From: a bacterium
GTDB taxonomy: Bacteria > Patescibacteriota > Andersenbacteria > UBA10190 > CAIZMI01
Assembly (NCBI GenBank): GCA_030647555.1
Contig: JAUSJG010000008.1
Span: forward strand, 129,467 to 193,466
DNA length: 64,000 nucleotides
Reading direction: 5' to 3'
Under the pieces are notes generated by a model. It saw only the letters and a list, made by a program, of their open reading frames with translations, ran no database searches and was not told the DNA's origin. The position numbers and the translations under genes are program-made. Within the stretch, counting starts at the first letter, position 1; every line of letters starts with the position of its first letter. Positions 1-64,000 of this stretch are shown here, piece after piece.

Positions 1-847
1 GAACGTCACTATTCATTTGCGCAATATCTTCAAAGATGATGAGTTAGAAGAAAAAGCAACTTGTAAGGATTCCTTACAAGTTCAAAAAGAGGGTGGTAGA
101 GAAATTGAGCGTACGGTAAAGCTGTATAATCTCGATGTAATTATCGCTGTTGGTTATAGAATCAATTCTCTTGTAGGTACAAAATTCCGCCAATGGGCCA
201 CAAAAACACTGCGAAGCTACGTTGTTGACGGTTTCGTAATTAATAAAACGCGTATTGCAAAAAATTATTCGCATTTTTTGAGTGTTGTTGATAGTTTAAA
301 AGGGCTTCTTCCTGTCGATACCGATATAAAAGCCGGTGATGCTGTTGAACTGGTATCGCTTTTTGCGGACACGTGGTTGTCACTCGATGCTTATGATAGA
401 GAAGAATTACCGAAAGGAAAACTGACCAAAAAGAAAGTTGCGTTAACGATTGAAAAAATATCCGTTAGTCTTGCAGGGTTTAGAAAAGGATTGATCGATA
501 AATCAAGTGCCATGGAAATGTTCGGAGTGGAAAGAAATAGCGGTGCCGTGGCAAGTATTATCGGAAATGTTATGCAAACTTTTGGGGGGCGCGAACTGTA
601 CGCAAGTGTGGAAGAAAAAGCCGCGCATTTGCTGTATTTTATGGTGAAGAACCATCCGTTCACCGATGGTAATAAAAGAAATGGTGCTTTTGCGTTTGTG
701 TGGTATTTAAGGCAAGCAAACATCCTGGATGTTTCAAAAATTACACCGTCGGCGTTAACGGCTTTAACAATTCTCGTGGCTAGCAGTGATCCAAAAGAAA
801 AAGATAAGGTGGTGGCCTTGATTTTGAATTTGATTACGCGAAAATAG
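1..847 (+). CDS. RhuM-family N-terminal domain fused to a Doc/Fic-type C-terminal domain (5' end runs off the window)
   Basis: The reading frame is open to position 1, so the first Met/TTG at 17 is probably internal. The motif LYNLDVIIAVGYRINSLVGTKFRQWATKTLRSYVVDGF is typical of the RhuM/virulence-protein family. The C-terminal HPFTDGNKRNGAF matches the Doc signature HxFx(D/N)(A/G)NKR. Confidence 0.65.
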   Translation, partial: NVTIHLRNIFKDDELEEKATCKDSLQVQKEGGREIERTVKLYNLDVIIAVGYRINSLVGTKFRQWATKTLRSYVVDGFVINKTRIAKNYSHFLSVVDSLKGLLPVDTDIKAGDAVELVSLFADTWLSLDAYDREELPKGKLTKKKVALTIEKISVSLAGFRKGLIDKSSAMEMFGVERNSGAVASIIGNVMQTFGGRELYASVEEKAAHLLYFMVKNHPFTDGNKRNGAFAFVWYLRQANILDVSKITPSALTALTILVASSDPKEKDKVVALILNLITRK

Positions 848-996
848 AAAAACTTGTTTTGATAATGCGGTAAAATGATATTCGAATAGATGCCAATCAG
901 GGTCCGGCTCTGGCTGAAGCCTGTGAGGATCCTAAACGATTTACGCAACGATTGGCGCGGGCGGGATTGCGGTGACGACGACGAAACCTATCCCCG

Positions 997-1018
997 CCTT
1001 CCCTTGAATAAGGGAAGG
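997..1018. repeat. palindromic hairpin CCTTCCCTT-GAATAA-GGGAAGG, one member of a recurring SD-like hairpin family
   Basis: A perfect 8-9 bp stem. Related copies occur at 1777-1798 and 42595-42616. Confidence 0.4.
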
Positions 1019-1039
1019 AATCGCAACGACGCTGATTCC

Positions 1040-1110
1040 CGTCTTCAGGCGAGCCGTCGCATGCGAGCCTCGCTCTGAAGAGCGGGGCTCGCCCCGATGG
1101 GCGGCCTGCT
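1040..1110. repeat. GC-rich dispersed intergenic repeat (GCGAGCCTCGC...CCGATGGGCGG family), copy 1
   Basis: gcgagcctcgctctgaagagcggggctcgccccgatgggcgg. Related copies at 25855-25892 and 60240-60300 share the GCGAG(C/G)CTCGCC and CCGATGGGCGG / CGCTCTGA(A/T)GAGC blocks. Confidence 0.4.
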
Positions 1111-1148
1111 TCCCGTCTGTTGGCGGAGCAGGAATGATACTTCTTGTT

Positions 1149-1712
1149 TTATTGGGTGTCCGTCTTAGTTTCTTCTATTCTTGAGGAAATTATCGAACTG
1201 ATTTTGATTAATGATGGTGATGGCAGATAATTTTTTACTAATGTGAATATTACAATTGTATAGGTCATGTCTCCTATGATTGTGTTTTTCAAAAATGGAA
1301 GGGCGTTGATGTAGCAATATATTAAACCGGCGAAAGTTGGTTGGTACATTCCCGACGTTAACCAGACGACAAAATTTGTGATGACGTAAAAAAGCAGGGA
1401 ACTGGCCAGAGCTACCGCCGGGATTTTCCAGAAACCACGCTTGCGGAGGAATGTTCCAAGTAATGTTGCTATGGCGAATGAACCATAGACGGCCAACGTG
1501 ATGGGCCACGGGCTAAACCCGATGAAGAAGTCGGAAATTGCCATTGCAACGAGCGGTAGAATTAGTGATTTTGGAAATTTGTACATTGTGCCACTAAGTA
1601 GGGCGACGGCCGCGATGGGGGCCAAATTTGGCGCGTGGGGGATAAGACGGGCCAGAACGGCTAAGGTGATGAGGCCGATTGGTAGGATAAGTGGTAATAT
1701 TTTTTTAAGCAT
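1149..1712 (-). CDS. polytopic membrane protein (5-6 predicted TM helices; possibly an ECF-type substrate-capture component)
   Basis: A 187-aa hydrophobic ORF adjacent to the DUF4430 genes. No diagnostic motif was seen. Confidence 0.4.
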   Translation of the reverse strand: MLKKILPLILPIGLITLAVLARLIPHAPNLAPIAAVALLSGTMYKFPKSLILPLVAMAISDFFIGFSPWPITLAVYGSFAIATLLGTFLRKRGFWKIPAVALASSLLFYVITNFVVWLTSGMYQPTFAGLIYCYINALPFLKNTIIGDMTYTIVIFTLVKNYLPSPSLIKISSIISSRIEETKTDTQ

Positions 1713-1776
1713 AGGGTTGATGATAATGGTTAGGTTAAGATTTTGGAAGGACGGTAACGACTGAATCCCTCCCAGC

Positions 1777-1798
1777 CTCCCTTTGAATAAAGGGAGGA
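1777..1798. repeat. palindromic hairpin CCTCCCTTT-GAATAA-AGGGAGG
   Basis: Perfect inverted repeat with the same loop as the 997 copy. It lies between two minus-strand genes. Confidence 0.4.
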
Positions 1799-1820
1799 GA
1801 CGACTCGTAAAGACTGGTGA

Positions 1821-3773
1821 TTAAAACATTGGGCGGAGTTTACCAATTAGTCTGGTAAGTGCGACACCGATGCCAATGTTGGTGAAACTTAATCCCAGCA
1901 TGAAAGCGCTATTATTTTCTTTCTGTTTTTGGGCGGGCTGAACCGGTGTGGGCGCAACAGTGGTACTCGGTGTTGGGGTGGCGATAATTTCCGCACCAGC
2001 AACACGGCCTGTTTTTGATGAATTATTTTTACGCGTTAGAGGCGCGGTGGCGGGTATAATTGTTGGTGTGGCGTTGACGTTTATAATTGGGTTGATAATT
2101 TTTGGAGAAGCGGATGGTGTCGTAGCTGGAGTGGGACTTGGTGATGCAACAGTGTTGCTTGTTGTGACGCGAAGTTTTGTGACTGGTAATGGTGTATACA
2201 ATAACGCCGGAATTGCGTAAGCCGTCATAAATGCCGAGACGTCATCTTTTGTTTTCCACCCAAAACCGCCGTTGGAATTTTGGTAAGAAACTAACGCGGT
2301 GATTGGATTTTTGTTTGATTTATTCCAATCTGTCGGATCTTCGTTCAAGGCGATGATCGCTTGGATTCCCCAAGCGGTAGTGGCGGAATTTTCTCCGAAG
2401 CCACCGTTACTGTCCTGGTTGTCTTTTAAATATTTTTTTGCTTTGTCAATATTATTATCAATGTTTACATCGCCGTCGTTTTGTTTATAACGTCTTAATG
2501 CTTGAATAGTCGCGGCTGTCAGATCGATGTTTTCCCAACCTCCGTTGCTGTTTTGTTTTTTTAATAATGTGGATATGGAATCGTTTAGATAACTGGAATT
2601 TGCCGGTTCGTCCGCGGCAAGCAAAGCGAGGATGCCAAAAATATCATCATTTAATAAAGTTGTTTCTCCGAATTGATTGTCGTGATATTTGGTTTTGAGA
2701 AGTTGTACATAATCTATGCCTTGATAATTGCGTGGATTTTGGCCGGTGGCGCGGAGCGCGAGGATTAATCTTTCGATGTCTGTGGCCGATTCCGGTTTTG
2801 TTTTTAATAAAGAAGAAAGCAACGACGCCCCATCTCTTTTAATTGTCTCTCCGCGGTCTTCGTTGGCACCAAAAGCGATCGCGCTCCAGATTGAAGTTGT
2901 AATTCCTTCTATGCTTCCGTCATTTTCTTGGTGGTCGCGTAAAAAGGTTAACGCTTTTTTTGCTGTAGCAATGCGATCAATTGTTTCTGGGGACGGCGTG
3001 GGCGTAGGTGATGGCGTTGGACTTGGGGTGCTTGTGGGTGACGGGGTGGGTGAAGGTGTCTCGGTTGGGGTTGGCTGAGGACCGGCCTCGGCAATCAACG
3101 TATGGGTGCTACGTACAAAACCCTCGCCATCCGCCCACATATCATTGCTTGTGTCGGAAAGGGTCGCTGTCAATGTTCCGCTTTCCGGAATAATAAGCGA
3201 GAGTTTATTAATATGGAGAGTGGCTCCTACAGCGGGTTCCCATGTGCCGTGCCAAACATAGTTTGCGTCGGTTGTGCCGGTGCGTTTTTCTATTTTTATT
3301 GTTATTGGTTGGCCGACTTTTGCATCACTAGGAATAGTGACGCGCAGAGGAACTCCCGGATAACTGGAATAAGCGAGAAGGATATTGTCGTTCGCGTTTG
3401 GGGCGTATGAATCAAGGCCCATGCTCGCAGAATCGTCATTAAGCCAAAAACCCCAGGATTTTGAGAAATCAGTTGGCGTATCGTCCGTGCCAATCTTGGT
3501 TAGGAATAAGCCAAAACCATAATCTTGAAAAGAGTAATCAAAATGATTTTTATTGGCTGCTTCAAGAACACCACACGCGGCCGATTTTGCGTATATATGT
3601 TCTTTGCCTGCTGAATCGGTAATGACGCACGCGTCGATTGAAACTGGTCCGTCGAAATAGGTTTGGGTACTGCCTTCAATACGGAGGTTAAAAGTGGTTT
3701 GTGCGTTAGTCGGAGATGCCAAAAAAGCGATAAAGGATAAATAGAGGATTATTAAAGGAGAAAAACGGCGCAT
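1821..3773 (-). CDS. secreted cell-surface protein: signal peptide, DUF4430-like domain, Pro/Thr-rich linkers, prenyltransferase-like (alpha/alpha-toroid) GG[WF] repeats, C-terminal TM anchor
   Basis: The N-terminus MRRFSPLIILYLSFIAFLASPTNAQ looks like a signal peptide. There are two Pro/Thr-rich linkers (PTPTETPSPTPSPTSTPSPTPSPTPTPSP and ASPSPTPATTPSASP). Motifs NSNGGWEN, DSNGGFGEN and NSNGGFGW recur. The C-terminus has a hydrophobic anchor. Confidence 0.6.
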   Translation of the reverse strand: MRRFSPLIILYLSFIAFLASPTNAQTTFNLRIEGSTQTYFDGPVSIDACVITDSAGKEHIYAKSAACGVLEAANKNHFDYSFQDYGFGLFLTKIGTDDTPTDFSKSWGFWLNDDSASMGLDSYAPNANDNILLAYSSYPGVPLRVTIPSDAKVGQPITIKIEKRTGTTDANYVWHGTWEPAVGATLHINKLSLIIPESGTLTATLSDTSNDMWADGEGFVRSTHTLIAEAGPQPTPTETPSPTPSPTSTPSPTPSPTPTPSPETIDRIATAKKALTFLRDHQENDGSIEGITTSIWSAIAFGANEDRGETIKRDGASLLSSLLKTKPESATDIERLILALRATGQNPRNYQGIDYVQLLKTKYHDNQFGETTLLNDDIFGILALLAADEPANSSYLNDSISTLLKKQNSNGGWENIDLTAATIQALRRYKQNDGDVNIDNNIDKAKKYLKDNQDSNGGFGENSATTAWGIQAIIALNEDPTDWNKSNKNPITALVSYQNSNGGFGWKTKDDVSAFMTAYAIPALLYTPLPVTKLRVTTSNTVASPSPTPATTPSASPKIINPIINVNATPTIIPATAPLTRKNNSSKTGRVAGAEIIATPTPSTTVAPTPVQPAQKQKENNSAFMLGLSFTNIGIGVALTRLIGKLRPMF

Positions 3774-3776
3774 ATT

Positions 3777-4337
3777 TTAGAGTGTCGTGTTTTCGAATTT
3801 CCACGTGATTGTGTCGCCTGGCAAAACTGTTGCGGTGGATGCACCAACGGCAGAGCGAACGTTGTTTACATAAAGTGTCCAGTATTTCTGATTTTTCGTG
3901 TCATTGGAAATATTATTAATTCCTTCGATTAATAATCCAAGCGGTGCCCCGTAATCTTTGGTCTTTAAAATTAAGCCTTGTTGTTGAGCAAGTTTCATTG
4001 CCTCGATTACTGTGATCTTTTTTGACGCCGTTATTTTATAAGAAAAATTATTAGTTGGTCCCTGAAAGTTTAGGGTGATGATTTGACCGGCTGGTATCGG
4101 GGTTGTGCTTGGTTTTGTGGTAACAGCAATTGCCGGTGGTTCAATGCTTGAAGCGGGTGTAGGAGTTGCGATTAGCTCTATTTTGTCTGCAACGCTAGGA
4201 GTTGGTGTGGACTGAATTTTAGAACTTTCTTGTTTGTGCCAAATTCTTGTCGCGAGAAACAGGGCTAACGGAATTAATATTATGAGCGTGATAAGTTCAA
4301 TACTTAGAGCGCGAAAACGGTTTTGTTGTTGGGGCAT
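3777..4337 (-). CDS. membrane-anchored DUF4430-domain protein
   Basis: The C-terminal block ITLNFQGP...VIEAMKLAQQQGL...YGAPLGLLIEGINNI...YWTLYVNN...VLPGDTITWKFE matches the DUF4430 pattern. The N-terminus has a TM helix followed by a Thr/Pro linker. Confidence 0.65.
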   Translation of the reverse strand: MPQQQNRFRALSIELITLIILIPLALFLATRIWHKQESSKIQSTPTPSVADKIELIATPTPASSIEPPAIAVTTKPSTTPIPAGQIITLNFQGPTNNFSYKITASKKITVIEAMKLAQQQGLILKTKDYGAPLGLLIEGINNISNDTKNQKYWTLYVNNVRSAVGASTATVLPGDTITWKFENTTL

Positions 4338-4691
4338 ATTGTTCGATTAATAAAAAAATACCGTTCTTTCGAACAGAATTTAGTAATGTATTTGGACACA
4401 AATACATTCTTTTCCTGCTCGGGAGAAATTGATCTAGCTAAGGACCGGACTTCCCAGGACAAACCTGGGTATACCGTTGCGGCACAGCGCGGGATTTTCA
4501 CCCGCTTCACTTAAATAGACTTTGAGTTTTTAAACTACAAAACTAGTTTAACGAGAGTTGGGGAAGTCGTCAAACGAGTTGCGATTTAAACATTGAATAT
4601 TGGAAATTATTTGAAAATTGAAAATTTGGGGGCTTATGTAATCGAACACACTAAAAATCAGACAAGAATAATATTTAGAGAGTGCTGTTTG

Positions 4692-6374
4692 TTATTTTTC
4701 CAGTGGCTTATTGTTGATTTTTTTGAAGGCAAAAATGCCGAATTCGCTATAGACCATTTCATAGGCTTTGTCTTCTTTATATCGATCGATGTATTCGGTC
4801 ATTTCGCCTTTATGTAATGGCCAGGTGTTAAATTGGTCGCTTAATACTACCCATTGTGGTTGCTTTGGTAATGGGTCGGGGAAATTGTAGATATATTGGC
4901 GGGTACTTAATTGAGGAACGAGCCCGCTGGCGGCCGAAACCGATTTGTTTTTTGGAATCATTTCTTTAACGATATCAAGGGCACCGGCGGCAAGGCGGGG
5001 TTGGTAACGTGTTTCGGTGAATTCGGGACGACCAAGTTGGTGAAGTGGTAGATCACTGTCTTTCCAGGAAGAATAATAAGTGCCGGTTAAAAGTCCGACA
5101 CAGATTAAAACTATCGCCAAAAATTTAATATAGATATTTGTTGAAAAATGCTTGAGTACTTTTAAAATGTTTGATGCGCCGAGAATTGTTGAGTAACAAA
5201 GAATACTGGCCAGGCTGGCGTTGTAGTGAAAATCTAAGAGATGGCGTTGATATTCCGGACTCAAAAAGCGCGCGACCAGATTTGGTGCCGTCATCAAGTA
5301 GGCCACTGGGCTTAATAATGGCAGATAGCCGTATGATTGAAGCAGGTGGCGGAATGTGTTGCGGTTTACTTGAGTGGCAAAGATTTCTTTTACAAGATTA
5401 ATCGGATGCGAGATAAGCCATATTGCCAAATGTAATGGTCCTTTTTCTGATCCGGCGGCGTCAAAATAGGTGAGGGCACCGCCACCGGGTGTCCATTTTG
5501 GCATTATTACGTATGTGACGGCGAAGAAATAGATGAGGGAAATAATGATAAGAATAAAGGCGGGGGTGGAGATTTTGTTGAAAAAATCTCGCGGGTGGAC
5601 CACCCATCGCTCTCTTGAGCTACGGAGTGGCGCGGCGGGGACGTCCGCCCCTACGTTATTACGTTTCGTAAAAACGACGCGATTTATGTATCGATATATC
5701 GATACAATTATTTTTTTCAGGAAACCTGTTTCAAATAAAATAATATAAATGCCAAACATTACATAAAATAAGGCCGCGTCTTCGCGGGAAATTAAGCCCA
5801 AAATAACGGTGAACCAAAACAAAGTATGTTTTTTGAAATACCAGGCATAAAAAGACCACGCTAAAATTGCAGACGTTAGGACATTGGCGTGAAAATCAAA
5901 ATTCAAAGCGTATTGAATGCCAAAAAACAGTAGGTATGAAAAAAGAATGCTCAAAGAAAATAAAATATTTTTAATTTTATCTTGGGCAATTTTATATAGT
6001 GCCCAGCCGGCGGTTGTGATCGCAATCGCTTGTATCATGATTAGCATTCGCGGATCCTGCCAAAGCGCGAAGATTGGTGCCAATAAAAGCATAATGAAGT
6101 GGGCGTGATCGCCCCAGGCCACCTGACCTTTTAGGGTGTTGAAGGGTGGGATATTGCCGTTGTTGATGTTGTAGAGGATTTGGGTGTAGGTGCCCAGGTC
6201 CACGCCGTTATGGAGGTGGATTTCGTTGGTGATTCCGAGTCGAATATATTGGATGGTGAAAAACCCGATTAGAATCCAAGGCAACCAAGGCAAAATATGT
6301 TTTCCAATATTAACCGCGATAACGCGTATTTTAATCATTATGGTAATGGTAGCAAGGGAGTAGGCGATTATCAA
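4692..6374 (-). CDS. DUF2079-like polytopic membrane protein (putative membrane glycosyltransferase-like)
   Basis: A 560-aa ORF with many TM segments. The motif GDHAHFIMLLLAP and the overall layout resemble the DUF2079 family. Confidence 0.45.
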   Translation of the reverse strand: MIIAYSLATITIMIKIRVIAVNIGKHILPWLPWILIGFFTIQYIRLGITNEIHLHNGVDLGTYTQILYNINNGNIPPFNTLKGQVAWGDHAHFIMLLLAPIFALWQDPRMLIMIQAIAITTAGWALYKIAQDKIKNILFSLSILFSYLLFFGIQYALNFDFHANVLTSAILAWSFYAWYFKKHTLFWFTVILGLISREDAALFYVMFGIYIILFETGFLKKIIVSIYRYINRVVFTKRNNVGADVPAAPLRSSRERWVVHPRDFFNKISTPAFILIIISLIYFFAVTYVIMPKWTPGGGALTYFDAAGSEKGPLHLAIWLISHPINLVKEIFATQVNRNTFRHLLQSYGYLPLLSPVAYLMTAPNLVARFLSPEYQRHLLDFHYNASLASILCYSTILGASNILKVLKHFSTNIYIKFLAIVLICVGLLTGTYYSSWKDSDLPLHQLGRPEFTETRYQPRLAAGALDIVKEMIPKNKSVSAASGLVPQLSTRQYIYNFPDPLPKQPQWVVLSDQFNTWPLHKGEMTEYIDRYKEDKAYEMVYSEFGIFAFKKINNKPLEK

Positions 6375-6472
6375 TCAGGGGTCGTCCCTTTTTTCAAAAA
6401 AGGGACGACCCCTGATAAAAACAACGAAAATGTTGTATAATTCCTTAAGACTATTAATAATTATTTACCACT

Positions 6473-6937
6473 ATGCTCAAACGTATTTTTATGGTGCCAC
6501 CGCTAATTCTTCTGTTGTCTTTGCTTGTTGCGTTGATATTTTCTTTCTATTTACCGCTTTATCGTATTAATAATTCTGTCTATCAAGGGTTTGGTTATGT
6601 TTTTATTTTATTCGGACTAATTCTGGATTTTTGGTCTCTGTCGGAATTTAGGAAAGCTAAAACAACTATTATCCCCAGTGGTAAGCCGACTTTTTTAATT
6701 ATGAGCGGGCCGTTTGCTTTCAGTCGTAACGCGATTTATCTTGGGTATGTTTTAATTCTTGTTGGACTTGCAATTATTATTCAAAGTCTTGCGGCGTTTA
6801 TTGCGCCAATTTTGATGTTCTTGGCGATGAATATTTACACTATTCCGGAGGAGGAAAAAATTCTTTTCAATGAATTTGGGGTTGAATATAATACATATAA
6901 AGAAAAAGTTAGACGTTGGTTTGGCGCGGGGAAGTAG
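6473..6937 (+). CDS. isoprenylcysteine carboxyl methyltransferase (ICMT)-family membrane methyltransferase
   Basis: GPFAFSRNAIYLGYVL ... IPEEEKILFNEFGVEYNTYKEKVRRW is the ICMT / phospholipid-methyltransferase C-terminal signature. Confidence 0.7.
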   Translation: MLKRIFMVPPLILLLSLLVALIFSFYLPLYRINNSVYQGFGYVFILFGLILDFWSLSEFRKAKTTIIPSGKPTFLIMSGPFAFSRNAIYLGYVLILVGLAIIIQSLAAFIAPILMFLAMNIYTIPEEEKILFNEFGVEYNTYKEKVRRWFGAGK

Positions 6938-6955
6938 GAGGCGAACCGAGTGTGT

Positions 6956-7055
6956 AAGGTCGGACTTTGCGAAAAGGTCCGACCCTGTCTGGTGGCGCCG
7001 GCGACCAATGCGGGTCGGACCTTTATGAATAAAAGTCCGACCCGAGGCTCATTAT
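6956..7055. repeat. double-hairpin dispersed element (GTCGGAC-loop-GTCCGAC x2), copy 1
   Basis: aaggtcggactttgcgaaaaggtccgaccctgtctggtgg ... ccaatgcgggtcggacctttatgaataaaagtccgacccgag. It is nearly identical in layout to the 30369-30452 copy. Confidence 0.55.
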
Positions 7056-7399
7056 TTAATTATCACCCAGGCGAGTAATACGGAAATTAGTATCAGAAAC
7101 CAAGAGCGGATATCGCCTTGAATTAAAACGACGGAGCAGAAGATTGGGGTTGCGATTAGCAAGATAGTATGTATGATTTTTCCTCCGGTCGGTTTTGTTT
7201 GTTCCGGTTTGTTGTTTAGTTTTACAGTTTCTGTAATGTAGAAAATAAGAAGTGATATGGCGAACAAAATTACCGCAAACTGATTTGTTTCACTGGTGTA
7301 AGAAAAAAGCGCGGTGAAAAAGAACACAAAAATCGCACTGATAAAAAGCCCGGTTGAAATACCTAAAAGCATTGTTCGATTGTATTTAATCAATTTCAT
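7052..7399 (-). CDS. small membrane protein (3 TM), hypothetical
   Basis: A hydrophobic 115-aa ORF whose start overlaps the upstream gene by 4 nt. Confidence 0.35.
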   Translation of the reverse strand: MKLIKYNRTMLLGISTGLFISAIFVFFFTALFSYTSETNQFAVILFAISLLIFYITETVKLNNKPEQTKPTGGKIIHTILLIATPIFCSVVLIQGDIRSWFLILISVLLAWVIIK

Positions 7400-8253
7400 A
7401 TTTGTGGAAATGGGCGAAAAATAAACAGCTTAAGCGTTTCTTTGAGGGATGTGGAAATTTCCGAAAAACTTGGCGGTAGTGGGGAAATTGTGGCGTTGAT
7501 GTCGCGGTACATTACGACCGGCGTGATATCTCCCTGTGAAAAACTGAAATACATTATGTCGAACGAGCCGTCCGGATTTTGGTAAGCGTTATCTAGCGCA
7601 AAATTGAGTTTACTGGTTTGAAAGGTAGTGTCTTTAATGGGGATGTAGTCGGCGTAAATGGCGTGGTAGGCTTTTAAATCTGTCCAGTATTGAAAAGGAA
7701 TGGTGTGGCAAGTGTTTTCCGGGCATTCAAACTTAGTTGTTCCGTATAACCCTATGGCGCCTTCTTTTGGCGGATTGTTTATGAAATCGTCAAACGTCGC
7801 GTAGTCGTTTCCGTAAAACGGACTAAGGAAAATTGTTTGACCGTTTTTTTCTAACGTTTTCCACTTTTTCTTTGTATTGAAAACCAGATCGTCCAATATT
7901 TTATTACGAATGGGTTTGCGTTCATAATCCAGCCAAAAAGAACTTTTGCGTAAACCGGCCTCAAGAACGGACGCGCCGTCCAGTTGGTAGTTGGTGCTTA
8001 AGGTTAGTTCTTTGCCAATTTTGTAGGCACTGTAGGGTACGCGCAGGTGAGCAAGTCCGTCATTAACAGTTATTCTGCTGTTGCCGTAAACATATGGAAC
8101 ACCGTTCACTGTTTCCAGTGCTCCAAAATCGGATTTATTGTTTGCAAAATCAGTTTGATATTTACGCAATTTGGCGAAATTGAAAAAGAAAATCAAACCA
8201 CACACAAGCAATGCAACAAAAGACGCGTGCAGGATAATAATTATTTTTTTCAT
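7396..8253 (-). CDS. hypothetical N-terminally anchored extracytoplasmic protein
   Basis: A 285-aa ORF with an N-terminal TM/signal anchor, overlapping the flippase gene by 4 nt. Confidence 0.4.
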   Translation of the reverse strand: MKKIIIILHASFVALLVCGLIFFFNFAKLRKYQTDFANNKSDFGALETVNGVPYVYGNSRITVNDGLAHLRVPYSAYKIGKELTLSTNYQLDGASVLEAGLRKSSFWLDYERKPIRNKILDDLVFNTKKKWKTLEKNGQTIFLSPFYGNDYATFDDFINNPPKEGAIGLYGTTKFECPENTCHTIPFQYWTDLKAYHAIYADYIPIKDTTFQTSKLNFALDNAYQNPDGSFDIMYFSFSQGDITPVVMYRDINATISPLPPSFSEISTSLKETLKLFIFRPFPQI

Positions 8254-9764
8254 GGTGATATTATTGTCCCCTCATTCTCGGAATTAGCAGTTTTGTTTTT
8301 TGGAATTAATGTTTTTACGTGTTTCAGATCGTCTTTGCTTAGTTCACCGAGGGCAACCAAGACTAGAATGTATAAAATAACCAGAGCAACATAAATGAGT
8401 GGCATAAATAACGGTCGGACATTAATAAAATAGGTTGGTAATACCATTATAATTGTCGCCGTAAGTCCTTTAAATAACGTATTGAGCGGGAAGGATAAGC
8501 GGAAACGTTTGATCATATAGCCGGCCATAATCGTGGTGCCGATAACGGCGGTAATAATCGTTGAAAGCGCTGCTCCTTCAAGACCAAAGCGAGGGATTAA
8601 AAATGAGCCAAGCACTATGTCGAATGGCAACATTGACCAAGCGATAATTAGCGGAACGCGCGCTTTGTTTGCCCCGGCGGCGATTGTGGAAAGAAGATAA
8701 AAAGCGGATAGCAGGCCGAGCGCCACCATTAGTAAGGTGAGGGGTTGCGCGGCGGGTTCGTAAACTTTTGAATAGAAAAGATGCACCAAACTTTTGCTGG
8801 TTGCGGCGGCAAGGACGGTGACGGGAAGCAGTAATAGATATAGATAACGGAATATTACGCGAATAAAGTCGCGCGCCAAGTCTTCATTTTCTTTCATCAG
8901 GCGAGCGATGCTCGGCAAGAAAATAAAGCCGAGGGCTTGTAAAATAAAATATGGAATACGGGAAAGCGTGGAGGCGGCATTATAGTAGCCAGCCAGCGTG
9001 TCGTCGTGTAAAAACTTTTTTACCAAGAAGAGATCGGTGCTCATAAGAATTTGCAAAGCAATAGCGGTGCCAACAACCGCGCCGGCGAATGTTAATAATT
9101 TATTTAGCGGAAACGGTTTTTGGAAGTGTTTGCGGGTTGCTCTGTAAACAAACGGCGCACCGATGAGTGAAGCAATTGCGCCACCGACGGCAAAACCGCT
9201 CAATGCGCCATAAACGCGAAACGGCACGAGTAGGCCGACAGATCCCGCCAGTTTCGCGAAAGAATATAGAAGAACGATTGATGCTTGCAAAGCAAAAGCA
9301 TGGAGACCGTTGAAATAATTTGTGATGACGGAATAAATAGCTGTTAACGGATAGACGATGGCCGTGAAGGCGATAATGGGCGCGAGGGAGGCATCGCCTA
9401 ATATAGAGGCAATCGGTTTGGAAAAAATGATCGTTCCAAGGGAAAGAATAATTGCGAGACACAATTGGCCGATTAATGCCGATTTGAGAATGGCGCCACT
9501 GTTTGCTTCGTCTTGGGCGACTTCTTTGGAAACGGCAATGGGAATACCCAGTGTTATTAACATATTTAGAATTGTCATAAAAGAGAGGACGATTCCATAA
9601 ACGCCGTAAAGCGAAGGTCCGCCAAGTTTTCCGACTAAGATGTGGGTGATGTAGCCAAGGCCCAATAACACCGCTTGTGCCGATGAAAGGAGGAGTGCGC
9701 CGGATAACCGAGAGGTGCGGTGTATTTTTATGGTGTTTTGGCGCTGATTCATGTGTGTCGGCAT
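8250..9764 (-). CDS. polysaccharide biosynthesis / oligosaccharide flippase (Wzx, PST family)
   Basis: A 504-aa polytopic membrane protein. The N-terminus LGYITHILVGKLGGPSLYGVYGIVLSFMTILNMLITLGIPIAVSKEVA is typical of the PST family. Confidence 0.65.
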   Translation of the reverse strand: MPTHMNQRQNTIKIHRTSRLSGALLLSSAQAVLLGLGYITHILVGKLGGPSLYGVYGIVLSFMTILNMLITLGIPIAVSKEVAQDEANSGAILKSALIGQLCLAIILSLGTIIFSKPIASILGDASLAPIIAFTAIVYPLTAIYSVITNYFNGLHAFALQASIVLLYSFAKLAGSVGLLVPFRVYGALSGFAVGGAIASLIGAPFVYRATRKHFQKPFPLNKLLTFAGAVVGTAIALQILMSTDLFLVKKFLHDDTLAGYYNAASTLSRIPYFILQALGFIFLPSIARLMKENEDLARDFIRVIFRYLYLLLLPVTVLAAATSKSLVHLFYSKVYEPAAQPLTLLMVALGLLSAFYLLSTIAAGANKARVPLIIAWSMLPFDIVLGSFLIPRFGLEGAALSTIITAVIGTTIMAGYMIKRFRLSFPLNTLFKGLTATIIMVLPTYFINVRPLFMPLIYVALVILYILVLVALGELSKDDLKHVKTLIPKNKTANSENEGTIISP

Positions 9765-12128
9765 TTAGTTGGTGGGCCCGGAAGCGATAAGATCTAAAAC
9801 CAGTGGGCCGTGCTTGATGTTTAGATTTAGATCTATAAAGCCCTTGTTATTGTAACTTAATGTGTCGGCCGGAATAATAATAGATTTGTCGGCGTATTGA
9901 TTATTCTTTTCGGTTTCAAGGTTGGTTATTTCTTGGCCATTGTATTTTATTATCGCAGTTGCGCCGTTATTTTGGAGACGAATTAGCAGTTTTAGCGGTG
10001 TGTTGATTTTTTTCGTATCCGATGGATCCCAAAGTGGTTTAACGTATGTGCCCACGTTTAAGTGAATGGAACCATCGTTACTTTGAATTTCGCGCAGTGA
10101 ACGGTCGTCACGGAACAGGGGGTCGGAAATTCGCGTGGCCGTTACGGAAATCGCGGAGTAGGCTTGGGTGTCTTCGGAATCTCCCAGTTCATTGGCGATC
10201 GTTGCCGGTTGAAGAAGAAAATCGGATTCGTTGTCTTTAGGTTCGTTTGCGTCGGGGGCTTGGAATGAATAGATTGTTGTTTCGGTGTTGGTAAAAGCGG
10301 ATGTTAAATATGGGTTGTACTTGAACGTGTCGGTCGACGCGCCCACCGCTGTGCCGATAAGTTTAATGTTTTGTTTTACTAGCAAGTTTGCGATAATGGG
10401 GTTATTGCCAAGCATAAATATTTTTTCGTAATCAAGGCCTGTTTCGTACAGTTTTTTACGTAATGGCGATTGCTTGGATTCTTTTCCAATGACACCAAAA
10501 TCTCCGCCAATGCGAGTAATCATGTTAAACGGTGAAAGAATGCCCCAGGTTAGACGGCGCCGATTCCAATCATCAATGAGAAAATTTTCTTTTTTATCAG
10601 TGGTTGTTTGCTTAAGAAAAGAAAGCATGTCGAGGGTTTCTGGCGTGAGACTGGCATTTACGCGCGTGGAGTGATTTGTGGCTATCAGTTGCTGGGATGC
10701 GGAGTTGGTTTGAGTCGCAATAGCTATGGCTATTGCGAGAATGATGAATGATGAATGATGATTTATGAATACGGAACTGCCGATTTTGTTTTTACCGATT
10801 GCGATGATTTCCGATAAAAATATTCCGGCGAAAATCGAAAGTGGTAAGCAGGCGTAAAAAAGTGTGCGCGCTGAAGGAATGTCAATAAATAATTTTGAAC
10901 CCTGGCCAAGAAACAGAAAAACGAGACAAAAAGTTGCCAGCAAAACTCGGAAGATATTTTTTCTTTCTTTTGCAAAAATATATGTCACCAATAAACCGAC
11001 TAAACCAAACAGAAAAACGGTTACACCAAATGTGGAAGGATAATCCAACAGTGAAATGGTGAATGGTTTTAGATGCGGATGCAGATTAAAGAGAGCCGAT
11101 AATTTTTTGGTGAGTGGAGAAAAGAAAATAACAATAATTGCCATTGCCAAAAATAAAACAGTAATAATGGCCGAAATTTTTGGATTGTGCTTAATAAGGA
11201 CAAAAATACTTGTGCGGAAAAATATTAAGAGTGTGATTATTAATCCAAGGGCGACAAAGGTGGCGAGAAACGCGGTAAATTGGTGGACGATGGGGAGGAG
11301 AAGCAAGCAAAAAAGTGAAACTGCCAGCGGGGTGATTAGTTTTTTATAGTTATGAGTGATTTGCCATTTACTTATGGTGAATAAGAATAAAAATAACCCT
11401 GTTACTAGTAAGATTTCGCCAATTAAGTTTTGGTAATGATAGCCCGGGTAAAAAACATAACGGAGAAAGCGGATATTGGTGGAAGCAAAAAAGAACACCA
11501 GCAGTTGTGTTTTGGCGTCGGTGCTGATGAGTGCGGTGATGGCGACGCCCAGTGCGGCGAGAATAATTCCGGCCCAAAAAGAAAACCAGGCGGTTGAAAC
11601 AAATTGGTCGCCACCCGTTTTAATTACCACGGCCGTTAATGAGTGTAATCCCGGTGTAAGAAAATCTGAAGGATCGCGATTGAGGTTGAGAGAACTTTGG
11701 TAGTTGGGGAGGCGATTGTTTTGGAGAATATTGTTTGCCCAATAGATTGCTTTTTGAACATCGCCTGTTGGAAGTTGATGATGAACAGTGAAAATCGGCA
11801 GGGTGAGGAATAAAATAATCAGAACATAAAGAAACGCGAATCTTTTTTGGGGCCAAGAGATTGTTTTAATAACGACTAAGGCGTGGCGGCGATAAGGGGG
11901 GACAGCTAAACAAATAATGATTGGCAGTACTGAAAAAATGCCGATGACCGGCACGGAAAGTCCAATATGAACAAAACTGATAACAAATGAATAAAAAATT
12001 GTCCAAGCGATACCCAAACTTCCGGCGATACCAAGCAAGCCGACAAGCGGGGTTTGTTTTCGCGATAAAGCGGTGGCCAATGGCAGGCCTGGGATAAAAG
12101 CGATTAACAAAAGTGAGAGGATGGTCAT
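9765..12128 (-). CDS. large polytopic membrane protein with C-terminal extracytoplasmic domain (putative glycan polymerase/transferase-like)
   Basis: A 787-aa ORF with more than 12 TM segments in the N-terminal two thirds. It contains an embedded AATGATGA/palindrome repeat (see findings). Confidence 0.45.
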   Translation of the reverse strand: MTILSLLLIAFIPGLPLATALSRKQTPLVGLLGIAGSLGIAWTIFYSFVISFVHIGLSVPVIGIFSVLPIIICLAVPPYRRHALVVIKTISWPQKRFAFLYVLIILFLTLPIFTVHHQLPTGDVQKAIYWANNILQNNRLPNYQSSLNLNRDPSDFLTPGLHSLTAVVIKTGGDQFVSTAWFSFWAGIILAALGVAITALISTDAKTQLLVFFFASTNIRFLRYVFYPGYHYQNLIGEILLVTGLFLFLFTISKWQITHNYKKLITPLAVSLFCLLLLPIVHQFTAFLATFVALGLIITLLIFFRTSIFVLIKHNPKISAIITVLFLAMAIIVIFFSPLTKKLSALFNLHPHLKPFTISLLDYPSTFGVTVFLFGLVGLLVTYIFAKERKNIFRVLLATFCLVFLFLGQGSKLFIDIPSARTLFYACLPLSIFAGIFLSEIIAIGKNKIGSSVFINHHSSFIILAIAIAIATQTNSASQQLIATNHSTRVNASLTPETLDMLSFLKQTTTDKKENFLIDDWNRRRLTWGILSPFNMITRIGGDFGVIGKESKQSPLRKKLYETGLDYEKIFMLGNNPIIANLLVKQNIKLIGTAVGASTDTFKYNPYLTSAFTNTETTIYSFQAPDANEPKDNESDFLLQPATIANELGDSEDTQAYSAISVTATRISDPLFRDDRSLREIQSNDGSIHLNVGTYVKPLWDPSDTKKINTPLKLLIRLQNNGATAIIKYNGQEITNLETEKNNQYADKSIIIPADTLSYNNKGFIDLNLNIKHGPLVLDLIASGPTN
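10716..10775. repeat. perfect 26-bp palindrome plus an (AATGATGA)n motif embedded in-frame in a CDS
   Basis: gtcgcaatagctatggctattgcgagaatgatgaatgatgaatgatgatttatgaata. On the minus strand it encodes ...INHHSSFIILAIAIAIA... The same AT-rich motif is intergenic at 19056-19134, 33896-33935 and 54041-54135. Confidence 0.5.
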
Positions 12129-13294
12129 TTGATGAGTCCTTCTATAAGAGAGCTAAACTTAGCGCCAATTGTGTCCCGTGTCCACTGTTTCCAGAGGCCA
12201 TCGGTGGCTTGGGTGAATTTTCGCTTTGCTTCGTCCGTAAGACCGTATTTGATGCATTTTATCAGAGTTTCCGGTTGGTTGGGGTCATAAAGTGTCCAAC
12301 TGTGAATGGATTCAGGCAAAAGAAGTTTTCTGATGCCCACGTCGCCGGTAATGATTGGTGTGCCGGACTTTAGCGCCAACATTGTTCGTGACGATGATTT
12401 TGCCTGGTTGGCAATGGAGTTATCGATTGGATCAATCAGTAGATTGGCCTGACGCGCAAAATCTTCGGAGTTGTTGCTTTGGAAACGACCAAAAAAATGA
12501 ATGCGATTGCTGTTGCTTAGAAGTTTTGCCTGTGCACGAATTTTATCGGCGTCGATTCCGTCACCGGCCAAGATGAGATGTAGTTTTAGATTCCCGATCG
12601 ATAGTTCGTTCCAGGCGTTTAATATTTGATCAACCCGATGACCGGATGAAATTGCTAAGCTGCCTAAATATAAAATTATTTGCGAATCCGCGCCCAGGTC
12701 AAAATACCGTCGCAAATTAATCGATTCATTCTGTGTGGATTCCGGAATAGCGGTTGGAATTAATTCAATGGGTTTGTTGAGGGATATTTTTTTGTATTGT
12801 TCGACCAGGTAAGGTGAGCAAGCGGTTATTAACTGACTTTTTGTGGCGGCTTTTTTGTTGATGTGGTTGAGCCACATTCGTTCCAGTGCATTACTGCGCG
12901 ATGAGTGCCCTTCGTCGTCATCGGAGTCAAGAATTATTGGCGTGGTGATTTTTTTAATGGCGGAAAAATTTTGTGGATGCGCTTTTACCAAAACAATCAA
13001 ATCCGGATTCTGTTTTTGCACAGCATCACGCAAACCTTTTTTTGCCGCTAAATAGCGCAACAGTAATTTAAAAATATTTGGTTTTTTTGCTCCATCTCTA
13101 AAGCTCGGCCCGGCGATGGTTGTGGGGATAAGCGAGCTTTCCGGCGCATCCATTATTTTCCCGAGTGTGATGAGGTTCACTTCGTGTCCTCTTTTTTTAA
13201 GTTCCAGTGCGAGGGGGATTGTGCGGCCGACGATGGTAGAGCTGTTTAATGGCAGCGTCGCGAGAAAAGTAACACGCAAAGGTTTTAAACTCAT
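12125..13294 (-). CDS. glycosyltransferase family 4 (GT-B, group 1)
   Basis: The start was trimmed to MSLKPLRVTFLAT. The ORF track's 60-aa N-terminal extension is Arg-rich and not protein-like. EVNLITLG ... ILYLGSL ... LILAGDG is the GT4 pattern. Confidence 0.6.
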   Translation of the reverse strand: MSLKPLRVTFLATLPLNSSTIVGRTIPLALELKKRGHEVNLITLGKIMDAPESSLIPTTIAGPSFRDGAKKPNIFKLLLRYLAAKKGLRDAVQKQNPDLIVLVKAHPQNFSAIKKITTPIILDSDDDEGHSSRSNALERMWLNHINKKAATKSQLITACSPYLVEQYKKISLNKPIELIPTAIPESTQNESINLRRYFDLGADSQIILYLGSLAISSGHRVDQILNAWNELSIGNLKLHLILAGDGIDADKIRAQAKLLSNSNRIHFFGRFQSNNSEDFARQANLLIDPIDNSIANQAKSSSRTMLALKSGTPIITGDVGIRKLLLPESIHSWTLYDPNQPETLIKCIKYGLTDEAKRKFTQATDGLWKQWTRDTIGAKFSSLIEGLIK

Positions 13295-13398
13295 AGCAAT
13301 TACAGTAAGGATACATTTTATTGGGCAAATACGTAAGGCAATAAAAAACCGTCGGCAGTGCGAGCTAACGGGGAATCGTGGTGTTTTGTGACGGGTTG

Positions 13399-13635
13399 TC
13401 AGTGGCGATAGTCTTCGATACGGAAAACGGCGGTTCTTGCGATCTTGCGGTATGTGCCGTTTTCGGAGCAATAGCGGTTATGCTCCTTAATCATAAAGAG
13501 GATGCATACAACCAACATTAACCATCCGGCCAAACCGACCAGGAGGCTGTAAAACCCGATGGACTTTACCAGCAGGAGACTGGCGAACATTGTGATAATG
13601 CCGACGTAAGAGATAATCAGGCAAAAGATCTTCAT
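13399..13635 (-). CDS. small 2-TM membrane protein, hypothetical
   Basis: A 78-aa hydrophobic ORF. Confidence 0.25.
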   Translation of the reverse strand: MKIFCLIISYVGIITMFASLLLVKSIGFYSLLVGLAGWLMLVVCILFMIKEHNRYCSENGTYRKIARTAVFRIEDYRH

Positions 13636-13895
13636 GTGAAACCTCGAGTGTTGATTGCTAGGAAGGAACGGGAAGGCACGTTTTGTTCAACGTGTTTTGT
13701 AATACTATTACTATTTCATTATTGTAAGCAAGCACGTATCGCTCTCAAAGAAATTATGACAAAAAATCTTTATTTGTCTTGCGTTTTATATTTGTGTATA
13801 GACGGAAATAATTTTCAAGAAGTTGGTGGGGTATATTTAACGTGGATTCCCGCTTTCGCGGGAATGACACGTCTGATGTATTGTTTTTGACTTCG

Positions 13896-14636
13896 CTATT
13901 TTAGTTCGTAAACAATTGTTACGTTAGCCGTTATTTCCTGGGTACCGGTTGGGACTTCTGGAGCTTTGGCTTCCATTGCGCCGGCGCCGAGGGGTGTGGC
14001 GTTGCTGAAAGTGCGATAAACGTCTGGTGAAGATGCTGACGAGGAAAAAGTTTTTACTCGGCCTAATCCAACTCCCAGTGTCCTGGTTAGTTCTTTGGCT
14101 TTGTCTTGCGCGTCGGTAATCGCATTTTTCTGCGCTTCTGTTTGAAGTTTTTCCGGATCATCAATAGTGAACTGCAAATTACCGGCTTGATTAGCGCCTT
14201 GAACGGCACTTTGTGCAAGAATATCGCCGACCTTATTAAGGTCGCGAATCTTGATTTCGATATTTTCGGATGCTTCAAAACCTTTCAATGTTTGCTTGCC
14301 ATTATTCCAATCATAAACGGGATTAATTGATAGGTTTGTTGTTTTGATGTCATCCGCTTTTACGCCTTGGCTTTTAACCGCCGTCAGCACAGCATTAAAT
14401 TTATCGGTTAGTATCTTTGTGGCGATGCCGGCGGATGTTTGCGTGCCCGTGGTTACACCAATCGAAAATTGCGCGATATCCGGTTTAGCTTCAACTTTTC
14501 CTGTACCCTGCACGGATATTTCTCGATTTGCTTCGGTTTCTTTCTGGATACGCTGTGGTTGCGATGCAACGTATTGTCCTCCGACATATAAAAGACCGCC
14601 AATTACTACGGCTGTGATGATGTGTTTTTCATTCAT
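13896..14636 (-). CDS. SIMPL-domain (DUF541) periplasmic/secreted protein
   Basis: An N-terminal TM segment, then ISVQGTGKVEAKPDIAQFSIGV ... NLSINPVYDWNNGKQTLKGFEASENIEIKIRDLNKVGDIL ... ITANVTIVYEL, matching the SIMPL / 26-kDa periplasmic immunogenic protein pattern. Confidence 0.7.
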   Translation of the reverse strand: MNEKHIITAVVIGGLLYVGGQYVASQPQRIQKETEANREISVQGTGKVEAKPDIAQFSIGVTTGTQTSAGIATKILTDKFNAVLTAVKSQGVKADDIKTTNLSINPVYDWNNGKQTLKGFEASENIEIKIRDLNKVGDILAQSAVQGANQAGNLQFTIDDPEKLQTEAQKNAITDAQDKAKELTRTLGVGLGRVKTFSSSASSPDVYRTFSNATPLGAGAMEAKAPEVPTGTQEITANVTIVYELK

Positions 14637-14711
14637 TGGTTTAGTTTGTTAATTATTTGTTGCCATTATATCATGATTATGGAGGGCTCGTTACTTTTCA
14701 TATAAACACTC

Positions 14712-16451
14712 ATGTTCACTGAAGGAGTCCTGAATTCAGCGCGCCAATTTATTAGCACCCCGATGGGGTGGAATTATACGTCTAACGAAACGCGTGCGAT
14801 TGATCCATTTTTCACAAACCGTGATCGACGGGTGTTTTTCATGCACACGCTTCCAGCTTCGGTTGGCACGACCCTGTTGGCTATGTTTTCACGCATCAAA
14901 AACCCGCGCGGTGTGCGTGGTGTTTTTGTCGATGCGTTTTTACCGCAGTTTTTGGCGACGCAGTTAACGGACGTTGAGAAAAGTTTCGGCGGTGATGAAG
15001 CAAAATTTATTAGAGACAGAAAAATTGGGACACTGGATTCCTTTGTAAATTACTCAGAAGAAGCGAGAAATTTGTTCGAAGATTTTCTGAAACGTGGCGC
15101 ACTGGACCCGGAATATCTGAAAGTGTTGGCGCAATCCAATAAGGCGCAAAAATTCTTAAGTGTTTGGTTGAGTGAAAAATATGGTCACAATTCCATTGCG
15201 CGTGTTGGTTCGGTCTGGCTATGTTGTGAAAAAATTTCTATCTTGGCGATCAAGACAATGGAGTGGAGTCGTCCCGGGGCAGGGTATATTGAGCTTTCTA
15301 CGCGCTATGTTGATATGTCATCGGCCGGTTGTTATCCGATTGAGAATGAATTGAAAGAAGGTTGGAAAGTGGATCCTGAAATTGTGATTTCGGCGCGCAA
15401 CGATGCTTTTGCAACATATGATGCGTTGGCCGGTGCAAACTTTGACGGGCCGTTCCCAAATTTTTTGCGGGAAAAATTTGGTTCCGCATTTTCCGCTGTT
15501 CCAAAAGATTTGGAAATGGGTGTGATCGGTGAAACATGTGACGTATTGGGCAATTTGCTTCCTTCATCTTCGTTGAGCTCTGTTGGTATGTGTTTGAGCG
15601 GGGAAGCCTTTGGTGAAGTTTTGTCACACCTATTATTGGACGTCACGCCGGAAAACATTGTTTTAGTGGAAACTATTCTTAAAGAAACCGATCAAATTGG
15701 CGTGCGCGAGTTTGCCAAATATTTTGTGCCAACAGATTGGAAGAAAACACATTGGCAATACTTGGACACGCAGAAGTTTTTGGATTTAGCCCAGGAGGAA
15801 CACACCCAGGCAAAACCCTTAGTGGGATACAATCGGTTTGCTGTCGAAACATCAATAATGGCTGCTTTGCAATTGCGTGACGGCGTGAAGGCGAGTGGTG
15901 ATTTTGCAACAGTTTTTGCTAATGCCGGAATGGGTACAGTACGCTCGCCATTTGATAAATTACCGGCGGAATTTGAATCATTTACCATGGCGATGCGTGG
16001 CATGATGACCTACCGTGGTTGGCGCGACTTGCAGCGGATGGGTTTTTGCACTCACTTGCGAACCTATGTGACAACCGATCTTGGCTACTATAAATATGAC
16101 AAAGTGGATTACTCACCACTGAAGAAAGCCTTTTTGGCTTCGGCAAAAGATGGTGTTTGGTTGGAACACGAAATGAAACGCAAGGGTGTGCCGGCAATAT
16201 TGCGACAGTATCCTTTAGCTTTGGGTTGGAATATTGGTTTTTCCGTTGCTGCCAATTTAAGGCAATGGGAATTCTGTGACTGGCAGCGTTCCAAATACAG
16301 TGTTAATCATGAAGTGCGCCAAGCATTTTTGTCCGCGGAAAATTATTTGCGTGAACTTTTGCCTTGGTGGAAAGATGTTTCGAGGGCAGACATTACTCCT
16401 GCATACATATTTGCACGGGGTAGTACGGCGATTGCTCTAGAAAACAAATGA
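14712..16451 (+). CDS. hypothetical 579-aa protein; a weak ThyX-like motif (GYIELSTRYV resembling the NELSGRY core of flavin-dependent thymidylate synthase) without the RHR triad
   Basis: A long soluble ORF. Only a local motif resemblance was seen, so the function is unassigned. Confidence 0.35.
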   Translation: MFTEGVLNSARQFISTPMGWNYTSNETRAIDPFFTNRDRRVFFMHTLPASVGTTLLAMFSRIKNPRGVRGVFVDAFLPQFLATQLTDVEKSFGGDEAKFIRDRKIGTLDSFVNYSEEARNLFEDFLKRGALDPEYLKVLAQSNKAQKFLSVWLSEKYGHNSIARVGSVWLCCEKISILAIKTMEWSRPGAGYIELSTRYVDMSSAGCYPIENELKEGWKVDPEIVISARNDAFATYDALAGANFDGPFPNFLREKFGSAFSAVPKDLEMGVIGETCDVLGNLLPSSSLSSVGMCLSGEAFGEVLSHLLLDVTPENIVLVETILKETDQIGVREFAKYFVPTDWKKTHWQYLDTQKFLDLAQEEHTQAKPLVGYNRFAVETSIMAALQLRDGVKASGDFATVFANAGMGTVRSPFDKLPAEFESFTMAMRGMMTYRGWRDLQRMGFCTHLRTYVTTDLGYYKYDKVDYSPLKKAFLASAKDGVWLEHEMKRKGVPAILRQYPLALGWNIGFSVAANLRQWEFCDWQRSKYSVNHEVRQAFLSAENYLRELLPWWKDVSRADITPAYIFARGSTAIALENK

Positions 16452-16624
16452 CCAATAACCAATACTCAATGACCATTGAATGACTAATTTTGCAATGACC
16501 ACTGACGTAACGCAGTAATGTAATTGGGTATTAAGTCATTGAGAATTCAGTGGGCATTGGTTATTGAGTATTGGTCATTAATGGGGTTGACTGATTTGAA
16601 TTAATATATTTTCACAAGTACAAT

Positions 16625-17404
16625 ATGACTATGGAAAAGAATTTAACCTACGAGCTCCAGCAAATGGGATTGGAAAAAAACGAGGCCGTTATTTACATGG
16701 CTTCTTTGGAACTTGGGCCATCGCCAGTACAAAGAATCGCCCAACGCGGAAAAGTCCCGCGCGCGACAACCTATTTAATTTTGGAAGAACTGAAAAAGAA
16801 GGGTTTGGTTGCCACGCACGAGCACGGCAAGAAAACGTATTTTACCGCGCAACATCCATCGCAATTGGAAGGTCTCATGAAATTGCAAGAAAACGAGCTA
16901 GAAATTCGCAAGAAGACGATTGAATCGCTTATTCCTGAATTAGAACAAAGGGGTCAGTTCGCGGAATCAGTACGACCACGCGTTAGGTATTACGAAGGAA
17001 AAGAATCCTTTCCGGCTTTTCGACGTGATTTGTTAAGTAAACGGAAAGATCAGAAGTTGGTGAGAGGAATCGTGGAACACGATAAATTTGAAAAGTTTGT
17101 GGGGAATTTGGGTGAGTTTATCAAGAAGAGGACAAGTGAGGGTGTTTCAAGTCGCAGTATATATGCGTCAGAAACAGTAACTTATCCTGAAAATGATCCG
17201 GAGAAAAAGAAAGAATCACGCAAGATCGATGGCAAAAAATACCCCGTTCCGGCGGACATCAGTATCATTGGAAATTGTGTCGGTTTGATGTCATACAGCG
17301 AGCCGTTCCGGGCGGTAATTATTGAAGATAAGGATATTTCGGAAGCAATGGTTTCGATTTTTGAGTTGGCCTGGAAAGGCGCAGAAGCGGAAAAAGGAAA
17401 GTAG
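16625..17404 (+). CDS. TrmB-family HTH transcriptional regulator
   Basis: LTYELQQMGLEKNEAVIYMASLELGPSPVQRIAQRGKVPRATTYLILEELKKKGLV is the TrmB HTH. TACAAT at 16619-16624 abuts the ATG, so the mRNA may be leaderless from the second ATG at 16631. Confidence 0.7.
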   Translation: MTMEKNLTYELQQMGLEKNEAVIYMASLELGPSPVQRIAQRGKVPRATTYLILEELKKKGLVATHEHGKKTYFTAQHPSQLEGLMKLQENELEIRKKTIESLIPELEQRGQFAESVRPRVRYYEGKESFPAFRRDLLSKRKDQKLVRGIVEHDKFEKFVGNLGEFIKKRTSEGVSSRSIYASETVTYPENDPEKKKESRKIDGKKYPVPADISIIGNCVGLMSYSEPFRAVIIEDKDISEAMVSIFELAWKGAEAEKGK

Positions 17405-17426
17405 AAAAAATTTGTTATTGACGTTT

Positions 17427-17460
17427 ATTAGGGATTATCCTTTAAAGGATAATCCCTAAT
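17427..17460. promoter_or_regulatory. 34-bp perfect palindrome ATTAGGGATTATCCTTTAAAGGATAATCCCTAAT immediately downstream of trmB
   Basis: Perfect dyad with no clear U-tract. It could be a hairpin terminator or a protein-binding operator. Confidence 0.4.
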
Positions 17461-17539
17461 AAAAGGGCCAACAATAGCCAATAATTGTGCGAGCACATTT
17501 TCGGGTGCCATATTTTATGTTTCCAAACCGCCACGGATA

Positions 17540-17567
17540 TTGACAAAATATACAAAAAGAGTACAAT
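17540..17567 (+). promoter_or_regulatory. near-consensus sigma70-type promoter (TTGACA-N16-TACAAT)
   Basis: ttgacaaaatatacaaaaagagtacaat. The downstream ATG encodes only MGS*, so the promoter appears to drive a non-coding transcript. Confidence 0.4.
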
Positions 17568-17576
17568 TATGTTCAT

Positions 17577-18612
17577 CCCGAGTGCTGTTTCGTGTCCCGA
17601 AAGGAGGTGGTGTATGGGTTCATAACCCTTCACGGTGCGTTTCACGCATGGTGAGGGGGAGTAGAAACCCCTCACCCATCCTCAAGGGAGCAGTTACTCG
17701 CGCGATGTGTTGTTTCTCTATTTTTATTCTTGCGCCACTAGCTTCACGGACGACTCCGTGGGGTGATTGTATGGGCAAGAAGAGGAGGTGCTCCGATGTC
17801 CGAATGTCCGCTGTTGTGTTCGTGTTTTGAAGAAAAATATTGTGTGATGTTCGACGGCGCCGCGGCCGACTTGTGACCCCAAAGAAGTTCGGGGGTCGTG
17901 AGGTCGCCTCTTTTTCTTGAGTGCCGATGCTGTGCATCGGGTTGACGTGACAAGGTCCAATTATTAGGGGCCATCACCCTCAAGGGTTTCATTCACAAAT
18001 GGAGATACGATGGAGAATTTCGGGTTAGAGGATTCCCTGAAATTAGCCCCGAGCCGGCGGATCCGGAACTGTTGTTTTGAAAAATTGGTTTTTAGAGAAA
18101 GCGCGATTTTCGTAAATAGCTCCATGTGTAGGGCATATTGCGGGATCGCGGTCCGGCCGACGGCCGGATAGTTGAGGGGAGTTCGGCCAGTCTGGCGTGT
18201 GCATGGGGAGGCGAATATGCCTACTCTGAATCGCGCGCCACGTTTGGACTACTCCCGAAATGCGGAGTCCGCTTTTTCGGCGTTTCGCTGTCCAGGTTTC
18301 CGAGAGCGCTCGGAAATCGTCTGGCTCCAGCGGGGGCTGGAAGAAACGTGCCCTCGAGCCCCACGGCTCGCACTCCGGCTCGTTCTTCCACGGCCCATTT
18401 TCCGGAAGCGGATTCCGCCAAGTTGGGAGTGTCTAGGTTGCAGACCTCCCAAATCCCAGCATCAAGTGGATCTTGCCCACGGTACCAGGGCGCCACTCGC
18501 GGGATCATCGAGAGCCGGTGCGCAATGCACTTGCACCGCCTCTCACCTTTAACCCGGTGTCCTGTCAATCAAGCGTCGACACGCAAGATTGACAGGCCCG
18601 GGCCTTTTTTAT
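17577..18612 (+). ncRNA. candidate large structured non-coding transcript (about 1 kb) between a consensus promoter and a strong intrinsic terminator
   Basis: No ORF longer than 125 aa survives on either strand, and the candidates overlap in all frames. There are many perfect hairpins, for example ggtgagggg-gagtagaaa-cccctcacc, and the CCCTCAAGGG motif occurs twice. GC content is far above the host's. Confidence 0.25.
18556..18612 (+). terminator. compound intrinsic terminator
   Basis: cctgtcaatc-aagcgtcgacacgcaa-gattgacagg is a 10-bp-arm hairpin. It is followed by ggcccgggcc and then ttttttatttg. Confidence 0.5.
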
Positions 18613-18627
18613 TTGCGGAAGTTATTA

Positions 18628-18675
18628 GACCAGGGTTGAACCTTGGACAGGTTTGTCCAAGGTTCAACCCTGGTC
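18628..18675. repeat. perfect palindrome with about 21-bp arms (accagggttgaaccttggaca / tgtccaaggttcaaccctggt)
   Basis: Read directly. It is the longest perfect dyad in the window. Confidence 0.6.
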
Positions 18676-18773
18676 GGCGTATTCCGACACAAAGCGTAAC
18701 GAAAATTATGATTATAAAAATGGCTTGTAAAAGAGCATAAAAGCACACATCGAAAAAGCGTTTGTCACAATGC

Positions 18774-18802
18774 TTGACAAAAAATAAAGGCGGGATTATA
18801 AT
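18774..18802 (+). promoter_or_regulatory. perfect-consensus sigma70 promoter TTGACA-N17-TATAAT
   Basis: ttgacaaaaaataaaggcgggattataat. Confidence 0.45.
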
Positions 18803-18808
18803 ACACCC

Positions 18809-19050
18809 TACTGAATCGACGTCTCCGCCAAGAGTTAGTTTGCTCACTTCACTCACCTCAAATAAATCAATCGTACCGAAGCCGGTTGGTTTAATCACGA
18901 GGAACAACCAAAAAATTGCGTTTAGTAGGAAGAAGGCACGGCCACTTTTTGCGAACTATTCTTTTGTTCGCCTGCCGTTATTGCCACTTTCAAACGACGT
19001 AATCATTGGTTTTGAGTGATGACGGGTTCCGTTCCGTCAGACCTTTTGAC
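18809..19050 (+). ncRNA. candidate small RNA (about 240 nt) from the 18774 promoter to a hairpin plus U-tract
   Basis: No ORF starts downstream of the predicted TSS. tgacgggttccgttccgtcagacctttt at 19019-19050 is terminator-like. Confidence 0.2.
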
Positions 19051-19055
19051 AATTT

Positions 19056-19134
19056 TCCCTTGAATGTTCGACATGATTAATGAATGATGATTTATGATTC
19101 ATGAAGTCGAATATTGAAGGGAAGGCGTGAAAAA
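19056..19134. repeat. MITE-like element: imperfect terminal inverted repeats CCCTTGAATGTTCGAC / GTCGAATATTGAAGGG flanking an AATGATGA-rich core
   Basis: ccttgaatgttcgacatgattaatgaatgatgatttatgattcatgaagtcgaatattgaaggg. Confidence 0.45.
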
Positions 19135-19852
19135 TTTCGCGCTTGAATATCCGTTCCCCTCCTTCGTTAGATCCTTTGTGATGTAGCGAAAGAGGGGAAT
19201 AAGAGTGGACTGATTACATTAGCAACATCGGCAGTGCCGAAGACCAGATAATGCAACCCAAGATCGTTGGGTTCGCTGAAAGGTCGTTGCTAACAAAATC
19301 AGCAAACAAGTTTCTTGTTTGACGATCACCACTTGAGGTTCCCGCCGTTGATTATTTCAACGGTTTCCCTCAAATTTTCGAAACAAACCAATCGGTGACC
19401 GACCCTGGCCTGCCCCGCGTAGCTTTAGCGAAGTGTGGGCGTGCAGGGACGGTCCCCGAGCTTGGAAAATTTGAGGGGAAATCCTATGGCGTAAGGGTGT
19501 GTGCCGGTTTCCGACGGGCTGTGTCCGTGAGAGAAACCGAACCCATGCGTCATTCAGCTAGGGGCAGAAAATGGCCCATCGCTTCACACCGGCCACTACC
19601 GAGTGGACCGAAAAGCAGATCATAACTCTTTGATCTGTGTGTGGGGTGAGCGCTGAAAATTTCCACTGACGAGTGGGGAGAAAGTTGGCTGGTTTGTTTG
19701 GATGGGCGAGCCCTAACTCGCGCCATTTCAACCAGTCGACATCCGGAAGTTAGGGTCCGGAAAGCAGTGATGTAAGAGGTCATTACATGCACACAATTCC
19801 GCGGTCGGCAACGAGGGACGTCCTTGTTGTCGACCGCTTTCCTTCTTAAATT

Positions 19853-19890
19853 ATATTTATATGGTTTTATAAGAGGGCAATTCATGAATT
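19853..19890. repeat. direct-repeat copy 1 of GGGCAATTCATGAATTGCCCCTAC (contains a 20-22 bp perfect palindrome)
   Basis: Shares about 35 nt with the copy at 21444-21480. Confidence 0.6.
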
Positions 19891-20119
19891 GCCCCTACAC
19901 GAAACTACAAATAATATAATTTAAGAAGGGAAGTGTCGTACGAGAAGAGAAATTAGTTTTCTCTTCCGTTGGTCATCAATTCCGTTTTATTTTTAGAAAA
20001 CAGAAGAATTTGTTTCTTCTCGCTTTATGTCCGGCGTTAATGGACTGTTCTTTTGGAGCTCCTCTATAATATCTGGCTCAAACCTCTTAAGGCCGGAGAA
20101 TAAATGAGGAAATTTATAT

Positions 20120-20464
20120 ATGCGAAGTTGGCAAGTATGGATATACGCTAACGATTGGCGACTGCTGGGTTTAGTCGAAGCAGAGAGCAAAGAAGAAGCC
20201 GCGAAAAAGCTCGGTTTTGACCGAGTTCTGCCAGGTGGGCGTCTCTTCAACTCCAATTTTTGCTTTGCACACAAATACCAGCTGAATCCGAAAAAGTGGT
20301 GTCATGACTGGCTTTCTCAGGTTCAAGTGTTTTTGAAGGATCCGCCAACAAGACTCTTGGACGACGAGAGTTTGCATGAAATGTTGGCTGGAGAATTCGA
20401 ATGGATATACGCATTTGGACGTGAAAGTGCAGGTATGCAACCACTCAATTCGGATAAGTGGTAG
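20120..20464 (+). CDS. hypothetical small protein (114 aa)
   Basis: An ORF with balanced composition inside the segment bracketed by the direct repeats. There is no recognisable motif. Confidence 0.3.
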   Translation: MRSWQVWIYANDWRLLGLVEAESKEEAAKKLGFDRVLPGGRLFNSNFCFAHKYQLNPKKWCHDWLSQVQVFLKDPPTRLLDDESLHEMLAGEFEWIYAFGRESAGMQPLNSDKW

Positions 20465-20720
20465 CTCGCCAATCATAATAGCGCTGGAGTTTGCGGAACA
20501 AAAGCAAACTATGCTTTGTCGGAAGAGGCAAATCTTGGCAAAGCATTCCCCGAGTAACAGCGCGAATAAAATCAAGGGGAAGTTAAGCAGTCGCTCAACT
20601 GCTTATGCGCGAATAGAAGAAGGCGCATAAAAAGGAATGAGCAAAGTGTTACACAACGGGCTGAGTCTTGTTTCACAAGTTTCGGCCCAAATTCATTTCA
20701 ATCTTTGGGAATATTTTTAT

Positions 20721-20755
20721 CAGTGACCGACCCAGGCGTACTGGGACGGTCACTG
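20721..20755. promoter_or_regulatory. 15-bp-stem hairpin cagtgaccgacccag-gcgta-ctgggacggtcactg
   Basis: Imperfect dyad about 60 nt upstream of the small TM ORF at 20816. Confidence 0.35.
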
Positions 20756-20815
20756 ATAAATACTATTAAAGATTGGTGTGAATTTACCAGTTTCGAAAAC
20801 CAAAGGGAGATTGTC

Positions 20816-21064
20816 ATGAATATGAATTGCTTCGCCCGGTTTTTCCTGGGCACCCCGCGGCGTTTTCTGGCCAGTGCGATTTTCGCCGTCATTGGGATGG
20901 TGATTGTCCACTTTCAACCGGGGTTGGTGTATCGGTCCGCCGATCGACTGGCGTGCGAGTGCATGCCGGTGATCAAGGCCGTCCTGACCTGCGTCATCGT
21001 CTTAGCCGGCTTTCGGATGATTGTCGCTGGCGGACGTGGTCGCGTCGGAGGCGGACGGCACTGA
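20816..21064 (+). CDS. hypothetical small 2-TM membrane protein (82 aa), GC-rich
   Basis: There is an RBS (aaagggag) 7 nt upstream of the ATG. The C-terminus is Gly/Arg-rich (AGGRGRVGGGRH). Confidence 0.3.
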   Translation: MNMNCFARFFLGTPRRFLASAIFAVIGMVIVHFQPGLVYRSADRLACECMPVIKAVLTCVIVLAGFRMIVAGGRGRVGGGRH

Positions 21065-21232
21065 CCACCGGGCCGGCGGGGCCAGTTCAAACCTATTGCG
21101 ACGGACAACCATAGTTGTCCGTCCTTTTAATTTTGCATAACTATTTTTATATCTCTACGCCCAATTTTTCTTTTATTACTTCTTTGATGCGATAAATATC
21201 GGCTATGATCATTTTTTGTTCTGTTCTTTACA

Positions 21233-21421
21233 TCACCAAAATTTTATAAAACCATCGATTGTGTTCGTTAAATTTCCGAGAATGTTGTCTATGTTCGATA
21301 ACTGCTTTTCAATATTATCTATTCCGGCCGATAAATCATATTTTACTTCCTGAATTTCGTCAGATAGTTTCTGGAATTTTTTATTGAGAAAATAAATGAG
21401 TTTCGCATCCATATCAATCAT
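21233..21421 (-). CDS. hypothetical small coiled-coil protein (62 aa)
   Basis: The AT-rich ORF MIDMDAKLIYFLNKKFQKLSDEIQEVKYDL... Confidence 0.2.
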   Translation of the reverse strand: MIDMDAKLIYFLNKKFQKLSDEIQEVKYDLSAGIDNIEKQLSNIDNILGNLTNTIDGFIKFW

Positions 21422-21443
21422 TATACGCTTGATAGTCCAAGTC

Positions 21444-21480
21444 GTAATTATTTGGGGCAATTCATGAATTGCCCCTACGC
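21444..21480. repeat. direct-repeat copy 2 of GGGGCAATTCATGAATTGCCCCTAC, encoding the last 8 codons and the stop of the GT4 gene
   Basis: On the minus strand the repeat reads ...CELRRGNS*. Confidence 0.6.
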
Positions 21481-22556
21481 AACTCGCAAATTTCGGAAAA
21501 TTTGTCCATGTACTGTTGTGCGATTTTGGGCCATGCGAAGTTTTGCATCGTGAACTCTCTGGCTTTTTTGCCAAATTCTTTTCTTACGTTTTCGTTTTGC
21601 AGAAGCGAATTGATTTTATCGGCAAAGGCATCTGCGTTTTCCGATTCGACAAGAATGCCGTTTTGGTCGTCAATAACCGCATCGGTGATTCCTTCGAGTT
21701 TTGCGGCGATTATTGGTAACTTACAGCTCGCCGCTTCCACTGCGACCAACCCAAAACCCTCGGCGTCATTTTTCACTTCAATGTTGGGCATAATGAAAAG
21801 ATCAGCAGTGTTGTAGAGCAATTTAACTTTTTCTCTTGGTACATCGTGGAGAAAAATTACCTTGTTCTGCTGGTTTGTTTTTTTAATTGCCTGATCAATT
21901 TTTTCTTTTTCTGGACCATTGCCAATGACAACATAAATAATATTTTCGGGTAGTTTGGGTAAAACATTTGTGATGAACCATTCAACACCTTTTCTTTTTA
22001 TCAAGCGACCAACTGTCAATAGTATTCTTTTATTGGTAATTTTGGAACCCAAATATTTTTCCAGATCATCGTGTTTGATGCTTGGTTCATAAAAAACATC
22101 CTTAATTCCCGGGGTTATTACAACGGTGTTGTTTCCGGGAAATTTTTCATTGACCAAACTGGCTACGTAATTACTGATACAAATATAGAGATCGGTACCC
22201 GAAAAAAACTTTTTTAAATACCATTGGTAAATTTTCGATGGATATAAAATATCTAAACCGTGTACTTCTACCGCAACAGGTTTTCTTGTTACTTTTTTTA
22301 TCATCCAACCAATTAAACAAAGCACTGGGTCGCCAATGTGGACTACGTCATAATTTTTTGCAGTGAAAAGTCCCTGAATAGTCGCGGTCACGAAAAAAAT
22401 AGGAAGAAACTTTTTTCCGTATCGATTAGTGATAACCTTTGTTCTTGTTAGTTTTCCAACTTCCGTTGTGATGTCGTAACTTAATTGTTCCATTCCGCCA
22501 CGGATGGGCGGATAGGTGCGCGTGATAAATAGAATAGACGGCGCGTTATTCATCAT
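21462..22556 (-). CDS. glycosyltransferase family 4
   Basis: ILFITRTYPPIRGGMEQLSYDI ... ILLTVGRLIKRKGVEW ... EGFGLVAVEAASCKLPIIA are GT4 motifs. Confidence 0.7.
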   Translation of the reverse strand: MMNNAPSILFITRTYPPIRGGMEQLSYDITTEVGKLTRTKVITNRYGKKFLPIFFVTATIQGLFTAKNYDVVHIGDPVLCLIGWMIKKVTRKPVAVEVHGLDILYPSKIYQWYLKKFFSGTDLYICISNYVASLVNEKFPGNNTVVITPGIKDVFYEPSIKHDDLEKYLGSKITNKRILLTVGRLIKRKGVEWFITNVLPKLPENIIYVVIGNGPEKEKIDQAIKKTNQQNKVIFLHDVPREKVKLLYNTADLFIMPNIEVKNDAEGFGLVAVEAASCKLPIIAAKLEGITDAVIDDQNGILVESENADAFADKINSLLQNENVRKEFGKKAREFTMQNFAWPKIAQQYMDKFSEICELRRGNS

Positions 22557-22563
22557 TCGTCAA

Positions 22564-23547
22564 TCATTCTTCATTATTCTTTTTATATGTTTCTTTGCGA
22601 GCGTGGTAAAGCAGTTCTTCAATTAGAATGCGTTGACGGCGTAGCATATCAGCCAAGAGCGCGATAGTCATCAAAAAAGTTCCCAACAAAATAAAGACGG
22701 CGGAAACAGTTACCAATGAACGGTAGGGAAAAGTTTGGCCTGTTTGAAGCCAATGAATCAAAAGAAAAAGTCCGATAAGAAAACCCGTACCACCGGTTAG
22801 TGTAGCCAATACACCAAAAACCTGAAACGGGCTGGAGTCGCGCAGTGTGCGAAAAAAAATGGCGAGCCAGCGAACACCATAAATGAAAATGTTTTTAGCA
22901 ACCCGCGATTTGCCGACGGCGCGTTCGCCGCGCACTTCCAAACGAATTTCTTGAATGCGTAGTCCCTTTAGAACCGCGTCCAGAATTACTTCGTGGGTGT
23001 ATGTAAAACTGCTGAAAAGCGTAAGGCGTAAAGCCGCTTCACGACTGTATGAACGATAACCGCAGGAGACGTCGGTGAAATTTCGATCGACGGCGCGGTT
23101 AACGATGTATCGCACAATTCGGTTACCGATTTTTTTTAGCATTGGCATTTTTGGATATCTTTTTGGATCGGAAAAACGGGTGCAGGTGACAATGTCGGAT
23201 GCGCCGCTCAAGATTGGCGCGATTAGTTGCGGAATGTCGCCGGGATTGAATTGGCCGTCGCTATCGATGTGGACAATAATGTCGGCTTGCCTACGAAGCG
23301 CTTCTTGAATGCCGGTACGGAAAGCGGCGCCCACACCGCGGTTTTGGCCGTGAGAAACAACTGTCGCACCGAGTGAGCGTGATTTTGAAGCAGTGTCATC
23401 GGTTGATCCGTCATCAATCACGATAATTTCTTGTTCGTTAAAGCCGGCGATTGCTTTGGGAATTCCGTTGATGACTTGGGAAATCGTTGCCGTCTCGTTC
23501 AGGGCGGGAATAATGACGCAGAGCTTTTTTTGTTGGGTGGATAGCAT
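22564..23547 (-). CDS. GT2 polyprenol-phosphate glycosyltransferase (DPM1/GtrB-like) with C-terminal TM helices
   Basis: LCVIIPALNETATISQVINGI ... IIVIDDGSTDDT ... IVHIDSDGQ contains DXD, and the C-terminus has 2 TM helices. Confidence 0.7.
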   Translation of the reverse strand: MLSTQQKKLCVIIPALNETATISQVINGIPKAIAGFNEQEIIVIDDGSTDDTASKSRSLGATVVSHGQNRGVGAAFRTGIQEALRRQADIIVHIDSDGQFNPGDIPQLIAPILSGASDIVTCTRFSDPKRYPKMPMLKKIGNRIVRYIVNRAVDRNFTDVSCGYRSYSREAALRLTLFSSFTYTHEVILDAVLKGLRIQEIRLEVRGERAVGKSRVAKNIFIYGVRWLAIFFRTLRDSSPFQVFGVLATLTGGTGFLIGLFLLIHWLQTGQTFPYRSLVTVSAVFILLGTFLMTIALLADMLRRQRILIEELLYHARKETYKKNNEE

Positions 23548-23606
23548 GTGTATTAACTGAAAATTATATTATTAAAATGGATTAATGTCAATAGTAGCGT
23601 AGCTGG

Positions 23607-24371
23607 TTATTCTTGGATATTCGTTGTCAGTGCGCGAATAGAAAAACGGGAAAAAATATAAAAGAAACCAACGATGACAATTATGCCGGCGATTCGCGGT
23701 TCTTTTAAATAAATAAATACCTGATAAGCGGTGTGGAGAAGAATGGCAACGGCAAGGCCCTCCATGATTTCCGGATTTTTCCATGAAGTTTTAAGTTCCC
23801 ATTTTTCAATTCTTCCGTCTTCCAGCGCGCGTTTGTAAATGTTGCCAAAAGCGAAGCCGACAATTCCGGCGCTAACACCAAGCAATACCGATTTAAAGAT
23901 AAGACTGAAAATCAGAAAGGGGATGCTTTCTTTGGGTTCATTGGTTGTAGAAAAATAATTGATGCAAAAAAGTATGTTTTCTGTTAATCCGGCACCAAGT
24001 GCGATAATTGAAAAATAAACGATTCCATCTACAACCTGTGAAAACGAGCGTTCTTTGGCAACCAGTTTTCTGGCCAATACAAGTGTGATATAGGTGTGCG
24101 TTACCGCCACGAATGCACTGGCGATAAAAAATGAGGCTAAGCTATCTTTTTCAGAAAGGGCGTTGAATGGCAGAAATGTGCCGGACGTCACAAAAATAAC
24201 CTGGAATAACATGAGTGCTCCGGCGATAAAAAACCCCATCAGCATACCGGATAGAAACAGTTTTGCGGTTAATAATTTTGGTTCCGGTTCTCCGCGATCC
24301 CACCAATAACAAACAGCGATCCAGCAGATTGGTGGCAAAATAGTTGCCAGAAGTACTAGTATGACCTCCAT
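23607..24371 (-). CDS. PrsW-like intramembrane protease family membrane protein
   Basis: A polytopic ORF with the N-terminal WWDRGEPEP motif and conserved Glu/His positions. The assignment rests on motifs only. Confidence 0.4.
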   Translation of the reverse strand: MEVILVLLATILPPICWIAVCYWWDRGEPEPKLLTAKLFLSGMLMGFFIAGALMLFQVIFVTSGTFLPFNALSEKDSLASFFIASAFVAVTHTYITLVLARKLVAKERSFSQVVDGIVYFSIIALGAGLTENILFCINYFSTTNEPKESIPFLIFSLIFKSVLLGVSAGIVGFAFGNIYKRALEDGRIEKWELKTSWKNPEIMEGLAVAILLHTAYQVFIYLKEPRIAGIIVIVGFFYIFSRFSIRALTTNIQE

Positions 24372-24441
24372 AGTGATATTATAGGACGAAATTCGGGTCT
24401 TGGCTTGTTGTTGAGGTTTTTAATTGCTATAATTTCAACAC

Positions 24442-25836
24442 GTGAAAACAATGGTGGGGAAAAAATGTGTTCTGTTAACGGCAGTGGTTGTCGCAAGTTT
24501 TTTTGTGGCGATAATTCGTTCGGCAGATGCGGCGACGGTGCTTTCATTAGCAGAAATATCGTCTGAATTTCATACTGTTTATGGTCGCAATCCAACTAAT
24601 GCTGAGTTGGATTATTGGAAATCACGGCGCGCGGATAAGAAAACAGCGGTGGCGATGTTGGGCGCAATGTATTCGGCCAAAGCGGAAGTAGCCAATATTG
24701 GTACTGGTACCGTAACGGCAACAGGAAAAGATTTGGCGAAGTATGTTTCTCGGGCCTTTCAAGAGGTTTACGGGCGCCTGCCAAAACCAGCGGAAAAAGC
24801 GTGGTGGGCAACGCGCGCGGTTTGTGGCGGTTTCAAAAAATATTCGGACATGATTGGTTCAATGAAGTTTCATAAAGCAAGTAAAGTGACGATGGGAGCC
24901 GGTGGTAAGGAACAGTTTTGTGCACCAAAGTCTACCTCCGAAACCGTTGGTTTGAATAGTAATTTGGGAATAAGTGGTAATAAGTCCGGGCCGTTCGTGC
25001 GAATTGGCGTTTATTTGGCGCCAAAATATGTCACTATCGGCTCATCAAATAAGTTTACTTTTCAATATAGTGGTGGAAAGAAAGTTTTTGCGTCCGGAGA
25101 AACCGTGAAGGTTGTGCTAAGCGGTGGTGATTATATCGTTACTGGTCCGAAGGGGTTCAAGAAGGCTTTGGATAATTCCCCAAAATTTGCTCCGAGTAGC
25201 GGAACAATAATGGAAGTGGTTAATTATATTGATAAGGGTGCTTCGGGTACTAACTACAATAAATTCCGCGGAAATATTATTGTGCAACGCGATAGTGCGG
25301 GGAAAGGTCTTTGGGCGATCAATGAATTAAGAACAGAGGATTATGTCAAAGGCTTGGCGGAAACATCGGACAATGCGCCAATTGCTTTTCAAAAAGCCCT
25401 GGCGGTTGCAGCGCGCACCTATGTTTTGAATCACACAACGTTGGGTGGTCGGCAACCACATAATGGTTTTGATATAACTAATACGCCAAATGATCAGTGG
25501 TATCGCGGGTATAACAATGAAAAAAATACACCGGAATTTTCCAGTTCGGTAGTGGCAACGGCCGGGCAAGTTCTTAGTTATAACGGAAAATTAATTCCCG
25601 CATTATATTTTTCCGGAAGTGATGGACGCACTCGTAGTGCGCAAGAAGTCTGGCATTCTTCAAAGTTTCCCTATTTGCAAAGCAAACCGGATCCGTATGG
25701 CGGTAAAACCTTGCGCGGGCATGGAGTGGGGATGAGCGGGGACGGCGCGGTTAATTATGCCCGCAAAGAAAACTGGGACTACAGAAAAATCCTGCATTAT
25801 TATTACACCGACGTAAAACTCGAAAGAGGATATTAA
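24442..25836 (+). CDS. SpoIID/LytB-domain protein (cell-wall lytic transglycosylase-like)
   Basis: A signal anchor, then the C-terminal motifs YRGYNNE, TRSAQEVW and RGHGVGMSGDGA. Confidence 0.7.
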   Translation: MKTMVGKKCVLLTAVVVASFFVAIIRSADAATVLSLAEISSEFHTVYGRNPTNAELDYWKSRRADKKTAVAMLGAMYSAKAEVANIGTGTVTATGKDLAKYVSRAFQEVYGRLPKPAEKAWWATRAVCGGFKKYSDMIGSMKFHKASKVTMGAGGKEQFCAPKSTSETVGLNSNLGISGNKSGPFVRIGVYLAPKYVTIGSSNKFTFQYSGGKKVFASGETVKVVLSGGDYIVTGPKGFKKALDNSPKFAPSSGTIMEVVNYIDKGASGTNYNKFRGNIIVQRDSAGKGLWAINELRTEDYVKGLAETSDNAPIAFQKALAVAARTYVLNHTTLGGRQPHNGFDITNTPNDQWYRGYNNEKNTPEFSSSVVATAGQVLSYNGKLIPALYFSGSDGRTRSAQEVWHSSKFPYLQSKPDPYGGKTLRGHGVGMSGDGAVNYARKENWDYRKILHYYYTDVKLERGY

Positions 25837-25854
25837 GAATGGGAACAGGCTATC

Positions 25855-25892
25855 AGGCCGCCCATTTGGGCGAGCCTCGCCCCGATGGGCGG
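25855..25892. repeat. GC-rich dispersed repeat copy 2 (GGGCGAGCCTCGCCCCGATGGGCGGG)
   Basis: Matches the 1040-1110 copy. Confidence 0.4.
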
Positions 25893-26001
25893 GGGACAGG
25901 GTAAAGGCGAATATAAATAAAAAAAACCCGGCGCGGTTGCGACGGGGGATATGGGTGTTTGTAAATTTGAGAAATATGTCAATATCCTATACCATACTAA
26001 A

Positions 26002-27153
26002 ATGCAGGTGTTACAAAATCGACGCGTGCTTCTGCTTACAGAAGAATATCCTCCGGCTACCGGTGGAATACAAAATTATCTCTCGCAATTGATGGCGCAG
26101 CTTTCGCCTGCGCATACTTTTGTAATTACCCAAAAACGGGCTGATTCAGATGTTTGGGATCGGGAGCAAAAATATAAGATAGTGCGGGTTAATATGCACG
26201 GATTTTTCTGGCCTCGTTGGCAACCGGCATACAAAGCTTTAGAGAAGGCAGTGAAGGAATTTCAACCGGAAATAATTGTTTGCGGGAAAGCGCTATTTGA
26301 AGGACGAGCGGCGTTAAAAATTTGGAAAAAATATCAGATTCCTTATGTTGTTATGACATATGGAATGGAAGTGAATACATGGTTGGAGGGTGGGAAGACA
26401 CGTCGTGATTTAAAAAATGTTTTAACAAATGCCACGCGTATTATAGTTATTAATGATCTGATCAAAAAGACGCTGATAAAATTTTTGGGGTCGGAAAAGG
26501 AAAATAAAATTGTAAAAATTTATCCCGGTGTGGGCGCGATGTTTATTGAAGAACTGAAGAAAATTAATCATTCCGATGCAAAAATAATTATTACCGTCTG
26601 TCGCTTGGTATCAAGAAAAGGCGTAGATGTTGTGATTCGGGCATTGCCGGAAGTGCTGAAAATTTTTCCACAAACAACTTATCAGATAATTGGCGATGGT
26701 CCAGAAAGGTCAAAACTCGAAGATCTTGTAGGTAAGCTCGGATTAAAAAAACAAGTAAATTTTTTGGGAAAAGTTACTGATAGTGAATTGTGGAAATCAT
26801 TAAATGATGCTGATCTTTTTGTGCTTACACCGCGTGACGAGGCCGGCAATTTTGAAGGTTTTGGTATCGTATACCTTGAAGCCGCAGCGGCGGGGACGTG
26901 CGCTGTTGCAAGTCGCTCTGGTGGTGTGCCGGAGGCTGTTTTAGATGGTGTCACAGGTTTGCTTTGTGAACCTGATAATCCAAAAGACACAGCAGACAAA
27001 ATAATTAAACTATTAAAAAATGACGAATTGCGAGAAAAGCTTAATGAGAATGCCCACAAAAGAGTCGTGGACGATTTCACATGGGAAAAACGCGCAGTGC
27101 TTTTTCGTGGTGTGGTGGAATCAGTGGTAACATCTAATAGGTTAAGGCAATGA
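26002..27153 (+). CDS. glycosyltransferase family 4
   Basis: The start was trimmed to MQVLQNRRVLLLTEEYPPATGGIQNY. EGFGIVYLEAAAAGTCAV is a GT4 motif. Confidence 0.7.
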   Translation: MQVLQNRRVLLLTEEYPPATGGIQNYLSQLMAQLSPAHTFVITQKRADSDVWDREQKYKIVRVNMHGFFWPRWQPAYKALEKAVKEFQPEIIVCGKALFEGRAALKIWKKYQIPYVVMTYGMEVNTWLEGGKTRRDLKNVLTNATRIIVINDLIKKTLIKFLGSEKENKIVKIYPGVGAMFIEELKKINHSDAKIIITVCRLVSRKGVDVVIRALPEVLKIFPQTTYQIIGDGPERSKLEDLVGKLGLKKQVNFLGKVTDSELWKSLNDADLFVLTPRDEAGNFEGFGIVYLEAAAAGTCAVASRSGGVPEAVLDGVTGLLCEPDNPKDTADKIIKLLKNDELREKLNENAHKRVVDDFTWEKRAVLFRGVVESVVTSNRLRQ

Positions 27154-28589
27154 GTGAACTCCGCACGACGCAAATCTGGGGCAGCTTGACCAAGGTTGTG
27201 ACTTTAACACTGGGTGTTTTGCAGACTGTAATTATTTTGCATATTTTATCGCCGGCGCAGTATGGAATTATCGGAATTGTTACTGCCTTAGCGAGTCTTG
27301 TTGGTGTCAGCCAAAATGTTGGTGTAACCGACGCGACAATTCGGGAAATTGCCATGACAGATGATGTGAAACACCGTGCGCACATTTTTTGGGTTTCACT
27401 TTGGTTTAGAATGTTGTTCACTTTGCCAATTTCATTTGTGTTGGCATTGTTTGCAGGCTTGATAAGTACGTATGTCTATAAATTGCCTGATATGCAAACA
27501 CTCATCTATATAATGAGCGTGGTTTTGGTTTTGCAGGGGATTCAAGGCGTGCTCGGTGGTGTTTTCTCCGGATTGCGCGTTTTTGGTTTGCTTTATGTGT
27601 TTCAAATGATTACCGCTGTTCTTAACATTATTATTTTTGCCACGCTGACTTATTTGTATGGCGTGACTGGATTTTTTATGGCGATGGTGCTATCGACAAT
27701 CATCTTTATATTAATGTTGGCTTTTTATCTTCCGAAGGCGATTGGCGGACGGCTCGAACACCCGGGTAAAAACGATTTTATTATTGTTTGGAAAGATATT
27801 TTTCATACAGGATTTTGGACTTACTTGGCGCGGATTTTTTCCGTGGCATGGCAACAAGCGCCAATGCTCTTATTGGGAAAATGGACAACACCCGAAGTTG
27901 TTGGCTTATATAATGTGGCGTTGAGTTTTGGTTCGAAGCTGACTGTTTTGGCGGCCGCCATTGGTGAAGTGAATTTGGCATTCTTGAGTAATGCTTTTGC
28001 TAAAGGAAAAGAAAATTTCAAAGCATTGGCTGAAAAAACCTTGGACGAGGTAGGTGTGGTTTTATTATTAAGTGCTGGCGCGATGGCGTTGCTCTCTGAT
28101 TTGTTGTTAAAAATTTTTGCCGGGTCGGCTTACGCACCTGCCTTATCTGTTACTGTCTTGGTTAGTTGGGCCTACGCTTTTTTTGCTTTCTTGGATATTT
28201 CAACCAACACGGTTTTTGTGCCATCGCGTCGTTCCCAATTACGCACACTTTCATTTGGTGTGTTAATCGTTGTAACTTTGTTGACGATGTTTGCTTTGCG
28301 TCAAAATCCGCTTATAGCCGCCGGGTGGGGTGTGTTTGTCGGCAGTACTTCTGCGGTAATTCTTGCCACAATTCTTTCACGAAAGTATTGTGAAGTTTCG
28401 ATTGTGCCAAGTAAATTGATATTTGCGTTTATGTTTTCAATTATTCTTTTTGTGGGATCGCTTGTTTATCCGTCCTTGCTTCTTCGGGTGATAATGTTGA
28501 TTGTTGTGGGAGCGATTATTGTTTGGGTTACTCTAGGACACTTGATTATAGGAAGATACAGGAAAGAAAGGATAAAGAATGAAGCGTGA
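27150..28589 (+). CDS. polysaccharide flippase (Wzx/MATE-like, PST family)
   Basis: A 479-aa ORF with 12-14 TM segments that overlaps the neighbouring genes by 4 and 11 nt. Confidence 0.6.
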   Translation: MSELRTTQIWGSLTKVVTLTLGVLQTVIILHILSPAQYGIIGIVTALASLVGVSQNVGVTDATIREIAMTDDVKHRAHIFWVSLWFRMLFTLPISFVLALFAGLISTYVYKLPDMQTLIYIMSVVLVLQGIQGVLGGVFSGLRVFGLLYVFQMITAVLNIIIFATLTYLYGVTGFFMAMVLSTIIFILMLAFYLPKAIGGRLEHPGKNDFIIVWKDIFHTGFWTYLARIFSVAWQQAPMLLLGKWTTPEVVGLYNVALSFGSKLTVLAAAIGEVNLAFLSNAFAKGKENFKALAEKTLDEVGVVLLLSAGAMALLSDLLLKIFAGSAYAPALSVTVLVSWAYAFFAFLDISTNTVFVPSRRSQLRTLSFGVLIVVTLLTMFALRQNPLIAAGWGVFVGSTSAVILATILSRKYCEVSIVPSKLIFAFMFSIILFVGSLVYPSLLLRVIMLIVVGAIIVWVTLGHLIIGRYRKERIKNEA

Positions 28590-29748
28590 TGTAATTATTT
28601 TTGCCGGGGCGCTTTATGACAGCAAGCTTTGGACGAATCGCCAACAGATCGCGACGCGTCTGGCCGAACGTGGTCACAAGGTTTTTTACGTAGAGCCGAG
28701 ACATTTTTGGTTAACAATGTTGTTGGGCCAATTTCCGGGCAGTGGCAGTCACTTACATTGGCTGTTCCGTAGTCACTGGCCCCACGAGGTTAGAAACAAT
28801 CTTTGGGTTATTTCGCAATTCAATGTGATGCCTTGGTCGCGGGAAGTAAATTGGATTTCTTTACTTAACCACTGGCTAAACGCGCCAACGGTTCATCTAC
28901 ACGCATTTCTTAGAGGTTTTAAAGATCCGGCAATTCTCATTTATGACACAGAAGCGGCGCAATATTTGGGTCGTTTTCCCAAATCCAGAATTGTTTATGA
29001 TTGTGTTGATGACCATCGTGTGCAAGCGGGGGTCAATCGTAATTCGGAAAGAGTTGAAGCGGAAGAAGTTTTGATTGCCAAGGCCGCGGATGCGATTAGT
29101 GTTACGACGGAAATATTATATGAGCGTTTTTCGAAACTGAATAAGAATGTAGTTCTTATTCCCAATGCCGCCGATATTAATCTGTTTAAAAACTTTTCGG
29201 GAAGCGAACCGGAGGATCTTAAAAATATTCCGCACCCAAGAATCGGAACGGTGGGCGCGTTGGACGTTTATAAGGTGGATTTTTCGATGTTATTTAATGT
29301 TGCCTCCAAACATCCCGAATGGCATTTTGTTTTGGTGGGGCCAGTGGAACACATTGGCGTTAGGAACGAAGGTTTGGGGATTACAAAATTGAAAGAACTT
29401 GCGAATGTGCATTTTTTGGGTGAAAAAAAGAAAGATGATGTTCCGGCTTACGTCCATAATTTCGATGTAGCAATTATTCCGTACGTGAAAAGTGATTATA
29501 ATGATGCCTCATTTCCCTTGAAATTTTGGGAATTCATGGTGAGCGGAAAGCCGGTGGTGGCGACGAATTTGCCCACATTGTCGAAATACCAATACCTCTT
29601 TTCGCTGACACGCAATGAAGAAGAATTTGAAAAGGGAATCGTTGTGGCTCTTCAAGAAAATGAAAAAAATAATGTTCCTCGCATTGCCGAAGCTGAACTG
29701 CATGATTGGAGTAAACGCGTCGACGCGATAGAAAAATTATTGCAATAA
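28579..29748 (+). CDS. glycosyltransferase (GT-B fold, group-1-like)
   Basis: DVIIFAGALYDSKLWTNRQQIATRLAERGHKVFYVEP is an N-terminal GT-B Rossmann segment. The C-terminus has HFLGEKK...IIPYV. Confidence 0.5.
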   Translation: MKRDVIIFAGALYDSKLWTNRQQIATRLAERGHKVFYVEPRHFWLTMLLGQFPGSGSHLHWLFRSHWPHEVRNNLWVISQFNVMPWSREVNWISLLNHWLNAPTVHLHAFLRGFKDPAILIYDTEAAQYLGRFPKSRIVYDCVDDHRVQAGVNRNSERVEAEEVLIAKAADAISVTTEILYERFSKLNKNVVLIPNAADINLFKNFSGSEPEDLKNIPHPRIGTVGALDVYKVDFSMLFNVASKHPEWHFVLVGPVEHIGVRNEGLGITKLKELANVHFLGEKKKDDVPAYVHNFDVAIIPYVKSDYNDASFPLKFWEFMVSGKPVVATNLPTLSKYQYLFSLTRNEEEFEKGIVVALQENEKNNVPRIAEAELHDWSKRVDAIEKLLQ

Positions 29749-29800
29749 AAAACCGTCCAGCGAGGGACGGGTGGGAGTCTGGTGACTGTGGAGCAAGCGC

Positions 29801-30277
29801 TTATGCGGGTTTTTGGGTTAAGGATTCGGCCAGCGAAAGAAAAGAGTTGCTCCAGACAACAGGGAGAAGCAGGTCATCCGTTTGGACGATGGTGACACCG
29901 CTGGTCTTCAAGTCGCGATACAACTTTTCTTCTTGAGGATTGATGGCAGACACGTTGATAACAACGGCAAAAGGAACATGGTTTGCAATGCAATGCAGAA
30001 TCATTGCCAGTTGCATTCCGATATTTTTCAGTTGGGCGTCAATGATATACGCTCCAAATGAAATTTTTCCAGCGAGGATCTCATCCCACGCCTGGTACGA
30101 GTTGAGTCGTGTTACGCCCTCATTGCCAGTCAGTTCCTCAAAATTCTGTTTAGCGGTGACGGACACCGCTTCCTCATCAGTTACAAGACAGATACTTACC
30201 CTAAGTAACGCATGAATGGTATTTTCAATTGCCACTGGAACCTGTTGCCGTCGAAACAAAGGGTTGCGTATGTCCAT
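29801..30277 (-). CDS. hypothetical 158-aa protein (possible Rossmann/receiver-like fold)
   Basis: No diagnostic motif was seen. Confidence 0.3.
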   Translation of the reverse strand: MDIRNPLFRRQQVPVAIENTIHALLRVSICLVTDEEAVSVTAKQNFEELTGNEGVTRLNSYQAWDEILAGKISFGAYIIDAQLKNIGMQLAMILHCIANHVPFAVVINVSAINPQEEKLYRDLKTSGVTIVQTDDLLLPVVWSNSFLSLAESLTQKPA

Positions 30278-30368
30278 GTTTTATCTCCCATGTTGGATGT
30301 TTTGGAAACGATCAAACGCCACGGCATTATAATTTAATAATAGAAAAAGTCAATATTTTTTTGGTTAC

Positions 30369-30452
30369 AAGGTCGGACTGCCGAGCGGTCCGACCTTGAT
30401 TGGTGGTAATTAAACGTCCAATGCGGGTCGGACCGCTAAGCAGTCCGACCCG
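30369..30452. repeat. double-hairpin dispersed element (GTCGGAC...GTCCGAC x2), copy 2
   Basis: aaggtcggactgccgagcggtccgaccttgattggtgg...ccaatgcgggtcggaccgctaagcagtccgacccgg. Confidence 0.55.
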
Positions 30453-30490
30453 GCCTTTAAATAAACCGAGTTTCGGATTATATTGAAAAC

Positions 30491-31624
30491 GTGCATATCG
30501 CTCTAGACGGTTCAGACCTTTCAAGTACCAAATTCGACGGCACTACTGTTTATGTGCGAGAGCTTTTGCCGCGGTTGGCGCGTTTGTTGCATACGGCTGG
30601 TCACAAGGTGACAGTTTTTTCGCATTCGCCAATCGCACCCGAAGTTTTTGGTGATACAGCGGAAATTAATGTCACGCGCGGGCGGCGTTTTTGGACGCAG
30701 ACAGTGCTTTCGCGCGCGCTTTTTCGTGTAAAACCGGATTTACTTTTTTTGCCGATCCAAACAGTCCCATTGTACCGACCGTCAAACCTGAAAGTAGTTG
30801 CGACAATTCATGACCTGGATTTCTTGGCATATCCAAAAATGTACGAATGGAAAAATCGTCTTTTATTGCGCTGGTTTTCGCGTGTTGTTGTCAGAAATGC
30901 CACGAAGCTTATTGCTGTTTCGGAATATTCGCGAAAGGAAATTATGAAATTTTATGGACGCAGTCAGAACGATATTTCTGTTGTTTACCACGGATTCGAT
31001 CGAAAGAATTTTCGGCCACCGGTTTCAATGGAAGAAAAAGCGATGGCGCTAAATAATATTCAAAGAAAATATGCCATCCCCGGCAACACTGTTTTATTTG
31101 TGGGTGCGATGCAACCACGGAAAAATATTAACCGCTTAATAGACGCCTTCGAGCTGTATAAGGCGAGCGGTGACAAAGTAAATCTGGTTCTGGTTAGTGG
31201 CAATGGTTGGCGTGAAAAAGAAATTATGAAACGGATTCAAAATTCATCGATGTTAAAAGATATTCACGTGTTAAGAAAGGTGCCATATCGCGACTTAACG
31301 GCGTTGTATTGGAATGCCTCGGTTTCGGTGCTGGTGAGTATTGCCGAAGGTTTTGGTTTGCCGGTGCTGGAAGCAATGGCGTGCGGTGCGCCCGTGCTTA
31401 CGTCAAACACGACAGCTTTGGCTGAAATTGCGCATGGTGCCGCGCTGTTGGTTGAACCGAAAGATGGTAACGCAACCGCGAAGGGTTTGGAAAAAATCCT
31501 TACCGATTCACAAACAAAGAAGCGTCTTATTGAGGCTGGTTTTGATAGGGTGATTAGTTTTTCTTGGGACAAGTGTGCTCAAGAAACAGCGGTTGTTATT
31601 GAAAAAGCGCTCGAAATGGTATAG
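30491..31624 (+). CDS. glycosyltransferase family 4
   Basis: GTTVYVRELLPRLA ... EGFGLPVLEAMACGAPVLTSN are GT4 motifs. Confidence 0.7.
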   Translation: MHIALDGSDLSSTKFDGTTVYVRELLPRLARLLHTAGHKVTVFSHSPIAPEVFGDTAEINVTRGRRFWTQTVLSRALFRVKPDLLFLPIQTVPLYRPSNLKVVATIHDLDFLAYPKMYEWKNRLLLRWFSRVVVRNATKLIAVSEYSRKEIMKFYGRSQNDISVVYHGFDRKNFRPPVSMEEKAMALNNIQRKYAIPGNTVLFVGAMQPRKNINRLIDAFELYKASGDKVNLVLVSGNGWREKEIMKRIQNSSMLKDIHVLRKVPYRDLTALYWNASVSVLVSIAEGFGLPVLEAMACGAPVLTSNTTALAEIAHGAALLVEPKDGNATAKGLEKILTDSQTKKRLIEAGFDRVISFSWDKCAQETAVVIEKALEMV

Positions 31625-31636
31625 TGTGATTAACCA

Positions 31637-32518
31637 ATGAACGCATCAATAATTATCGTAAATTGGAATACCGGACCAATGTTGCGGGAATGTTTAGATT
31701 CGTTGCCTGGCGCGTTTTCAAATAATGAAGAATATGAAGTATTTGTCATTGATAACGCTTCAGTCGATCAAAGTGTCGCCATCGCCGAGGGGAGTCCGCA
31801 AAAAATTCAACTATTTAAAGTGAAAAAAAATCTGGGGTTTGCGAAAGCAAATAATATCGGAATTCGTCAATCAAAAGGGGATTACGTTATTCTTTTGAAT
31901 CCGGATACAGTGGCGACGGAAGGGTGTTTTACCAAATTGATCGCGTTTCTGCAAGAAAAACCTAAAGTAGCGGCGGTTGGTCCAAGACTACTTAATGCAG
32001 ACTTGTCTTGGCAACCTTCGTGTCGGAGTTTTCCGAGTGTTGGGGTGCTTGCGGCAATGTTTTTGAAACTTCCTCATTTTTTTCCAAATATGGTTGGTTA
32101 TCGAAAATATCTGATGAAAGATTTTACATACGAATCGGAGACAGTAGTTGATCAAATTATGGGAGCATGTATGGTTATTCCTCGAGATATGCTGGATCGG
32201 ATTGGTTTGTTGGATGAAAAATATTGGATTTGGTTTGAAGAAGTTGATTGGTGCCGGCGCGCCAAAGAGTTGGGATTAGAGATATGGTTTGCACCTGTTT
32301 CGGAAATCGTTCATTATGGCGGGGTATCATTTAAACAGGCATTCGTCCCGGTTCGGAAAGAATGGCGGTTTATGCGCTCGGCCTTGCGTTATGTACGAAA
32401 GCATATTGGAATCAGGCATTGGCTATTACTTTGCTTGATTGCTCCGTTGGGTTTGATTATTGACTCACTAACAATGATTGTATGGCTCAAGCCGTCGGCA
32501 AAAAATTCAACAAAGTAG
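31637..32518 (+). CDS. glycosyltransferase family 2
   Basis: ASIIIVNWNTGPMLRECLDSL ... VIDNASVDQS ... ILLNPD are GT2 motifs. Confidence 0.7.
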   Translation: MNASIIIVNWNTGPMLRECLDSLPGAFSNNEEYEVFVIDNASVDQSVAIAEGSPQKIQLFKVKKNLGFAKANNIGIRQSKGDYVILLNPDTVATEGCFTKLIAFLQEKPKVAAVGPRLLNADLSWQPSCRSFPSVGVLAAMFLKLPHFFPNMVGYRKYLMKDFTYESETVVDQIMGACMVIPRDMLDRIGLLDEKYWIWFEEVDWCRRAKELGLEIWFAPVSEIVHYGGVSFKQAFVPVRKEWRFMRSALRYVRKHIGIRHWLLLCLIAPLGLIIDSLTMIVWLKPSAKNSTK

Positions 32519-33915
32519 GCGGACTGATAGAAATAGTTCTCATTGGTGTCGGTGCGCTGGCGCTCTTTTCGGCATTATTTTTTAGTGCGCAGGCGGGAAT
32601 ATTTATTTTGGGTGGTGCTTGGGCGGTGGCTTTATCTTGGAAATATCCTAAACAGGCATTTTGGATATTGTTGTTTTTTGTACCGCTTTTGCCGTTATTG
32701 AAAATAACGCAAACTTTGAGCGCGGTAACACCACTGAAAGATTTTATCATCGCTGCGTTATTTGTTCGGGTTGTCATTTATCCGATTTATCTTAAGCGGG
32801 ACCCGTATCGTCGTAATAATGTGCTATTGCCAATAATTTTTCTTGTTTGTTATGCGGTGCTGGCCGTATTGCGCGCGGATAGTCACGTGCTTGGTATACT
32901 TCGTTTAAGAGATATATTACTTTATATTCCAATGCTTTGGATTGGTCGCGCAATGATTGTGACGCGGAAGGATTTTACTGATTTTCTGAAAATTATTTTC
33001 GGTAGTGTGGGGCTGGTTTTGGTTCTTGCGTTGGCGCAATTTATATTTTTTACAGATGGAATGGTGTTGCGGTTTGATCCTTCGGACAGTTCCTGGATTA
33101 CCAGAGCATCAAGTGTTTTGGCACACCCAAATATTTTAGGCAGTTATTTGTTGTGTTTCCTGCCACTTACATTTTCTTTTTCGTTATTTAAATTTAAACC
33201 TGGCTGGAAATCAAAGATTGTGCTTTTGTTAAGTATTTTTGGCTTGATTACGGTTTACGCCACATATTCGCGTGGCGTTTGGATCGCCTTTATTGTCGGG
33301 GCTTTGTCTGCGGGCGTTTTGGTTGTATATCAAAAACGACAGTTATTTTATAAAGTTGTGTTGCCGATAATTTTAGTCGTTCTAATTTTGTTTCTTGCGA
33401 TTCCCCGTACGCGCAATCTCTTACGGACAGTTGTGGATCCAACATACGCCAGCAATCAGGCTCGAATTGGAATTATGGCATCATTGGTTTCAGAAATGTC
33501 TAATGTAGACGCGCTTTTGGGGCGTGGTTTAGGTGATATTTTTGAAAGTACAGATCGAAACATCAATATCTCAATTTCCGATATTGTTGCTAATAATGTG
33601 CAGAGTGTACAAACAGCAAAGGCACAGACTTTTGTGGATGATGCCGTGTTCAAGACCTGGATTGAAACAGGACTGTTTGGTCTTTTGATTGTCGGTTGGT
33701 TGGTTTGGAACATTGTCACAAATTCCTGGCGGTTAAATGTTGGGGGAAAATCGGTGGAAGAAAAATATTTTGGCATAGCGTTGTTTGCGACAACTGTTGG
33801 TTTGTTTGTATTGTCATTTTTTCTAGATATTCCGGAAACTTTTCCGGTGGCATTGTATTGGTGGACGTTGGTGGGAGTGGGGCAGGCGGTGCCGTGCTTA
33901 AAGAATGATGAATAA
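32482..33915 (+). CDS. O-antigen ligase / Wzy-like polymerase family membrane protein
   Basis: A polytopic ORF with ...VYATYSRGVWIAFIVGAL... in a periplasmic loop, typical of the O-antigen-ligase family. The 5' 37 nt overlap the previous gene, so the true start is uncertain. Confidence 0.5.
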   Translation: MAQAVGKKFNKVGGLIEIVLIGVGALALFSALFFSAQAGIFILGGAWAVALSWKYPKQAFWILLFFVPLLPLLKITQTLSAVTPLKDFIIAALFVRVVIYPIYLKRDPYRRNNVLLPIIFLVCYAVLAVLRADSHVLGILRLRDILLYIPMLWIGRAMIVTRKDFTDFLKIIFGSVGLVLVLALAQFIFFTDGMVLRFDPSDSSWITRASSVLAHPNILGSYLLCFLPLTFSFSLFKFKPGWKSKIVLLLSIFGLITVYATYSRGVWIAFIVGALSAGVLVVYQKRQLFYKVVLPIILVVLILFLAIPRTRNLLRTVVDPTYASNQARIGIMASLVSEMSNVDALLGRGLGDIFESTDRNINISISDIVANNVQSVQTAKAQTFVDDAVFKTWIETGLFGLLIVGWLVWNIVTNSWRLNVGGKSVEEKYFGIALFATTVGLFVLSFFLDIPETFPVALYWWTLVGVGQAVPCLKNDE

Positions 33916-33935
33916 TGATTATTGAATGATGAATA
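33896..33935. repeat. AATGATGA-family AT-rich repeat (gaatgatgaataatgattattgaatgatgaatactcg) at a gene end
   Basis: It overlaps the stop codon of the ligase-like gene (…LKNDE*). Confidence 0.35.
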
Positions 33936-34022
33936 CTCGCGGTGTTGCGACAAAAAGTCTCAATGGCGCTTGAAGGAGAATACGTGTCGTTGCCAGAAGT
34001 AGTTTGTCAATAACCGTTATTT

Positions 34023-35018
34023 GTGGCTAAATATAGAACAGAACATCAAATGAAAGCCCATATCCAAATTGTTGGTTGGAATCATTACCATTACATCGGT
34101 ACGTGTATTTTGTCGTGTCAAAAACAGACCGTTTCGGTACCGATTATTTATATTGATAATGATTCAAAAGACGAGTCGGTGGCATATATTAGAAAGAATT
34201 ATCCGGATGTTGTGATTGTTGAAAACAAGGAAAATCGTGGGTATGCCGGTGGTCACAATGATGGTTTTAAAGTAATTAGCGACTCGGAAGTGGTTATCTG
34301 TCTTAATCCGGACGTTGTTCTGGAAAAAGATTTTGTCGAAAAAATATTGCAAAAATTTGAATCAGAAGGAAAAGTGGGTGCGGTGGTTCCGCTCTTGTTC
34401 CGCGGAAAATCGCGGGACAAGGAAGGCAAGATGCGAATTGTTGTTGATTCCTACGGGACAAGGTTACGAAAAAATTTGAATGTGGAAAATATTTTGGAAG
34501 GAGAGTTTTGGGAGGAAACTACTGCTAATCAGGGTCCGACCCTGTCTGCAGGGACGGACCCTGGCGCAACTAATTCGTTGCCACAACCTTGGGGTTTTAC
34601 GGGTGCGGCGGTGGCTTTTTCCAGAAATGCGATTAACGACCTGAAAGACGAAAAAGGAAATTTTTTTGATGAGGATTTGCATTCCTACCGCGAGGATGTG
34701 GATATATCATGGCGTTTGAATCGAAAGGGCTGGAAAATTGTGGGTGCGTCGGATGTGCGGGCTTGGCACGCGCGCGTGGCGCGCAAAGGCGAAATGAAAT
34801 CGGCAAATATTGTTCGCCTGTCGTGGCGGAACTATTTTCTGGTTGTTATTAAAAATGTCTCCACAGAAATGATTAAAAAGAACTGGTTTCCGTTCGGCGT
34901 GCAGATATTGGCGCGTATTGGTCAGTTTGTGGTTACGCCACAACTCTGGGGCGGTTTGGTGACGTTTTTAGGGCTTATTCCTTTATTTCTCAAGAAGCGC
35001 AAACGGGCGTTAATATAG
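34023..35018 (+). CDS. glycosyltransferase family 2 (carrying an in-frame repeat insertion)
   Basis: IIYIDNDSKDES ... ICLNPD, plus a C-terminal amphipathic/TM segment. Confidence 0.6.
   Translation: MAKYRTEHQMKAHIQIVGWNHYHYIGTCILSCQKQTVSVPIIYIDNDSKDESVAYIRKNYPDVVIVENKENRGYAGGHNDGFKVISDSEVVICLNPDVVLEKDFVEKILQKFESEGKVGAVVPLLFRGKSRDKEGKMRIVVDSYGTRLRKNLNVENILEGEFWEETTANQGPTLSAGTDPGATNSLPQPWGFTGAAVAFSRNAINDLKDEKGNFFDEDLHSYREDVDISWRLNRKGWKIVGASDVRAWHARVARKGEMKSANIVRLSWRNYFLVVIKNVSTEMIKKNWFPFGVQILARIGQFVVTPQLWGGLVTFLGLIPLFLKKRKRALI
34531..34564. repeat. intragenic inverted-repeat copy of the GTCCGAC element (cagggtccgaccctg tctg cagggacggaccctgg), in frame within the GT2 CDS
   Basis: It encodes ...NQGPTLSAGTDPGA... 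The 16-mer ggtccgaccctgtctg is shared with the intergenic copy at 6975. Confidence 0.5.
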
Positions 35019-35031
35019 GAGTTACACTCAA

Positions 35032-35835
35032 ATGCCTAAATTTTCCATTGTTATTGTGAATTTTTATTCCGGCCTTCTTACAAAGGCTTGTATTCAATCG
35101 GTACGAAAGACGTATGCCGGTTCTGATTATGAAGTAATGGTGGTGGATAATGATTCTAAAGATGATAGTCGCGAGATCCTTACTTCGGAGATTGATAATA
35201 TAAAGGTGAAATTTACCGGAAAAAATCTTGGTTATGCCAAGGCGGTAAATATCGCGCTACGGGAAACGACCGGCGAATATATTATCTTGCTTAATCCGGA
35301 TATTATTGCGTTAAAAGGAGGTATCGCTGAATTGATCAAATTTATGGATGAAAATCCTAAGGTGGGAATTGCTTCCGGTCAATTAATAAATCCCAACGGG
35401 AGTGTTCAAGACTCCAGTTTTCGTTTTTATAAACCGATGACGATTTTGTATAGACGTACATTTTTCCGTTATTTGCCTCTTGCCAAGCGTCATTTGGATA
35501 AGATATTTATGCGCGATGTGGATTTTACAAAGAATCAGAAAGTCGATTGGGTTCTGGGGGCTTGCATGTGCATTAGACGATCGGCTGTAGAAAAAGTTGG
35601 TCCGATGGACGAACGCTTTTTTCTCTATTTTGAGGATATGGATTGGTGCCGTCGATTTTGGGAGCAGGGCTTCGAGGTATGGTATGTACCACAAGCCCGA
35701 TTCGCACATTATCACAAAAGAGAGTCGGCACAAGAACAGGGGGCATTTGCTTTTCTTAATCCCGTGGCGCGGATTCATATCGCATCGGGAATAAAATATT
35801 TTCTAAAATACCGGAAAAAAAATGGAGCTTCATAA
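35032..35835 (+). CDS. glycosyltransferase family 2
   Basis: FSIVIVNFYSG ... MVVDNDSKDDS ... ILLNPD ... DMDWCRR are GT2 motifs. Confidence 0.7.
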   Translation: MPKFSIVIVNFYSGLLTKACIQSVRKTYAGSDYEVMVVDNDSKDDSREILTSEIDNIKVKFTGKNLGYAKAVNIALRETTGEYIILLNPDIIALKGGIAELIKFMDENPKVGIASGQLINPNGSVQDSSFRFYKPMTILYRRTFFRYLPLAKRHLDKIFMRDVDFTKNQKVDWVLGACMCIRRSAVEKVGPMDERFFLYFEDMDWCRRFWEQGFEVWYVPQARFAHYHKRESAQEQGAFAFLNPVARIHIASGIKYFLKYRKKNGAS

Positions 35836-36541
35836 AATCGCCGTTCAGGGTTTTGAAGGTCCGCTTAATCTTCTTTTGGCGTTAATAGAAGAAGAAAAGC
35901 TTGATATTAATCGTGTCTCGTTAGCCCAGGTTACAAACCAGTATTTGGAAATTTTGCGAGGGTTAACCAACCAATCTCCGGAAGCAATCGCGGATTTTTT
36001 GGTCGTCGCGGCGCGGTTGATTTTGATTAAATCGCAACGATTAATGCCACAGTTTGAAATAACTCCCGAGGAAGAAAAAAACATTATTTCGCTGGAAGAG
36101 CAATTGCGAATTTATCAGCAGTACAGAGAACGGGCAAAATTATTACAGCAACTTTGGTTAAATAAAAATTCATTATTTGCTCGGGAAAGCTATTTGGGGA
36201 TAATGGTTTCGTTTTATCCACCACCCAATTTTACGGTTTTAAATTTGCAAGAATTGTTGCAAAACGTCGTAAGGACACTACCTGTTACGGAAAAAACAAA
36301 AGATGAAGCTCTCGCTAGGGTAATTTCCTTAGAACAAAGAATTGATGAAATCAAAGATAGAATTAAGAATGTGGCAGTAACATCATTTAGAGAGGCGGTA
36401 AGTGGTGCAAAAAAAGCGGACGTAGTCGTTTCTTTTTTAGCGCTACTGGAATTGGTGAAGCAACAAATTGTTTCGGTTGAGCAACAAGACTCATTTCACG
36501 ATATACTTATTCATAACAATAATATTCAAAACAATGCCTGA
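35822..36541 (+). CDS. scpA: segregation and condensation protein A
   Basis: FEGPLNLLLALIEEEKLDINRVSLAQVTNQYLEIL is the ScpA N-terminal signature. The gene overlaps the scpB start. Confidence 0.75.
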   Translation: MELHKIAVQGFEGPLNLLLALIEEEKLDINRVSLAQVTNQYLEILRGLTNQSPEAIADFLVVAARLILIKSQRLMPQFEITPEEEKNIISLEEQLRIYQQYRERAKLLQQLWLNKNSLFARESYLGIMVSFYPPPNFTVLNLQELLQNVVRTLPVTEKTKDEALARVISLEQRIDEIKDRIKNVAVTSFREAVSGAKKADVVVSFLALLELVKQQIVSVEQQDSFHDILIHNNNIQNNA

Positions 36542-37133
36542 CGAAATTACACCGGAAGAAGTTGCATCGGCCATTGAGGCATTATTGTTTATTTCGGGCG
36601 AACCGTTGGATGTAAAAACTATTACTTCTTTGTTGGAGTGTGATGAAGAACGTACCAATCTGGGGCTGGACGCGCTTACGGCAAGGATTTCTGTTGCCGG
36701 TGGTCTTAAATTATTGCGCGCGCCGGAAGGTGTTCAGCTGGTTACGAGCGATAAACAAACTCAATTGGTTGATCGTTTCCTCAAGCGCGGGACGCGGGAT
36801 CAACTCTCTCCGGCCGCGTCGGAAACGCTGGCAATTGTCGCTTATCGTGGTCCGATTCATCGCGCTGGCGTAGAGGCCATTAGGGGTGTTAATTGTTCTT
36901 TTACCTTGCGTTTGCTGGCCATGCGTGGTCTCGTAGATCGTTTTTCCAGTGAAAAGGATAGTCGTATCTTTTTGTATCGTGTAAACGCGGAATTTTTACG
37001 TCATCTGGGCTTAGTAAAAATCGAGGATCTTCCCGATTATCAAAATTTCAGGCAACATGAGGGAATGACTAATTTGGAAAAAATGGCCGATATTGCCGTC
37101 AATAAACCACCGGTTGAAGAAGAAACAAAATGA
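36534..37133 (+). CDS. scpB: segregation and condensation protein B
   Basis: EVASAIEALLFISGEPLDVKTI ... AASETLAIVAYRGPIHRAGVEAIRGVN is the ScpB winged-helix tandem. The start was trimmed to MPDEITPEE. Confidence 0.7.
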   Translation: MPDEITPEEVASAIEALLFISGEPLDVKTITSLLECDEERTNLGLDALTARISVAGGLKLLRAPEGVQLVTSDKQTQLVDRFLKRGTRDQLSPAASETLAIVAYRGPIHRAGVEAIRGVNCSFTLRLLAMRGLVDRFSSEKDSRIFLYRVNAEFLRHLGLVKIEDLPDYQNFRQHEGMTNLEKMADIAVNKPPVEEETK

Positions 37134-38056
37134 TCGCTCAAATTTTGGCATTATTTATGGGGTCTTTATTGAGTATCCCCGCACCACAGACCCTTAATGG
37201 TCCAGGGCAATTACTTACGGCAGTTTTTCCCGAGGGGCGAGTCCTTTCCGCGCAAACGGAAATTCGTGAAGGTTCTCCTGTTAGAAAGAATGATTCCGTC
37301 GATGTGAACGTAACCGCCGATTCGTATGTGGTTGTTGATGTCGGTTCCGGTTCCGTAATATCGGCGCGAAATCCTTCCGCGGTGCATCCCGTGGCCAGTC
37401 TTACAAAATTATTGACAGCCTTGACTGTAATGCAGAACGCCGACTTAAAAGATGAAGTGATTGTTGGATTAAATGCTGTGAAAGCGGGAAAAAGTGGGTC
37501 GGATATGAAATTGAAAGTTGGTGAAAAAATTAAACTCCAAGATTTGTTGGCAGGATTGTTAATAAATTCCGCGAATGACTCCGCCGTTGCGCTGGCGGAA
37601 CACGTTTCGGGTACGGAACCAAAGTTTGCCGAAACAATGAATAAAGTGGCGCAGAATTATGCTCTATCTCGTACGCATGTTATGAATGCGACCGGTTTCG
37701 ACAATAAACAACATTTTTCATCATCATATGATATGGGCTTACTGCTTCTTTACGCGTGGCGTGATCCTGTGTTGGGGGTGTATCTACGTTCATCCGCACT
37801 TACCGTAAGTTCAATTGACGGAAACATTCAGCATAAACTCAAGACAACAAATCGCTTGCTTGGCGAAAGAACGGATATTTTGGCGGGAAAAACCGGCTTC
37901 ACCGATGCTGCGGGGCAAAGTTTGGCGATTGTGGCGGAAAATGAGACGGGACACCCCGTAATAGTTGTGCTTTTGGGGAGCGAGGACCGTTTCGGCGAAG
38001 CGGATAAGTTGCTGGATTGGACGTTCCGCACTTTTAGTTGGCCGGAAAATAAATAA
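37130..38056 (+). CDS. D-alanyl-D-alanine carboxypeptidase (serine-type, PBP5/6-like)
   Basis: ASLTK (SxxK), SANDSAV (SxN) and KTGFTD (KTG) are all present. Confidence 0.75.
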   Translation: MIAQILALFMGSLLSIPAPQTLNGPGQLLTAVFPEGRVLSAQTEIREGSPVRKNDSVDVNVTADSYVVVDVGSGSVISARNPSAVHPVASLTKLLTALTVMQNADLKDEVIVGLNAVKAGKSGSDMKLKVGEKIKLQDLLAGLLINSANDSAVALAEHVSGTEPKFAETMNKVAQNYALSRTHVMNATGFDNKQHFSSSYDMGLLLLYAWRDPVLGVYLRSSALTVSSIDGNIQHKLKTTNRLLGERTDILAGKTGFTDAAGQSLAIVAENETGHPVIVVLLGSEDRFGEADKLLDWTFRTFSWPENK

Positions 38057-38075
38057 CTTGTAATATATTAACAAT

Positions 38076-39152
38076 ATGATTCGTTTTTCCGACCCGTTGT
38101 TAGTTGCCCACACCGCCAAAATTTTGATTTTAACAATTGTTTCATTTGCGGTGGCAATTTTATCGACGCCACTCATGACGCACTTTCTTTTTAAGTACAA
38201 GTTTGCCAAGTCGATTCGTGAAGGTTCAACGCCAATTTATACCGCTCTGCACAAAAAAAAAGAGGGAACACCAACGAGTGGAGGAATAATAATTTGGGGT
38301 ACGGTGTTGGTGCTCGCTATTGGCTTGTCAATTTTAGGATCGATTTTTCCTGAAAGTATTTTTTCGTGGCTATCATTTTTGACACGTCGTGAAACACTTT
38401 TGCCGTTGGGCGCGTTAGTGGCGTGTGCTTTGGTGGGATTGGTTGATGATTACTGGAATGTCCGAAAAATCGGTCCATTTGGTGGGGGGTTAAGGATGAT
38501 GCACCGGATTATTGTTTATACGGTAATCGCGATAATTGGTGCCTGGTGGTTTTATTATAAACTGGGTTGGAACCAAATTCATGTTCCGGCGATTGGTGAT
38601 TTTATAATCGGTTTTTGGTACGTTCCGCTATTTATCTTTGTCATCGTGGCGACCGCCTTTTCGGTTAATGAGGCGGACGGCTTAGACGGTCTTGCGGGCG
38701 GAATAATGCTTTTCTGTTTCGGGGCTTTTGGAATAATCGCATTTTCGAAGGGAATGGTAGATTTGGCGGTTTTTTGTGGTGTGATTATCGGTGCGTTGCT
38801 GGCTTTTCTCTGGTTCAATGTATATCCGGCGCGCTTTATTATGGGGGATACCGGCGCGATGAGTTTGGGAACAACATTGGGAGTGATCGCGATGCTCACC
38901 GATTCGGTTTTAGTTTTACCAATTATCGGTCTGCCGTTGGTGATTGAGTCACTTTCCGTTATTATTCAAATTACCAGTAAAAAAATTCGACACAAGAAAG
39001 TTTTTCTTTCCGCGCCGATTCATCATCATTTTGAAGCACTCGGCTGGCCGGAAACAAAAGTGACAATGCGTTTTTGGATTATCGCCGCCATGTCCGCCAC
39101 CGTAGGAATTATTATCGGGATTATTGGTGGCGGGAAACAGTCGATATTGTAG
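38076..39152 (+). CDS. mraY: phospho-N-acetylmuramoyl-pentapeptide transferase
   Basis: The motifs VDDYWN, NEADGLDGLAGG, GDTGAMSLG and HHHFE are present, with 10 TM helices. Confidence 0.85.
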   Translation: MIRFSDPLLVAHTAKILILTIVSFAVAILSTPLMTHFLFKYKFAKSIREGSTPIYTALHKKKEGTPTSGGIIIWGTVLVLAIGLSILGSIFPESIFSWLSFLTRRETLLPLGALVACALVGLVDDYWNVRKIGPFGGGLRMMHRIIVYTVIAIIGAWWFYYKLGWNQIHVPAIGDFIIGFWYVPLFIFVIVATAFSVNEADGLDGLAGGIMLFCFGAFGIIAFSKGMVDLAVFCGVIIGALLAFLWFNVYPARFIMGDTGAMSLGTTLGVIAMLTDSVLVLPIIGLPLVIESLSVIIQITSKKIRHKKVFLSAPIHHHFEALGWPETKVTMRFWIIAAMSATVGIIIGIIGGGKQSIL

Positions 39153-39225
39153 GAGCACGAGAAGTAAAATTGTCGATTGAACTGGGTGTGAGCGTGTTTC
39201 CTGGTATTATTTATCAACTCCCCAA

Positions 39226-39330
39226 ATTTTCAATTTTCAATTTTCAATTTTCAAAAAATTATCAATTACATAATTATCAATTACATAATTATCAATTACA
39301 TAATTATCAATAACATAATTATCAATAACG
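39226..39330. repeat. AT-rich tandem repeats: (TTTTCAA)x4 then (ATTACATAATTATCA)x3 plus (ATAACATAATTATCA)x2
   Basis: Read directly. An inverted TTGATAATT / AATTATCAA partner lies at 39338-39385. Confidence 0.6.
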
Positions 39331-39426
39331 ACGTCATTTGATAATTTATGATTTGAAAATTAATTGAAAATTGGTCATTGATAATTGAAATTTATTGTAT
39401 TCGGTGATTCAGTTCTATGTGCTATT

Positions 39427-40536
39427 ATGAAAAAAATAGCAATGAAAAAAACGCCTGATCTAATTTTGTTACTCGCCATCATCGCCCTTGTCTCCTTGGG
39501 CAGTTTAATGTTGGTGTCCGCATCATCTGTATTGGGGTTGGACTTGCACAATGATCCTTATTTCTTTGTTCGTCATCAATTGTATTACGGGATATTGCCC
39601 GGTTTGTTTTTACTTATTGTCACGATGTTTGTTCCATATACGTTTTGGCGACGTGCCGTTGTGCCAATTTTGGTTGGGGTGGTTATTCTTCTCTTGATGG
39701 TCTTTGTACCCCAGTTTCAGATGTCTTATGGTGGAGCGTCACGTTGGGTGCGTTTGGGTTTTATCTCCGTTCAACCTGCCGAATTTGCCAAACTCGCGGT
39801 TATTCTTTATTTGGCGGCATTGTTTTCCAGTCGTGAAGAGAAACATGGTCATGTGCATGATACACTGATTCCATTTTTAATTGTTGTTGGGCTGATTGGT
39901 TTTCTCATTATTAAACAACCGGATATAGGTACATTGGTGGTGGTTACTAGCGCGTCCTTGATTATTTATTATCTTGCCGGGGCAAGCTGGAAGCATCTTT
40001 GGATGGTGATTGGTGGTGGATTAGGGACTTTGATTGTTTTAATTCGTCTTGCGCCATATCGCATGGCGCGTTTTACCACCTTTCTTCATCCCGAGTTGGA
40101 TCCAAAGGGGATTGGCTACCAAGTCCACCAAGCATTGCTGGCAGTAGGGTCGGGTGGAATTTGGGGATTAGGCTTTGGAAGAAGTCGACAAAAGTTTCGT
40201 TATCTGCCGGAACCGGCGGGTGATTCAATCTTTGCCATTGCTTCCGAAGAATTGGGATTTTTGCGGATTAGTATCTTGTTGAGTCTGTATATTTTTATTA
40301 TTATTCGGGGTTATCAAATTGCGCGTAAGGCGCCGGATATGTTTAGTAAATTAGTGGCCGGCGGAATTACATCTTGGTTTTTTGTGCAAGCAGTTGTGCA
40401 CATTGGGGCGAATCTTTCGATCTTTCCCTTAACTGGCATTCCGTTACCACTCGTTTCTTATGGAGGATCGGCGATTGTGATAACGCTTGTGGGAGCGGGG
40501 ATACTGCTGAATATCTCACGATATTCGAACGATTAA
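39427..40536 (+). CDS. ftsW: SEDS-family peptidoglycan glycosyltransferase (FtsW/RodA)
   Basis: A polytopic ORF with the C-terminal ...PLTGIPLPLVSYGGSA... signature. Its position between mraY and murG supports ftsW. The start was trimmed to MKKIAMKK. Confidence 0.7.
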   Translation: MKKIAMKKTPDLILLLAIIALVSLGSLMLVSASSVLGLDLHNDPYFFVRHQLYYGILPGLFLLIVTMFVPYTFWRRAVVPILVGVVILLLMVFVPQFQMSYGGASRWVRLGFISVQPAEFAKLAVILYLAALFSSREEKHGHVHDTLIPFLIVVGLIGFLIIKQPDIGTLVVVTSASLIIYYLAGASWKHLWMVIGGGLGTLIVLIRLAPYRMARFTTFLHPELDPKGIGYQVHQALLAVGSGGIWGLGFGRSRQKFRYLPEPAGDSIFAIASEELGFLRISILLSLYIFIIIRGYQIARKAPDMFSKLVAGGITSWFFVQAVVHIGANLSIFPLTGIPLPLVSYGGSAIVITLVGAGILLNISRYSND

Positions 40537-40539
40537 TTT

Positions 40540-40690
40540 GAAATTTACAGTTTTTAATTTGAAATCAATTTGAAATAATTAAATTTGAAATATCTAAAAC
40601 AGCGTTTTCAAATTAAAATATTAAGTTATTTCAAATTGATTAAAAATTTCAAATTTCAAATTAAAAATTAAGGGTTGGTTTTATGGCATA
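40540..40690. repeat. AT-rich inverted array: (ATTTGAAAT)x5 opposed to (ATTTCAAAT)x4 around a central ctaaaacagcgtttt
   Basis: Read directly. It lies in the intergenic region between ftsW and murG. Confidence 0.55.
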
Positions 40691-40739
40691 TTACTGCTAA
40701 TATCAACAAAGAGATGATAAACAGAATAAAAATACAATT

Positions 40740-41936
40740 ATGCGTATCGTTCTAACCGGTGGTGGCTCCGGTGGTCATTTGACGCCTTTGGTTTCGGTTG
40801 CCGATACCCTAAAGCGCATGTATCACGAAGGTGAGATTAGTTTTCCGGAAAGCCGAAATAGTGGCCTTGAAATTAGGTATGTTGGCGTGGTTACAGAAAT
40901 TGATAAGTCGATTCTGGAAAAAGCCGATATTCCATATGAACACATTCCATCGGGCAAAATTAGGCGTTATTTATCGGGCGCGCCGCTTACGGCAATGGAA
41001 ATGTTTGTTCAACTTCCATTCGGAATTTTGCGGGCTTTTTGGCGGATGTATATTTTGATGCCCGAAGTGGTTTTCAGTAAAGGTGGTTACGGATCAATTC
41101 CTGTTGTTATTGCGTCCTGGGTTTATCGGATTCCGATTTTAATGCACGAAACGGATATTGTGCCGGGATTATCTAATAAAAAATTATCGCGCTTTGCATC
41201 GGCGATTGTGGTGGGCTTCCGAAAAGCAGAACAATATTTTAAACAAGATCGGGTTTTTGTCGCCGGTACACCGTTGCGCGAAATCTTTTACAAATTACCG
41301 GACAGAGAAACAGCGCGAAGAGAATTACAATTACATGATCGCAAGCCGGTGTTGTTTGTAACTGGTGGAAGTCAGGGTGCGCAACGGATAAATAACGTGA
41401 TTTTAGAAATGCTGATTCGTGTGTTACCGGATTTTCAGGTGGTGCATCAAGTGGGGCAACTTAATTTGGAACCGGTACAGGAGTTTGTAAGAAGTACGCT
41501 GGGAAATTTTCCAGACATTAGTGATTATCACGTCTTGGGTTTTATCGACGAACGCACGATGGCGAATTGTTTTTCAGCCTCGGATCTTGTTGTTTCCAGG
41601 GCAGGTGGAACAACCCTGGCGGAATTAGCCGTGGCGGGGAAGCCATCTGTTTTAATTCCCTTGGGAGAGTCCGCTAATAATCACCAGTGGGAAAATGCCT
41701 ATTTCTATCGTGAGGCCGGTGCGGCGGTTGTATTAGACGAAAGCAATGTCTCGCCACCTTTGTTAGAAGCAACAATCCGTCGTGTCTTTCAACGTCAAAG
41801 TAATTTAGAATTAATGTCGTCTCGCGTCCGTGAGTTAGCCCGTCCATCCGCGTCGATAGATATAGCGCAATTATTGGTCCAAATGGGTCTTGGCTTCGTG
41901 CCAAGACGAAAATTGGAAGCAGTCAAGGAAAAGTAG
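40740..41936 (+). CDS. murG: UDP-GlcNAc:undecaprenyl-PP-MurNAc-pentapeptide GlcNAc transferase
   Basis: The N-terminus has RIVLTGGGSGGHLTPLVSVAD. The C-terminus has ...VTGGSQGAQRIN... and ...SRAGGTTLAELAVAGKPSVLIP.... Confidence 0.8.
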   Translation: MRIVLTGGGSGGHLTPLVSVADTLKRMYHEGEISFPESRNSGLEIRYVGVVTEIDKSILEKADIPYEHIPSGKIRRYLSGAPLTAMEMFVQLPFGILRAFWRMYILMPEVVFSKGGYGSIPVVIASWVYRIPILMHETDIVPGLSNKKLSRFASAIVVGFRKAEQYFKQDRVFVAGTPLREIFYKLPDRETARRELQLHDRKPVLFVTGGSQGAQRINNVILEMLIRVLPDFQVVHQVGQLNLEPVQEFVRSTLGNFPDISDYHVLGFIDERTMANCFSASDLVVSRAGGTTLAELAVAGKPSVLIPLGESANNHQWENAYFYREAGAAVVLDESNVSPPLLEATIRRVFQRQSNLELMSSRVRELARPSASIDIAQLLVQMGLGFVPRRKLEAVKEK

Positions 41937-42033
41937 CAAAGTCCGTCTTTGCGCCTGCCGGCCATAGCCTTGGCGACGGCTGGAGGCGTTTCAACGCCGA
42001 AGCAATCTCCCGTGGCGTGCTATAATATGCCAG

Positions 42034-42109
42034 TCGTGGGCATGCCAAGGTTGGGAGTTCAGGATTATCACCCAGATCTCGGGGGTTCGATTCCCCTCGT
42101 GTCCACGAT
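42034..42109 (+). other. tRNA-like fragment: canonical T-arm GGGGGTTCGATTCCCCT plus an 8-bp terminal pairing, but no complete cloverleaf
   Basis: The T-arm is at 42081-42097. gtcgtgg (42034-42040) pairs with ccacgat (42103-42109). No D-arm or anticodon arm could be built. caggattatcaccc (42058-42071) is complementary to ggtgataatcctg (42189-42201). Confidence 0.25.
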
Positions 42110-42228
42110 AAAAAAATAATTGTTTTATCACCAACTTTACTCACCAACCTATTGACAAGTTTTTAATTAGTGTGTACGTTTATTGCAGGTGATAATCCTG
42201 ATTCTCTCACTAAGGTGAGATTGACGAA

Positions 42229-42251
42229 AAGCCGCTTCAAGCGGTTTTTTG
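42229..42251 (+). terminator. intrinsic terminator gccgcttcaagcggc + TTTTTTG
   Basis: A GC hairpin followed by a U-tract. Confidence 0.55.
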
Positions 42252-42336
42252 TTTGAGTTAATAATGATAATCGATGAAGCTGGCAGATATTATTGGCTAG
42301 TAGTAGCCAATAATTAATTGTATAAATACACTACTC

Positions 42337-42365
42337 TTGACAATTTCCATTTTTGGGAGTATACT
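42337..42365 (+). promoter_or_regulatory. near-consensus sigma70 promoter TTGACA-N17-TATACT at the left edge of the GC-rich island
   Basis: ttgacaatttccatttttgggagtatact. Confidence 0.45.
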
Positions 42366-42371
42366 TATCTC

Positions 42372-42790
42372 TTAAATTAAAAAGCCAAAGCTCTGTACAC
42401 GATAAATCGCGCATAGCGCTTTGGCGAACAGGAGAGACCCATCCTTCGCTCATGAATGAGCTACGGAGGGCAAGGCGGATCGCAATTTCCACAATTGAAT
42501 AGACGAAGGGATTATGAGCAACAGCGACCTGGGCAAATATACCAGTAGTTCTCATAATCATCCTTTAAAAAGAGCACGGGGTTCTTCGGCGGCCCCTCCC
42601 TTTCGACAAAGGGAGGCCGGGAGGGATTCCGCGCTTCCGTCACTGCACATACTCCTGGCTCAAATTTATTTTATGCCGTATGCAGTATGCGCAGTGACGG
42701 GAAAAAATACCGGTGCTGTCCCGGTTAAATCTGTTTCGGTCGCGCATGACAGTAGCGACCAGTCGTCATAATCCGAAAAGGAAAAGACTC
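42372..42790 (+). ncRNA. candidate highly structured leader / ncRNA (about 420 nt)
   Basis: It carries four perfect hairpins in series: agccaaagc...gctttggcg, gattatgag...ctcataatc, cctccctttcgacaaagggagg and gtcactgcacatac...gtatgcgcagtgac. The 85-aa ORF track call at 42514 is low-complexity. Confidence 0.3.
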
Positions 42791-42991
42791 ATGACGACAA
42801 AGACCAAATTTCTGACCGTGGTGGCAGTGGGCCACCAGTATCGAACGCATGAACTGACCGGGGTTGCTGGCGAAGCGAAGGAAATCGTTCGCCAAGTGGC
42901 CAAACGCACGGATGCGTTTCGCCAGGAATATATCCTCCGGCGGTTGGTTACGCGCGAGCAACGGACGCTCGCACTGGCGACTACTCGATAA
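42791..42991 (+). CDS. hypothetical small basic protein (66 aa)
   Basis: An RBS (aaaaggaaaag) precedes the ATG. MTTKTKFLTVVAVGHQYRTHELTGVAGEAKEIVRQVAKR... Confidence 0.3.
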   Translation: MTTKTKFLTVVAVGHQYRTHELTGVAGEAKEIVRQVAKRTDAFRQEYILRRLVTREQRTLALATTR

Positions 42992-43083
42992 TCGTCGCCA
43001 CGAAAAAACCGACGGCTCTCTGTGGGTGTAGCTGTCGGTGATTAGTAGAAACACCCCTGATCAAAATTTACGGAAGACCAGAC

Positions 43084-43150
43084 ATCGCGTCTCGGTCTTC
43101 CTCCCATCAATGCCTAGTACACCGGCCTAAATTTATTTATTGCCGTTTTG
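43084..43150 (+). promoter_or_regulatory. conserved upstream element copy 1: inverted repeat CAATGCCTAGTACA...TGTACGAGGCATTG around CCGGCCTAAATTTATTTATTGCCG
   Basis: It is about 62 bp and nearly identical to 53081-53146. Confidence 0.55.
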
Positions 43151-43163
43151 TTGTACGAGGCAT

Positions 43164-43205
43164 TGACGGGAAAGTAGTTTTTTAGAGTCGACCAAACCGT
43201 CGCCA
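43164..43205 (+). promoter_or_regulatory. conserved 5'UTR copy 1 (GAGTCGACCAAACCGTCGCCATGGCGGGGAGGTCTTAACAA) with an embedded strong SD
   Basis: The same 42-mer, with 1-2 mismatches, lies at 52141-52182. Confidence 0.55.
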
Positions 43206-43239
43206 TGGCGGGGAGGTCTTAACAATTAGGAGAACAATC

Positions 43240-43551
43240 ATGGCAGGAACGTACAACGTGATCGTCGATGCCGCCGCCCCCGCCACGACCTTGAAAATCG
43301 GTTTTGGCAGTCCGGCCCAGAACGACCAGATCGTGAAGGATGCGGTCGCGGCCGTGAAGGCGCTCGGCTTGACCGGCGGGAAGCTGGTCAAGTTGAACGG
43401 GCCGGCTTCGTTGCCGGTGGCCGTCGCCATCGGGCACGAGGTGGCCCACCTGTTCGGGGCCGTCGCGGTGTTCGACCCGAAACTCGGGAACAAATACGTC
43501 GTGGTGGTGAGCCACGACCCCGATTTCGCGGTCGGTAGCGTCATCGAGTAG
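43240..43551 (+). CDS. island gene A: 103-aa protein resembling a degenerate (P-loop-less) copy of the NK-like domain of genes B and C
   Basis: LVKLNGPASLPVAVAIGHEVAHLFG aligns positionally with VILCGPPRSGKSCMRQGLKDAIKII of B. VVVVSHDPDFAVGSV resembles LVVVAEIHSDYNGAEDTV of B. The comparison was made by eye. Confidence 0.4.
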   Translation: MAGTYNVIVDAAAPATTLKIGFGSPAQNDQIVKDAVAAVKALGLTGGKLVKLNGPASLPVAVAIGHEVAHLFGAVAVFDPKLGNKYVVVVSHDPDFAVGSVIE

Positions 43552-43711
43552 GGTTCTTTCAGGCCAAATCATGGTTGATGCGGCCTAAATCGTACACGAA
43601 GGAGGTCCGAGTATGACGCTCGACCTCCTTCCTTTTCTTCAGAGCGCGACAAACGTTGTCGTGCGCTCAAGTAAAAGATTTTAAACCCGCCGCGGCGGGA
43701 AGGAGAAAATC

Positions 43712-44293
43712 ATGAAAGTCATACTTTGTGGTCCCCCGCGGAGCGGGAAGTCCTGCATGAGGCAGGGCTTAAAGGATGCGATTAAGATTATTCCGGGTGC
43801 ACCGTATCCGTATGTTATCACGGCGTGCCCGGACGGTGAGGGGGCTTGGTTCCAGGAAACTGTGAACCAGGACCCTGATTTGGCCAAGAGGTGCAAGGAT
43901 GCATACAAGGCCAAGTTCACGCCGGAATTTGTGCAGAGGATAGCGGATTCTGTGCAAAATTGCTCGCTACCGCTCACGCTCGTGGATATCGGTGGCATCC
44001 CGAGCGCGGAGAACGAGGCGATTTGCGCCTCGGCCACCCACGCCATTTTGTTGGCAGGCGACCTCGGCCGTTTGCCCGAGTGGCACGCGTTTTGCAAAAA
44101 ACTCGGGCTCGTTGTTGTTGCCGAGATCCACTCGGACTACAATGGGGCCGAGGACACCGTCCCCCAACTCGGCGAGGACGGCATCTATCGCGGTTCGGTT
44201 CACCATCTTGAACGAGGTGAACAGACCGCCGCCCGCCCGACGATTCGGGCGCTGGCCGAGATTCTCGTCGGGATGGTTACCGACAAGAATTGA
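43712..44293 (+). CDS. island gene B: small P-loop NTPase, nucleoside/polynucleotide-kinase-like (193 aa)
   Basis: Walker A MKVILCGPPRSGKS lies at the extreme N-terminus. The LTLVDIGG block is Walker-B-like. An RBS (ggaaggag) precedes the start. Confidence 0.55.
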   Translation: MKVILCGPPRSGKSCMRQGLKDAIKIIPGAPYPYVITACPDGEGAWFQETVNQDPDLAKRCKDAYKAKFTPEFVQRIADSVQNCSLPLTLVDIGGIPSAENEAICASATHAILLAGDLGRLPEWHAFCKKLGLVVVAEIHSDYNGAEDTVPQLGEDGIYRGSVHHLERGEQTAARPTIRALAEILVGMVTDKN

Positions 44294-44427
44294 TTTCTAA
44301 TCAACCAACGGTTGTGGGTTATCCTGTAAAACCCTCTTCTGATTCGAGAGTGTGTACTCTCGCTGATGACGCCGAAAGGCAGAAATCAGAAACTGAAATC
44401 AAAAAAAATTTTCGCGGAGGAGAACCG

Positions 44428-46122
44428 ATGCGAAGAGTAATTGTATGCGGGCCACCGCATTCGGGCAAGTCGGTGTTCCTGGCTAACCTGCAAAGGTTGT
44501 TGCCAGTTGAGCACCACATGCTCATCTTCGGTGCCCCCGATGGGGAGTGGCATTGGACCAACGGGGCCAACCAATCCCTCGTTCGCGAGACCCGCCAAAA
44601 GCGGAGTTTTTCGGATGACTGGTGCGACGGCATTCTTAATGCCATCGCGCAAGCCGAGCAACGGCTCGTTCTGGTTGACACCGGAGGAAAAAGACTCTCG
44701 CCGAACGACCGGATTTTCCGGGCGTGCGACGCCTTCATTATTCTCTCTTCTTCCAAGGAGGAGATAATTGAGTGGCGCCGCTTCGGCGAGGAAAACGGAT
44801 GCCTGTGCATTGCTGAATTGGATTCGGCGCTGCAAGGTGAAGATCAAATTTATCTGGACGCGAGCGATGGAATTCTCCGCGGACGGATAACTGGTCTGGA
44901 ACGGGGGCAGGAGATTGATTCCCCAGTTCTGGATGCAGTGGCAGGAAAACTTCGTAAAGTCATTGAGGTGAATGCCGAGATGACGGAAGCGGAGCTTCTG
45001 GCCAATATCAACGGGGCTAAGCTGGTTGACCACCTTGGGATCACGGATCGGACTGATCCTTACCTTGGTGTACGGCCATGGCACACGGCGCCGGCGTTGA
45101 AAATCACGGCCGTGGCGCGGAGGTTGGAAACGGTGCGGATTTGGAATGTCCGTGCCAGTTTTCTTTCGTGCGCGTTTGCGACAACACTGCCCGGCAAGGT
45201 GGAGCTCTTCGGAGTTTCCGATGGATATGTTCCATTGCCGAAGGTTGCGCCAAACGGCGACGGCGCGGGCGATCTGGCGTGGGAAGTCGCGGAATTTTCC
45301 GACTACACTTTGGTGGAGTATCGGAAAAACGGATTTTTCACAAAAGAGAAACTCGCCGATGTTGTGCCGCCGGTAGTGAACACCCGAAAGGGTGTTGTGC
45401 TGGCGACAGACGGTCCGCCGATCTGGCTGGACGCGACGATCGCAAGATCGTACGCGAAAGCCGGTGTGCCGTTTGTGGCTGTGTTTGTACCCGTTGAGTC
45501 GGGGCGAGTACAGCAGGACGGAACGCGGTGGGATGAGGCGCATCCGCAGGATGGGCCGTGCGTCGTTATTTATGGCGAAGCGGAAAAGGTGGGGGAAGTA
45601 ATTTCCGTGCCGATCTCGCTTCTGAAGTGGAATGGCGGCGGACGGCAGTGGCAACTGGGTTCCGGTGAGGTCGTAAAAGACCGACCGCATAGCCACGTGG
45701 CGACACATCCGTCGGTTTTGCCACTTGTCGGCGAAGCGCTTGCGCGAATTGAGTCCGCCGGGCGCGACAATATTGTGGAGGAAATAGACTTCGGACGGAC
45801 GGTGGGTGAGATGATTTGCGTCGAAACAAGTAATGACGACGAGATCGTTTTTGCACAACGTCAGAACCGAAAAGGACTGACGCGGTTTGTGAAAAACCGG
45901 CAACCCACGTTGTGTAACAGTGTTACGGTTTGTCTCACGAAAGCGGAAGGAAACGGCCATTACGTTTTGGCCACCGCTTTTGTGGGAAAGAGAGCGCCGG
46001 CAGAGCCGTGGGACGTGGAATGGGCGACGGAGCAATCCGTCCCGTTCTGGAACACCCACGCGCTTATCTGGGGCGCGGAAACTTTTTTGGCGGACACTGA
46101 AACGAATCGGTGTCCGTGGTAA
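44428..46122 (+). CDS. island gene C: N-terminal NK-like P-loop domain (paralogue of B) fused to an uncharacterised C-terminal region of about 380 aa
   Basis: MRRVIVCGPPHSGKSV, APDGEWHW (compare CPDGEGAW in B) and RLVLVDTGG are present. The start was trimmed to the ATG preceded by ggaggag; the ORF track start at 44290 lies inside the 3' end of gene B. Confidence 0.55.
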   Translation: MRRVIVCGPPHSGKSVFLANLQRLLPVEHHMLIFGAPDGEWHWTNGANQSLVRETRQKRSFSDDWCDGILNAIAQAEQRLVLVDTGGKRLSPNDRIFRACDAFIILSSSKEEIIEWRRFGEENGCLCIAELDSALQGEDQIYLDASDGILRGRITGLERGQEIDSPVLDAVAGKLRKVIEVNAEMTEAELLANINGAKLVDHLGITDRTDPYLGVRPWHTAPALKITAVARRLETVRIWNVRASFLSCAFATTLPGKVELFGVSDGYVPLPKVAPNGDGAGDLAWEVAEFSDYTLVEYRKNGFFTKEKLADVVPPVVNTRKGVVLATDGPPIWLDATIARSYAKAGVPFVAVFVPVESGRVQQDGTRWDEAHPQDGPCVVIYGEAEKVGEVISVPISLLKWNGGGRQWQLGSGEVVKDRPHSHVATHPSVLPLVGEALARIESAGRDNIVEEIDFGRTVGEMICVETSNDDEIVFAQRQNRKGLTRFVKNRQPTLCNSVTVCLTKAEGNGHYVLATAFVGKRAPAEPWDVEWATEQSVPFWNTHALIWGAETFLADTETNRCPW

Positions 46123-46132
46123 GGAACAAAAA

Positions 46133-46564
46133 ATGAAGACGTATGCAGTGGCAGTGGATGGTGGGCGGACGGGACACGCGGTGGCAACCCTGCGGGCCGA
46201 GATCAACCTCGGTCTGAAAAAGGGCTACGCGGGATTCCTTCAGGAAAAGCAGGAGGTCATTGACTTCCTGAAGGACCTGTACCGCACGGCAGTCGCGGCG
46301 GGACGGAACTACGTCCCGGTCTGCATCCAGCAGACGGAGATCGTCTACGCGTACCAGACTGGCGATGGTCCGGTAGCGGACGCCGAACCGGCATTGACCC
46401 TTTTTTCCGACAAGTCGCCACTTTATGCGGCGGACATGTCGGACGATCAGTGGAAGGCCGCCGTCGAGGAATTGGCAGCCGCGTTGGCTGATCGGTTCCA
46501 ACAGTTCCGGGTGTACGTGTCGTACATCCAAGTGGAGGTGAAGATCCTCCAGCAGGTGAAGTAG
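46133..46564 (+). CDS. island gene D: hypothetical 143-aa protein
   Basis: An RBS (aaggaac) precedes the ATG. MKTYAVAVDGGRTGHAVATL weakly resembles the N-terminus of gene A (MAGTYNVIVDAAAPATT). Confidence 0.4.
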   Translation: MKTYAVAVDGGRTGHAVATLRAEINLGLKKGYAGFLQEKQEVIDFLKDLYRTAVAAGRNYVPVCIQQTEIVYAYQTGDGPVADAEPALTLFSDKSPLYAADMSDDQWKAAVEELAAALADRFQQFRVYVSYIQVEVKILQQVK

Positions 46565-46588
46565 TACTTCTCCTGCGAATCGATCTTC

Positions 46589-46628
46589 GGCAAGTCCACG
46601 CATTGCGCGCGGACTTGCCACTTTTTTA
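46589..46628 (+). terminator. intrinsic terminator ggcaagtccacgcattgcgcgcggacttgcc + ACTTTTTT, followed by a second hairpin gtgttcgcgatgcgcgaacac
   Basis: A 9-bp GC stem followed by a U-tract. Confidence 0.55.
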
Positions 46629-46706
46629 AAGTTTATCAGTGGAAGTGTTCGCGATGCGCGAACACCTGATGGGCTTTTAGAAGTTTTTTTGAAAAGGAGA
46701 CACAGG

Positions 46707-47054
46707 GTGAAAAAAATCCTGTGGATGTCGCGCCACCGGCCGACCGCGAGGCAGATTAATGCCTTGCGCCAGATGCATGGCGCGGACGCGGTGGTGGAAC
46801 AGGAGGACCGTCCGTTTGACGACGCGCGAGAAATCGTGTGCCGGTACAGGCGAGATGGTTACGACGACATGGTGGTCGTCGCTCCGCTTTCAGTAATCGC
46901 GGTTTTGTGCCAGGAAGGCATTAGACCGCTTTGGTCCGAAGCCACCGAGGAAAACGATCCGAGAAAGATCGAATTTCGCGGCGCGCGCGGGCAAGGGTAT
47001 CGTTTCGTAAGGTTCCGCCGCATTAAGTGCGTGCGGGTTGAATTCGAAGAATAA
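46707..47054 (+). CDS. island gene E: 115-aa protein, a possible second degenerate NK-like paralogue
   Basis: There is a GTG start with an RBS (aaaggaga). KKILWMSRHRPTARQINALRQM aligns with KVILCGPPRSGKSCMRQGLKDA, but the GKS is lost. This is by-eye inference. Confidence 0.35.
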   Translation: MKKILWMSRHRPTARQINALRQMHGADAVVEQEDRPFDDAREIVCRYRRDGYDDMVVVAPLSVIAVLCQEGIRPLWSEATEENDPRKIEFRGARGQGYRFVRFRRIKCVRVEFEE

Positions 47055-47064
47055 GGAAAATGAG

Positions 47065-48279
47065 ATGAACGAAAAAATGAAAGCGGCGATTGCTCTGACG
47101 TCGAAGGTTCAGAGTGTAATGCGGGATGTGGAGACTCGGCACATTGGGCGCGCAGATGTGGTGCAAGCCACGTTTTTGGCGCTCGTGTCGGGGCGACCCG
47201 CGTTTTTCCTCGGCAGTCCCGGAACCGACAAAACCGGGGCGGTGCAGGACATGGCCAGGCAAATTGCCGGCGCCGTGTTCTATGATGTGTTGATGCCGAC
47301 CATCGTGTCGGTTGAGCAACTCCTTGTTGAGTCCACCTCGATCGAGGAAGCGTCCACAGCGGGAGGCGGAAAGTCAATCCGTACCCGTGACACGCTGGGA
47401 CGCGCCGCGTTGGCGCACTTGCTCTTTGCTGACGAGATCTGGAAAGCGGAACCCCGTGTTCTGCAGACCTTGATCGACTTGAGCAAGGGCGACGGGGTGC
47501 GTCACGAAGGCCAGATGGTGGCAACACCGTTGCTGGCTTTTCTCGCAGCATCGAACGAGTTGCCGGAAGCCGAGGGCAACCTCGGAGCGATCTGGTCTCG
47601 GATGACCATCCGCGTGGTGGTAAATCCGTTGGATCGCGCGGGCAAAAATGAGCTGGTGAAAGCCCGGCTCGCTCGCGCTACCGGAGGTAGCAAGACGGCC
47701 ACGCAGACGCTGACGCTCGCAGACATTGAAACTTTGCGAACGGCGCGAAAATACGTCGATATCCCGCAAGGCGTCATTGACGCAGTGTTGGATGTCTACC
47801 AGGAACTTGTTGACGACAAGTCAACGGACTTTTCCTGGGCGTGGGCGGATGACCGGCGGTTCGGTCGCGTGTTCGACGTCATGCAGGCGAAAGCTCTGCT
47901 TGACGGACGGACAGTGGTCAGCAAGCAGGATTTGGCGGTGCTGGAGTGGTTGCTCTGGGACGTTCCCGAGCACATTCCAGTCGTCAAAGCGAAGCTTGCT
48001 CCGTACTGTCGGACGCCGTTTTCCGACGCGCAGGAGGCGGTAGATGCACTGCTCACTCCGGGCGGAGTGGTCGAGTTGGTGCGAAACGGGGACAGGGTCA
48101 AGGGTGTTCAGGCTATCACGCAGTGTGAGGCCGCCCTGACCGAGCTGAAACGTCTCAAGGGGGAGGCGGACAGCGGGACGTCGTCTAGAATTGCCGACTT
48201 GGTAAAACAAGTCGAGGCAGTTAAAGATGACGTGATCGCAGTCGTGACCGGGGCCAAAATGCCCCAAAGGGGAAACTAA
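47065..48279 (+). CDS. MoxR-like AAA+ ATPase with a non-canonical Walker A (GSPGTDKT)
   Basis: VVQATFLALVSGRPAFFLGSPGTDKTG is the MoxR N-terminus. LLFADEIWKAEPRVLQTLIDL matches the Walker B / sensor region hhhhDE(I)(N/W)(R/K)A. The start was trimmed to MNEKMKAAIA after aaggaaaa. Confidence 0.7.
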   Translation: MNEKMKAAIALTSKVQSVMRDVETRHIGRADVVQATFLALVSGRPAFFLGSPGTDKTGAVQDMARQIAGAVFYDVLMPTIVSVEQLLVESTSIEEASTAGGGKSIRTRDTLGRAALAHLLFADEIWKAEPRVLQTLIDLSKGDGVRHEGQMVATPLLAFLAASNELPEAEGNLGAIWSRMTIRVVVNPLDRAGKNELVKARLARATGGSKTATQTLTLADIETLRTARKYVDIPQGVIDAVLDVYQELVDDKSTDFSWAWADDRRFGRVFDVMQAKALLDGRTVVSKQDLAVLEWLLWDVPEHIPVVKAKLAPYCRTPFSDAQEAVDALLTPGGVVELVRNGDRVKGVQAITQCEAALTELKRLKGEADSGTSSRIADLVKQVEAVKDDVIAVVTGAKMPQRGN

Positions 48280-48280
48280 G

Positions 48281-49957
48281 ATGGCCGAGAAGAAAGTCCG
48301 GCCGCTCACCCGGCAGGAGCTGATGCCCCAGCTGGTGACGGACGCGGATGCCTTCACGGCCCTGCGTTACATCCGTCACCGTGAGCAAATGCCGGCATTA
48401 CCCGAGCTTGCGGAAAAAGGACAGGAAGTCCTACCCGGAAGCGAAGGCGTGTTGGCGGATTTGTATGACGCGTTGTGGGATCCGGAGCCGAGCCTCAAGG
48501 AAGAGGTGGCGCCGGATCGGGAGTATTGGAAAAAACTCCTGGGCCAAACAATTGAAACGGCGGCCTTTCAGGAGTTGCACGCGGCTACACAGCTTAAGGA
48601 TCTGCAATCGGTCCTTGGGACAATCGCGATGGGCGAATCAGTCCTCGCGTTGGTATCAAAAAAGGACCGGGATGAACTCCAAAAGTTGAAAGAGGCGACG
48701 CAGGAAGCGGAAGACGTGGCGGACGAGGCGGGGCAGGCCGAAGCAAACGCGCAAGTGGCGCAAATGCTGGCGGATGCTGCTGCAGAACAGTCCGCGGGCG
48801 CGGGACAATCAGGTCAGCCGCAAACCGGTAAGCCTTCGGGCAAACCGGGAAGTGGCAAGGGACAGATGAGTCCCGACCAAGCGCGGAAAATCGCCAACGA
48901 GCTGGCGAAGACGGCGGCAAAAGCGCAAGCCGATGCCAAAGCCGCGCGGGAACAGGCCGATGAGAAACGGCTCAACGCGGAAATTCAGGCCGAGGATTTG
49001 TTGGGACAACCCGGCAGTGACAAGGCTGAGAAAAAACTGCGTGAGTTGACGCGAATCGGTTTGCAGGCCATCAAAGGTGCTCAAGCGAAGGTGGAGGAAG
49101 TTTCCGAAACCATCGAAGCTTGGGGGTTGGAGGATGGCGAGCTGACGCGCCAAGGGATTCCCGAAGCGTTGGCGCTTTTGCAACGCATGAAGCGAAGCGA
49201 AGCGCTGAAAAAGTTCGCCGGCCTTTTGGGTCGCCTGCGCAAAATCGCGGCGCGGAAAGCGCGTGCCAAAGTTTCGGGAGAAGGAGTGCGGGTCACGGTT
49301 CCGGAAACGGGTCGCGATATTCGCCGCGCTCACACCTCCGAATTGGTTGCACTTACTTCACCAGCCCTTCGTGTTAAAGGATTAACACGTTGGGCACGCG
49401 GTGAACTGCGGTTGGTAGGCCAGCGCGCCAAGCAAAAGCTTGGCCACGGTCCGGTGATCGTCTGTGAAGACGGATCCGGTTCGATGGATGGAGCCAAGCA
49501 ACAGTGGGCGAAAGGTGTGACGTTGTCACTCGCCCACTACGCGAAGATCCAAAAGCGGTCGTTCGGATGGGTGCTTTTTGACTCTGCTGTAAAGCAGGCG
49601 AAGGGTTACCCGCAAGGACGATTGTCTGCCGAGCAGATGCTGGAGCTGGCCGAGTCGCGGGCCGGCGGCGGAACGAATTTCGAAGTTCCGCTTCGCAAAG
49701 CCATGGAGATGATTCAGAAAGAAGGCCTCAAAAAAGCCGACATCTGTTTTATCACCGATGGCGAATGCGCGGTGAGCGATGAGTTTCTCCGGGAATTTCT
49801 GGCGGTCAAGAAGACGCACGAGGTCAACGTATTCACGGTTTTATGTGATGTTGGCTCGACGTCCGATGCGACCGTACGGCAGTTCTCGGATCGAGTGGTT
49901 CGCGTTTCCAGCTTCACGGCAGAAGAAGCGGAAAGTGCGGTGTTTGGTTCTTTGTAG
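48281..49957 (+). CDS. von Willebrand factor A (VWA) domain protein with a complete MIDAS; the N-terminal region plus a low-complexity acidic/Ala-Gln linker give a CobT/ViaA-like architecture
   Basis: VIVCEDGSGSMDG is DxSxS. ...GGTNFE supplies the Thr and ...FITDGEC the Asp. The start codon abuts the MoxR stop, consistent with translational coupling. Confidence 0.7.
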   Translation: MAEKKVRPLTRQELMPQLVTDADAFTALRYIRHREQMPALPELAEKGQEVLPGSEGVLADLYDALWDPEPSLKEEVAPDREYWKKLLGQTIETAAFQELHAATQLKDLQSVLGTIAMGESVLALVSKKDRDELQKLKEATQEAEDVADEAGQAEANAQVAQMLADAAAEQSAGAGQSGQPQTGKPSGKPGSGKGQMSPDQARKIANELAKTAAKAQADAKAAREQADEKRLNAEIQAEDLLGQPGSDKAEKKLRELTRIGLQAIKGAQAKVEEVSETIEAWGLEDGELTRQGIPEALALLQRMKRSEALKKFAGLLGRLRKIAARKARAKVSGEGVRVTVPETGRDIRRAHTSELVALTSPALRVKGLTRWARGELRLVGQRAKQKLGHGPVIVCEDGSGSMDGAKQQWAKGVTLSLAHYAKIQKRSFGWVLFDSAVKQAKGYPQGRLSAEQMLELAESRAGGGTNFEVPLRKAMEMIQKEGLKKADICFITDGECAVSDEFLREFLAVKKTHEVNVFTVLCDVGSTSDATVRQFSDRVVRVSSFTAEEAESAVFGSL

Positions 49958-49981
49958 CAGTAATTCTGCCACCGTTTGGGG

Positions 49982-50014
49982 AGTCCGGTTTTTGACTCCC
50001 CTCTTTTTTCTTCC
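49982..50014 (+). terminator. intrinsic terminator ggggagtccggtttttgactcccc + TCTTTTTTC
   Basis: An 8-bp stem followed by a U-tract. Confidence 0.55.
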
Positions 50015-50076
50015 TTTCCAGCTTCGTGTTGGAAGGAAAGAATTGAAGTAAACACAAAAACAAAAGGAGGCCTACC

Positions 50077-52038
50077 ATGGCCGAAGAAAAGTTGATTGTT
50101 TTGTTGGAAACCAGGGCGGGCAAGAATCCTGGCGAAGCGGTTGCCACCCACAACAGGCGGCAAATCGTCTTTTTGCCCCGAGGAACAACGGTTGGAGTCA
50201 ATGTCCGCGTCGTACTCGAAGAGATTACGACTAAAAAGGACAGCAACGGCCGTTCGATGTATCGCGGCGTACCCGCGCCAGTTGAGTACGTTGACAAGTG
50301 GAAGATCAACGGGGACGGAAGAGTTTCCAAAATCACCGTCTCTAAGGATTGGCTCGGCGGCGAACGGGAGGAAGGCGTAATTGAAACGCGTCAACCCGCC
50401 ACGCGTGACGGGTCACCGTGGACACAGACCGAAAGCACAGTAAGTTGGGGTGCAACTCTGGCAAACTGTGCCGTTGATCTCGTGGACACAACGACTACTC
50501 CGTTGGAAACGGAGTATGTCGAAGCGGGTCAACTCGTCTGGAGAAAGACGAGTGAACGAGTGGGGAAAAATACGCGTCGCGTTACCGTCACGGGTATTCG
50601 CGTAACCGCGTTAGATGCCACAACGTGGCAACCTGCCTATCCGCCAGACTGGCAGATTTCAGCGTCTGTGGCGTACGATGGCGGAACAGTTTCGACCAGC
50701 GTAACGTGGGCGAACGCGCCCAAAGAAACGCGGGACGAGATCGAGAACCGTTATTGTGTGTGCGCTTGCAGTCGACAGCGATACGATGTTCAGAATTCCG
50801 ATGGTTACGCCAAGTGCGAAAAGTGTCGGGAGAAAGAACACTGCGTGCGCTGTGGTAAGCAGGTCAAGGTTGCGGTCATTGCTGACCGCCTGATCTGCGC
50901 GAACTGCAGACCGTATGAAGATCGGGAACAGCTCATTAATCGGGTTGTGCCTAATCAGACACGGCAGGAGTTGGCGCAACAAGCGACACGGCTTTTGGCT
51001 GGAAATGTTGTGCCACGGGAGGCGGGAGAAGCGATTGTTCGCTCCACGCTCGGTCAAGTTGAACCGGATTGGAAACGTAATGGCGTAGTCGAGAAGTGTG
51101 TTGGGTACGCCTGGTATTACTTCTGCGAGGAGGGAGTCTACGGTTCCAAGTTTCCGTCGGCAGCGCTGCAGATTCTGCAGGGACTTCCGCAGGCGACCGG
51201 TAACGGCCTTGTTGACCTGGTTTCTTGGGTGGCTGGTCGTCAAAAACAGGAGGAGTGTGAGCGTTGTGGTGACTTCTTCTGTGAAAGTCAGGCTGGGAGA
51301 TTCTTCACTCCTTCGCCGAGCGAAAGTGAATTGCAAAACCTTTGTGTAGCAGTTCGGCTTCGCGGGTCGGAGGCAGATCGTATCGAGGCCCTACAGAAGT
51401 ATCGGGAACTGGTCGAAAAGCTAGGTTCCGATGCTAAGCAGGTAAGCGAAATCGCGGAAATCCTAAACTCGGATGAGCAGGACTACGCAGCAGTTCTTGT
51501 CAAAATTCACAACCTCGGAAAAGATCTGGCTTCGGCTGAACGAGGAGAAATTCTCGTGAATTTCGGCGGTCACTTTCGCATGATGGGCTACACTGGCCAG
51601 GCTCAATATTGGGTCATTCGGCCAGATGGTTCAGAACGCGAGCCTGACGAAGTTGATTACCGGAAACGGTACACTTCGGAAGGTAATAAAAAGTGGTGGC
51701 TGGTTAGTTCGGATGAGTTGGCGATTTCGTGGTTTAAGGGCACTACTGCCTCGAGCCATCAATGTGTCGTCGACAAACTTCCGGCTGGTGGGTGCACGCC
51801 CGAGCAACTGGCAACTGTTGCTCAACTCGAGCAAGAGCTTTCGGCTCGGTTCGAGGGCTCTCATGGTTGCAGTGGTGATCCGAGTCCTAACATCGGTGAG
51901 GGATGGAACCTCAAGTCGAAGGATGAACCGGACGTGGATGAACCCTACGAAATCGGTCCGCCCGCTCCAGCCAACACGTTGGATGTCCACAAACTTTTCG
52001 GCGGGCAGGTGCGAAAAAAACCCGCCGGTCGAAAGTAG
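50077..52038 (+). CDS. island gene F: 653-aa protein with a TRAM/OB-like N-terminus and two Cys-rich zinc-ribbon clusters
   Basis: The RBS is aaaaggagg. GEAVATHNRRQIVFLPRGTTVGVNVRVVLEEI follows a TRAM-like pattern. CVCACSRQRYD...CEKCREKEHCVRCGKQ...CANCRP and CERCGDFFCE are Cys clusters. Confidence 0.5.
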   Translation: MAEEKLIVLLETRAGKNPGEAVATHNRRQIVFLPRGTTVGVNVRVVLEEITTKKDSNGRSMYRGVPAPVEYVDKWKINGDGRVSKITVSKDWLGGEREEGVIETRQPATRDGSPWTQTESTVSWGATLANCAVDLVDTTTTPLETEYVEAGQLVWRKTSERVGKNTRRVTVTGIRVTALDATTWQPAYPPDWQISASVAYDGGTVSTSVTWANAPKETRDEIENRYCVCACSRQRYDVQNSDGYAKCEKCREKEHCVRCGKQVKVAVIADRLICANCRPYEDREQLINRVVPNQTRQELAQQATRLLAGNVVPREAGEAIVRSTLGQVEPDWKRNGVVEKCVGYAWYYFCEEGVYGSKFPSAALQILQGLPQATGNGLVDLVSWVAGRQKQEECERCGDFFCESQAGRFFTPSPSESELQNLCVAVRLRGSEADRIEALQKYRELVEKLGSDAKQVSEIAEILNSDEQDYAAVLVKIHNLGKDLASAERGEILVNFGGHFRMMGYTGQAQYWVIRPDGSEREPDEVDYRKRYTSEGNKKWWLVSSDELAISWFKGTTASSHQCVVDKLPAGGCTPEQLATVAQLEQELSARFEGSHGCSGDPSPNIGEGWNLKSKDEPDVDEPYEIGPPAPANTLDVHKLFGGQVRKKPAGRK

Positions 52039-52054
52039 TTTCACTGTTCTTTTT

Positions 52055-52090
52055 GGGGTCGTTGTTGGATACAACGACCCCTCTTTTCTC
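52055..52090 (+). terminator. intrinsic terminator ggggtcgttgttggatacaacgacccc + TCTTTTCTC
   Basis: An 11-bp stem. The same hairpin recurs at 52993-53026. Confidence 0.55.
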
Positions 52091-52140
52091 TAGCTCATGA
52101 GTGCTAGTCGCACTTGGTGAGCTGGAGTGAAAGTTTTTTC

Positions 52141-52182
52141 GGAGTCGACCAACCCGTCGCCATGGCGGGGAGGTCTTAACAA
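52141..52182 (+). promoter_or_regulatory. conserved 5'UTR copy 2 (GGAGTCGACCAACCCGTCGCCATGGCGGGGAGGTCTTAACAA)
   Basis: Matches 43164-43205. Confidence 0.55.
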
Positions 52183-52195
52183 CGGGAGAAAAAAC

Positions 52196-52948
52196 ATGGC
52201 GCGTTTCATTATGGTGGTGGTGATGATGATGGTGGTGGTGACCGCGCGGGCCGAGACGTTGACCGGAGAAAAGGTCGACGTTAGGATCGACGTGGAAGGC
52301 GTGTCCACGCGGTTTTTTGAGCCGCGAGATATCGCGGGTACGGTGGACGGAGGGTCGCAGGATGCGACCTATCGGTTCCGATACACCCTTCTCCAGCCCG
52401 GCGATGCGTATTCGATCGCGGTGCAATCACGGTCGAATGGTCTTCGGTACGGCATTGGAGTCGCCGTCGATGGCCGCTGTATCCTGACCGGCATGAAGGT
52501 GCCGGCGACGGTACAAATGGCCTCGAGTTGGCCGAACATGTACGTCGTTGGTGGCCGCGGTGGCGAGTTTCGCGGCTGGCGGGAGGATGCCGGAAACATC
52601 CGGCGGTTCGTGGTTTCCAGTGAGGACCGGTCGCTGGCGGCGACGCTTTGGAACGATCGATCCGCAACGGGGACGATCGTTGTCTCCATCTTCCGAGAAA
52701 CCCCATCGCAGGAGCCCATGATGAAGGGCGAGCGCGGGGTAAAAGGGCTCGGGACGGCCGCCGGCGAGCGCGAGGAATCGCGCGTCGTGTCGGTAGACTT
52801 TACATCTCGCCCGGTCGCGTACGAAGTCTTCGTACTTCGGTATGCGTCGAAACCCGAGTTGAAGAAGCTCGGGGTGTGGACGGAGGAGGCAGTCCCGAAC
52901 CGGTTCTGGCCGACGGAGAAACCGTTCATCGGCCGAATCCCCGAGTAG
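52196..52948 (+). CDS. island gene G: secreted protein (signal peptide MARFIMVVVMMMVVVTARA, about 250 aa), function unknown
   Basis: It has a hydrophobic N-terminus with an ARA cleavage-like site. The start was trimmed to the Met after gggagaaaaaac. Confidence 0.5.
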   Translation: MARFIMVVVMMMVVVTARAETLTGEKVDVRIDVEGVSTRFFEPRDIAGTVDGGSQDATYRFRYTLLQPGDAYSIAVQSRSNGLRYGIGVAVDGRCILTGMKVPATVQMASSWPNMYVVGGRGGEFRGWREDAGNIRRFVVSSEDRSLAATLWNDRSATGTIVVSIFRETPSQEPMMKGERGVKGLGTAAGEREESRVVSVDFTSRPVAYEVFVLRYASKPELKKLGVWTEEAVPNRFWPTEKPFIGRIPE

Positions 52949-52992
52949 TAGTTTTTCCCCGAAAAGGATTTCGGGACGAGTGTTCTTTGTCC

Positions 52993-53026
52993 GGGGTCGT
53001 TGTTGGAAACAACGACCCCGCTTTTC
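52993..53026 (+). terminator. intrinsic terminator ggggtcgttgttggaaacaacgacccc + GCTTTTC
   Basis: Near-identical to the hairpin at 52055. Confidence 0.55.
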
Positions 53027-53080
53027 TAAGGTTCATCGGAAACAGTTCGGTGGGTCTTAACGAAAGAACAAAATCTTTTC

Positions 53081-53146
53081 CATCAATGCCTAGTACACCG
53101 GCCTAAATTTATTTATTGCCGACAGTTGTACGAGGCATTGACGGGA
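53081..53146 (+). promoter_or_regulatory. conserved upstream inverted-repeat element copy 2
   Basis: catcaatgcctagtacaccggcctaaatttatttattgccgacagttgtacgaggcattgacggga. Confidence 0.55.
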
Positions 53147-53191
53147 CAAGAAAAAATGAGGTCGTTCTTAACATAACAAAGGGGACAAAAA

Positions 53192-53536
53192 ATGACGCGC
53201 ATGGAACGTGTCGTTGATTGGTTTTTGGGTGTGTATTTTCCGTTCATTACTATTTTTTCTGGCTTGTTTTTCGTGGTGTGGGTATATTTGACCACCAGGC
53301 CGGTACACGATTTTCCGGAATGGGGTTTTGTCTTGTTTATCTGTTGGGTGGTGGTGGCTGTGCCGGCTCTTCCTTTGATGATCCTCACGATAATTCAGGA
53401 AAAAATTCGGCGGATGAAAGATGAGGCCCAGTTTTATCGGGACTGCTACGTCATCACTTTTTGTGATGAGGGTGGCATCACCGAAGAGTCGGCCGTCGAA
53501 ACTGGAAATCCCTACCAAAGTCCGATTTATGAGTGA
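53192..53536 (+). CDS. island gene H: small 2-TM membrane protein (114 aa)
   Basis: The RBS is aaaggggac. There are two hydrophobic helices, then a soluble tail ending CDEGGITEESAVETG. Confidence 0.45.
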   Translation: MTRMERVVDWFLGVYFPFITIFSGLFFVVWVYLTTRPVHDFPEWGFVLFICWVVVAVPALPLMILTIIQEKIRRMKDEAQFYRDCYVITFCDEGGITEESAVETGNPYQSPIYE

Positions 53537-53585
53537 ACGGATTTTGGTAATTCATTTTCTCTACATATTTTTTGCGTCTCGAGTA

Positions 53586-53624
53586 CCACGTCATAACTCG
53601 CTGAGTTCTTACGTGGTTTTTTTA
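53586..53624 (+). terminator. intrinsic terminator ccacgtcataactcgctgagttcttacgtgg + TTTTTTT
   Basis: A hairpin followed by a 7-U tract. GC content drops immediately after it. Confidence 0.55.
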
Positions 53625-53689
53625 GAGCCCATCAATTTTTGGTGGTCTGTAATTAAAGTATATGTATAGATATATTGATACAATAAAAA

Positions 53690-53736
53690 CGGAGATTGCT
53701 TCGCCTCGCTGTTGCGATGGCTCGCAAAGACTGCGT
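53690..53736. repeat. short dispersed repeat CGGAGATTGCTTCG-N17-CTCGCAAAGAC, intergenic copy
   Basis: The copy at 54889-54933 shares both ends and lies inside murC. Confidence 0.45.
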
Positions 53737-53769
53737 TACACAGTCGCTAAAAGGCTATTGAGTCTAAAA

Positions 53770-54046
53770 ATCCCCCGTCGCTACCTCCTTCGCTAAAGCT
53801 TCGGAGGTCAAGAAAGCTTCGGGGGACGCAGTGAGAATCAGACCCTGGGAGGTCGGTTACGATCCGCCCGCCCATTTTAATAAATGGGCGAGGTTCAATT
53901 TTCTCTCCTGACCGTGTCGCCTAAAAAGCACGCGGGAATCAAACAGGCACCTCGGTCCGTATCATTTCTCACTGCGCCCACCGTAGCTCATCAGAGCGAA
54001 GGAGGGTTAACGACTCGATAGCCTTTTGGCGGTTTTTTTGTGCGTG
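53770..54046 (+). ncRNA. candidate structured leader / attenuator RNA upstream of murC (about 280 nt, ending in an intrinsic terminator)
   Basis: There are long-range pairings: cgtcgctacctccttcgct with agcgaaggagggttaacgac, and gacgcagtgagaa with ttctcactgcg. The terminal gccttttggc + GGTTTTTTT hairpin lies about 100 nt before the murC ATG. Confidence 0.3.
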
Positions 54047-54135
54047 AATGATGAATTATGATATATGATTTATGAATATCGACGGTTAGTTTCTCATAAA
54101 TCATCATTCATAAATCATTATTCATTTTGTGAATG
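54041..54135. repeat. AATGATGA-family AT-rich inverted repeat (gtgaatgatgaattatgat...atcatcattcataaatcattattcat)
   Basis: Read directly. Related copies at 10741, 19075 and 33896. Confidence 0.4.
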
Positions 54136-54153
54136 TTCAGCTATGATCAATAA

Positions 54154-55572
54154 ATGAATCAAACTTTCAAATCAGGTACAAAAGTGTATTGTTTAGGCGT
54201 TGGTGGTATCGGTCTTTCCGGTGTGGCACAGTGGATGAAAGAATTGGGTTGTGAAGTAAAAGGTTCCGATCGTGCAGTGTCATCTGTGACGCAAATGCTG
54301 GAAACCAAAGGTGTTTTAACAAAAATTGAAGAAGTGACAGAAAGTGTGCCGGAGAATACGGATATTGTTGTCTATTCCGACGCCTTACCATTTGAACATC
54401 CAGCCCGTGTTTTTGCTCGCGCGAAGGGAATCCGCGAAATGAATTACGCGCAATGTTTGGGGTTGTTGACGGAAGGGTATCGGTGTATTGCCGTTGCGGG
54501 AAGTCACGGCAAATCTACCACCACCGCGCTCATTGCCCACATCTTAACGGAGGCTGGTTTAGATCCCACTGTTGTTGTTGGAACAAAAGTTCCGACGCTG
54601 GGGAATGTAAATTTTCGTTTCGGGAGAAGCGATATTGTAGTGGTTGAGGCCGATGAATTTCGGAGCCATTTTCTGGAGCTTTCTCCAACGGTCGCAATTA
54701 TCAATAATATCGATCACGATCATGTCGATGTTTTTCCGACAATAGAATCTTATGTTGATGCTTTTAAAAAATTTGTTGTAAAAATAAAAGTTGGTGGGGA
54801 ACTTATATTGAATGTACACGATTCATATACTGAGAAATTGGCAGGGGAACGGGACGATATAAATGTAACTTTTTTTGAAAAGCGCGACGCGGAGATTGCT
54901 TCGGCTAGCCTGCGGGCAGCCTCGCAAAGACGGAATTATGTTGTTGATTTTCAAAAATATGACAACGGTCGGCAGTATTTTTCGGTGTCAAAAAATAATG
55001 TTTCGATGGGTGATTTTAATATTGCATTTCCAGGCGACCACATGTTGCTGGATGCTGTAGCTGCGATTGCGGCCGCAGTTCCTTTTCTGGATGATCTGGA
55101 AAAAATTCGTAACGCCATGGCCACTTTTCGTGGTACGTGGCGGCGTTTTGAGTTACTCGGAAAATATAAAAGTGCGACGGTGATTTCTGATTACGCGCAT
55201 CATCCAACAGAGGTGAAGGCGTTACTGCGTGGGACTCGACAGGCCTATCCAAATAAAAAAATTGTCATCGTTTTTCAACCCCATCAGAGCTCAAGAACAC
55301 AGGCATTTGGCAATGATTTTATTGAAGCGCTATCGCTGGCCGACGAAGTCCTTTTGGTTGAAGTATTTAGTGTTGCCGGACGAGATAATCCAAAAGATTT
55401 TTCCACTGATCGACATTGGGTTGAGGTCTTAAAACAGCGGGGCAAGGAGGCCTATTACGCTGAAGACTTGTTTGTGGCGGAGAAAATGTTGCGTGAAACA
55501 GAACCGACGGATGAGATTTTGTTGTTCGTGGGGGCGGGATCTATCGATCAATTGGCGCGGAAAATGGTCTAA
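54154..55572 (+). CDS. murC: UDP-N-acetylmuramate--L-alanine ligase
   Basis: The N-terminus has VYCLGVGGIGLSGVAQWMKELGCEVKGSD. The Mur-ligase P-loop AVAGSHGKSTTTALIA is present. Confidence 0.8.
   Translation: MNQTFKSGTKVYCLGVGGIGLSGVAQWMKELGCEVKGSDRAVSSVTQMLETKGVLTKIEEVTESVPENTDIVVYSDALPFEHPARVFARAKGIREMNYAQCLGLLTEGYRCIAVAGSHGKSTTTALIAHILTEAGLDPTVVVGTKVPTLGNVNFRFGRSDIVVVEADEFRSHFLELSPTVAIINNIDHDHVDVFPTIESYVDAFKKFVVKIKVGGELILNVHDSYTEKLAGERDDINVTFFEKRDAEIASASLRAASQRRNYVVDFQKYDNGRQYFSVSKNNVSMGDFNIAFPGDHMLLDAVAAIAAAVPFLDDLEKIRNAMATFRGTWRRFELLGKYKSATVISDYAHHPTEVKALLRGTRQAYPNKKIVIVFQPHQSSRTQAFGNDFIEALSLADEVLLVEVFSVAGRDNPKDFSTDRHWVEVLKQRGKEAYYAEDLFVAEKMLRETEPTDEILLFVGAGSIDQLARKMV
54889..54933. repeat. 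in-frame copy of the CGGAGATTGCTTCG...CTCGCAAAGAC repeat inside murC
   Basis: It encodes ...AEIASASLRAASQRR... in a segment that looks like an insertion between Mur-ligase domains. Confidence 0.45.
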
Positions 55573-55600
55573 TTGTTTCGCTTTATTGTTTAGTGATAGA

Positions 55601-56008
55601 ATGTTGAATATGAATAAAGAAGAATTAAAACAAATAGTAAAAGAGGCGGTAATAGAGGGAACAAGTCAGTTTGCCACAAAGGATGATTTGCGGAATGAGC
55701 TTGATATTGTAAAAATTGAACTGCGCGAAGAAATGAAAGACATGAAAACTGAACTGCATGAAGAAATGGGCATGATGAAAACGGAACAACTTGAAGTTGC
55801 GAAGGGAATTAAAATGGAACTGCGTTTTGAAATCGGCGAGCTTAGAACGGAGATGGGAGAATACTATAAAGCTCATGATGAAAAAATGGATGAGGTGTTG
55901 CAGAATATGGATGTATTTGTTGGAAGAATTGAGGAGGAGGAACAAGAAAGAAAAATCAGTGATGTTCAAATTGAAAGAAGGGTGGAAAAACTAGAGCAGA
56001 GAGTATAA
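55601..56008 (+). CDS. hypothetical coiled-coil protein (about 135 aa)
   Basis: It has an EL(R/K)xEM heptad-like periodicity. The start was trimmed from the ORF track's 55472, whose N-terminal part overlaps the murC tail. Confidence 0.4.
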   Translation: MLNMNKEELKQIVKEAVIEGTSQFATKDDLRNELDIVKIELREEMKDMKTELHEEMGMMKTEQLEVAKGIKMELRFEIGELRTEMGEYYKAHDEKMDEVLQNMDVFVGRIEEEEQERKISDVQIERRVEKLEQRV

Positions 56009-56027
56009 AGATTGGCGATTTTGACGC

Positions 56028-56900
56028 ATGATCAATATTGAAGAAAACGTAAATCTTTCAAAGTTTTGCACGTGGCACGTTGGTGGACAGGCGCGTTTTT
56101 TGACGCGTGTTGCAACTTTTGAAGATTTGCAAGAAGCATTGGCTTGGGTGCAAGAAAAAAAGCTAGCTTTTTTTGTTCTCGGTGGCGGTTCAAACGTATT
56201 ATTTCCGGACGCCGGCTATAACGGTTTAATCATAAAAATTGAAGGAAGAAATATTTCGTTGAATAGAAGAGAGTTGATTGTTGAGGCGGGCGCAATTGCA
56301 CGGCTGGCAGTACTTAAAGCGGCGGAAAAAAATCTTGGTGGCATTGAACACCTCGCCGGAATTCCTGGGACGATTGGCGGATTGGTGCGTGGCAACGCGG
56401 GGGCGTTTGGCACGGAAACGAAGGATTTTTTGAAGTGGGTGAGAGTGTTGCACAAGACGGATGGTAATTGGAACGAAGAGGTGTTGAGTAAGAGAGATGT
56501 TGATTTTTCATATCGCGATTCCTTATTCAAACGTGAAACGGGCAACTATATTATTTGGGAAGTGGTTTTTGAACTGGTTAAAAAAAATAAGACGGAAATA
56601 CTGGCTTTGGTAGATGCGGATTTGGTGGCGCGAAAAGACAAACAGCCGTACACTTTTCCAAGCGCGGGTTCTGTTTTTAAAAATCCGTCACCCGAGTTGT
56701 CGGCCGGGCGTATCATTGAGGAGTGTGGTTGTAAAGGACTAAGAATTGGTGGGGCGGAAGTGAGCACGCAACACGCCAATTTTATCCTTAATAAGGGTGG
56801 TGCAACATCCGCTGATATTTTTGGGTTGATTACGGAAATCAAAAAGCGTGTTTTTGAACAAAAAGGTGTAAAATTGGTCGAAGAGGTAATAATAATATAA
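56028..56900 (+). CDS. murB: UDP-N-acetylenolpyruvoylglucosamine reductase
   Basis: The FAD-binding motifs LGGGSNVLF and AGIPGTIGG are present. The C-terminus has SAGSVFKNP. Confidence 0.8.
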   Translation: MINIEENVNLSKFCTWHVGGQARFLTRVATFEDLQEALAWVQEKKLAFFVLGGGSNVLFPDAGYNGLIIKIEGRNISLNRRELIVEAGAIARLAVLKAAEKNLGGIEHLAGIPGTIGGLVRGNAGAFGTETKDFLKWVRVLHKTDGNWNEEVLSKRDVDFSYRDSLFKRETGNYIIWEVVFELVKKNKTEILALVDADLVARKDKQPYTFPSAGSVFKNPSPELSAGRIIEECGCKGLRIGGAEVSTQHANFILNKGGATSADIFGLITEIKKRVFEQKGVKLVEEVIII

Positions 56901-57066
56901 TTTAGATTATGCCGGTAAAGAAGCATTACATTCCCTATATTTCATTAATTAGCGGTTTTCTTATTATTTTTCTTGTTGTTGGTCTGACGAGCTATTTTCA
57001 ATGGGAAAACATTCAACAAACAATAAGGAAGGTAACTTGTCAAGAGCGTGTTAATGCGCTATTCTA

Positions 57067-58026
57067 TTGTCAATGAAGTATTCCGTTGTAATTCCCGCGT
57101 ATAACGAAGAAGGCAATATCTCGCAGTTGGTGGCGAAGATTAGTGTGGTAATGAACCAACTATCGCCCGATTGGGAGTTAATTTTTATCGATGACGGTTC
57201 TAAAGACAAAACACTTTCAAGAATGCAGGAAGAGCGAAAAAAAGATAATCGTATAAAAATTATTCGTTTTCGTCGTAATTTTGGTCAATCTGTCGGATGG
57301 CAGGCCGGTTTTGATTATGCGACAGGTGATATTGTGATCACCATGGACGCTGATATGCAAAACGATCCGACGGATATTCCGGCGATGGTAAAAATGGTAG
57401 AAGAAGGGGGTTACGACGTCGTTTCCGGTTGGCGTTCGATGCGACAGGATTCTTTTTACATTAAGTTTTTGAGTAAAATTGGGAATTGGTTAAGACGCAT
57501 CGTGACGGGCGATAAGACGCACGATCACGGTTGCAGTTTGAAGGTTTATAAGAAAGAATGCTTGGACAGCATTGAGTTTTACAGTGATTTGCATCGTCGT
57601 TATATTGCCGCCTTACTTACGTGGAAGGGTTTTAAAGTTGGTGAAATGAAGACAACGCATCACGCGAGAAAATATGGTGTCTCAAAATATTCAGTGCGCA
57701 AGAAGTGGAAGGGATTATTGGATTTATTGGTAGTAAAGTTTTGGATGCAATATTCCACGCGTCCGATCCATTTGTTTGGAACTTTGGGTTTGGCTATTTC
57801 CGGTTCAGGGTTTTTATTGGGTGGTTTTCTTACGGTGCTTTGGTTATTGAGAATGATTTCTCTTCAAAACAGAACATCGCCCCTTTTGGCGGTTTTATTG
57901 GTCGTTATTGGAATTCAGTTTTTGATGACCGGTTTCATTGCCGACACTGTGTCGATGACCTACTACTCAACAAAGCGCGCCTATACCGTGGAGCTTTTGG
58001 AAGGTTTTGAAAAATCTCTTGAATGA
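57067..58026 (+). CDS. GT2 polyprenol-phosphate glycosyltransferase (DPM1/GtrB-like) with C-terminal TM helices
   Basis: YSVVIPAYNEEGNI ... IFIDDGSKD ... TMDADMQNDP, then 2 C-terminal TM helices. Confidence 0.7.
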   Translation: MSMKYSVVIPAYNEEGNISQLVAKISVVMNQLSPDWELIFIDDGSKDKTLSRMQEERKKDNRIKIIRFRRNFGQSVGWQAGFDYATGDIVITMDADMQNDPTDIPAMVKMVEEGGYDVVSGWRSMRQDSFYIKFLSKIGNWLRRIVTGDKTHDHGCSLKVYKKECLDSIEFYSDLHRRYIAALLTWKGFKVGEMKTTHHARKYGVSKYSVRKKWKGLLDLLVVKFWMQYSTRPIHLFGTLGLAISGSGFLLGGFLTVLWLLRMISLQNRTSPLLAVLLVVIGIQFLMTGFIADTVSMTYYSTKRAYTVELLEGFEKSLE

Positions 58027-59207
58027 AATTACTGCTGATTAATAATGAGTTTCCGCCAATTGGTGGTGGCGGGTCGACGGTTGCGAAGTACGCGGTAAAA
58101 TATTTTTCCGAAGCGGGACATGATGTTACGCTGATTACTTCGAGATTCCGCGATTTGCCTATACGGGAAAAGTTTTTGGCGCAAGGCGAGAATGGCGAAA
58201 AAAAGGGTAGTGTGACGATTATTCGCGTTCCGGCGGTGCGCCGTTATAAAGATTTTTGCGCGGCGTGGGAACTGGTAACGTTTGGTGTGTCCGCGTTAGT
58301 TTATTGTTTGTGGTACGTGCCGAAAAATCGGCCGGATGTGATTCATGCGTATTTTGCTTTGCCTTCCGGTTGGGTGGCGCGCATTATTAAAATGATTTAC
58401 GGTACGCCGTATTCCGTTTATTTTGGCGGTTCGGATATGCCGGGGGCGAATCCCAGTCGCTTTAAACAGCTTTATCCTTTTATCACTCTTTTGACGCGCT
58501 GGGTTTGGCGTGGAGCGACAATTTCTACCGTCTGTTCGCGGGGCCTATTGGAATTGGGGCGACAACACGATCCGAAATATGATTTTCGTCTAATTCCAAA
58601 TGGCGTCGAATTATCCCGTTTTGTGCCGATTGAACGCCAGCCGAATCCGAAAGTGAAAATATTATTTATCGGCCGTTTGATAGCGCGCAAGGGTTTCCAA
58701 TATGTTGTGCAAGCTTTGCCACGGATTCAGGCGTTGTGTAATGTGCCGTTCGATGTGGAAGTGGTGGGGACAGGGGCGATGCGTTCGCGTTTGGACGGTT
58801 TAGCGTTAAAACTCGGCGTCAGTCATTTGATTAAATATGTGGGAACGGTGCCGTATGAAAAATTACACGAAAGCTACCAAGGCGCGGATATTTTTGTGTT
58901 GACTTCCGAATCGGAAGGAATGCCGGCGGTGACATTGGAGGCGATGGGTTGCGGTTTGCCGATTGTGACGACCAATATTCCGGGAAACCGGGAAATTGTG
59001 CAGGAAGGCGTGAACGGGTATCTTGTTAATGTCGGTGATACGGAAAAACTGGCGACCTCGCTTTCGAAGCTTATTACTGACGAGCAACTTCGAAAGCAAA
59101 TGGGCACGGCGAGTCGTGCTTCCGTGCAATCGTATGAATGGCGCGAAATTATCAAGCGTTACGAAAATATTTTAACCGAAATTTATCACGACAAAAAAAA
59201 TGGCTAA
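58023..59207 (+). CDS. glycosyltransferase family 4
   Basis: LLLINNEFPPIGGGGSTV ... EGMPAVTLEAMGCGLPIVTTN are GT4 motifs. Confidence 0.7.
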   Translation: MKLLLINNEFPPIGGGGSTVAKYAVKYFSEAGHDVTLITSRFRDLPIREKFLAQGENGEKKGSVTIIRVPAVRRYKDFCAAWELVTFGVSALVYCLWYVPKNRPDVIHAYFALPSGWVARIIKMIYGTPYSVYFGGSDMPGANPSRFKQLYPFITLLTRWVWRGATISTVCSRGLLELGRQHDPKYDFRLIPNGVELSRFVPIERQPNPKVKILFIGRLIARKGFQYVVQALPRIQALCNVPFDVEVVGTGAMRSRLDGLALKLGVSHLIKYVGTVPYEKLHESYQGADIFVLTSESEGMPAVTLEAMGCGLPIVTTNIPGNREIVQEGVNGYLVNVGDTEKLATSLSKLITDEQLRKQMGTASRASVQSYEWREIIKRYENILTEIYHDKKNG

Positions 59208-60225
59208 TGTTGAAATCAAAGAAAATACCAGTTTAAATTTGGAAAAAACTTTTCGCGGAAAAAAAACGCTGATTACCGGCGGGCTAGGTTTTATTGGAAG
59301 CAACATCGCCCAAAAATTGGTGGAACTGGGCGCGGAGGTGACGGTGTTGGACGCGTTATTGCCACTCTATGGTGGCAACGAATTTAATGTCGCTGATATT
59401 AAAGACAAAGTTAAGGTTGTGATTGGTGATATTCGTGATGAGAAGGTGGTCAATGAAGTGGTGGCAGGTCAGGATTATATTTTTAATCTTGCGGCGCAAG
59501 TTAGCTATATTGATAGTATCAATGAACCCTTTCTTGATTTGGATATTAATTGTCTAGGACATTTACGTGTTTTGGAGGCGGCGCGCAAATTCGCTCCGCA
59601 AACGAAAATTCTTTTCTCCTCTTCGCGTTTGGCTTATGGCCGGATTATGACGACTCCCGTCGATGAGAGTCATCCGACAAATCCGGTAAGTATGTATGGC
59701 GTGCATAAGTTGGCGGCGGAAAAATATTATCGCATTTACTTTGAAACATTCGGTTTAAAGTCTTCTGTAATTCGAATTCCAAATCCCTACGGCCCACGTC
59801 AACAGATGAAACATAATAAATATTCTATTGTCGGTTGGTTTATTCGCCAGGCTCTGGAAGGGAAGGATATTACGATCTTTGGCGACGGAAAACAAGAAAG
59901 AGATTATTTGTACATCGATGATATTGTCTCCGCTTTTTTGAAAGTGGCCGCGTCCGATAAAACAAACGGTGAAATTTATAATATCGGTACGCATGAACGT
60001 GTTTGTTTTGTGGATATGGTGGACGCAATATTGGCCGAAATTGCTACGGGTAAGAAAACACATATTCCGTGGCCGAAAAATTATGAGCGCAATGAAACCG
60101 GAAACTATATCGCCGACACACGCAAGATAAAAAGAGCGGTTGGTTGGGAAGCGACAGTGCCGTTAAAGGCGGGCATCACCGAAACGGTAGAATACTTTAA
60201 GCAAAATAAGGAACATTATTGGTAA
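59200..60225 (+). CDS. NAD-dependent sugar-nucleotide epimerase/dehydratase (extended SDR, UDP-hexose 4-epimerase-like)
   Basis: LITGGLGFIGSNIAQKLVELGAEVTVLD is the GxxGxxG motif. The YxxxK active-site pair YGVHKLAAE is present. Confidence 0.75.
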   Translation: MANVEIKENTSLNLEKTFRGKKTLITGGLGFIGSNIAQKLVELGAEVTVLDALLPLYGGNEFNVADIKDKVKVVIGDIRDEKVVNEVVAGQDYIFNLAAQVSYIDSINEPFLDLDINCLGHLRVLEAARKFAPQTKILFSSSRLAYGRIMTTPVDESHPTNPVSMYGVHKLAAEKYYRIYFETFGLKSSVIRIPNPYGPRQQMKHNKYSIVGWFIRQALEGKDITIFGDGKQERDYLYIDDIVSAFLKVAASDKTNGEIYNIGTHERVCFVDMVDAILAEIATGKKTHIPWPKNYERNETGNYIADTRKIKRAVGWEATVPLKAGITETVEYFKQNKEHYW

Positions 60226-60239
60226 AAAACATCCCGCCC

Positions 60240-60300
60240 GCAGGCGAGGCTCGCCCTGAAGGGTGGCCCCCGTCGCTCTGATGAGCTTCCACCCTTCACC
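60240..60300. repeat. GC-rich dispersed repeat copy 3 (GCGAGGCTCGCCCTGAAGGGTGG...CGCTCTGATGAGC)
   Basis: It lies at the left edge of a short GC-rich patch (60.23-60.76 kb). Confidence 0.4.
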
Positions 60301-60763
60301 TCTTTGTTACGGCGTGGCGCTGTGGGGGATTATTGTTCTTTCCGAAGAACAATAAAAAAACCGCATTATTGTTTGGCTGTTTCAAACAATTACGCGGTGT
60401 GATCAATGCTTTGCACTGATCGTTTGTTCCAAGGTGGCTTAAGGCACAAAGAGACATCATCTTTCGCGCGAGAGCCAACAATTCCGGATTCACGCGAATT
60501 GGTCTGCGACTCATCTTGCCAAAAGTCACCCTGATGTGGCGAATGTCCGCGAATGCCTCCCGGGCATTTGGATCCCGCAAACACCCTCTCCACACTCTCT
60601 GTGTGGTATCGCGGTCGAGGCTGATCATGCCTCGATTTTTTCGCGAAAACCACACACCGTATTTCAAAAAGAGCGATATGTATTTTTCTGATTCGAATAT
60701 ACTATACTTATCATTAGATCATTTGTCAACAGGGTTTTTTCATGTTACGTTTGTCAAAGACAA

Positions 60764-63202
60764 ATGAAGATTTGTGATATATTAAAAATTAAGCATCGGA
60801 TGCTCGTGAAAGCGGGCTTATCTTTATTTTTGCTTATACTTGTGGTTGCGGGCGTTGCAAGTTTTATTATCAGGGTTCCTTATGCCACCACTCGCCAAAC
60901 ATTAAGTAATCGTTCGATCGGAGAAATTATCGGGGCAAGGGAAGTGGGTCAAATTTTCAAATCTGATAAAGCAAATCTCACTGCCGTCAGTTTTCAATTT
61001 TCTACCTTCGGTAATCGCAAAAATGACAAAGAAGTTATTTTTGAGTTGCGGCAAAATTTGGAAGACAATGATCCAATCAGAACCGTAAAAATTAACGCCG
61101 GTGTTTTGACGGATCATGGTATGCACGAATTCAAATTCGAGTCTGTTACGGAATCGAGTGGTAAAAAATATTACGCATCCGTTCGCTCACCGGCTTCGGT
61201 AGAAGGCAATGCCATAACAATCGATTACCGTAACGGTGATGTCTATGGTGGCAAAGATAGTTCGTTGGTTGTTTTGCAAGAGGGAAGAGGTGGTGGTAAT
61301 GCATTCTTGAATGCTCAAAAAATGGATCGCGACATAGCATTTGTGGTATATCACAATATAACCGGGCTGGAATTCGTAAAATTAGCGAGCATTCGAGCTG
61401 TTAAGGATTTTATTTTATCGCTTAAAAATCAGCGTGGCGAGTATCTTCGCGCCGGAAAGTTTTTGTTTTTTGCTGTATTGCTGACCGCAATAATTCTTTT
61501 TTATCGCGACAAAGTTGAACAAGCGCTAAACAATAAGAAATATTTTTGGATTTTTATTACCTTGCTTGTATTGGGCGGTGTTAGTTTGAGATTTATGTAT
61601 ATAAACCAAATGCCTTATACAAACGATGAAGGTTTTTATTTGTATGATGCGCGTACGGTTTTGCAGGGAAAATTGCCGGGTGGTGACGCAATTGCCAAGG
61701 CGCCGGTTTTTATTGGAGCATCCGCATTAGTAATGGCTACTTTGGGAAATATTTTAAGTGCCGGTCGTTTAGTCAGTCTCATTTGTGGCGTGCTCACGGT
61801 TTGGCCGTTATTTATTTTGGGTAAACGCATCGGTGGTAAACGCGCCGGGATCATTACGGCCGGTATCTGGTTATTGACCGGTGCTACCGCGTTATTTAAT
61901 TCCTATGGTCACACGCAAAGTATTCAGATGTTATTTAGCGCGCTTGCTTTGGCACTTTTAGTAATCGCGCAAGAGAAGAAAAAAAGGCAGTGGTTTGTTT
62001 TGGCGGGAATCGTTCTTGGAATCAGTATTGTTGCGCGCAAGAGTTCTTTGGCACTTGGCCTGCCAATCATCTTTATTTTATTGATGGATAAAACGACTTG
62101 GAAAAAGCGTCTAATTAATACAATTATTTTTGGGCTCGGCATGTTGGCTGTGCTGGCAACTTTCCTGGGGATAATTTTTGAAATTTACGGAAAGACAGGT
62201 GTTTTATATGCCACGGGGATTAGTTTGGCCAAAGAATCGATTGATCAGCTTGGTGATCGGGGGGATCTGTATGCCACTTATTCGGTAAACGGTATTCTGC
62301 CTTTCTTTCGTGAAGCGATGCCATTAATTTTCTTGGCGTTTGTAATGTTGGGGCAATTTCTGGAACGGCTCCTTGTTCGTGTTAACTGGCTGTTTGCGCG
62401 CTTTGCTTGGATCGTTCCGTTGATTTTAGTGGCAGGCAGCAAGAATTTCCTCGACAATTTTGAGGATAAATCTCGTCTGTCGCCTGGCGTAGGAATTTTC
62501 TGGGCGGTGATGAGTGTAATCATGATTTTGCTGGCAATTTTCCCATTACATAGAAAAGAAAAAGATTCGGCTGAAAATATCAGTTGGCAGTGGTTGCCAT
62601 TAATTTGGTTTGTGGCAATTGCAATTTTCTATGCCGTCTGGATAAAATTTACTGCTAATTACATTGCCGAATTTTTGCCGGCATTGGCCCTAACGGCGGC
62701 GTTCGGAGCAAAGTGGTTGTCGGATAATTTTCATTCACGAAAATTTGCCTTGGTGCTGGTCGCCATCATGCTTGTCTGGGAAAACTATAGTTCAGCGGAA
62801 AATTCTTTCAAATTTAATCATACCGGCACGTTTCACTGGTCAGCCATTTTAGAAGCGGCGGATTATCTGAAGAAAAATGTTCCACAAAATGAGTTGGTGG
62901 AAACCGGCGCCGTGGCGATTCCTTATGTGTCCGGTCACCATGTACCATACGACGTCGCGCATCCAACTTGGTATGCTTATGGGTTTATTGAACCGGAATT
63001 ACGTAACGTCTTTATGGCTTCGTCCGAAAAAATGGTCGACGCTGTTTTACATAATGTAAATTGGTTTGTGTCGGATAAGGTAACTGAATTTTCTTATTTT
63101 CTGGAATATCCAATGATCGAAAAAGGCGTCACAGATAATTATGTGTTGGTAAAAACAATCGAAAACTACTCTAATCCAATCCGCATTTATAAAAGAAAAT
63201 AA
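60764..63202 (+). CDS. GT39/GT83-like (PMT/ArnT-type) membrane glycosyltransferase with an N-terminal extracytoplasmic domain
   Basis: YTNDEGFYLYDARTVLQGKLPGG ... GRLVSLICGVLTVWPLFILGKRIGGKRAGIITAGIWLL is the PMT_2/ArnT signature, followed by more than 10 TM helices. Confidence 0.6.
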   Translation: MKICDILKIKHRMLVKAGLSLFLLILVVAGVASFIIRVPYATTRQTLSNRSIGEIIGAREVGQIFKSDKANLTAVSFQFSTFGNRKNDKEVIFELRQNLEDNDPIRTVKINAGVLTDHGMHEFKFESVTESSGKKYYASVRSPASVEGNAITIDYRNGDVYGGKDSSLVVLQEGRGGGNAFLNAQKMDRDIAFVVYHNITGLEFVKLASIRAVKDFILSLKNQRGEYLRAGKFLFFAVLLTAIILFYRDKVEQALNNKKYFWIFITLLVLGGVSLRFMYINQMPYTNDEGFYLYDARTVLQGKLPGGDAIAKAPVFIGASALVMATLGNILSAGRLVSLICGVLTVWPLFILGKRIGGKRAGIITAGIWLLTGATALFNSYGHTQSIQMLFSALALALLVIAQEKKKRQWFVLAGIVLGISIVARKSSLALGLPIIFILLMDKTTWKKRLINTIIFGLGMLAVLATFLGIIFEIYGKTGVLYATGISLAKESIDQLGDRGDLYATYSVNGILPFFREAMPLIFLAFVMLGQFLERLLVRVNWLFARFAWIVPLILVAGSKNFLDNFEDKSRLSPGVGIFWAVMSVIMILLAIFPLHRKEKDSAENISWQWLPLIWFVAIAIFYAVWIKFTANYIAEFLPALALTAAFGAKWLSDNFHSRKFALVLVAIMLVWENYSSAENSFKFNHTGTFHWSAILEAADYLKKNVPQNELVETGAVAIPYVSGHHVPYDVAHPTWYAYGFIEPELRNVFMASSEKMVDAVLHNVNWFVSDKVTEFSYFLEYPMIEKGVTDNYVLVKTIENYSNPIRIYKRK

Positions 63203-63296
63203 TACCCTCATAAACAAAAAATGTTTTTTGACGTTTTTGATTTTGCGTGTTACTTTCCTGTATGTTTCTTTTCACAACTTTTTTAGGGGGTTTGTT

Positions 63297-64000
63297 ATGA
63301 CAAACAGCAAGTACCTTTCTGAATTATTGATGTCTCCTTATGACAGGTTGATCACTGGGGTCATAATGCAGGGCGGGGGTTATTACAATGCCCACGCGCA
63401 TATTGATCGCGCGGATACGTTGGATGATCGCTATTTGCGCCACATTAACACCACGCCGTTGGAGGCAAGTAATCGGCCGTTACCGGTAAAGCAAAATTTG
63501 GTCGGTGATTTGCACCGCGGTTGCGCGTACACAGAAGAAGATCTGCGTGAACGGATGTCGCAGGTTTTGGATCGATTAATCGCGTGGGGAACCACACGAT
63601 TGGATACGTGTATCGACGCGACGAGCGGTATTGGTGAAAACGGTTTGCTGGCCATTCGCGTTGCCAACGAATTGCGAGAAAAATATGCGGATTCGCTTGT
63701 AATGCGAATCGCGCCTAATCCCATCTTTGGTTTAAAAGTAGGAACTATGCGTTGGGAGATTTTTGAAGAAGCGGCGCGAAATCACGCTCAATATCTTTCG
63801 GCATTGCCGGAGAAGGACGCTTACGATAGCGAGACAACACGAGACGGTAAACAAGGTTTTGATCGGCATATTTGGATGATGCTTGAACTCGCTTGCGAGA
63901 TAGGAAAAGAAATCCATTTCCACGTGGATCAAGCGAACGATCCGTCGGAACATGGAACAGAAACGGTTTTGGATGGTCTGCACTGGTTTTTGCAGAATCA
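63297..64000 (+). CDS. amidohydrolase-superfamily metal-dependent hydrolase (cytosine-deaminase-like), 3' end off the window
   Basis: This ORF is not in the supplied track because it runs off the end. It is open from the ATG at 63297 to 64000. The His motifs YYNAHAHIDR and IHFHVDQAND are present. Confidence 0.5.
   Translation, partial: MTNSKYLSELLMSPYDRLITGVIMQGGGYYNAHAHIDRADTLDDRYLRHINTTPLEASNRPLPVKQNLVGDLHRGCAYTEEDLRERMSQVLDRLIAWGTTRLDTCIDATSGIGENGLLAIRVANELREKYADSLVMRIAPNPIFGLKVGTMRWEIFEEAARNHAQYLSALPEKDAYDSETTRDGKQGFDRHIWMMLELACEIGKEIHFHVDQANDPSEHGTETVLDGLHWFLQN

Follow-up and report, generated by a model that had tools for sequence, protein, structure and literature searches.

We identified an operon of eight genes (A to H, plus strand, 43240-52038) in a Patescibacteria (CPR) genome, in which two modules are linked. 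The first (A, B, C and D) consists of parts of the type III CRISPR accessory kind, and the second combines a small protein (E) with a MoxR AAA+ ATPase (F), its VWA/MIDAS partner (G) and a CPR-specific protein (H). The operon lies in a GC-rich, horizontally acquired island within the 64-kb stretch of DNA analysed here (the window). The best overall explanation, to which we assign a probability of about 50%, is a CRISPR-detached conflict module that senses a nucleotide signal or RNA. We are highly confident of the domain identities described below and of the finding that A and E are not paralogues of the P-loop proteins B and C. That the region is a mobile conflict-type system is probable, while the specific signalling mechanism that we outline is tentative.

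Csx3 and P-loop domains of genes A, B and C

Gene A (43240..43551, plus strand, 103 aa) encodes a stand-alone Csx3/Crn3 domain. It matches Pfam family PF09620 (8.8e-7, 29.1 bits with a cut-off of 21), positions 11-99 of the PADLOC Csx3-AAA model (1.1e-19), a second PADLOC Csx3 model (3e-14) and, by HHalign, the Archaeoglobus fulgidus enzyme AfCsx3 (97.2%, E 3.5e-11), while it misses the equivalog cut-off of TIGR02579 (28.1 vs 55.4 bits). The roles of H57, H60, D69, R71 and H80 in AfCsx3 (PMC7371418) served as our residue reference. At these positions A has H, H, D, K and H, the second histidine requiring a one-residue insertion; in the phmmer alignment, by contrast, H60 is matched by Ala and H61 by His. 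The fused Csx3-AAA proteins have the same residue pattern and share the HxxAH..FDPK.G..SHDPD motifs with A, in which the stretch NGPASLP...GHEVAH forms the Csx3 ligand loop and His helix. From its sequence, we identify A as a putative Csx3/Crn3 ring-nuclease domain that keeps catalytic-type residues.

The next gene, B (43712..44293, plus strand, 193 aa), encodes a stand-alone GTPase-like P-loop NTPase, as indicated by PADLOC and HHalign. It aligns with positions 108-285 of the Csx3-AAA model (7e-60), that is, with its 'AAA' half, and A and B together are a split Csx3-AAA of which A is the Csx3 half. The family of B comprises 604 representative clusters and includes Csx3 fusions of varied kinds.

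Gene C (44428..46122, plus strand, 564 aa) encodes an AAA-Csx3 protein with an extra C-terminal domain, as judged by PADLOC, the sequence match to AfCsx3, an AF2 model (pLDDT 92) and Foldseek. Its start is most likely the ATG at 44428 (MRRVIVCGPPHSGKS), in agreement with the Logan gene call and with every homologue. A P-loop NTPase domain (residues 1-185) is followed by a linker (186-275), a degenerate Csx3 domain (276-400) and a conserved C-terminal domain (401-564), and the protein matches positions 4-353 of the 382 in the PADLOC AAA-Csx3 model (C3a67, 3e-48). The Csx3 domain matches AfCsx3 by sequence (phmmer, 1e-6) and by profile (HHalign, 97%), and its predicted structure has the Csx3 fold (Foldseek against 3wzi/6yud: E 3e-5, TM 0.82-0.87, rmsd 2.0). 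The catalytic set is missing: H57, H60, D69 and R71 are replaced by R, A, V and V, H80 is unaligned, and the motif PVESGR stands in place of YDPRLG throughout the family. At the main cA4-contact residues of AfCsx3 (S44, G45, R46 and R71) C has A, T, D and V. The domain is predicted to be inactive, and it may bind another ligand or have a role in assembly only. The C-terminal domain (164 aa) matches phrog_23674 (2e-20) and jumbo-phage proteins (35-41% identity); searches of Pfam and the PDB returned no match and no recognisable catalytic fold, and to call it an 'effector' is a guess.

The motifs reported in the initial annotation are present in both P-loop proteins (GPPRSGKS, ACPDGEGAW and LVDIGG in B; GPPHSGKS, GAPDGEWHW and LVDTGG in C), and the proposed relationship between the two proved correct. 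With Walker A and Walker B intact in each, B and C(1-185) are, judging from sequence, true P-loop paralogues whose homology is far above chance (BLASTP E 4e-21, 30% identity over 181 aa; HHalign of the family profiles, probability 100%, E 1.3e-52). The description of these domains as nucleoside-kinase-like is only loosely right: their Walker B (hhhhDxGG, LVDIGG in B and LVDTGG in C) lacks Glu, and SIMIBI and Ras-like GTPases, with a few small kinases, are their closest structural neighbours. The kinase-type matches are weak (NF006746 at E 0.12, KTI12 in 3 of 15 members, and fold matches to AroK and to a sugar kinase, both at E about 1e-2), and GTPase-type matches score at least as well (Der, 5e-4, over the Walker B region; MMR_HSR1 in 4 of 15 members), with MeaB, MinD, FtsY and Ras also among the neighbours. 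We rejected an AAA+ identity for the Csx3-fused domain of B and C, as its Walker B has no catalytic Glu and it has no AAA+ fold neighbour: the best 50 PDB fold matches included no AAA+ protein and consisted of Csx3 followed by SIMIBI/GTPase and small-kinase proteins, and the sole Pfam 'AAA' match, AAA_18, fell under its cut-off (27.4 vs 29.4 bits). The so-called AAA domain is not of AAA+ type and not clearly a nucleoside kinase, and it has GTPase/SIMIBI-like structural neighbours.

Genes D to H and the MoxR-VWA module

Gene D (46133..46564, plus strand, 143 aa) belongs to the Mvol_0529 family, a type III CRISPR accessory family (PADLOC PDLC01067, 1.5e-6), and its homologues adjoin C in four related loci (L012, L013, L016 and L020). 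Gene E, whose start is most likely 46707 (46707..47054, plus strand, 115 aa), encodes a conserved small alpha/beta protein with homologues in 142 clusters at 56-83% identity. Its AF2 model (pLDDT 94) has the element order b-a-b-a-b-a-b-b and found no match among PDB folds (best E 0.045), nor did its sequence match the PDB. The context of E, MoxR, VWA and H recurs in L006 and on the viral contigs L025 and L028. On the basis of the clusters, the model and HHalign, E is unrelated to P-loop proteins and travels with MoxR-VWA genes in CPR bacteria and on viral contigs.

The AAA+ ATPase neighbour pointed out in the initial annotation is gene F (47065..48279, plus strand, 404 aa), a MoxR-type protein (PF20030 bpMoxR 3.3e-20, 72.5 bits with a cut-off of 27; AAA_lid_8 1.5e-10; AAA_5 1.2e-6). 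Directly after it, gene G (48281..49957, plus strand, 558 aa) encodes the VWA-domain partner (PF13519 VWA_2, 29.3 bits with a cut-off of 27; phrog_24053, 8.5e-58), with the domain at the protein end, no propeller and an intact MIDAS motif, DGSGS, read from the translation. Gene H (50077..52038, plus strand, 653 aa) is assigned by context as the third MoxR-VWA partner. It carries CxxC zinc-ribbon motifs and appears restricted to CPR bacteria, its 44 homologues all being unnamed or CPR-labelled, and it follows the VWA gene in L006, L008, L012, L013, L014, L016 and L020. H has no Pfam, PADLOC or NCBIfam match (none in Pfam with E below 0.4). In PADLOC-DB 2.0.0 the only matches are those of A-D to cas-accessory models, with none for E, F, G, H and I; the database lacks models of F, G and H, so a defence role is putative. 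A terminator-like hairpin lies 3' of G, so H is possibly a separate transcript.

The island and explanations of its function

The GC content of the island is 51-62%, compared with ~42% in the host, and exceeds that of the flanks in 8 of 9 loci. A putative regulatory region lies upstream of A (43104..43225, plus strand), in which a 68-nt hairpin-forming repeat (43104-43171) precedes a 48-nt leader (43178-43225). The repeat has a perfect second copy at 53080-53146, such that direct repeats bracket the island, and the leader has a second copy at 52135-52182 (94%). L020 has the leader in front of its Csx3 gene, with 94% conservation, and lacks the 68-nt repeat. A tRNA-like element is found at the left border of the island. 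In the Logan assembly the island is a contig of its own (9,994 bp).

C-type genes occur together with MoxR and VWA genes in 9 of 11 distinct related Patescibacteria loci (the window, L008, L012, L013, L014, L015, L016, L020 and L021), and L020, which comes from a different sample, repeats the complete A-H order at 70-92% protein identity. In L030 a shorter AAA-Csx3 lies alongside MoxR and VWA, and the C-terminal domain is called as a separate ORF. Enzymes of signal-degrading type interchange beside C, with Csx3 in the window and a STIV_B116/DUF1874-like ring nuclease in L010. An HD_4 phosphohydrolase is found beside the C-type or AAA-Csx3 gene in L008, L021 and L030, and DEAD/HA2 helicases near such genes in L010, L029 and L030. 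Six other CPR genomes carry the island at one shared chromosomal position, beside a TrmB-like gene. Phage homologues exist for E, the C-terminal domain and VWA. The viral contigs of IMG/VR yielded no C-type gene. The conflict-system-like setting that had been suggested is supported as an appearance.

Tentatively, we suggest that C would be a sensor-effector, A and B a signal-degrading brake, and MoxR-VWA-H a remodelling unit. The dead Csx3 domain of C would bind, without cleaving, an RNA end or a signal of oligoadenylate type, either cyclic or linear, and would stack head-to-tail as Csx3 dimers do; the NTPase domain might gate this assembly, and the C-terminal domain might perform damage or processing. 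A, aided by B, would then remove the signal and reset the system, and MoxR-VWA-H together with E could load, remodel or take apart the complex. A search for a CRISPR array in the 64-kb window found none, nor does the window hold a nucleotide cyclase or Cas10, and a Pfam scan of ten further window ORFs detected no cas family; no cas gene, CRISPR array, cyclase or Cas10 was called in the annotated loci L008, L010, L021, L029 and L030. The signal is therefore hypothetical, and its source would be outside the window, elsewhere in the genome or in an invader.

Somewhat unlikely, although the strongest of the alternatives, is an RNA processing or repair module, in which the Csx3 domains would act on RNA 3' ends with no cyclic nucleotide signal, the P-loop NTPase and the C-terminal domain would modify or reseal RNA ends, and MoxR-VWA would assemble the complex. 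AfCsx3 was initially described as a Mn-dependent deadenylating exoribonuclease and cleaves RNA (PMC7371418), stand-alone homologues of the C-terminal domain lie amid tRNA genes in jumbo and T4-like phages, and the recurrent DEAD/HA2 (DEAH-type) helicases beside AAA-Csx3 genes, the lack of a nearby cyclase or Cas10 and the loss of the cA4-contact residues in C all fit such a role. However, no known repair enzyme, such as a ligase, RtcB or Pnk, appears in the loci examined; the phage homologues have varying neighbours, so that their position amid tRNA genes is possibly incidental; and the DUF1874 and HD_4 genes at the corresponding position in some loci are a better fit to signal turnover. Less probable still is that the island is anti-defence cargo of an integrated or mobilisable element, whose Csx3 proteins (and, in relatives, the DUF1874 protein) would act like AcrIII-1, degrading or sponging the type III CRISPR signals of the host. 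The foreign GC content, the perfect repeats at both sides, the tRNA-like element, the separate contig and the viral homologues of E, VWA and the C-terminal domain are consistent with this, and a dead Csx3 domain could serve as a sponge. Yet the island has no integrase, replication, capsid or transfer gene, the IMG/VR contigs yielded no C-type gene, the repeat is not shared by L020, and the constant site beside the TrmB-like gene resembles a host variable region.

The model of the initial annotation, in which A, B, C and E are one kinase-like P-loop family with A and E as pseudo-enzymes with decayed Walker A motifs, is refuted by the sequence profiles and the predicted folds, and we give it almost no weight. 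The segments on which it was built are as quoted (A, NGPASLPVAVAIG; E, ILWMSRHRPTARQ), but its sole basis was the spacing, aligned by eye, of Gly/Pro-rich segments past the first beta-strand, which can arise from any beta-loop-alpha unit. HHalign gave probabilities of 0.3% for A and 0.1-0.2% for E against either of the P-loop profiles of B and C, compared with 100% for B against C, and BLASTP gave no match between A and C. A belongs to an unrelated family, Csx3/Crn3, by four independent tests, and E has no P-loop profile or fold likeness, with no P-loop NTPase among the 50 PDB fold matches listed. Only two of the four proposed paralogues are thus real, and there is no family in which intact and degenerate Walker A motifs alternate. 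It is the Csx3 domains, rather than the P-loops, that form a predicted active/inactive pair (H/H/D/K/H in A vs R/A/V/V in C).

Comparison with known systems

The closest relative of A and B is Csx3-AAA (cluster 35, Shah et al. 2019), exemplified by CYB_0599 and Synechocystis Slr7080, in which the literature assigns no function to the fused 'AAA' domain (PMC8284326, PMC12409355). The two domains are of the same kinds, their order is kept (model positions 11-99 and 108-285 for A and B, respectively) and A carries the motifs of the fused members; here, however, they are two genes with a 160-nt spacer, a split kept in L020, they occur in a CPR bacterium and not in a cyanobacterium, and no type III CRISPR-Cas locus adjoins them within the window. 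C resembles AAA-Csx3 (cluster 67, C3a67; Shah et al. 2019), such as Caur_2269, in having a Csx3 domain after the N-terminal P-loop, but differs in its extra phrog_23674 domain, which is also a stand-alone phage protein, in a Csx3 domain that lacks the catalytic His, Asp and Arg, and in its linkage to MoxR-VWA instead of cas genes. For none of the Csx3-AAA, AAA-Csx3 and Mvol_0529-family genes is a type III cas cassette adjacent in the 64-kb window. AfCsx3 itself (Crn3, AF1864; 3WZI, 6YUD) is encoded in a type III CRISPR locus as a stand-alone enzyme; it shares its fold with the C domain, which is by contrast predicted to be inactive, and its profile with both domains, A keeping equivalents of H57, H60, D69 and H80 with Lys at R71.

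The pairing of F and G recalls Escherichia coli RavA-ViaA, a MoxR-class AAA+ ATPase paired with a VWA protein (NCBIfam 3e-25 to RavA, NF010054, and 1.7e-12 to a ViaA-like model), but the scores are far under the equivalog cut-offs (89 vs 681 bits and 47 vs 500 bits), and the neighbours and presumed role are different. In the MoxR-vWA ternary conflict systems (Kaur, Burroughs, Iyer and Aravind 2020), whose survey does not extend its habit statistics to CPR bacteria (PMC7159879), third components of a defined class are known (VMAP-C, iSTAND, FtsH, or a beta-propeller fused to vWA); none was found here, G having no C-terminal beta-propeller or effector and H, which matches no Pfam family, therefore giving no VMAP-C or iSTAND match. 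F and G nevertheless provide the MoxR AAA+ ATPase and adjoining vWA/MIDAS protein of these systems, from which the best Pfam model for F, PF20030, was built. As in those systems, MoxR is directly followed by the VWA partner and then by a conserved third protein, the associated genes being variable, and Csx3 is itself listed among the effector domains of VMAP systems (PMC7159879).

Csx3 and P-loop domains of genes A, B and C

Genes A (43240-43551), B (43712-44293), C (44428-46122) and E (46707-47054) had been described in the initial annotation, from an alignment by eye, as one tandem P-loop family in which intact Walker A motifs (B and C) alternate with decayed ones (A and E). The motifs quoted for all four genes are present in the translated ORFs, and the proposed kinship holds for B and residues 1-185 of C. 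BLASTP aligns B with the N-terminal 185 residues of C (E 4e-21, 30% identity over 181 residues), HHalign of profiles built from each one's own homologues gives a probability of 100% (E 1.3e-52), and the two share an intact Walker A (GPPxSGKS), a PDGE(G/W)xW loop after strand 2, an intact Walker B (hhhhDxGG) and a C-terminal RGxhxxLERG. In contrast, the A-family profile reaches 0.3% against either P-loop profile and the E-family profile 0.1-0.2% (HHalign), and BLASTP finds no match between A and C. This lack of profile similarity between A or E and B or C is the outcome that the initial annotation had named beforehand as refuting its proposal. HHalign, family profiles and predicted fold together rule out A and E as decayed P-loops, and thereby refute two of the four members claimed for an active/pseudo-enzyme P-loop array.

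Gene A is a Csx3/Crn3 domain, on which four independent tests agree. It matches Pfam PF09620 with 29.1 bits (cut-off 21) and the PADLOC Csx3-AAA model at 1e-19 over positions 11-99 (plain Csx3 model, 3e-14); its family matches AfCsx3, the ring nuclease of Archaeoglobus fulgidus, at 97.2% (HHalign, E 3.5e-11); and it shares with fused Csx3-AAA proteins, found in a search with B, the motif series ...G(P)xS...AHxxAH..G/AxAxFDPKxG...SHDPD... Since B covers the remainder of the PADLOC Csx3-AAA model (positions 108-285, 7e-60), A and B together represent a Csx3-AAA protein split in two genes. The same split occurs in a locus from another sample (L020), and a further locus (L013) has the order B-A. 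The stretch of A earlier read as a decayed Walker A, NGPASLPVAVAIG, corresponds to the ligand loop of Csx3 followed by the beginning of its His-bearing helix. The roles of AfCsx3 residues H57, H60, D69, R71 and H80 were assigned by Athukoralage et al. (PMC7371418); at these positions HHalign places His, His, Asp, Lys and His of A, with a one-residue insertion before the second His, while the phmmer alignment instead puts Ala at H60 and His at H61. On these residues, A is plausibly an active ring nuclease.

Gene C matches the PADLOC AAA-Csx3 model (C3a67) at 3e-48. Its AlphaFold model, built with 62 homologues (mean pLDDT 92.3, pTM 0.89), resolves four parts: the P-loop domain (residues 1-185), a linker domain (186-275) with the invariant motif DP(F/Y)LG(V/I)RPxH, a Csx3 domain (276-400) and a C-terminal domain (401-564). 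The Csx3 domain superposes on AfCsx3 with a TM score of 0.82-0.87 and an rmsd of about 2 Å, and matches it by sequence at 1e-6 (HHalign 96.9%). Its catalytic positions hold Arg, Ala, Val and Val, the C family has an invariant PVESGR in place of YDPRLG, and A, T and D stand at the main cA4-contact residues S44, G45 and R46. Judged from these residues, the domain is almost certainly unable to cleave and may bind a different ligand. Direct HHalign of the Csx3 domains of A and C gives 0.4%, so that they are connected only via AfCsx3. As the domain in C lacks the aligned catalytic residues and that of A has catalytic-type residues, a putative active/inactive pair does exist here, in the Csx3 domains and not, as had been claimed, in the P-loops. 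Such a pairing of a split version with a fused, dead one usually separates a sensing role from a catalytic one.

Published work labels the P-loop domain fused to Csx3 an 'AAA' or 'AAA+' ATPase whose function is unknown (PMC6546367, PMC8284326, PMC9676260, PMC12409355). Its Walker B has Asp followed by xGG, without the catalytic Glu of ASCE ATPases, and the only 'AAA' label it receives, Pfam AAA_18, lies below that model's cut-off. After Csx3, its fold matches in the PDB are MeaB/MMAA, MinD, FlhG, HypB, Wzc, FtsY, Soj, Cfd1 and KRAS, with shikimate kinase and a sugar kinase as further matches; no AAA+ protein is among the top 50. High-probability fold matches in BFVD are Rab, Ras and Ran GTPases, a profile of stand-alone members matches the GTPase Der in the Walker B region at 5e-4, and MMR_HSR1 is weakly matched by 4 of 15 members. 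An AAA+ identity is unsupported, given the DxGG Walker B and the lack of AAA+ fold neighbours, and we class the domain as a GTPase/SIMIBI-like member of the kinase-GTPase division. The original label 'nucleoside-kinase-like' may also apply, although GTPase/SIMIBI-like is the better description. The family comprises 604 representative clusters (E 0.001 or better), whose members occur alone or with one or two Csx3 domains in all orders.

The C-terminal domain of C gave nothing meaningful in profile searches of Pfam and the PDB, and P-loop matches dominate the BFVD fold search made for its assignment. Its match to PHROG 23674 (function unknown) has an E of 2e-20. GAP32-like jumbo phages and T4-like Pseudomonas phages encode, among their tRNA genes, stand-alone proteins of ~155 aa with which it shares 35-41% identity. 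The residues conserved between the CPR and phage proteins (HxxxH, EA, D, RxxR, TRFVxNR, TAxxG, ExxD and FWxxHALxW) form a pattern that looks enzymatic. The L030 gene calls give the domain its own ORF, following a 383-aa AAA-Csx3. A link of the phage homologues to MoxR-VWA genes, suspected in GAP32, was discarded, the neighbours there being an ATP-grasp protein, a classical AAA protein and an RNaseH-like protein.

Linkage to MoxR-VWA genes

Gene F (47065-48279) is a MoxR-class AAA+ ATPase with intact Walker motifs (PF20030 at 3e-20, plus AAA_lid_8 and AAA_5), G (48281-49957) is a VWA protein with an intact MIDAS motif, and H (50077-52038) is a CPR-restricted protein of 653 aa with zinc-ribbon motifs, to which profile searches assigned no family. 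MoxR and VWA genes lie immediately downstream of the C-type gene in nine of 11 distinct loci (the window, L008, L012, L013, L014, L015, L016, L020 and L021); of the two exceptions, L017 is truncated, and in L010 a DEAD/HA2 helicase takes their place. L030, which has a shorter AAA-Csx3, carries MoxR, VWA, a DEAD helicase and, further downstream, HD_4. Other genes around C vary: the window has Csx3 and P-loop genes, L010 encodes a STIV_B116-like (DUF1874) protein upstream of C, and in L008 and L021 C and MoxR are separated by an HD_4 phosphohydrolase gene. DUF1874 is the AcrIII-1/Crn2 ring-nuclease family (PMC12409355). Gene D (46133-46564) matches the Mvol_0529 family, another type III accessory family, at 1.5e-6 in PADLOC, and its homologues accompany C in L012, L013, L016 and L020.

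Gene E has no match in Pfam, NCBIfam, PADLOC or PHROGs; its family is very well conserved (at least 142 clusters, 56-83% identity). The model (pLDDT 94) shows a beta-alpha-beta-alpha-beta-alpha order followed by a basic beta-hairpin. The best Foldseek match in the PDB has an E of 0.045, with no P-loop NTPase among the 50 matches listed, a profile search of PDB sequences returned nothing, and a viral SAVED ring nuclease is matched weakly (Foldseek probability 0.41). Its identification as a small CARF-like ring nuclease (Csx15, Csx16, Csx20) is unsupported by PADLOC, NCBIfam or Pfam. E stands alone in L002-L005, lies directly 5' of MoxR-VWA-H without a Csx3 gene in L006 and L007, and on IMG/VR viral contigs adjoins MoxR and VWA (L028) or a VWA ORF (L025). 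These contexts beside MoxR and VWA place E in the MoxR-VWA module and not with the P-loop genes.

The 64-kb window contains neither a CRISPR array nor a cas gene, and the genes called in the annotated related loci include none either. The taxonomically labelled related loci are all Patescibacteria (CPR) except L014, labelled Gammaproteobacteria. A 438 kb Bipolaricaulota contig (L029) encodes a 393-aa AAA-Csx3, the Csx3 domain of which resembles gene A, adjoining a divergent 1,470-aa DEAD/HA2/OB_NTP_bind helicase, with no cas gene within 10 kb. Detachment of Csx3-NTPase proteins from CRISPR loci is therefore not confined to CPR.

The island and its regulatory elements

A, B, C, E and the associated genes lie on the + strand within a GC-rich block of about 10.5 kb (50-62% GC, roughly 42500-53000) in a host background of 41-45% GC. 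The block separates murG from murC and is surrounded by the cell-envelope genes MraY (38076-39152), FtsW (39385-40536), MurG (40740-41936), MurC (54154-55572) and MurB (56028-56900). Positions 43116-53109 were independently assembled as a 9,994-bp Logan contig, whose gene calls indicate that C probably starts at 44428, E at 46707, F at 47065 and I at 52196. Among the nine loci with flanks (L006, L008, L010, L012, L014, L016, L021, L030 and the window), the C/MoxR/VWA islands exceed flank GC by 7-20 percentage points in eight, an excess that persists despite protein identities of only 50-70% between loci; these genes either were transferred repeatedly from a GC-rich source or are constrained in their composition. 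Just upstream of the island, six CPR genomes (L006, L008, L010, L013, L015 and L030) carry a large + strand protein (about 850-1200 aa) and, on the opposite strand, a TrmB-like regulator gene, an arrangement that points to a conserved hotspot for variable regions or to a regulatory connection; the window lacks this pair.

A perfect 68-nt direct repeat (43104-43171 and 53080-53146, start-to-start spacing 9,976 nt; degenerate copy at 42637-42678) forms a long imperfect hairpin (CCATCAATGCCTAGTACA...TTGTACGAGGCATTGACGG), its copies lying upstream of gene A, gene J (53192-53536) and the small ORF s1 (42791-42991). It is absent from L020 and could be a promoter/operator element or a recombination scar. 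The Logan contig breaks within both perfect copies; as its ends merely fall inside the repeat, a circular or viral element is unsupported, and no C-type gene was found on IMG/VR contigs. Immediately 5' of gene A is a 48-nt leader (43178-43225) with the palindrome CGCCATGGCG, and a copy of this leader with 94% identity (52135-52182) precedes gene I; it is also 94% conserved before the Csx3 gene of L020 (88-138), from a different sample, and may be a shared 5' UTR regulatory element. The 250-aa product of gene I (52196-52948) carries a hydrophobic, signal-like stretch at its N-terminus, and the gene has a terminator hairpin of its own. J, which follows the second 68-nt repeat, encodes a membrane protein of 114 aa. 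Both lack family matches and conservation in the related loci.

Between the murG stop and the island, a 71-nt tRNA-like element (42038-42108, +) scores 26.2 bits against the Rfam tmRNA model with its two ends joined (gathering score 47, E 2e-8). With ARAGORN the whole window is free of tRNA and tmRNA calls. The element may represent an integration target resembling a degenerate tRNA or tmRNA. A near-consensus sigma-70-type promoter (42337-42365, +; TTGACA, 17 nt, TATACT; 11 of 12 matches) lies in an AT-rich stretch at the island's left edge and is directed into a 250-nt GC-rich stretch before s1; this stretch has no convincing ORF or Rfam match and may encode a small RNA or serve as a long leader.

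A proposed CRISPR-detached sensor-effector model

We tentatively propose, at a probability of roughly 0.3, that in CPR these genes form a CRISPR-independent conflict system, in which a GTPase-like NTPase joined to a dead Csx3 sensor and an undescribed, phage-shared effector domain is controlled by MoxR-VWA and reset by a split Crn3. In such a CRISPR-detached sensor-effector system, the Csx3 domain of C would bind a nucleotide signal or an RNA end and stack head-to-tail, like Csx3 dimers around cA4; the GTPase-like domain would gate assembly, and the C-terminal domain would act on the target. A, with B, would remove the signal, and MoxR-VWA-H, with E, would load or dismantle the complex, a role proposed for MoxR-vWA ternary conflict systems (PMC7159879). 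Weighing most against the model are the lack of any recognizable signal generator and the loss of the cA4 contacts in the C domain.

Its main rival, a role in RNA-end processing or repair, draws support from the recurrence of DEAH helicases in the loci and from the position of the phage homologues in tRNA clusters. The genes might also be the anti-defence cargo of a mobile element, the second rival, to which the foreign GC content, the flanking repeats and the tRNA-like element at the island border point; however, the island holds no mobility gene (no PHROG match), and such islands occupy a fixed chromosomal position beside the TrmB-like gene in six other CPR genomes.

Csx3-AAA, AAA-Csx3 and the Mvol_0529 family are already catalogued as type III accessory families, and MoxR-vWA ternary systems have been described. 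Our literature search found no link of Csx3-NTPase proteins to MoxR-VWA and no description of them in CPR bacteria; the only paper found with both 'Csx3' and 'MoxR' treats Csx3 as a rare effector fused in VMAP systems (PMC7159879). To these known systems, the locus and its relatives add the recognition that the domain is a GTPase-like P-loop (DxGG Walker B) and not an AAA+ ATPase, the natural occurrence of a split form (A and B) next to a fused form whose Csx3 is dead (C), a strong, previously unreported linkage of the gene set to MoxR-VWA, and a C-terminal domain in common with jumbo phages. Type III CRISPR-Cas is uncommon in CPR bacteria. If the sensor-effector model is true, Csx3-based signalling has escaped type III CRISPR-Cas, and the enigmatic 'AAA' domain fused to Csx3 gains its first functional context. 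With a compact nine-gene cassette, the function of Csx3-NTPase fusions becomes directly testable.
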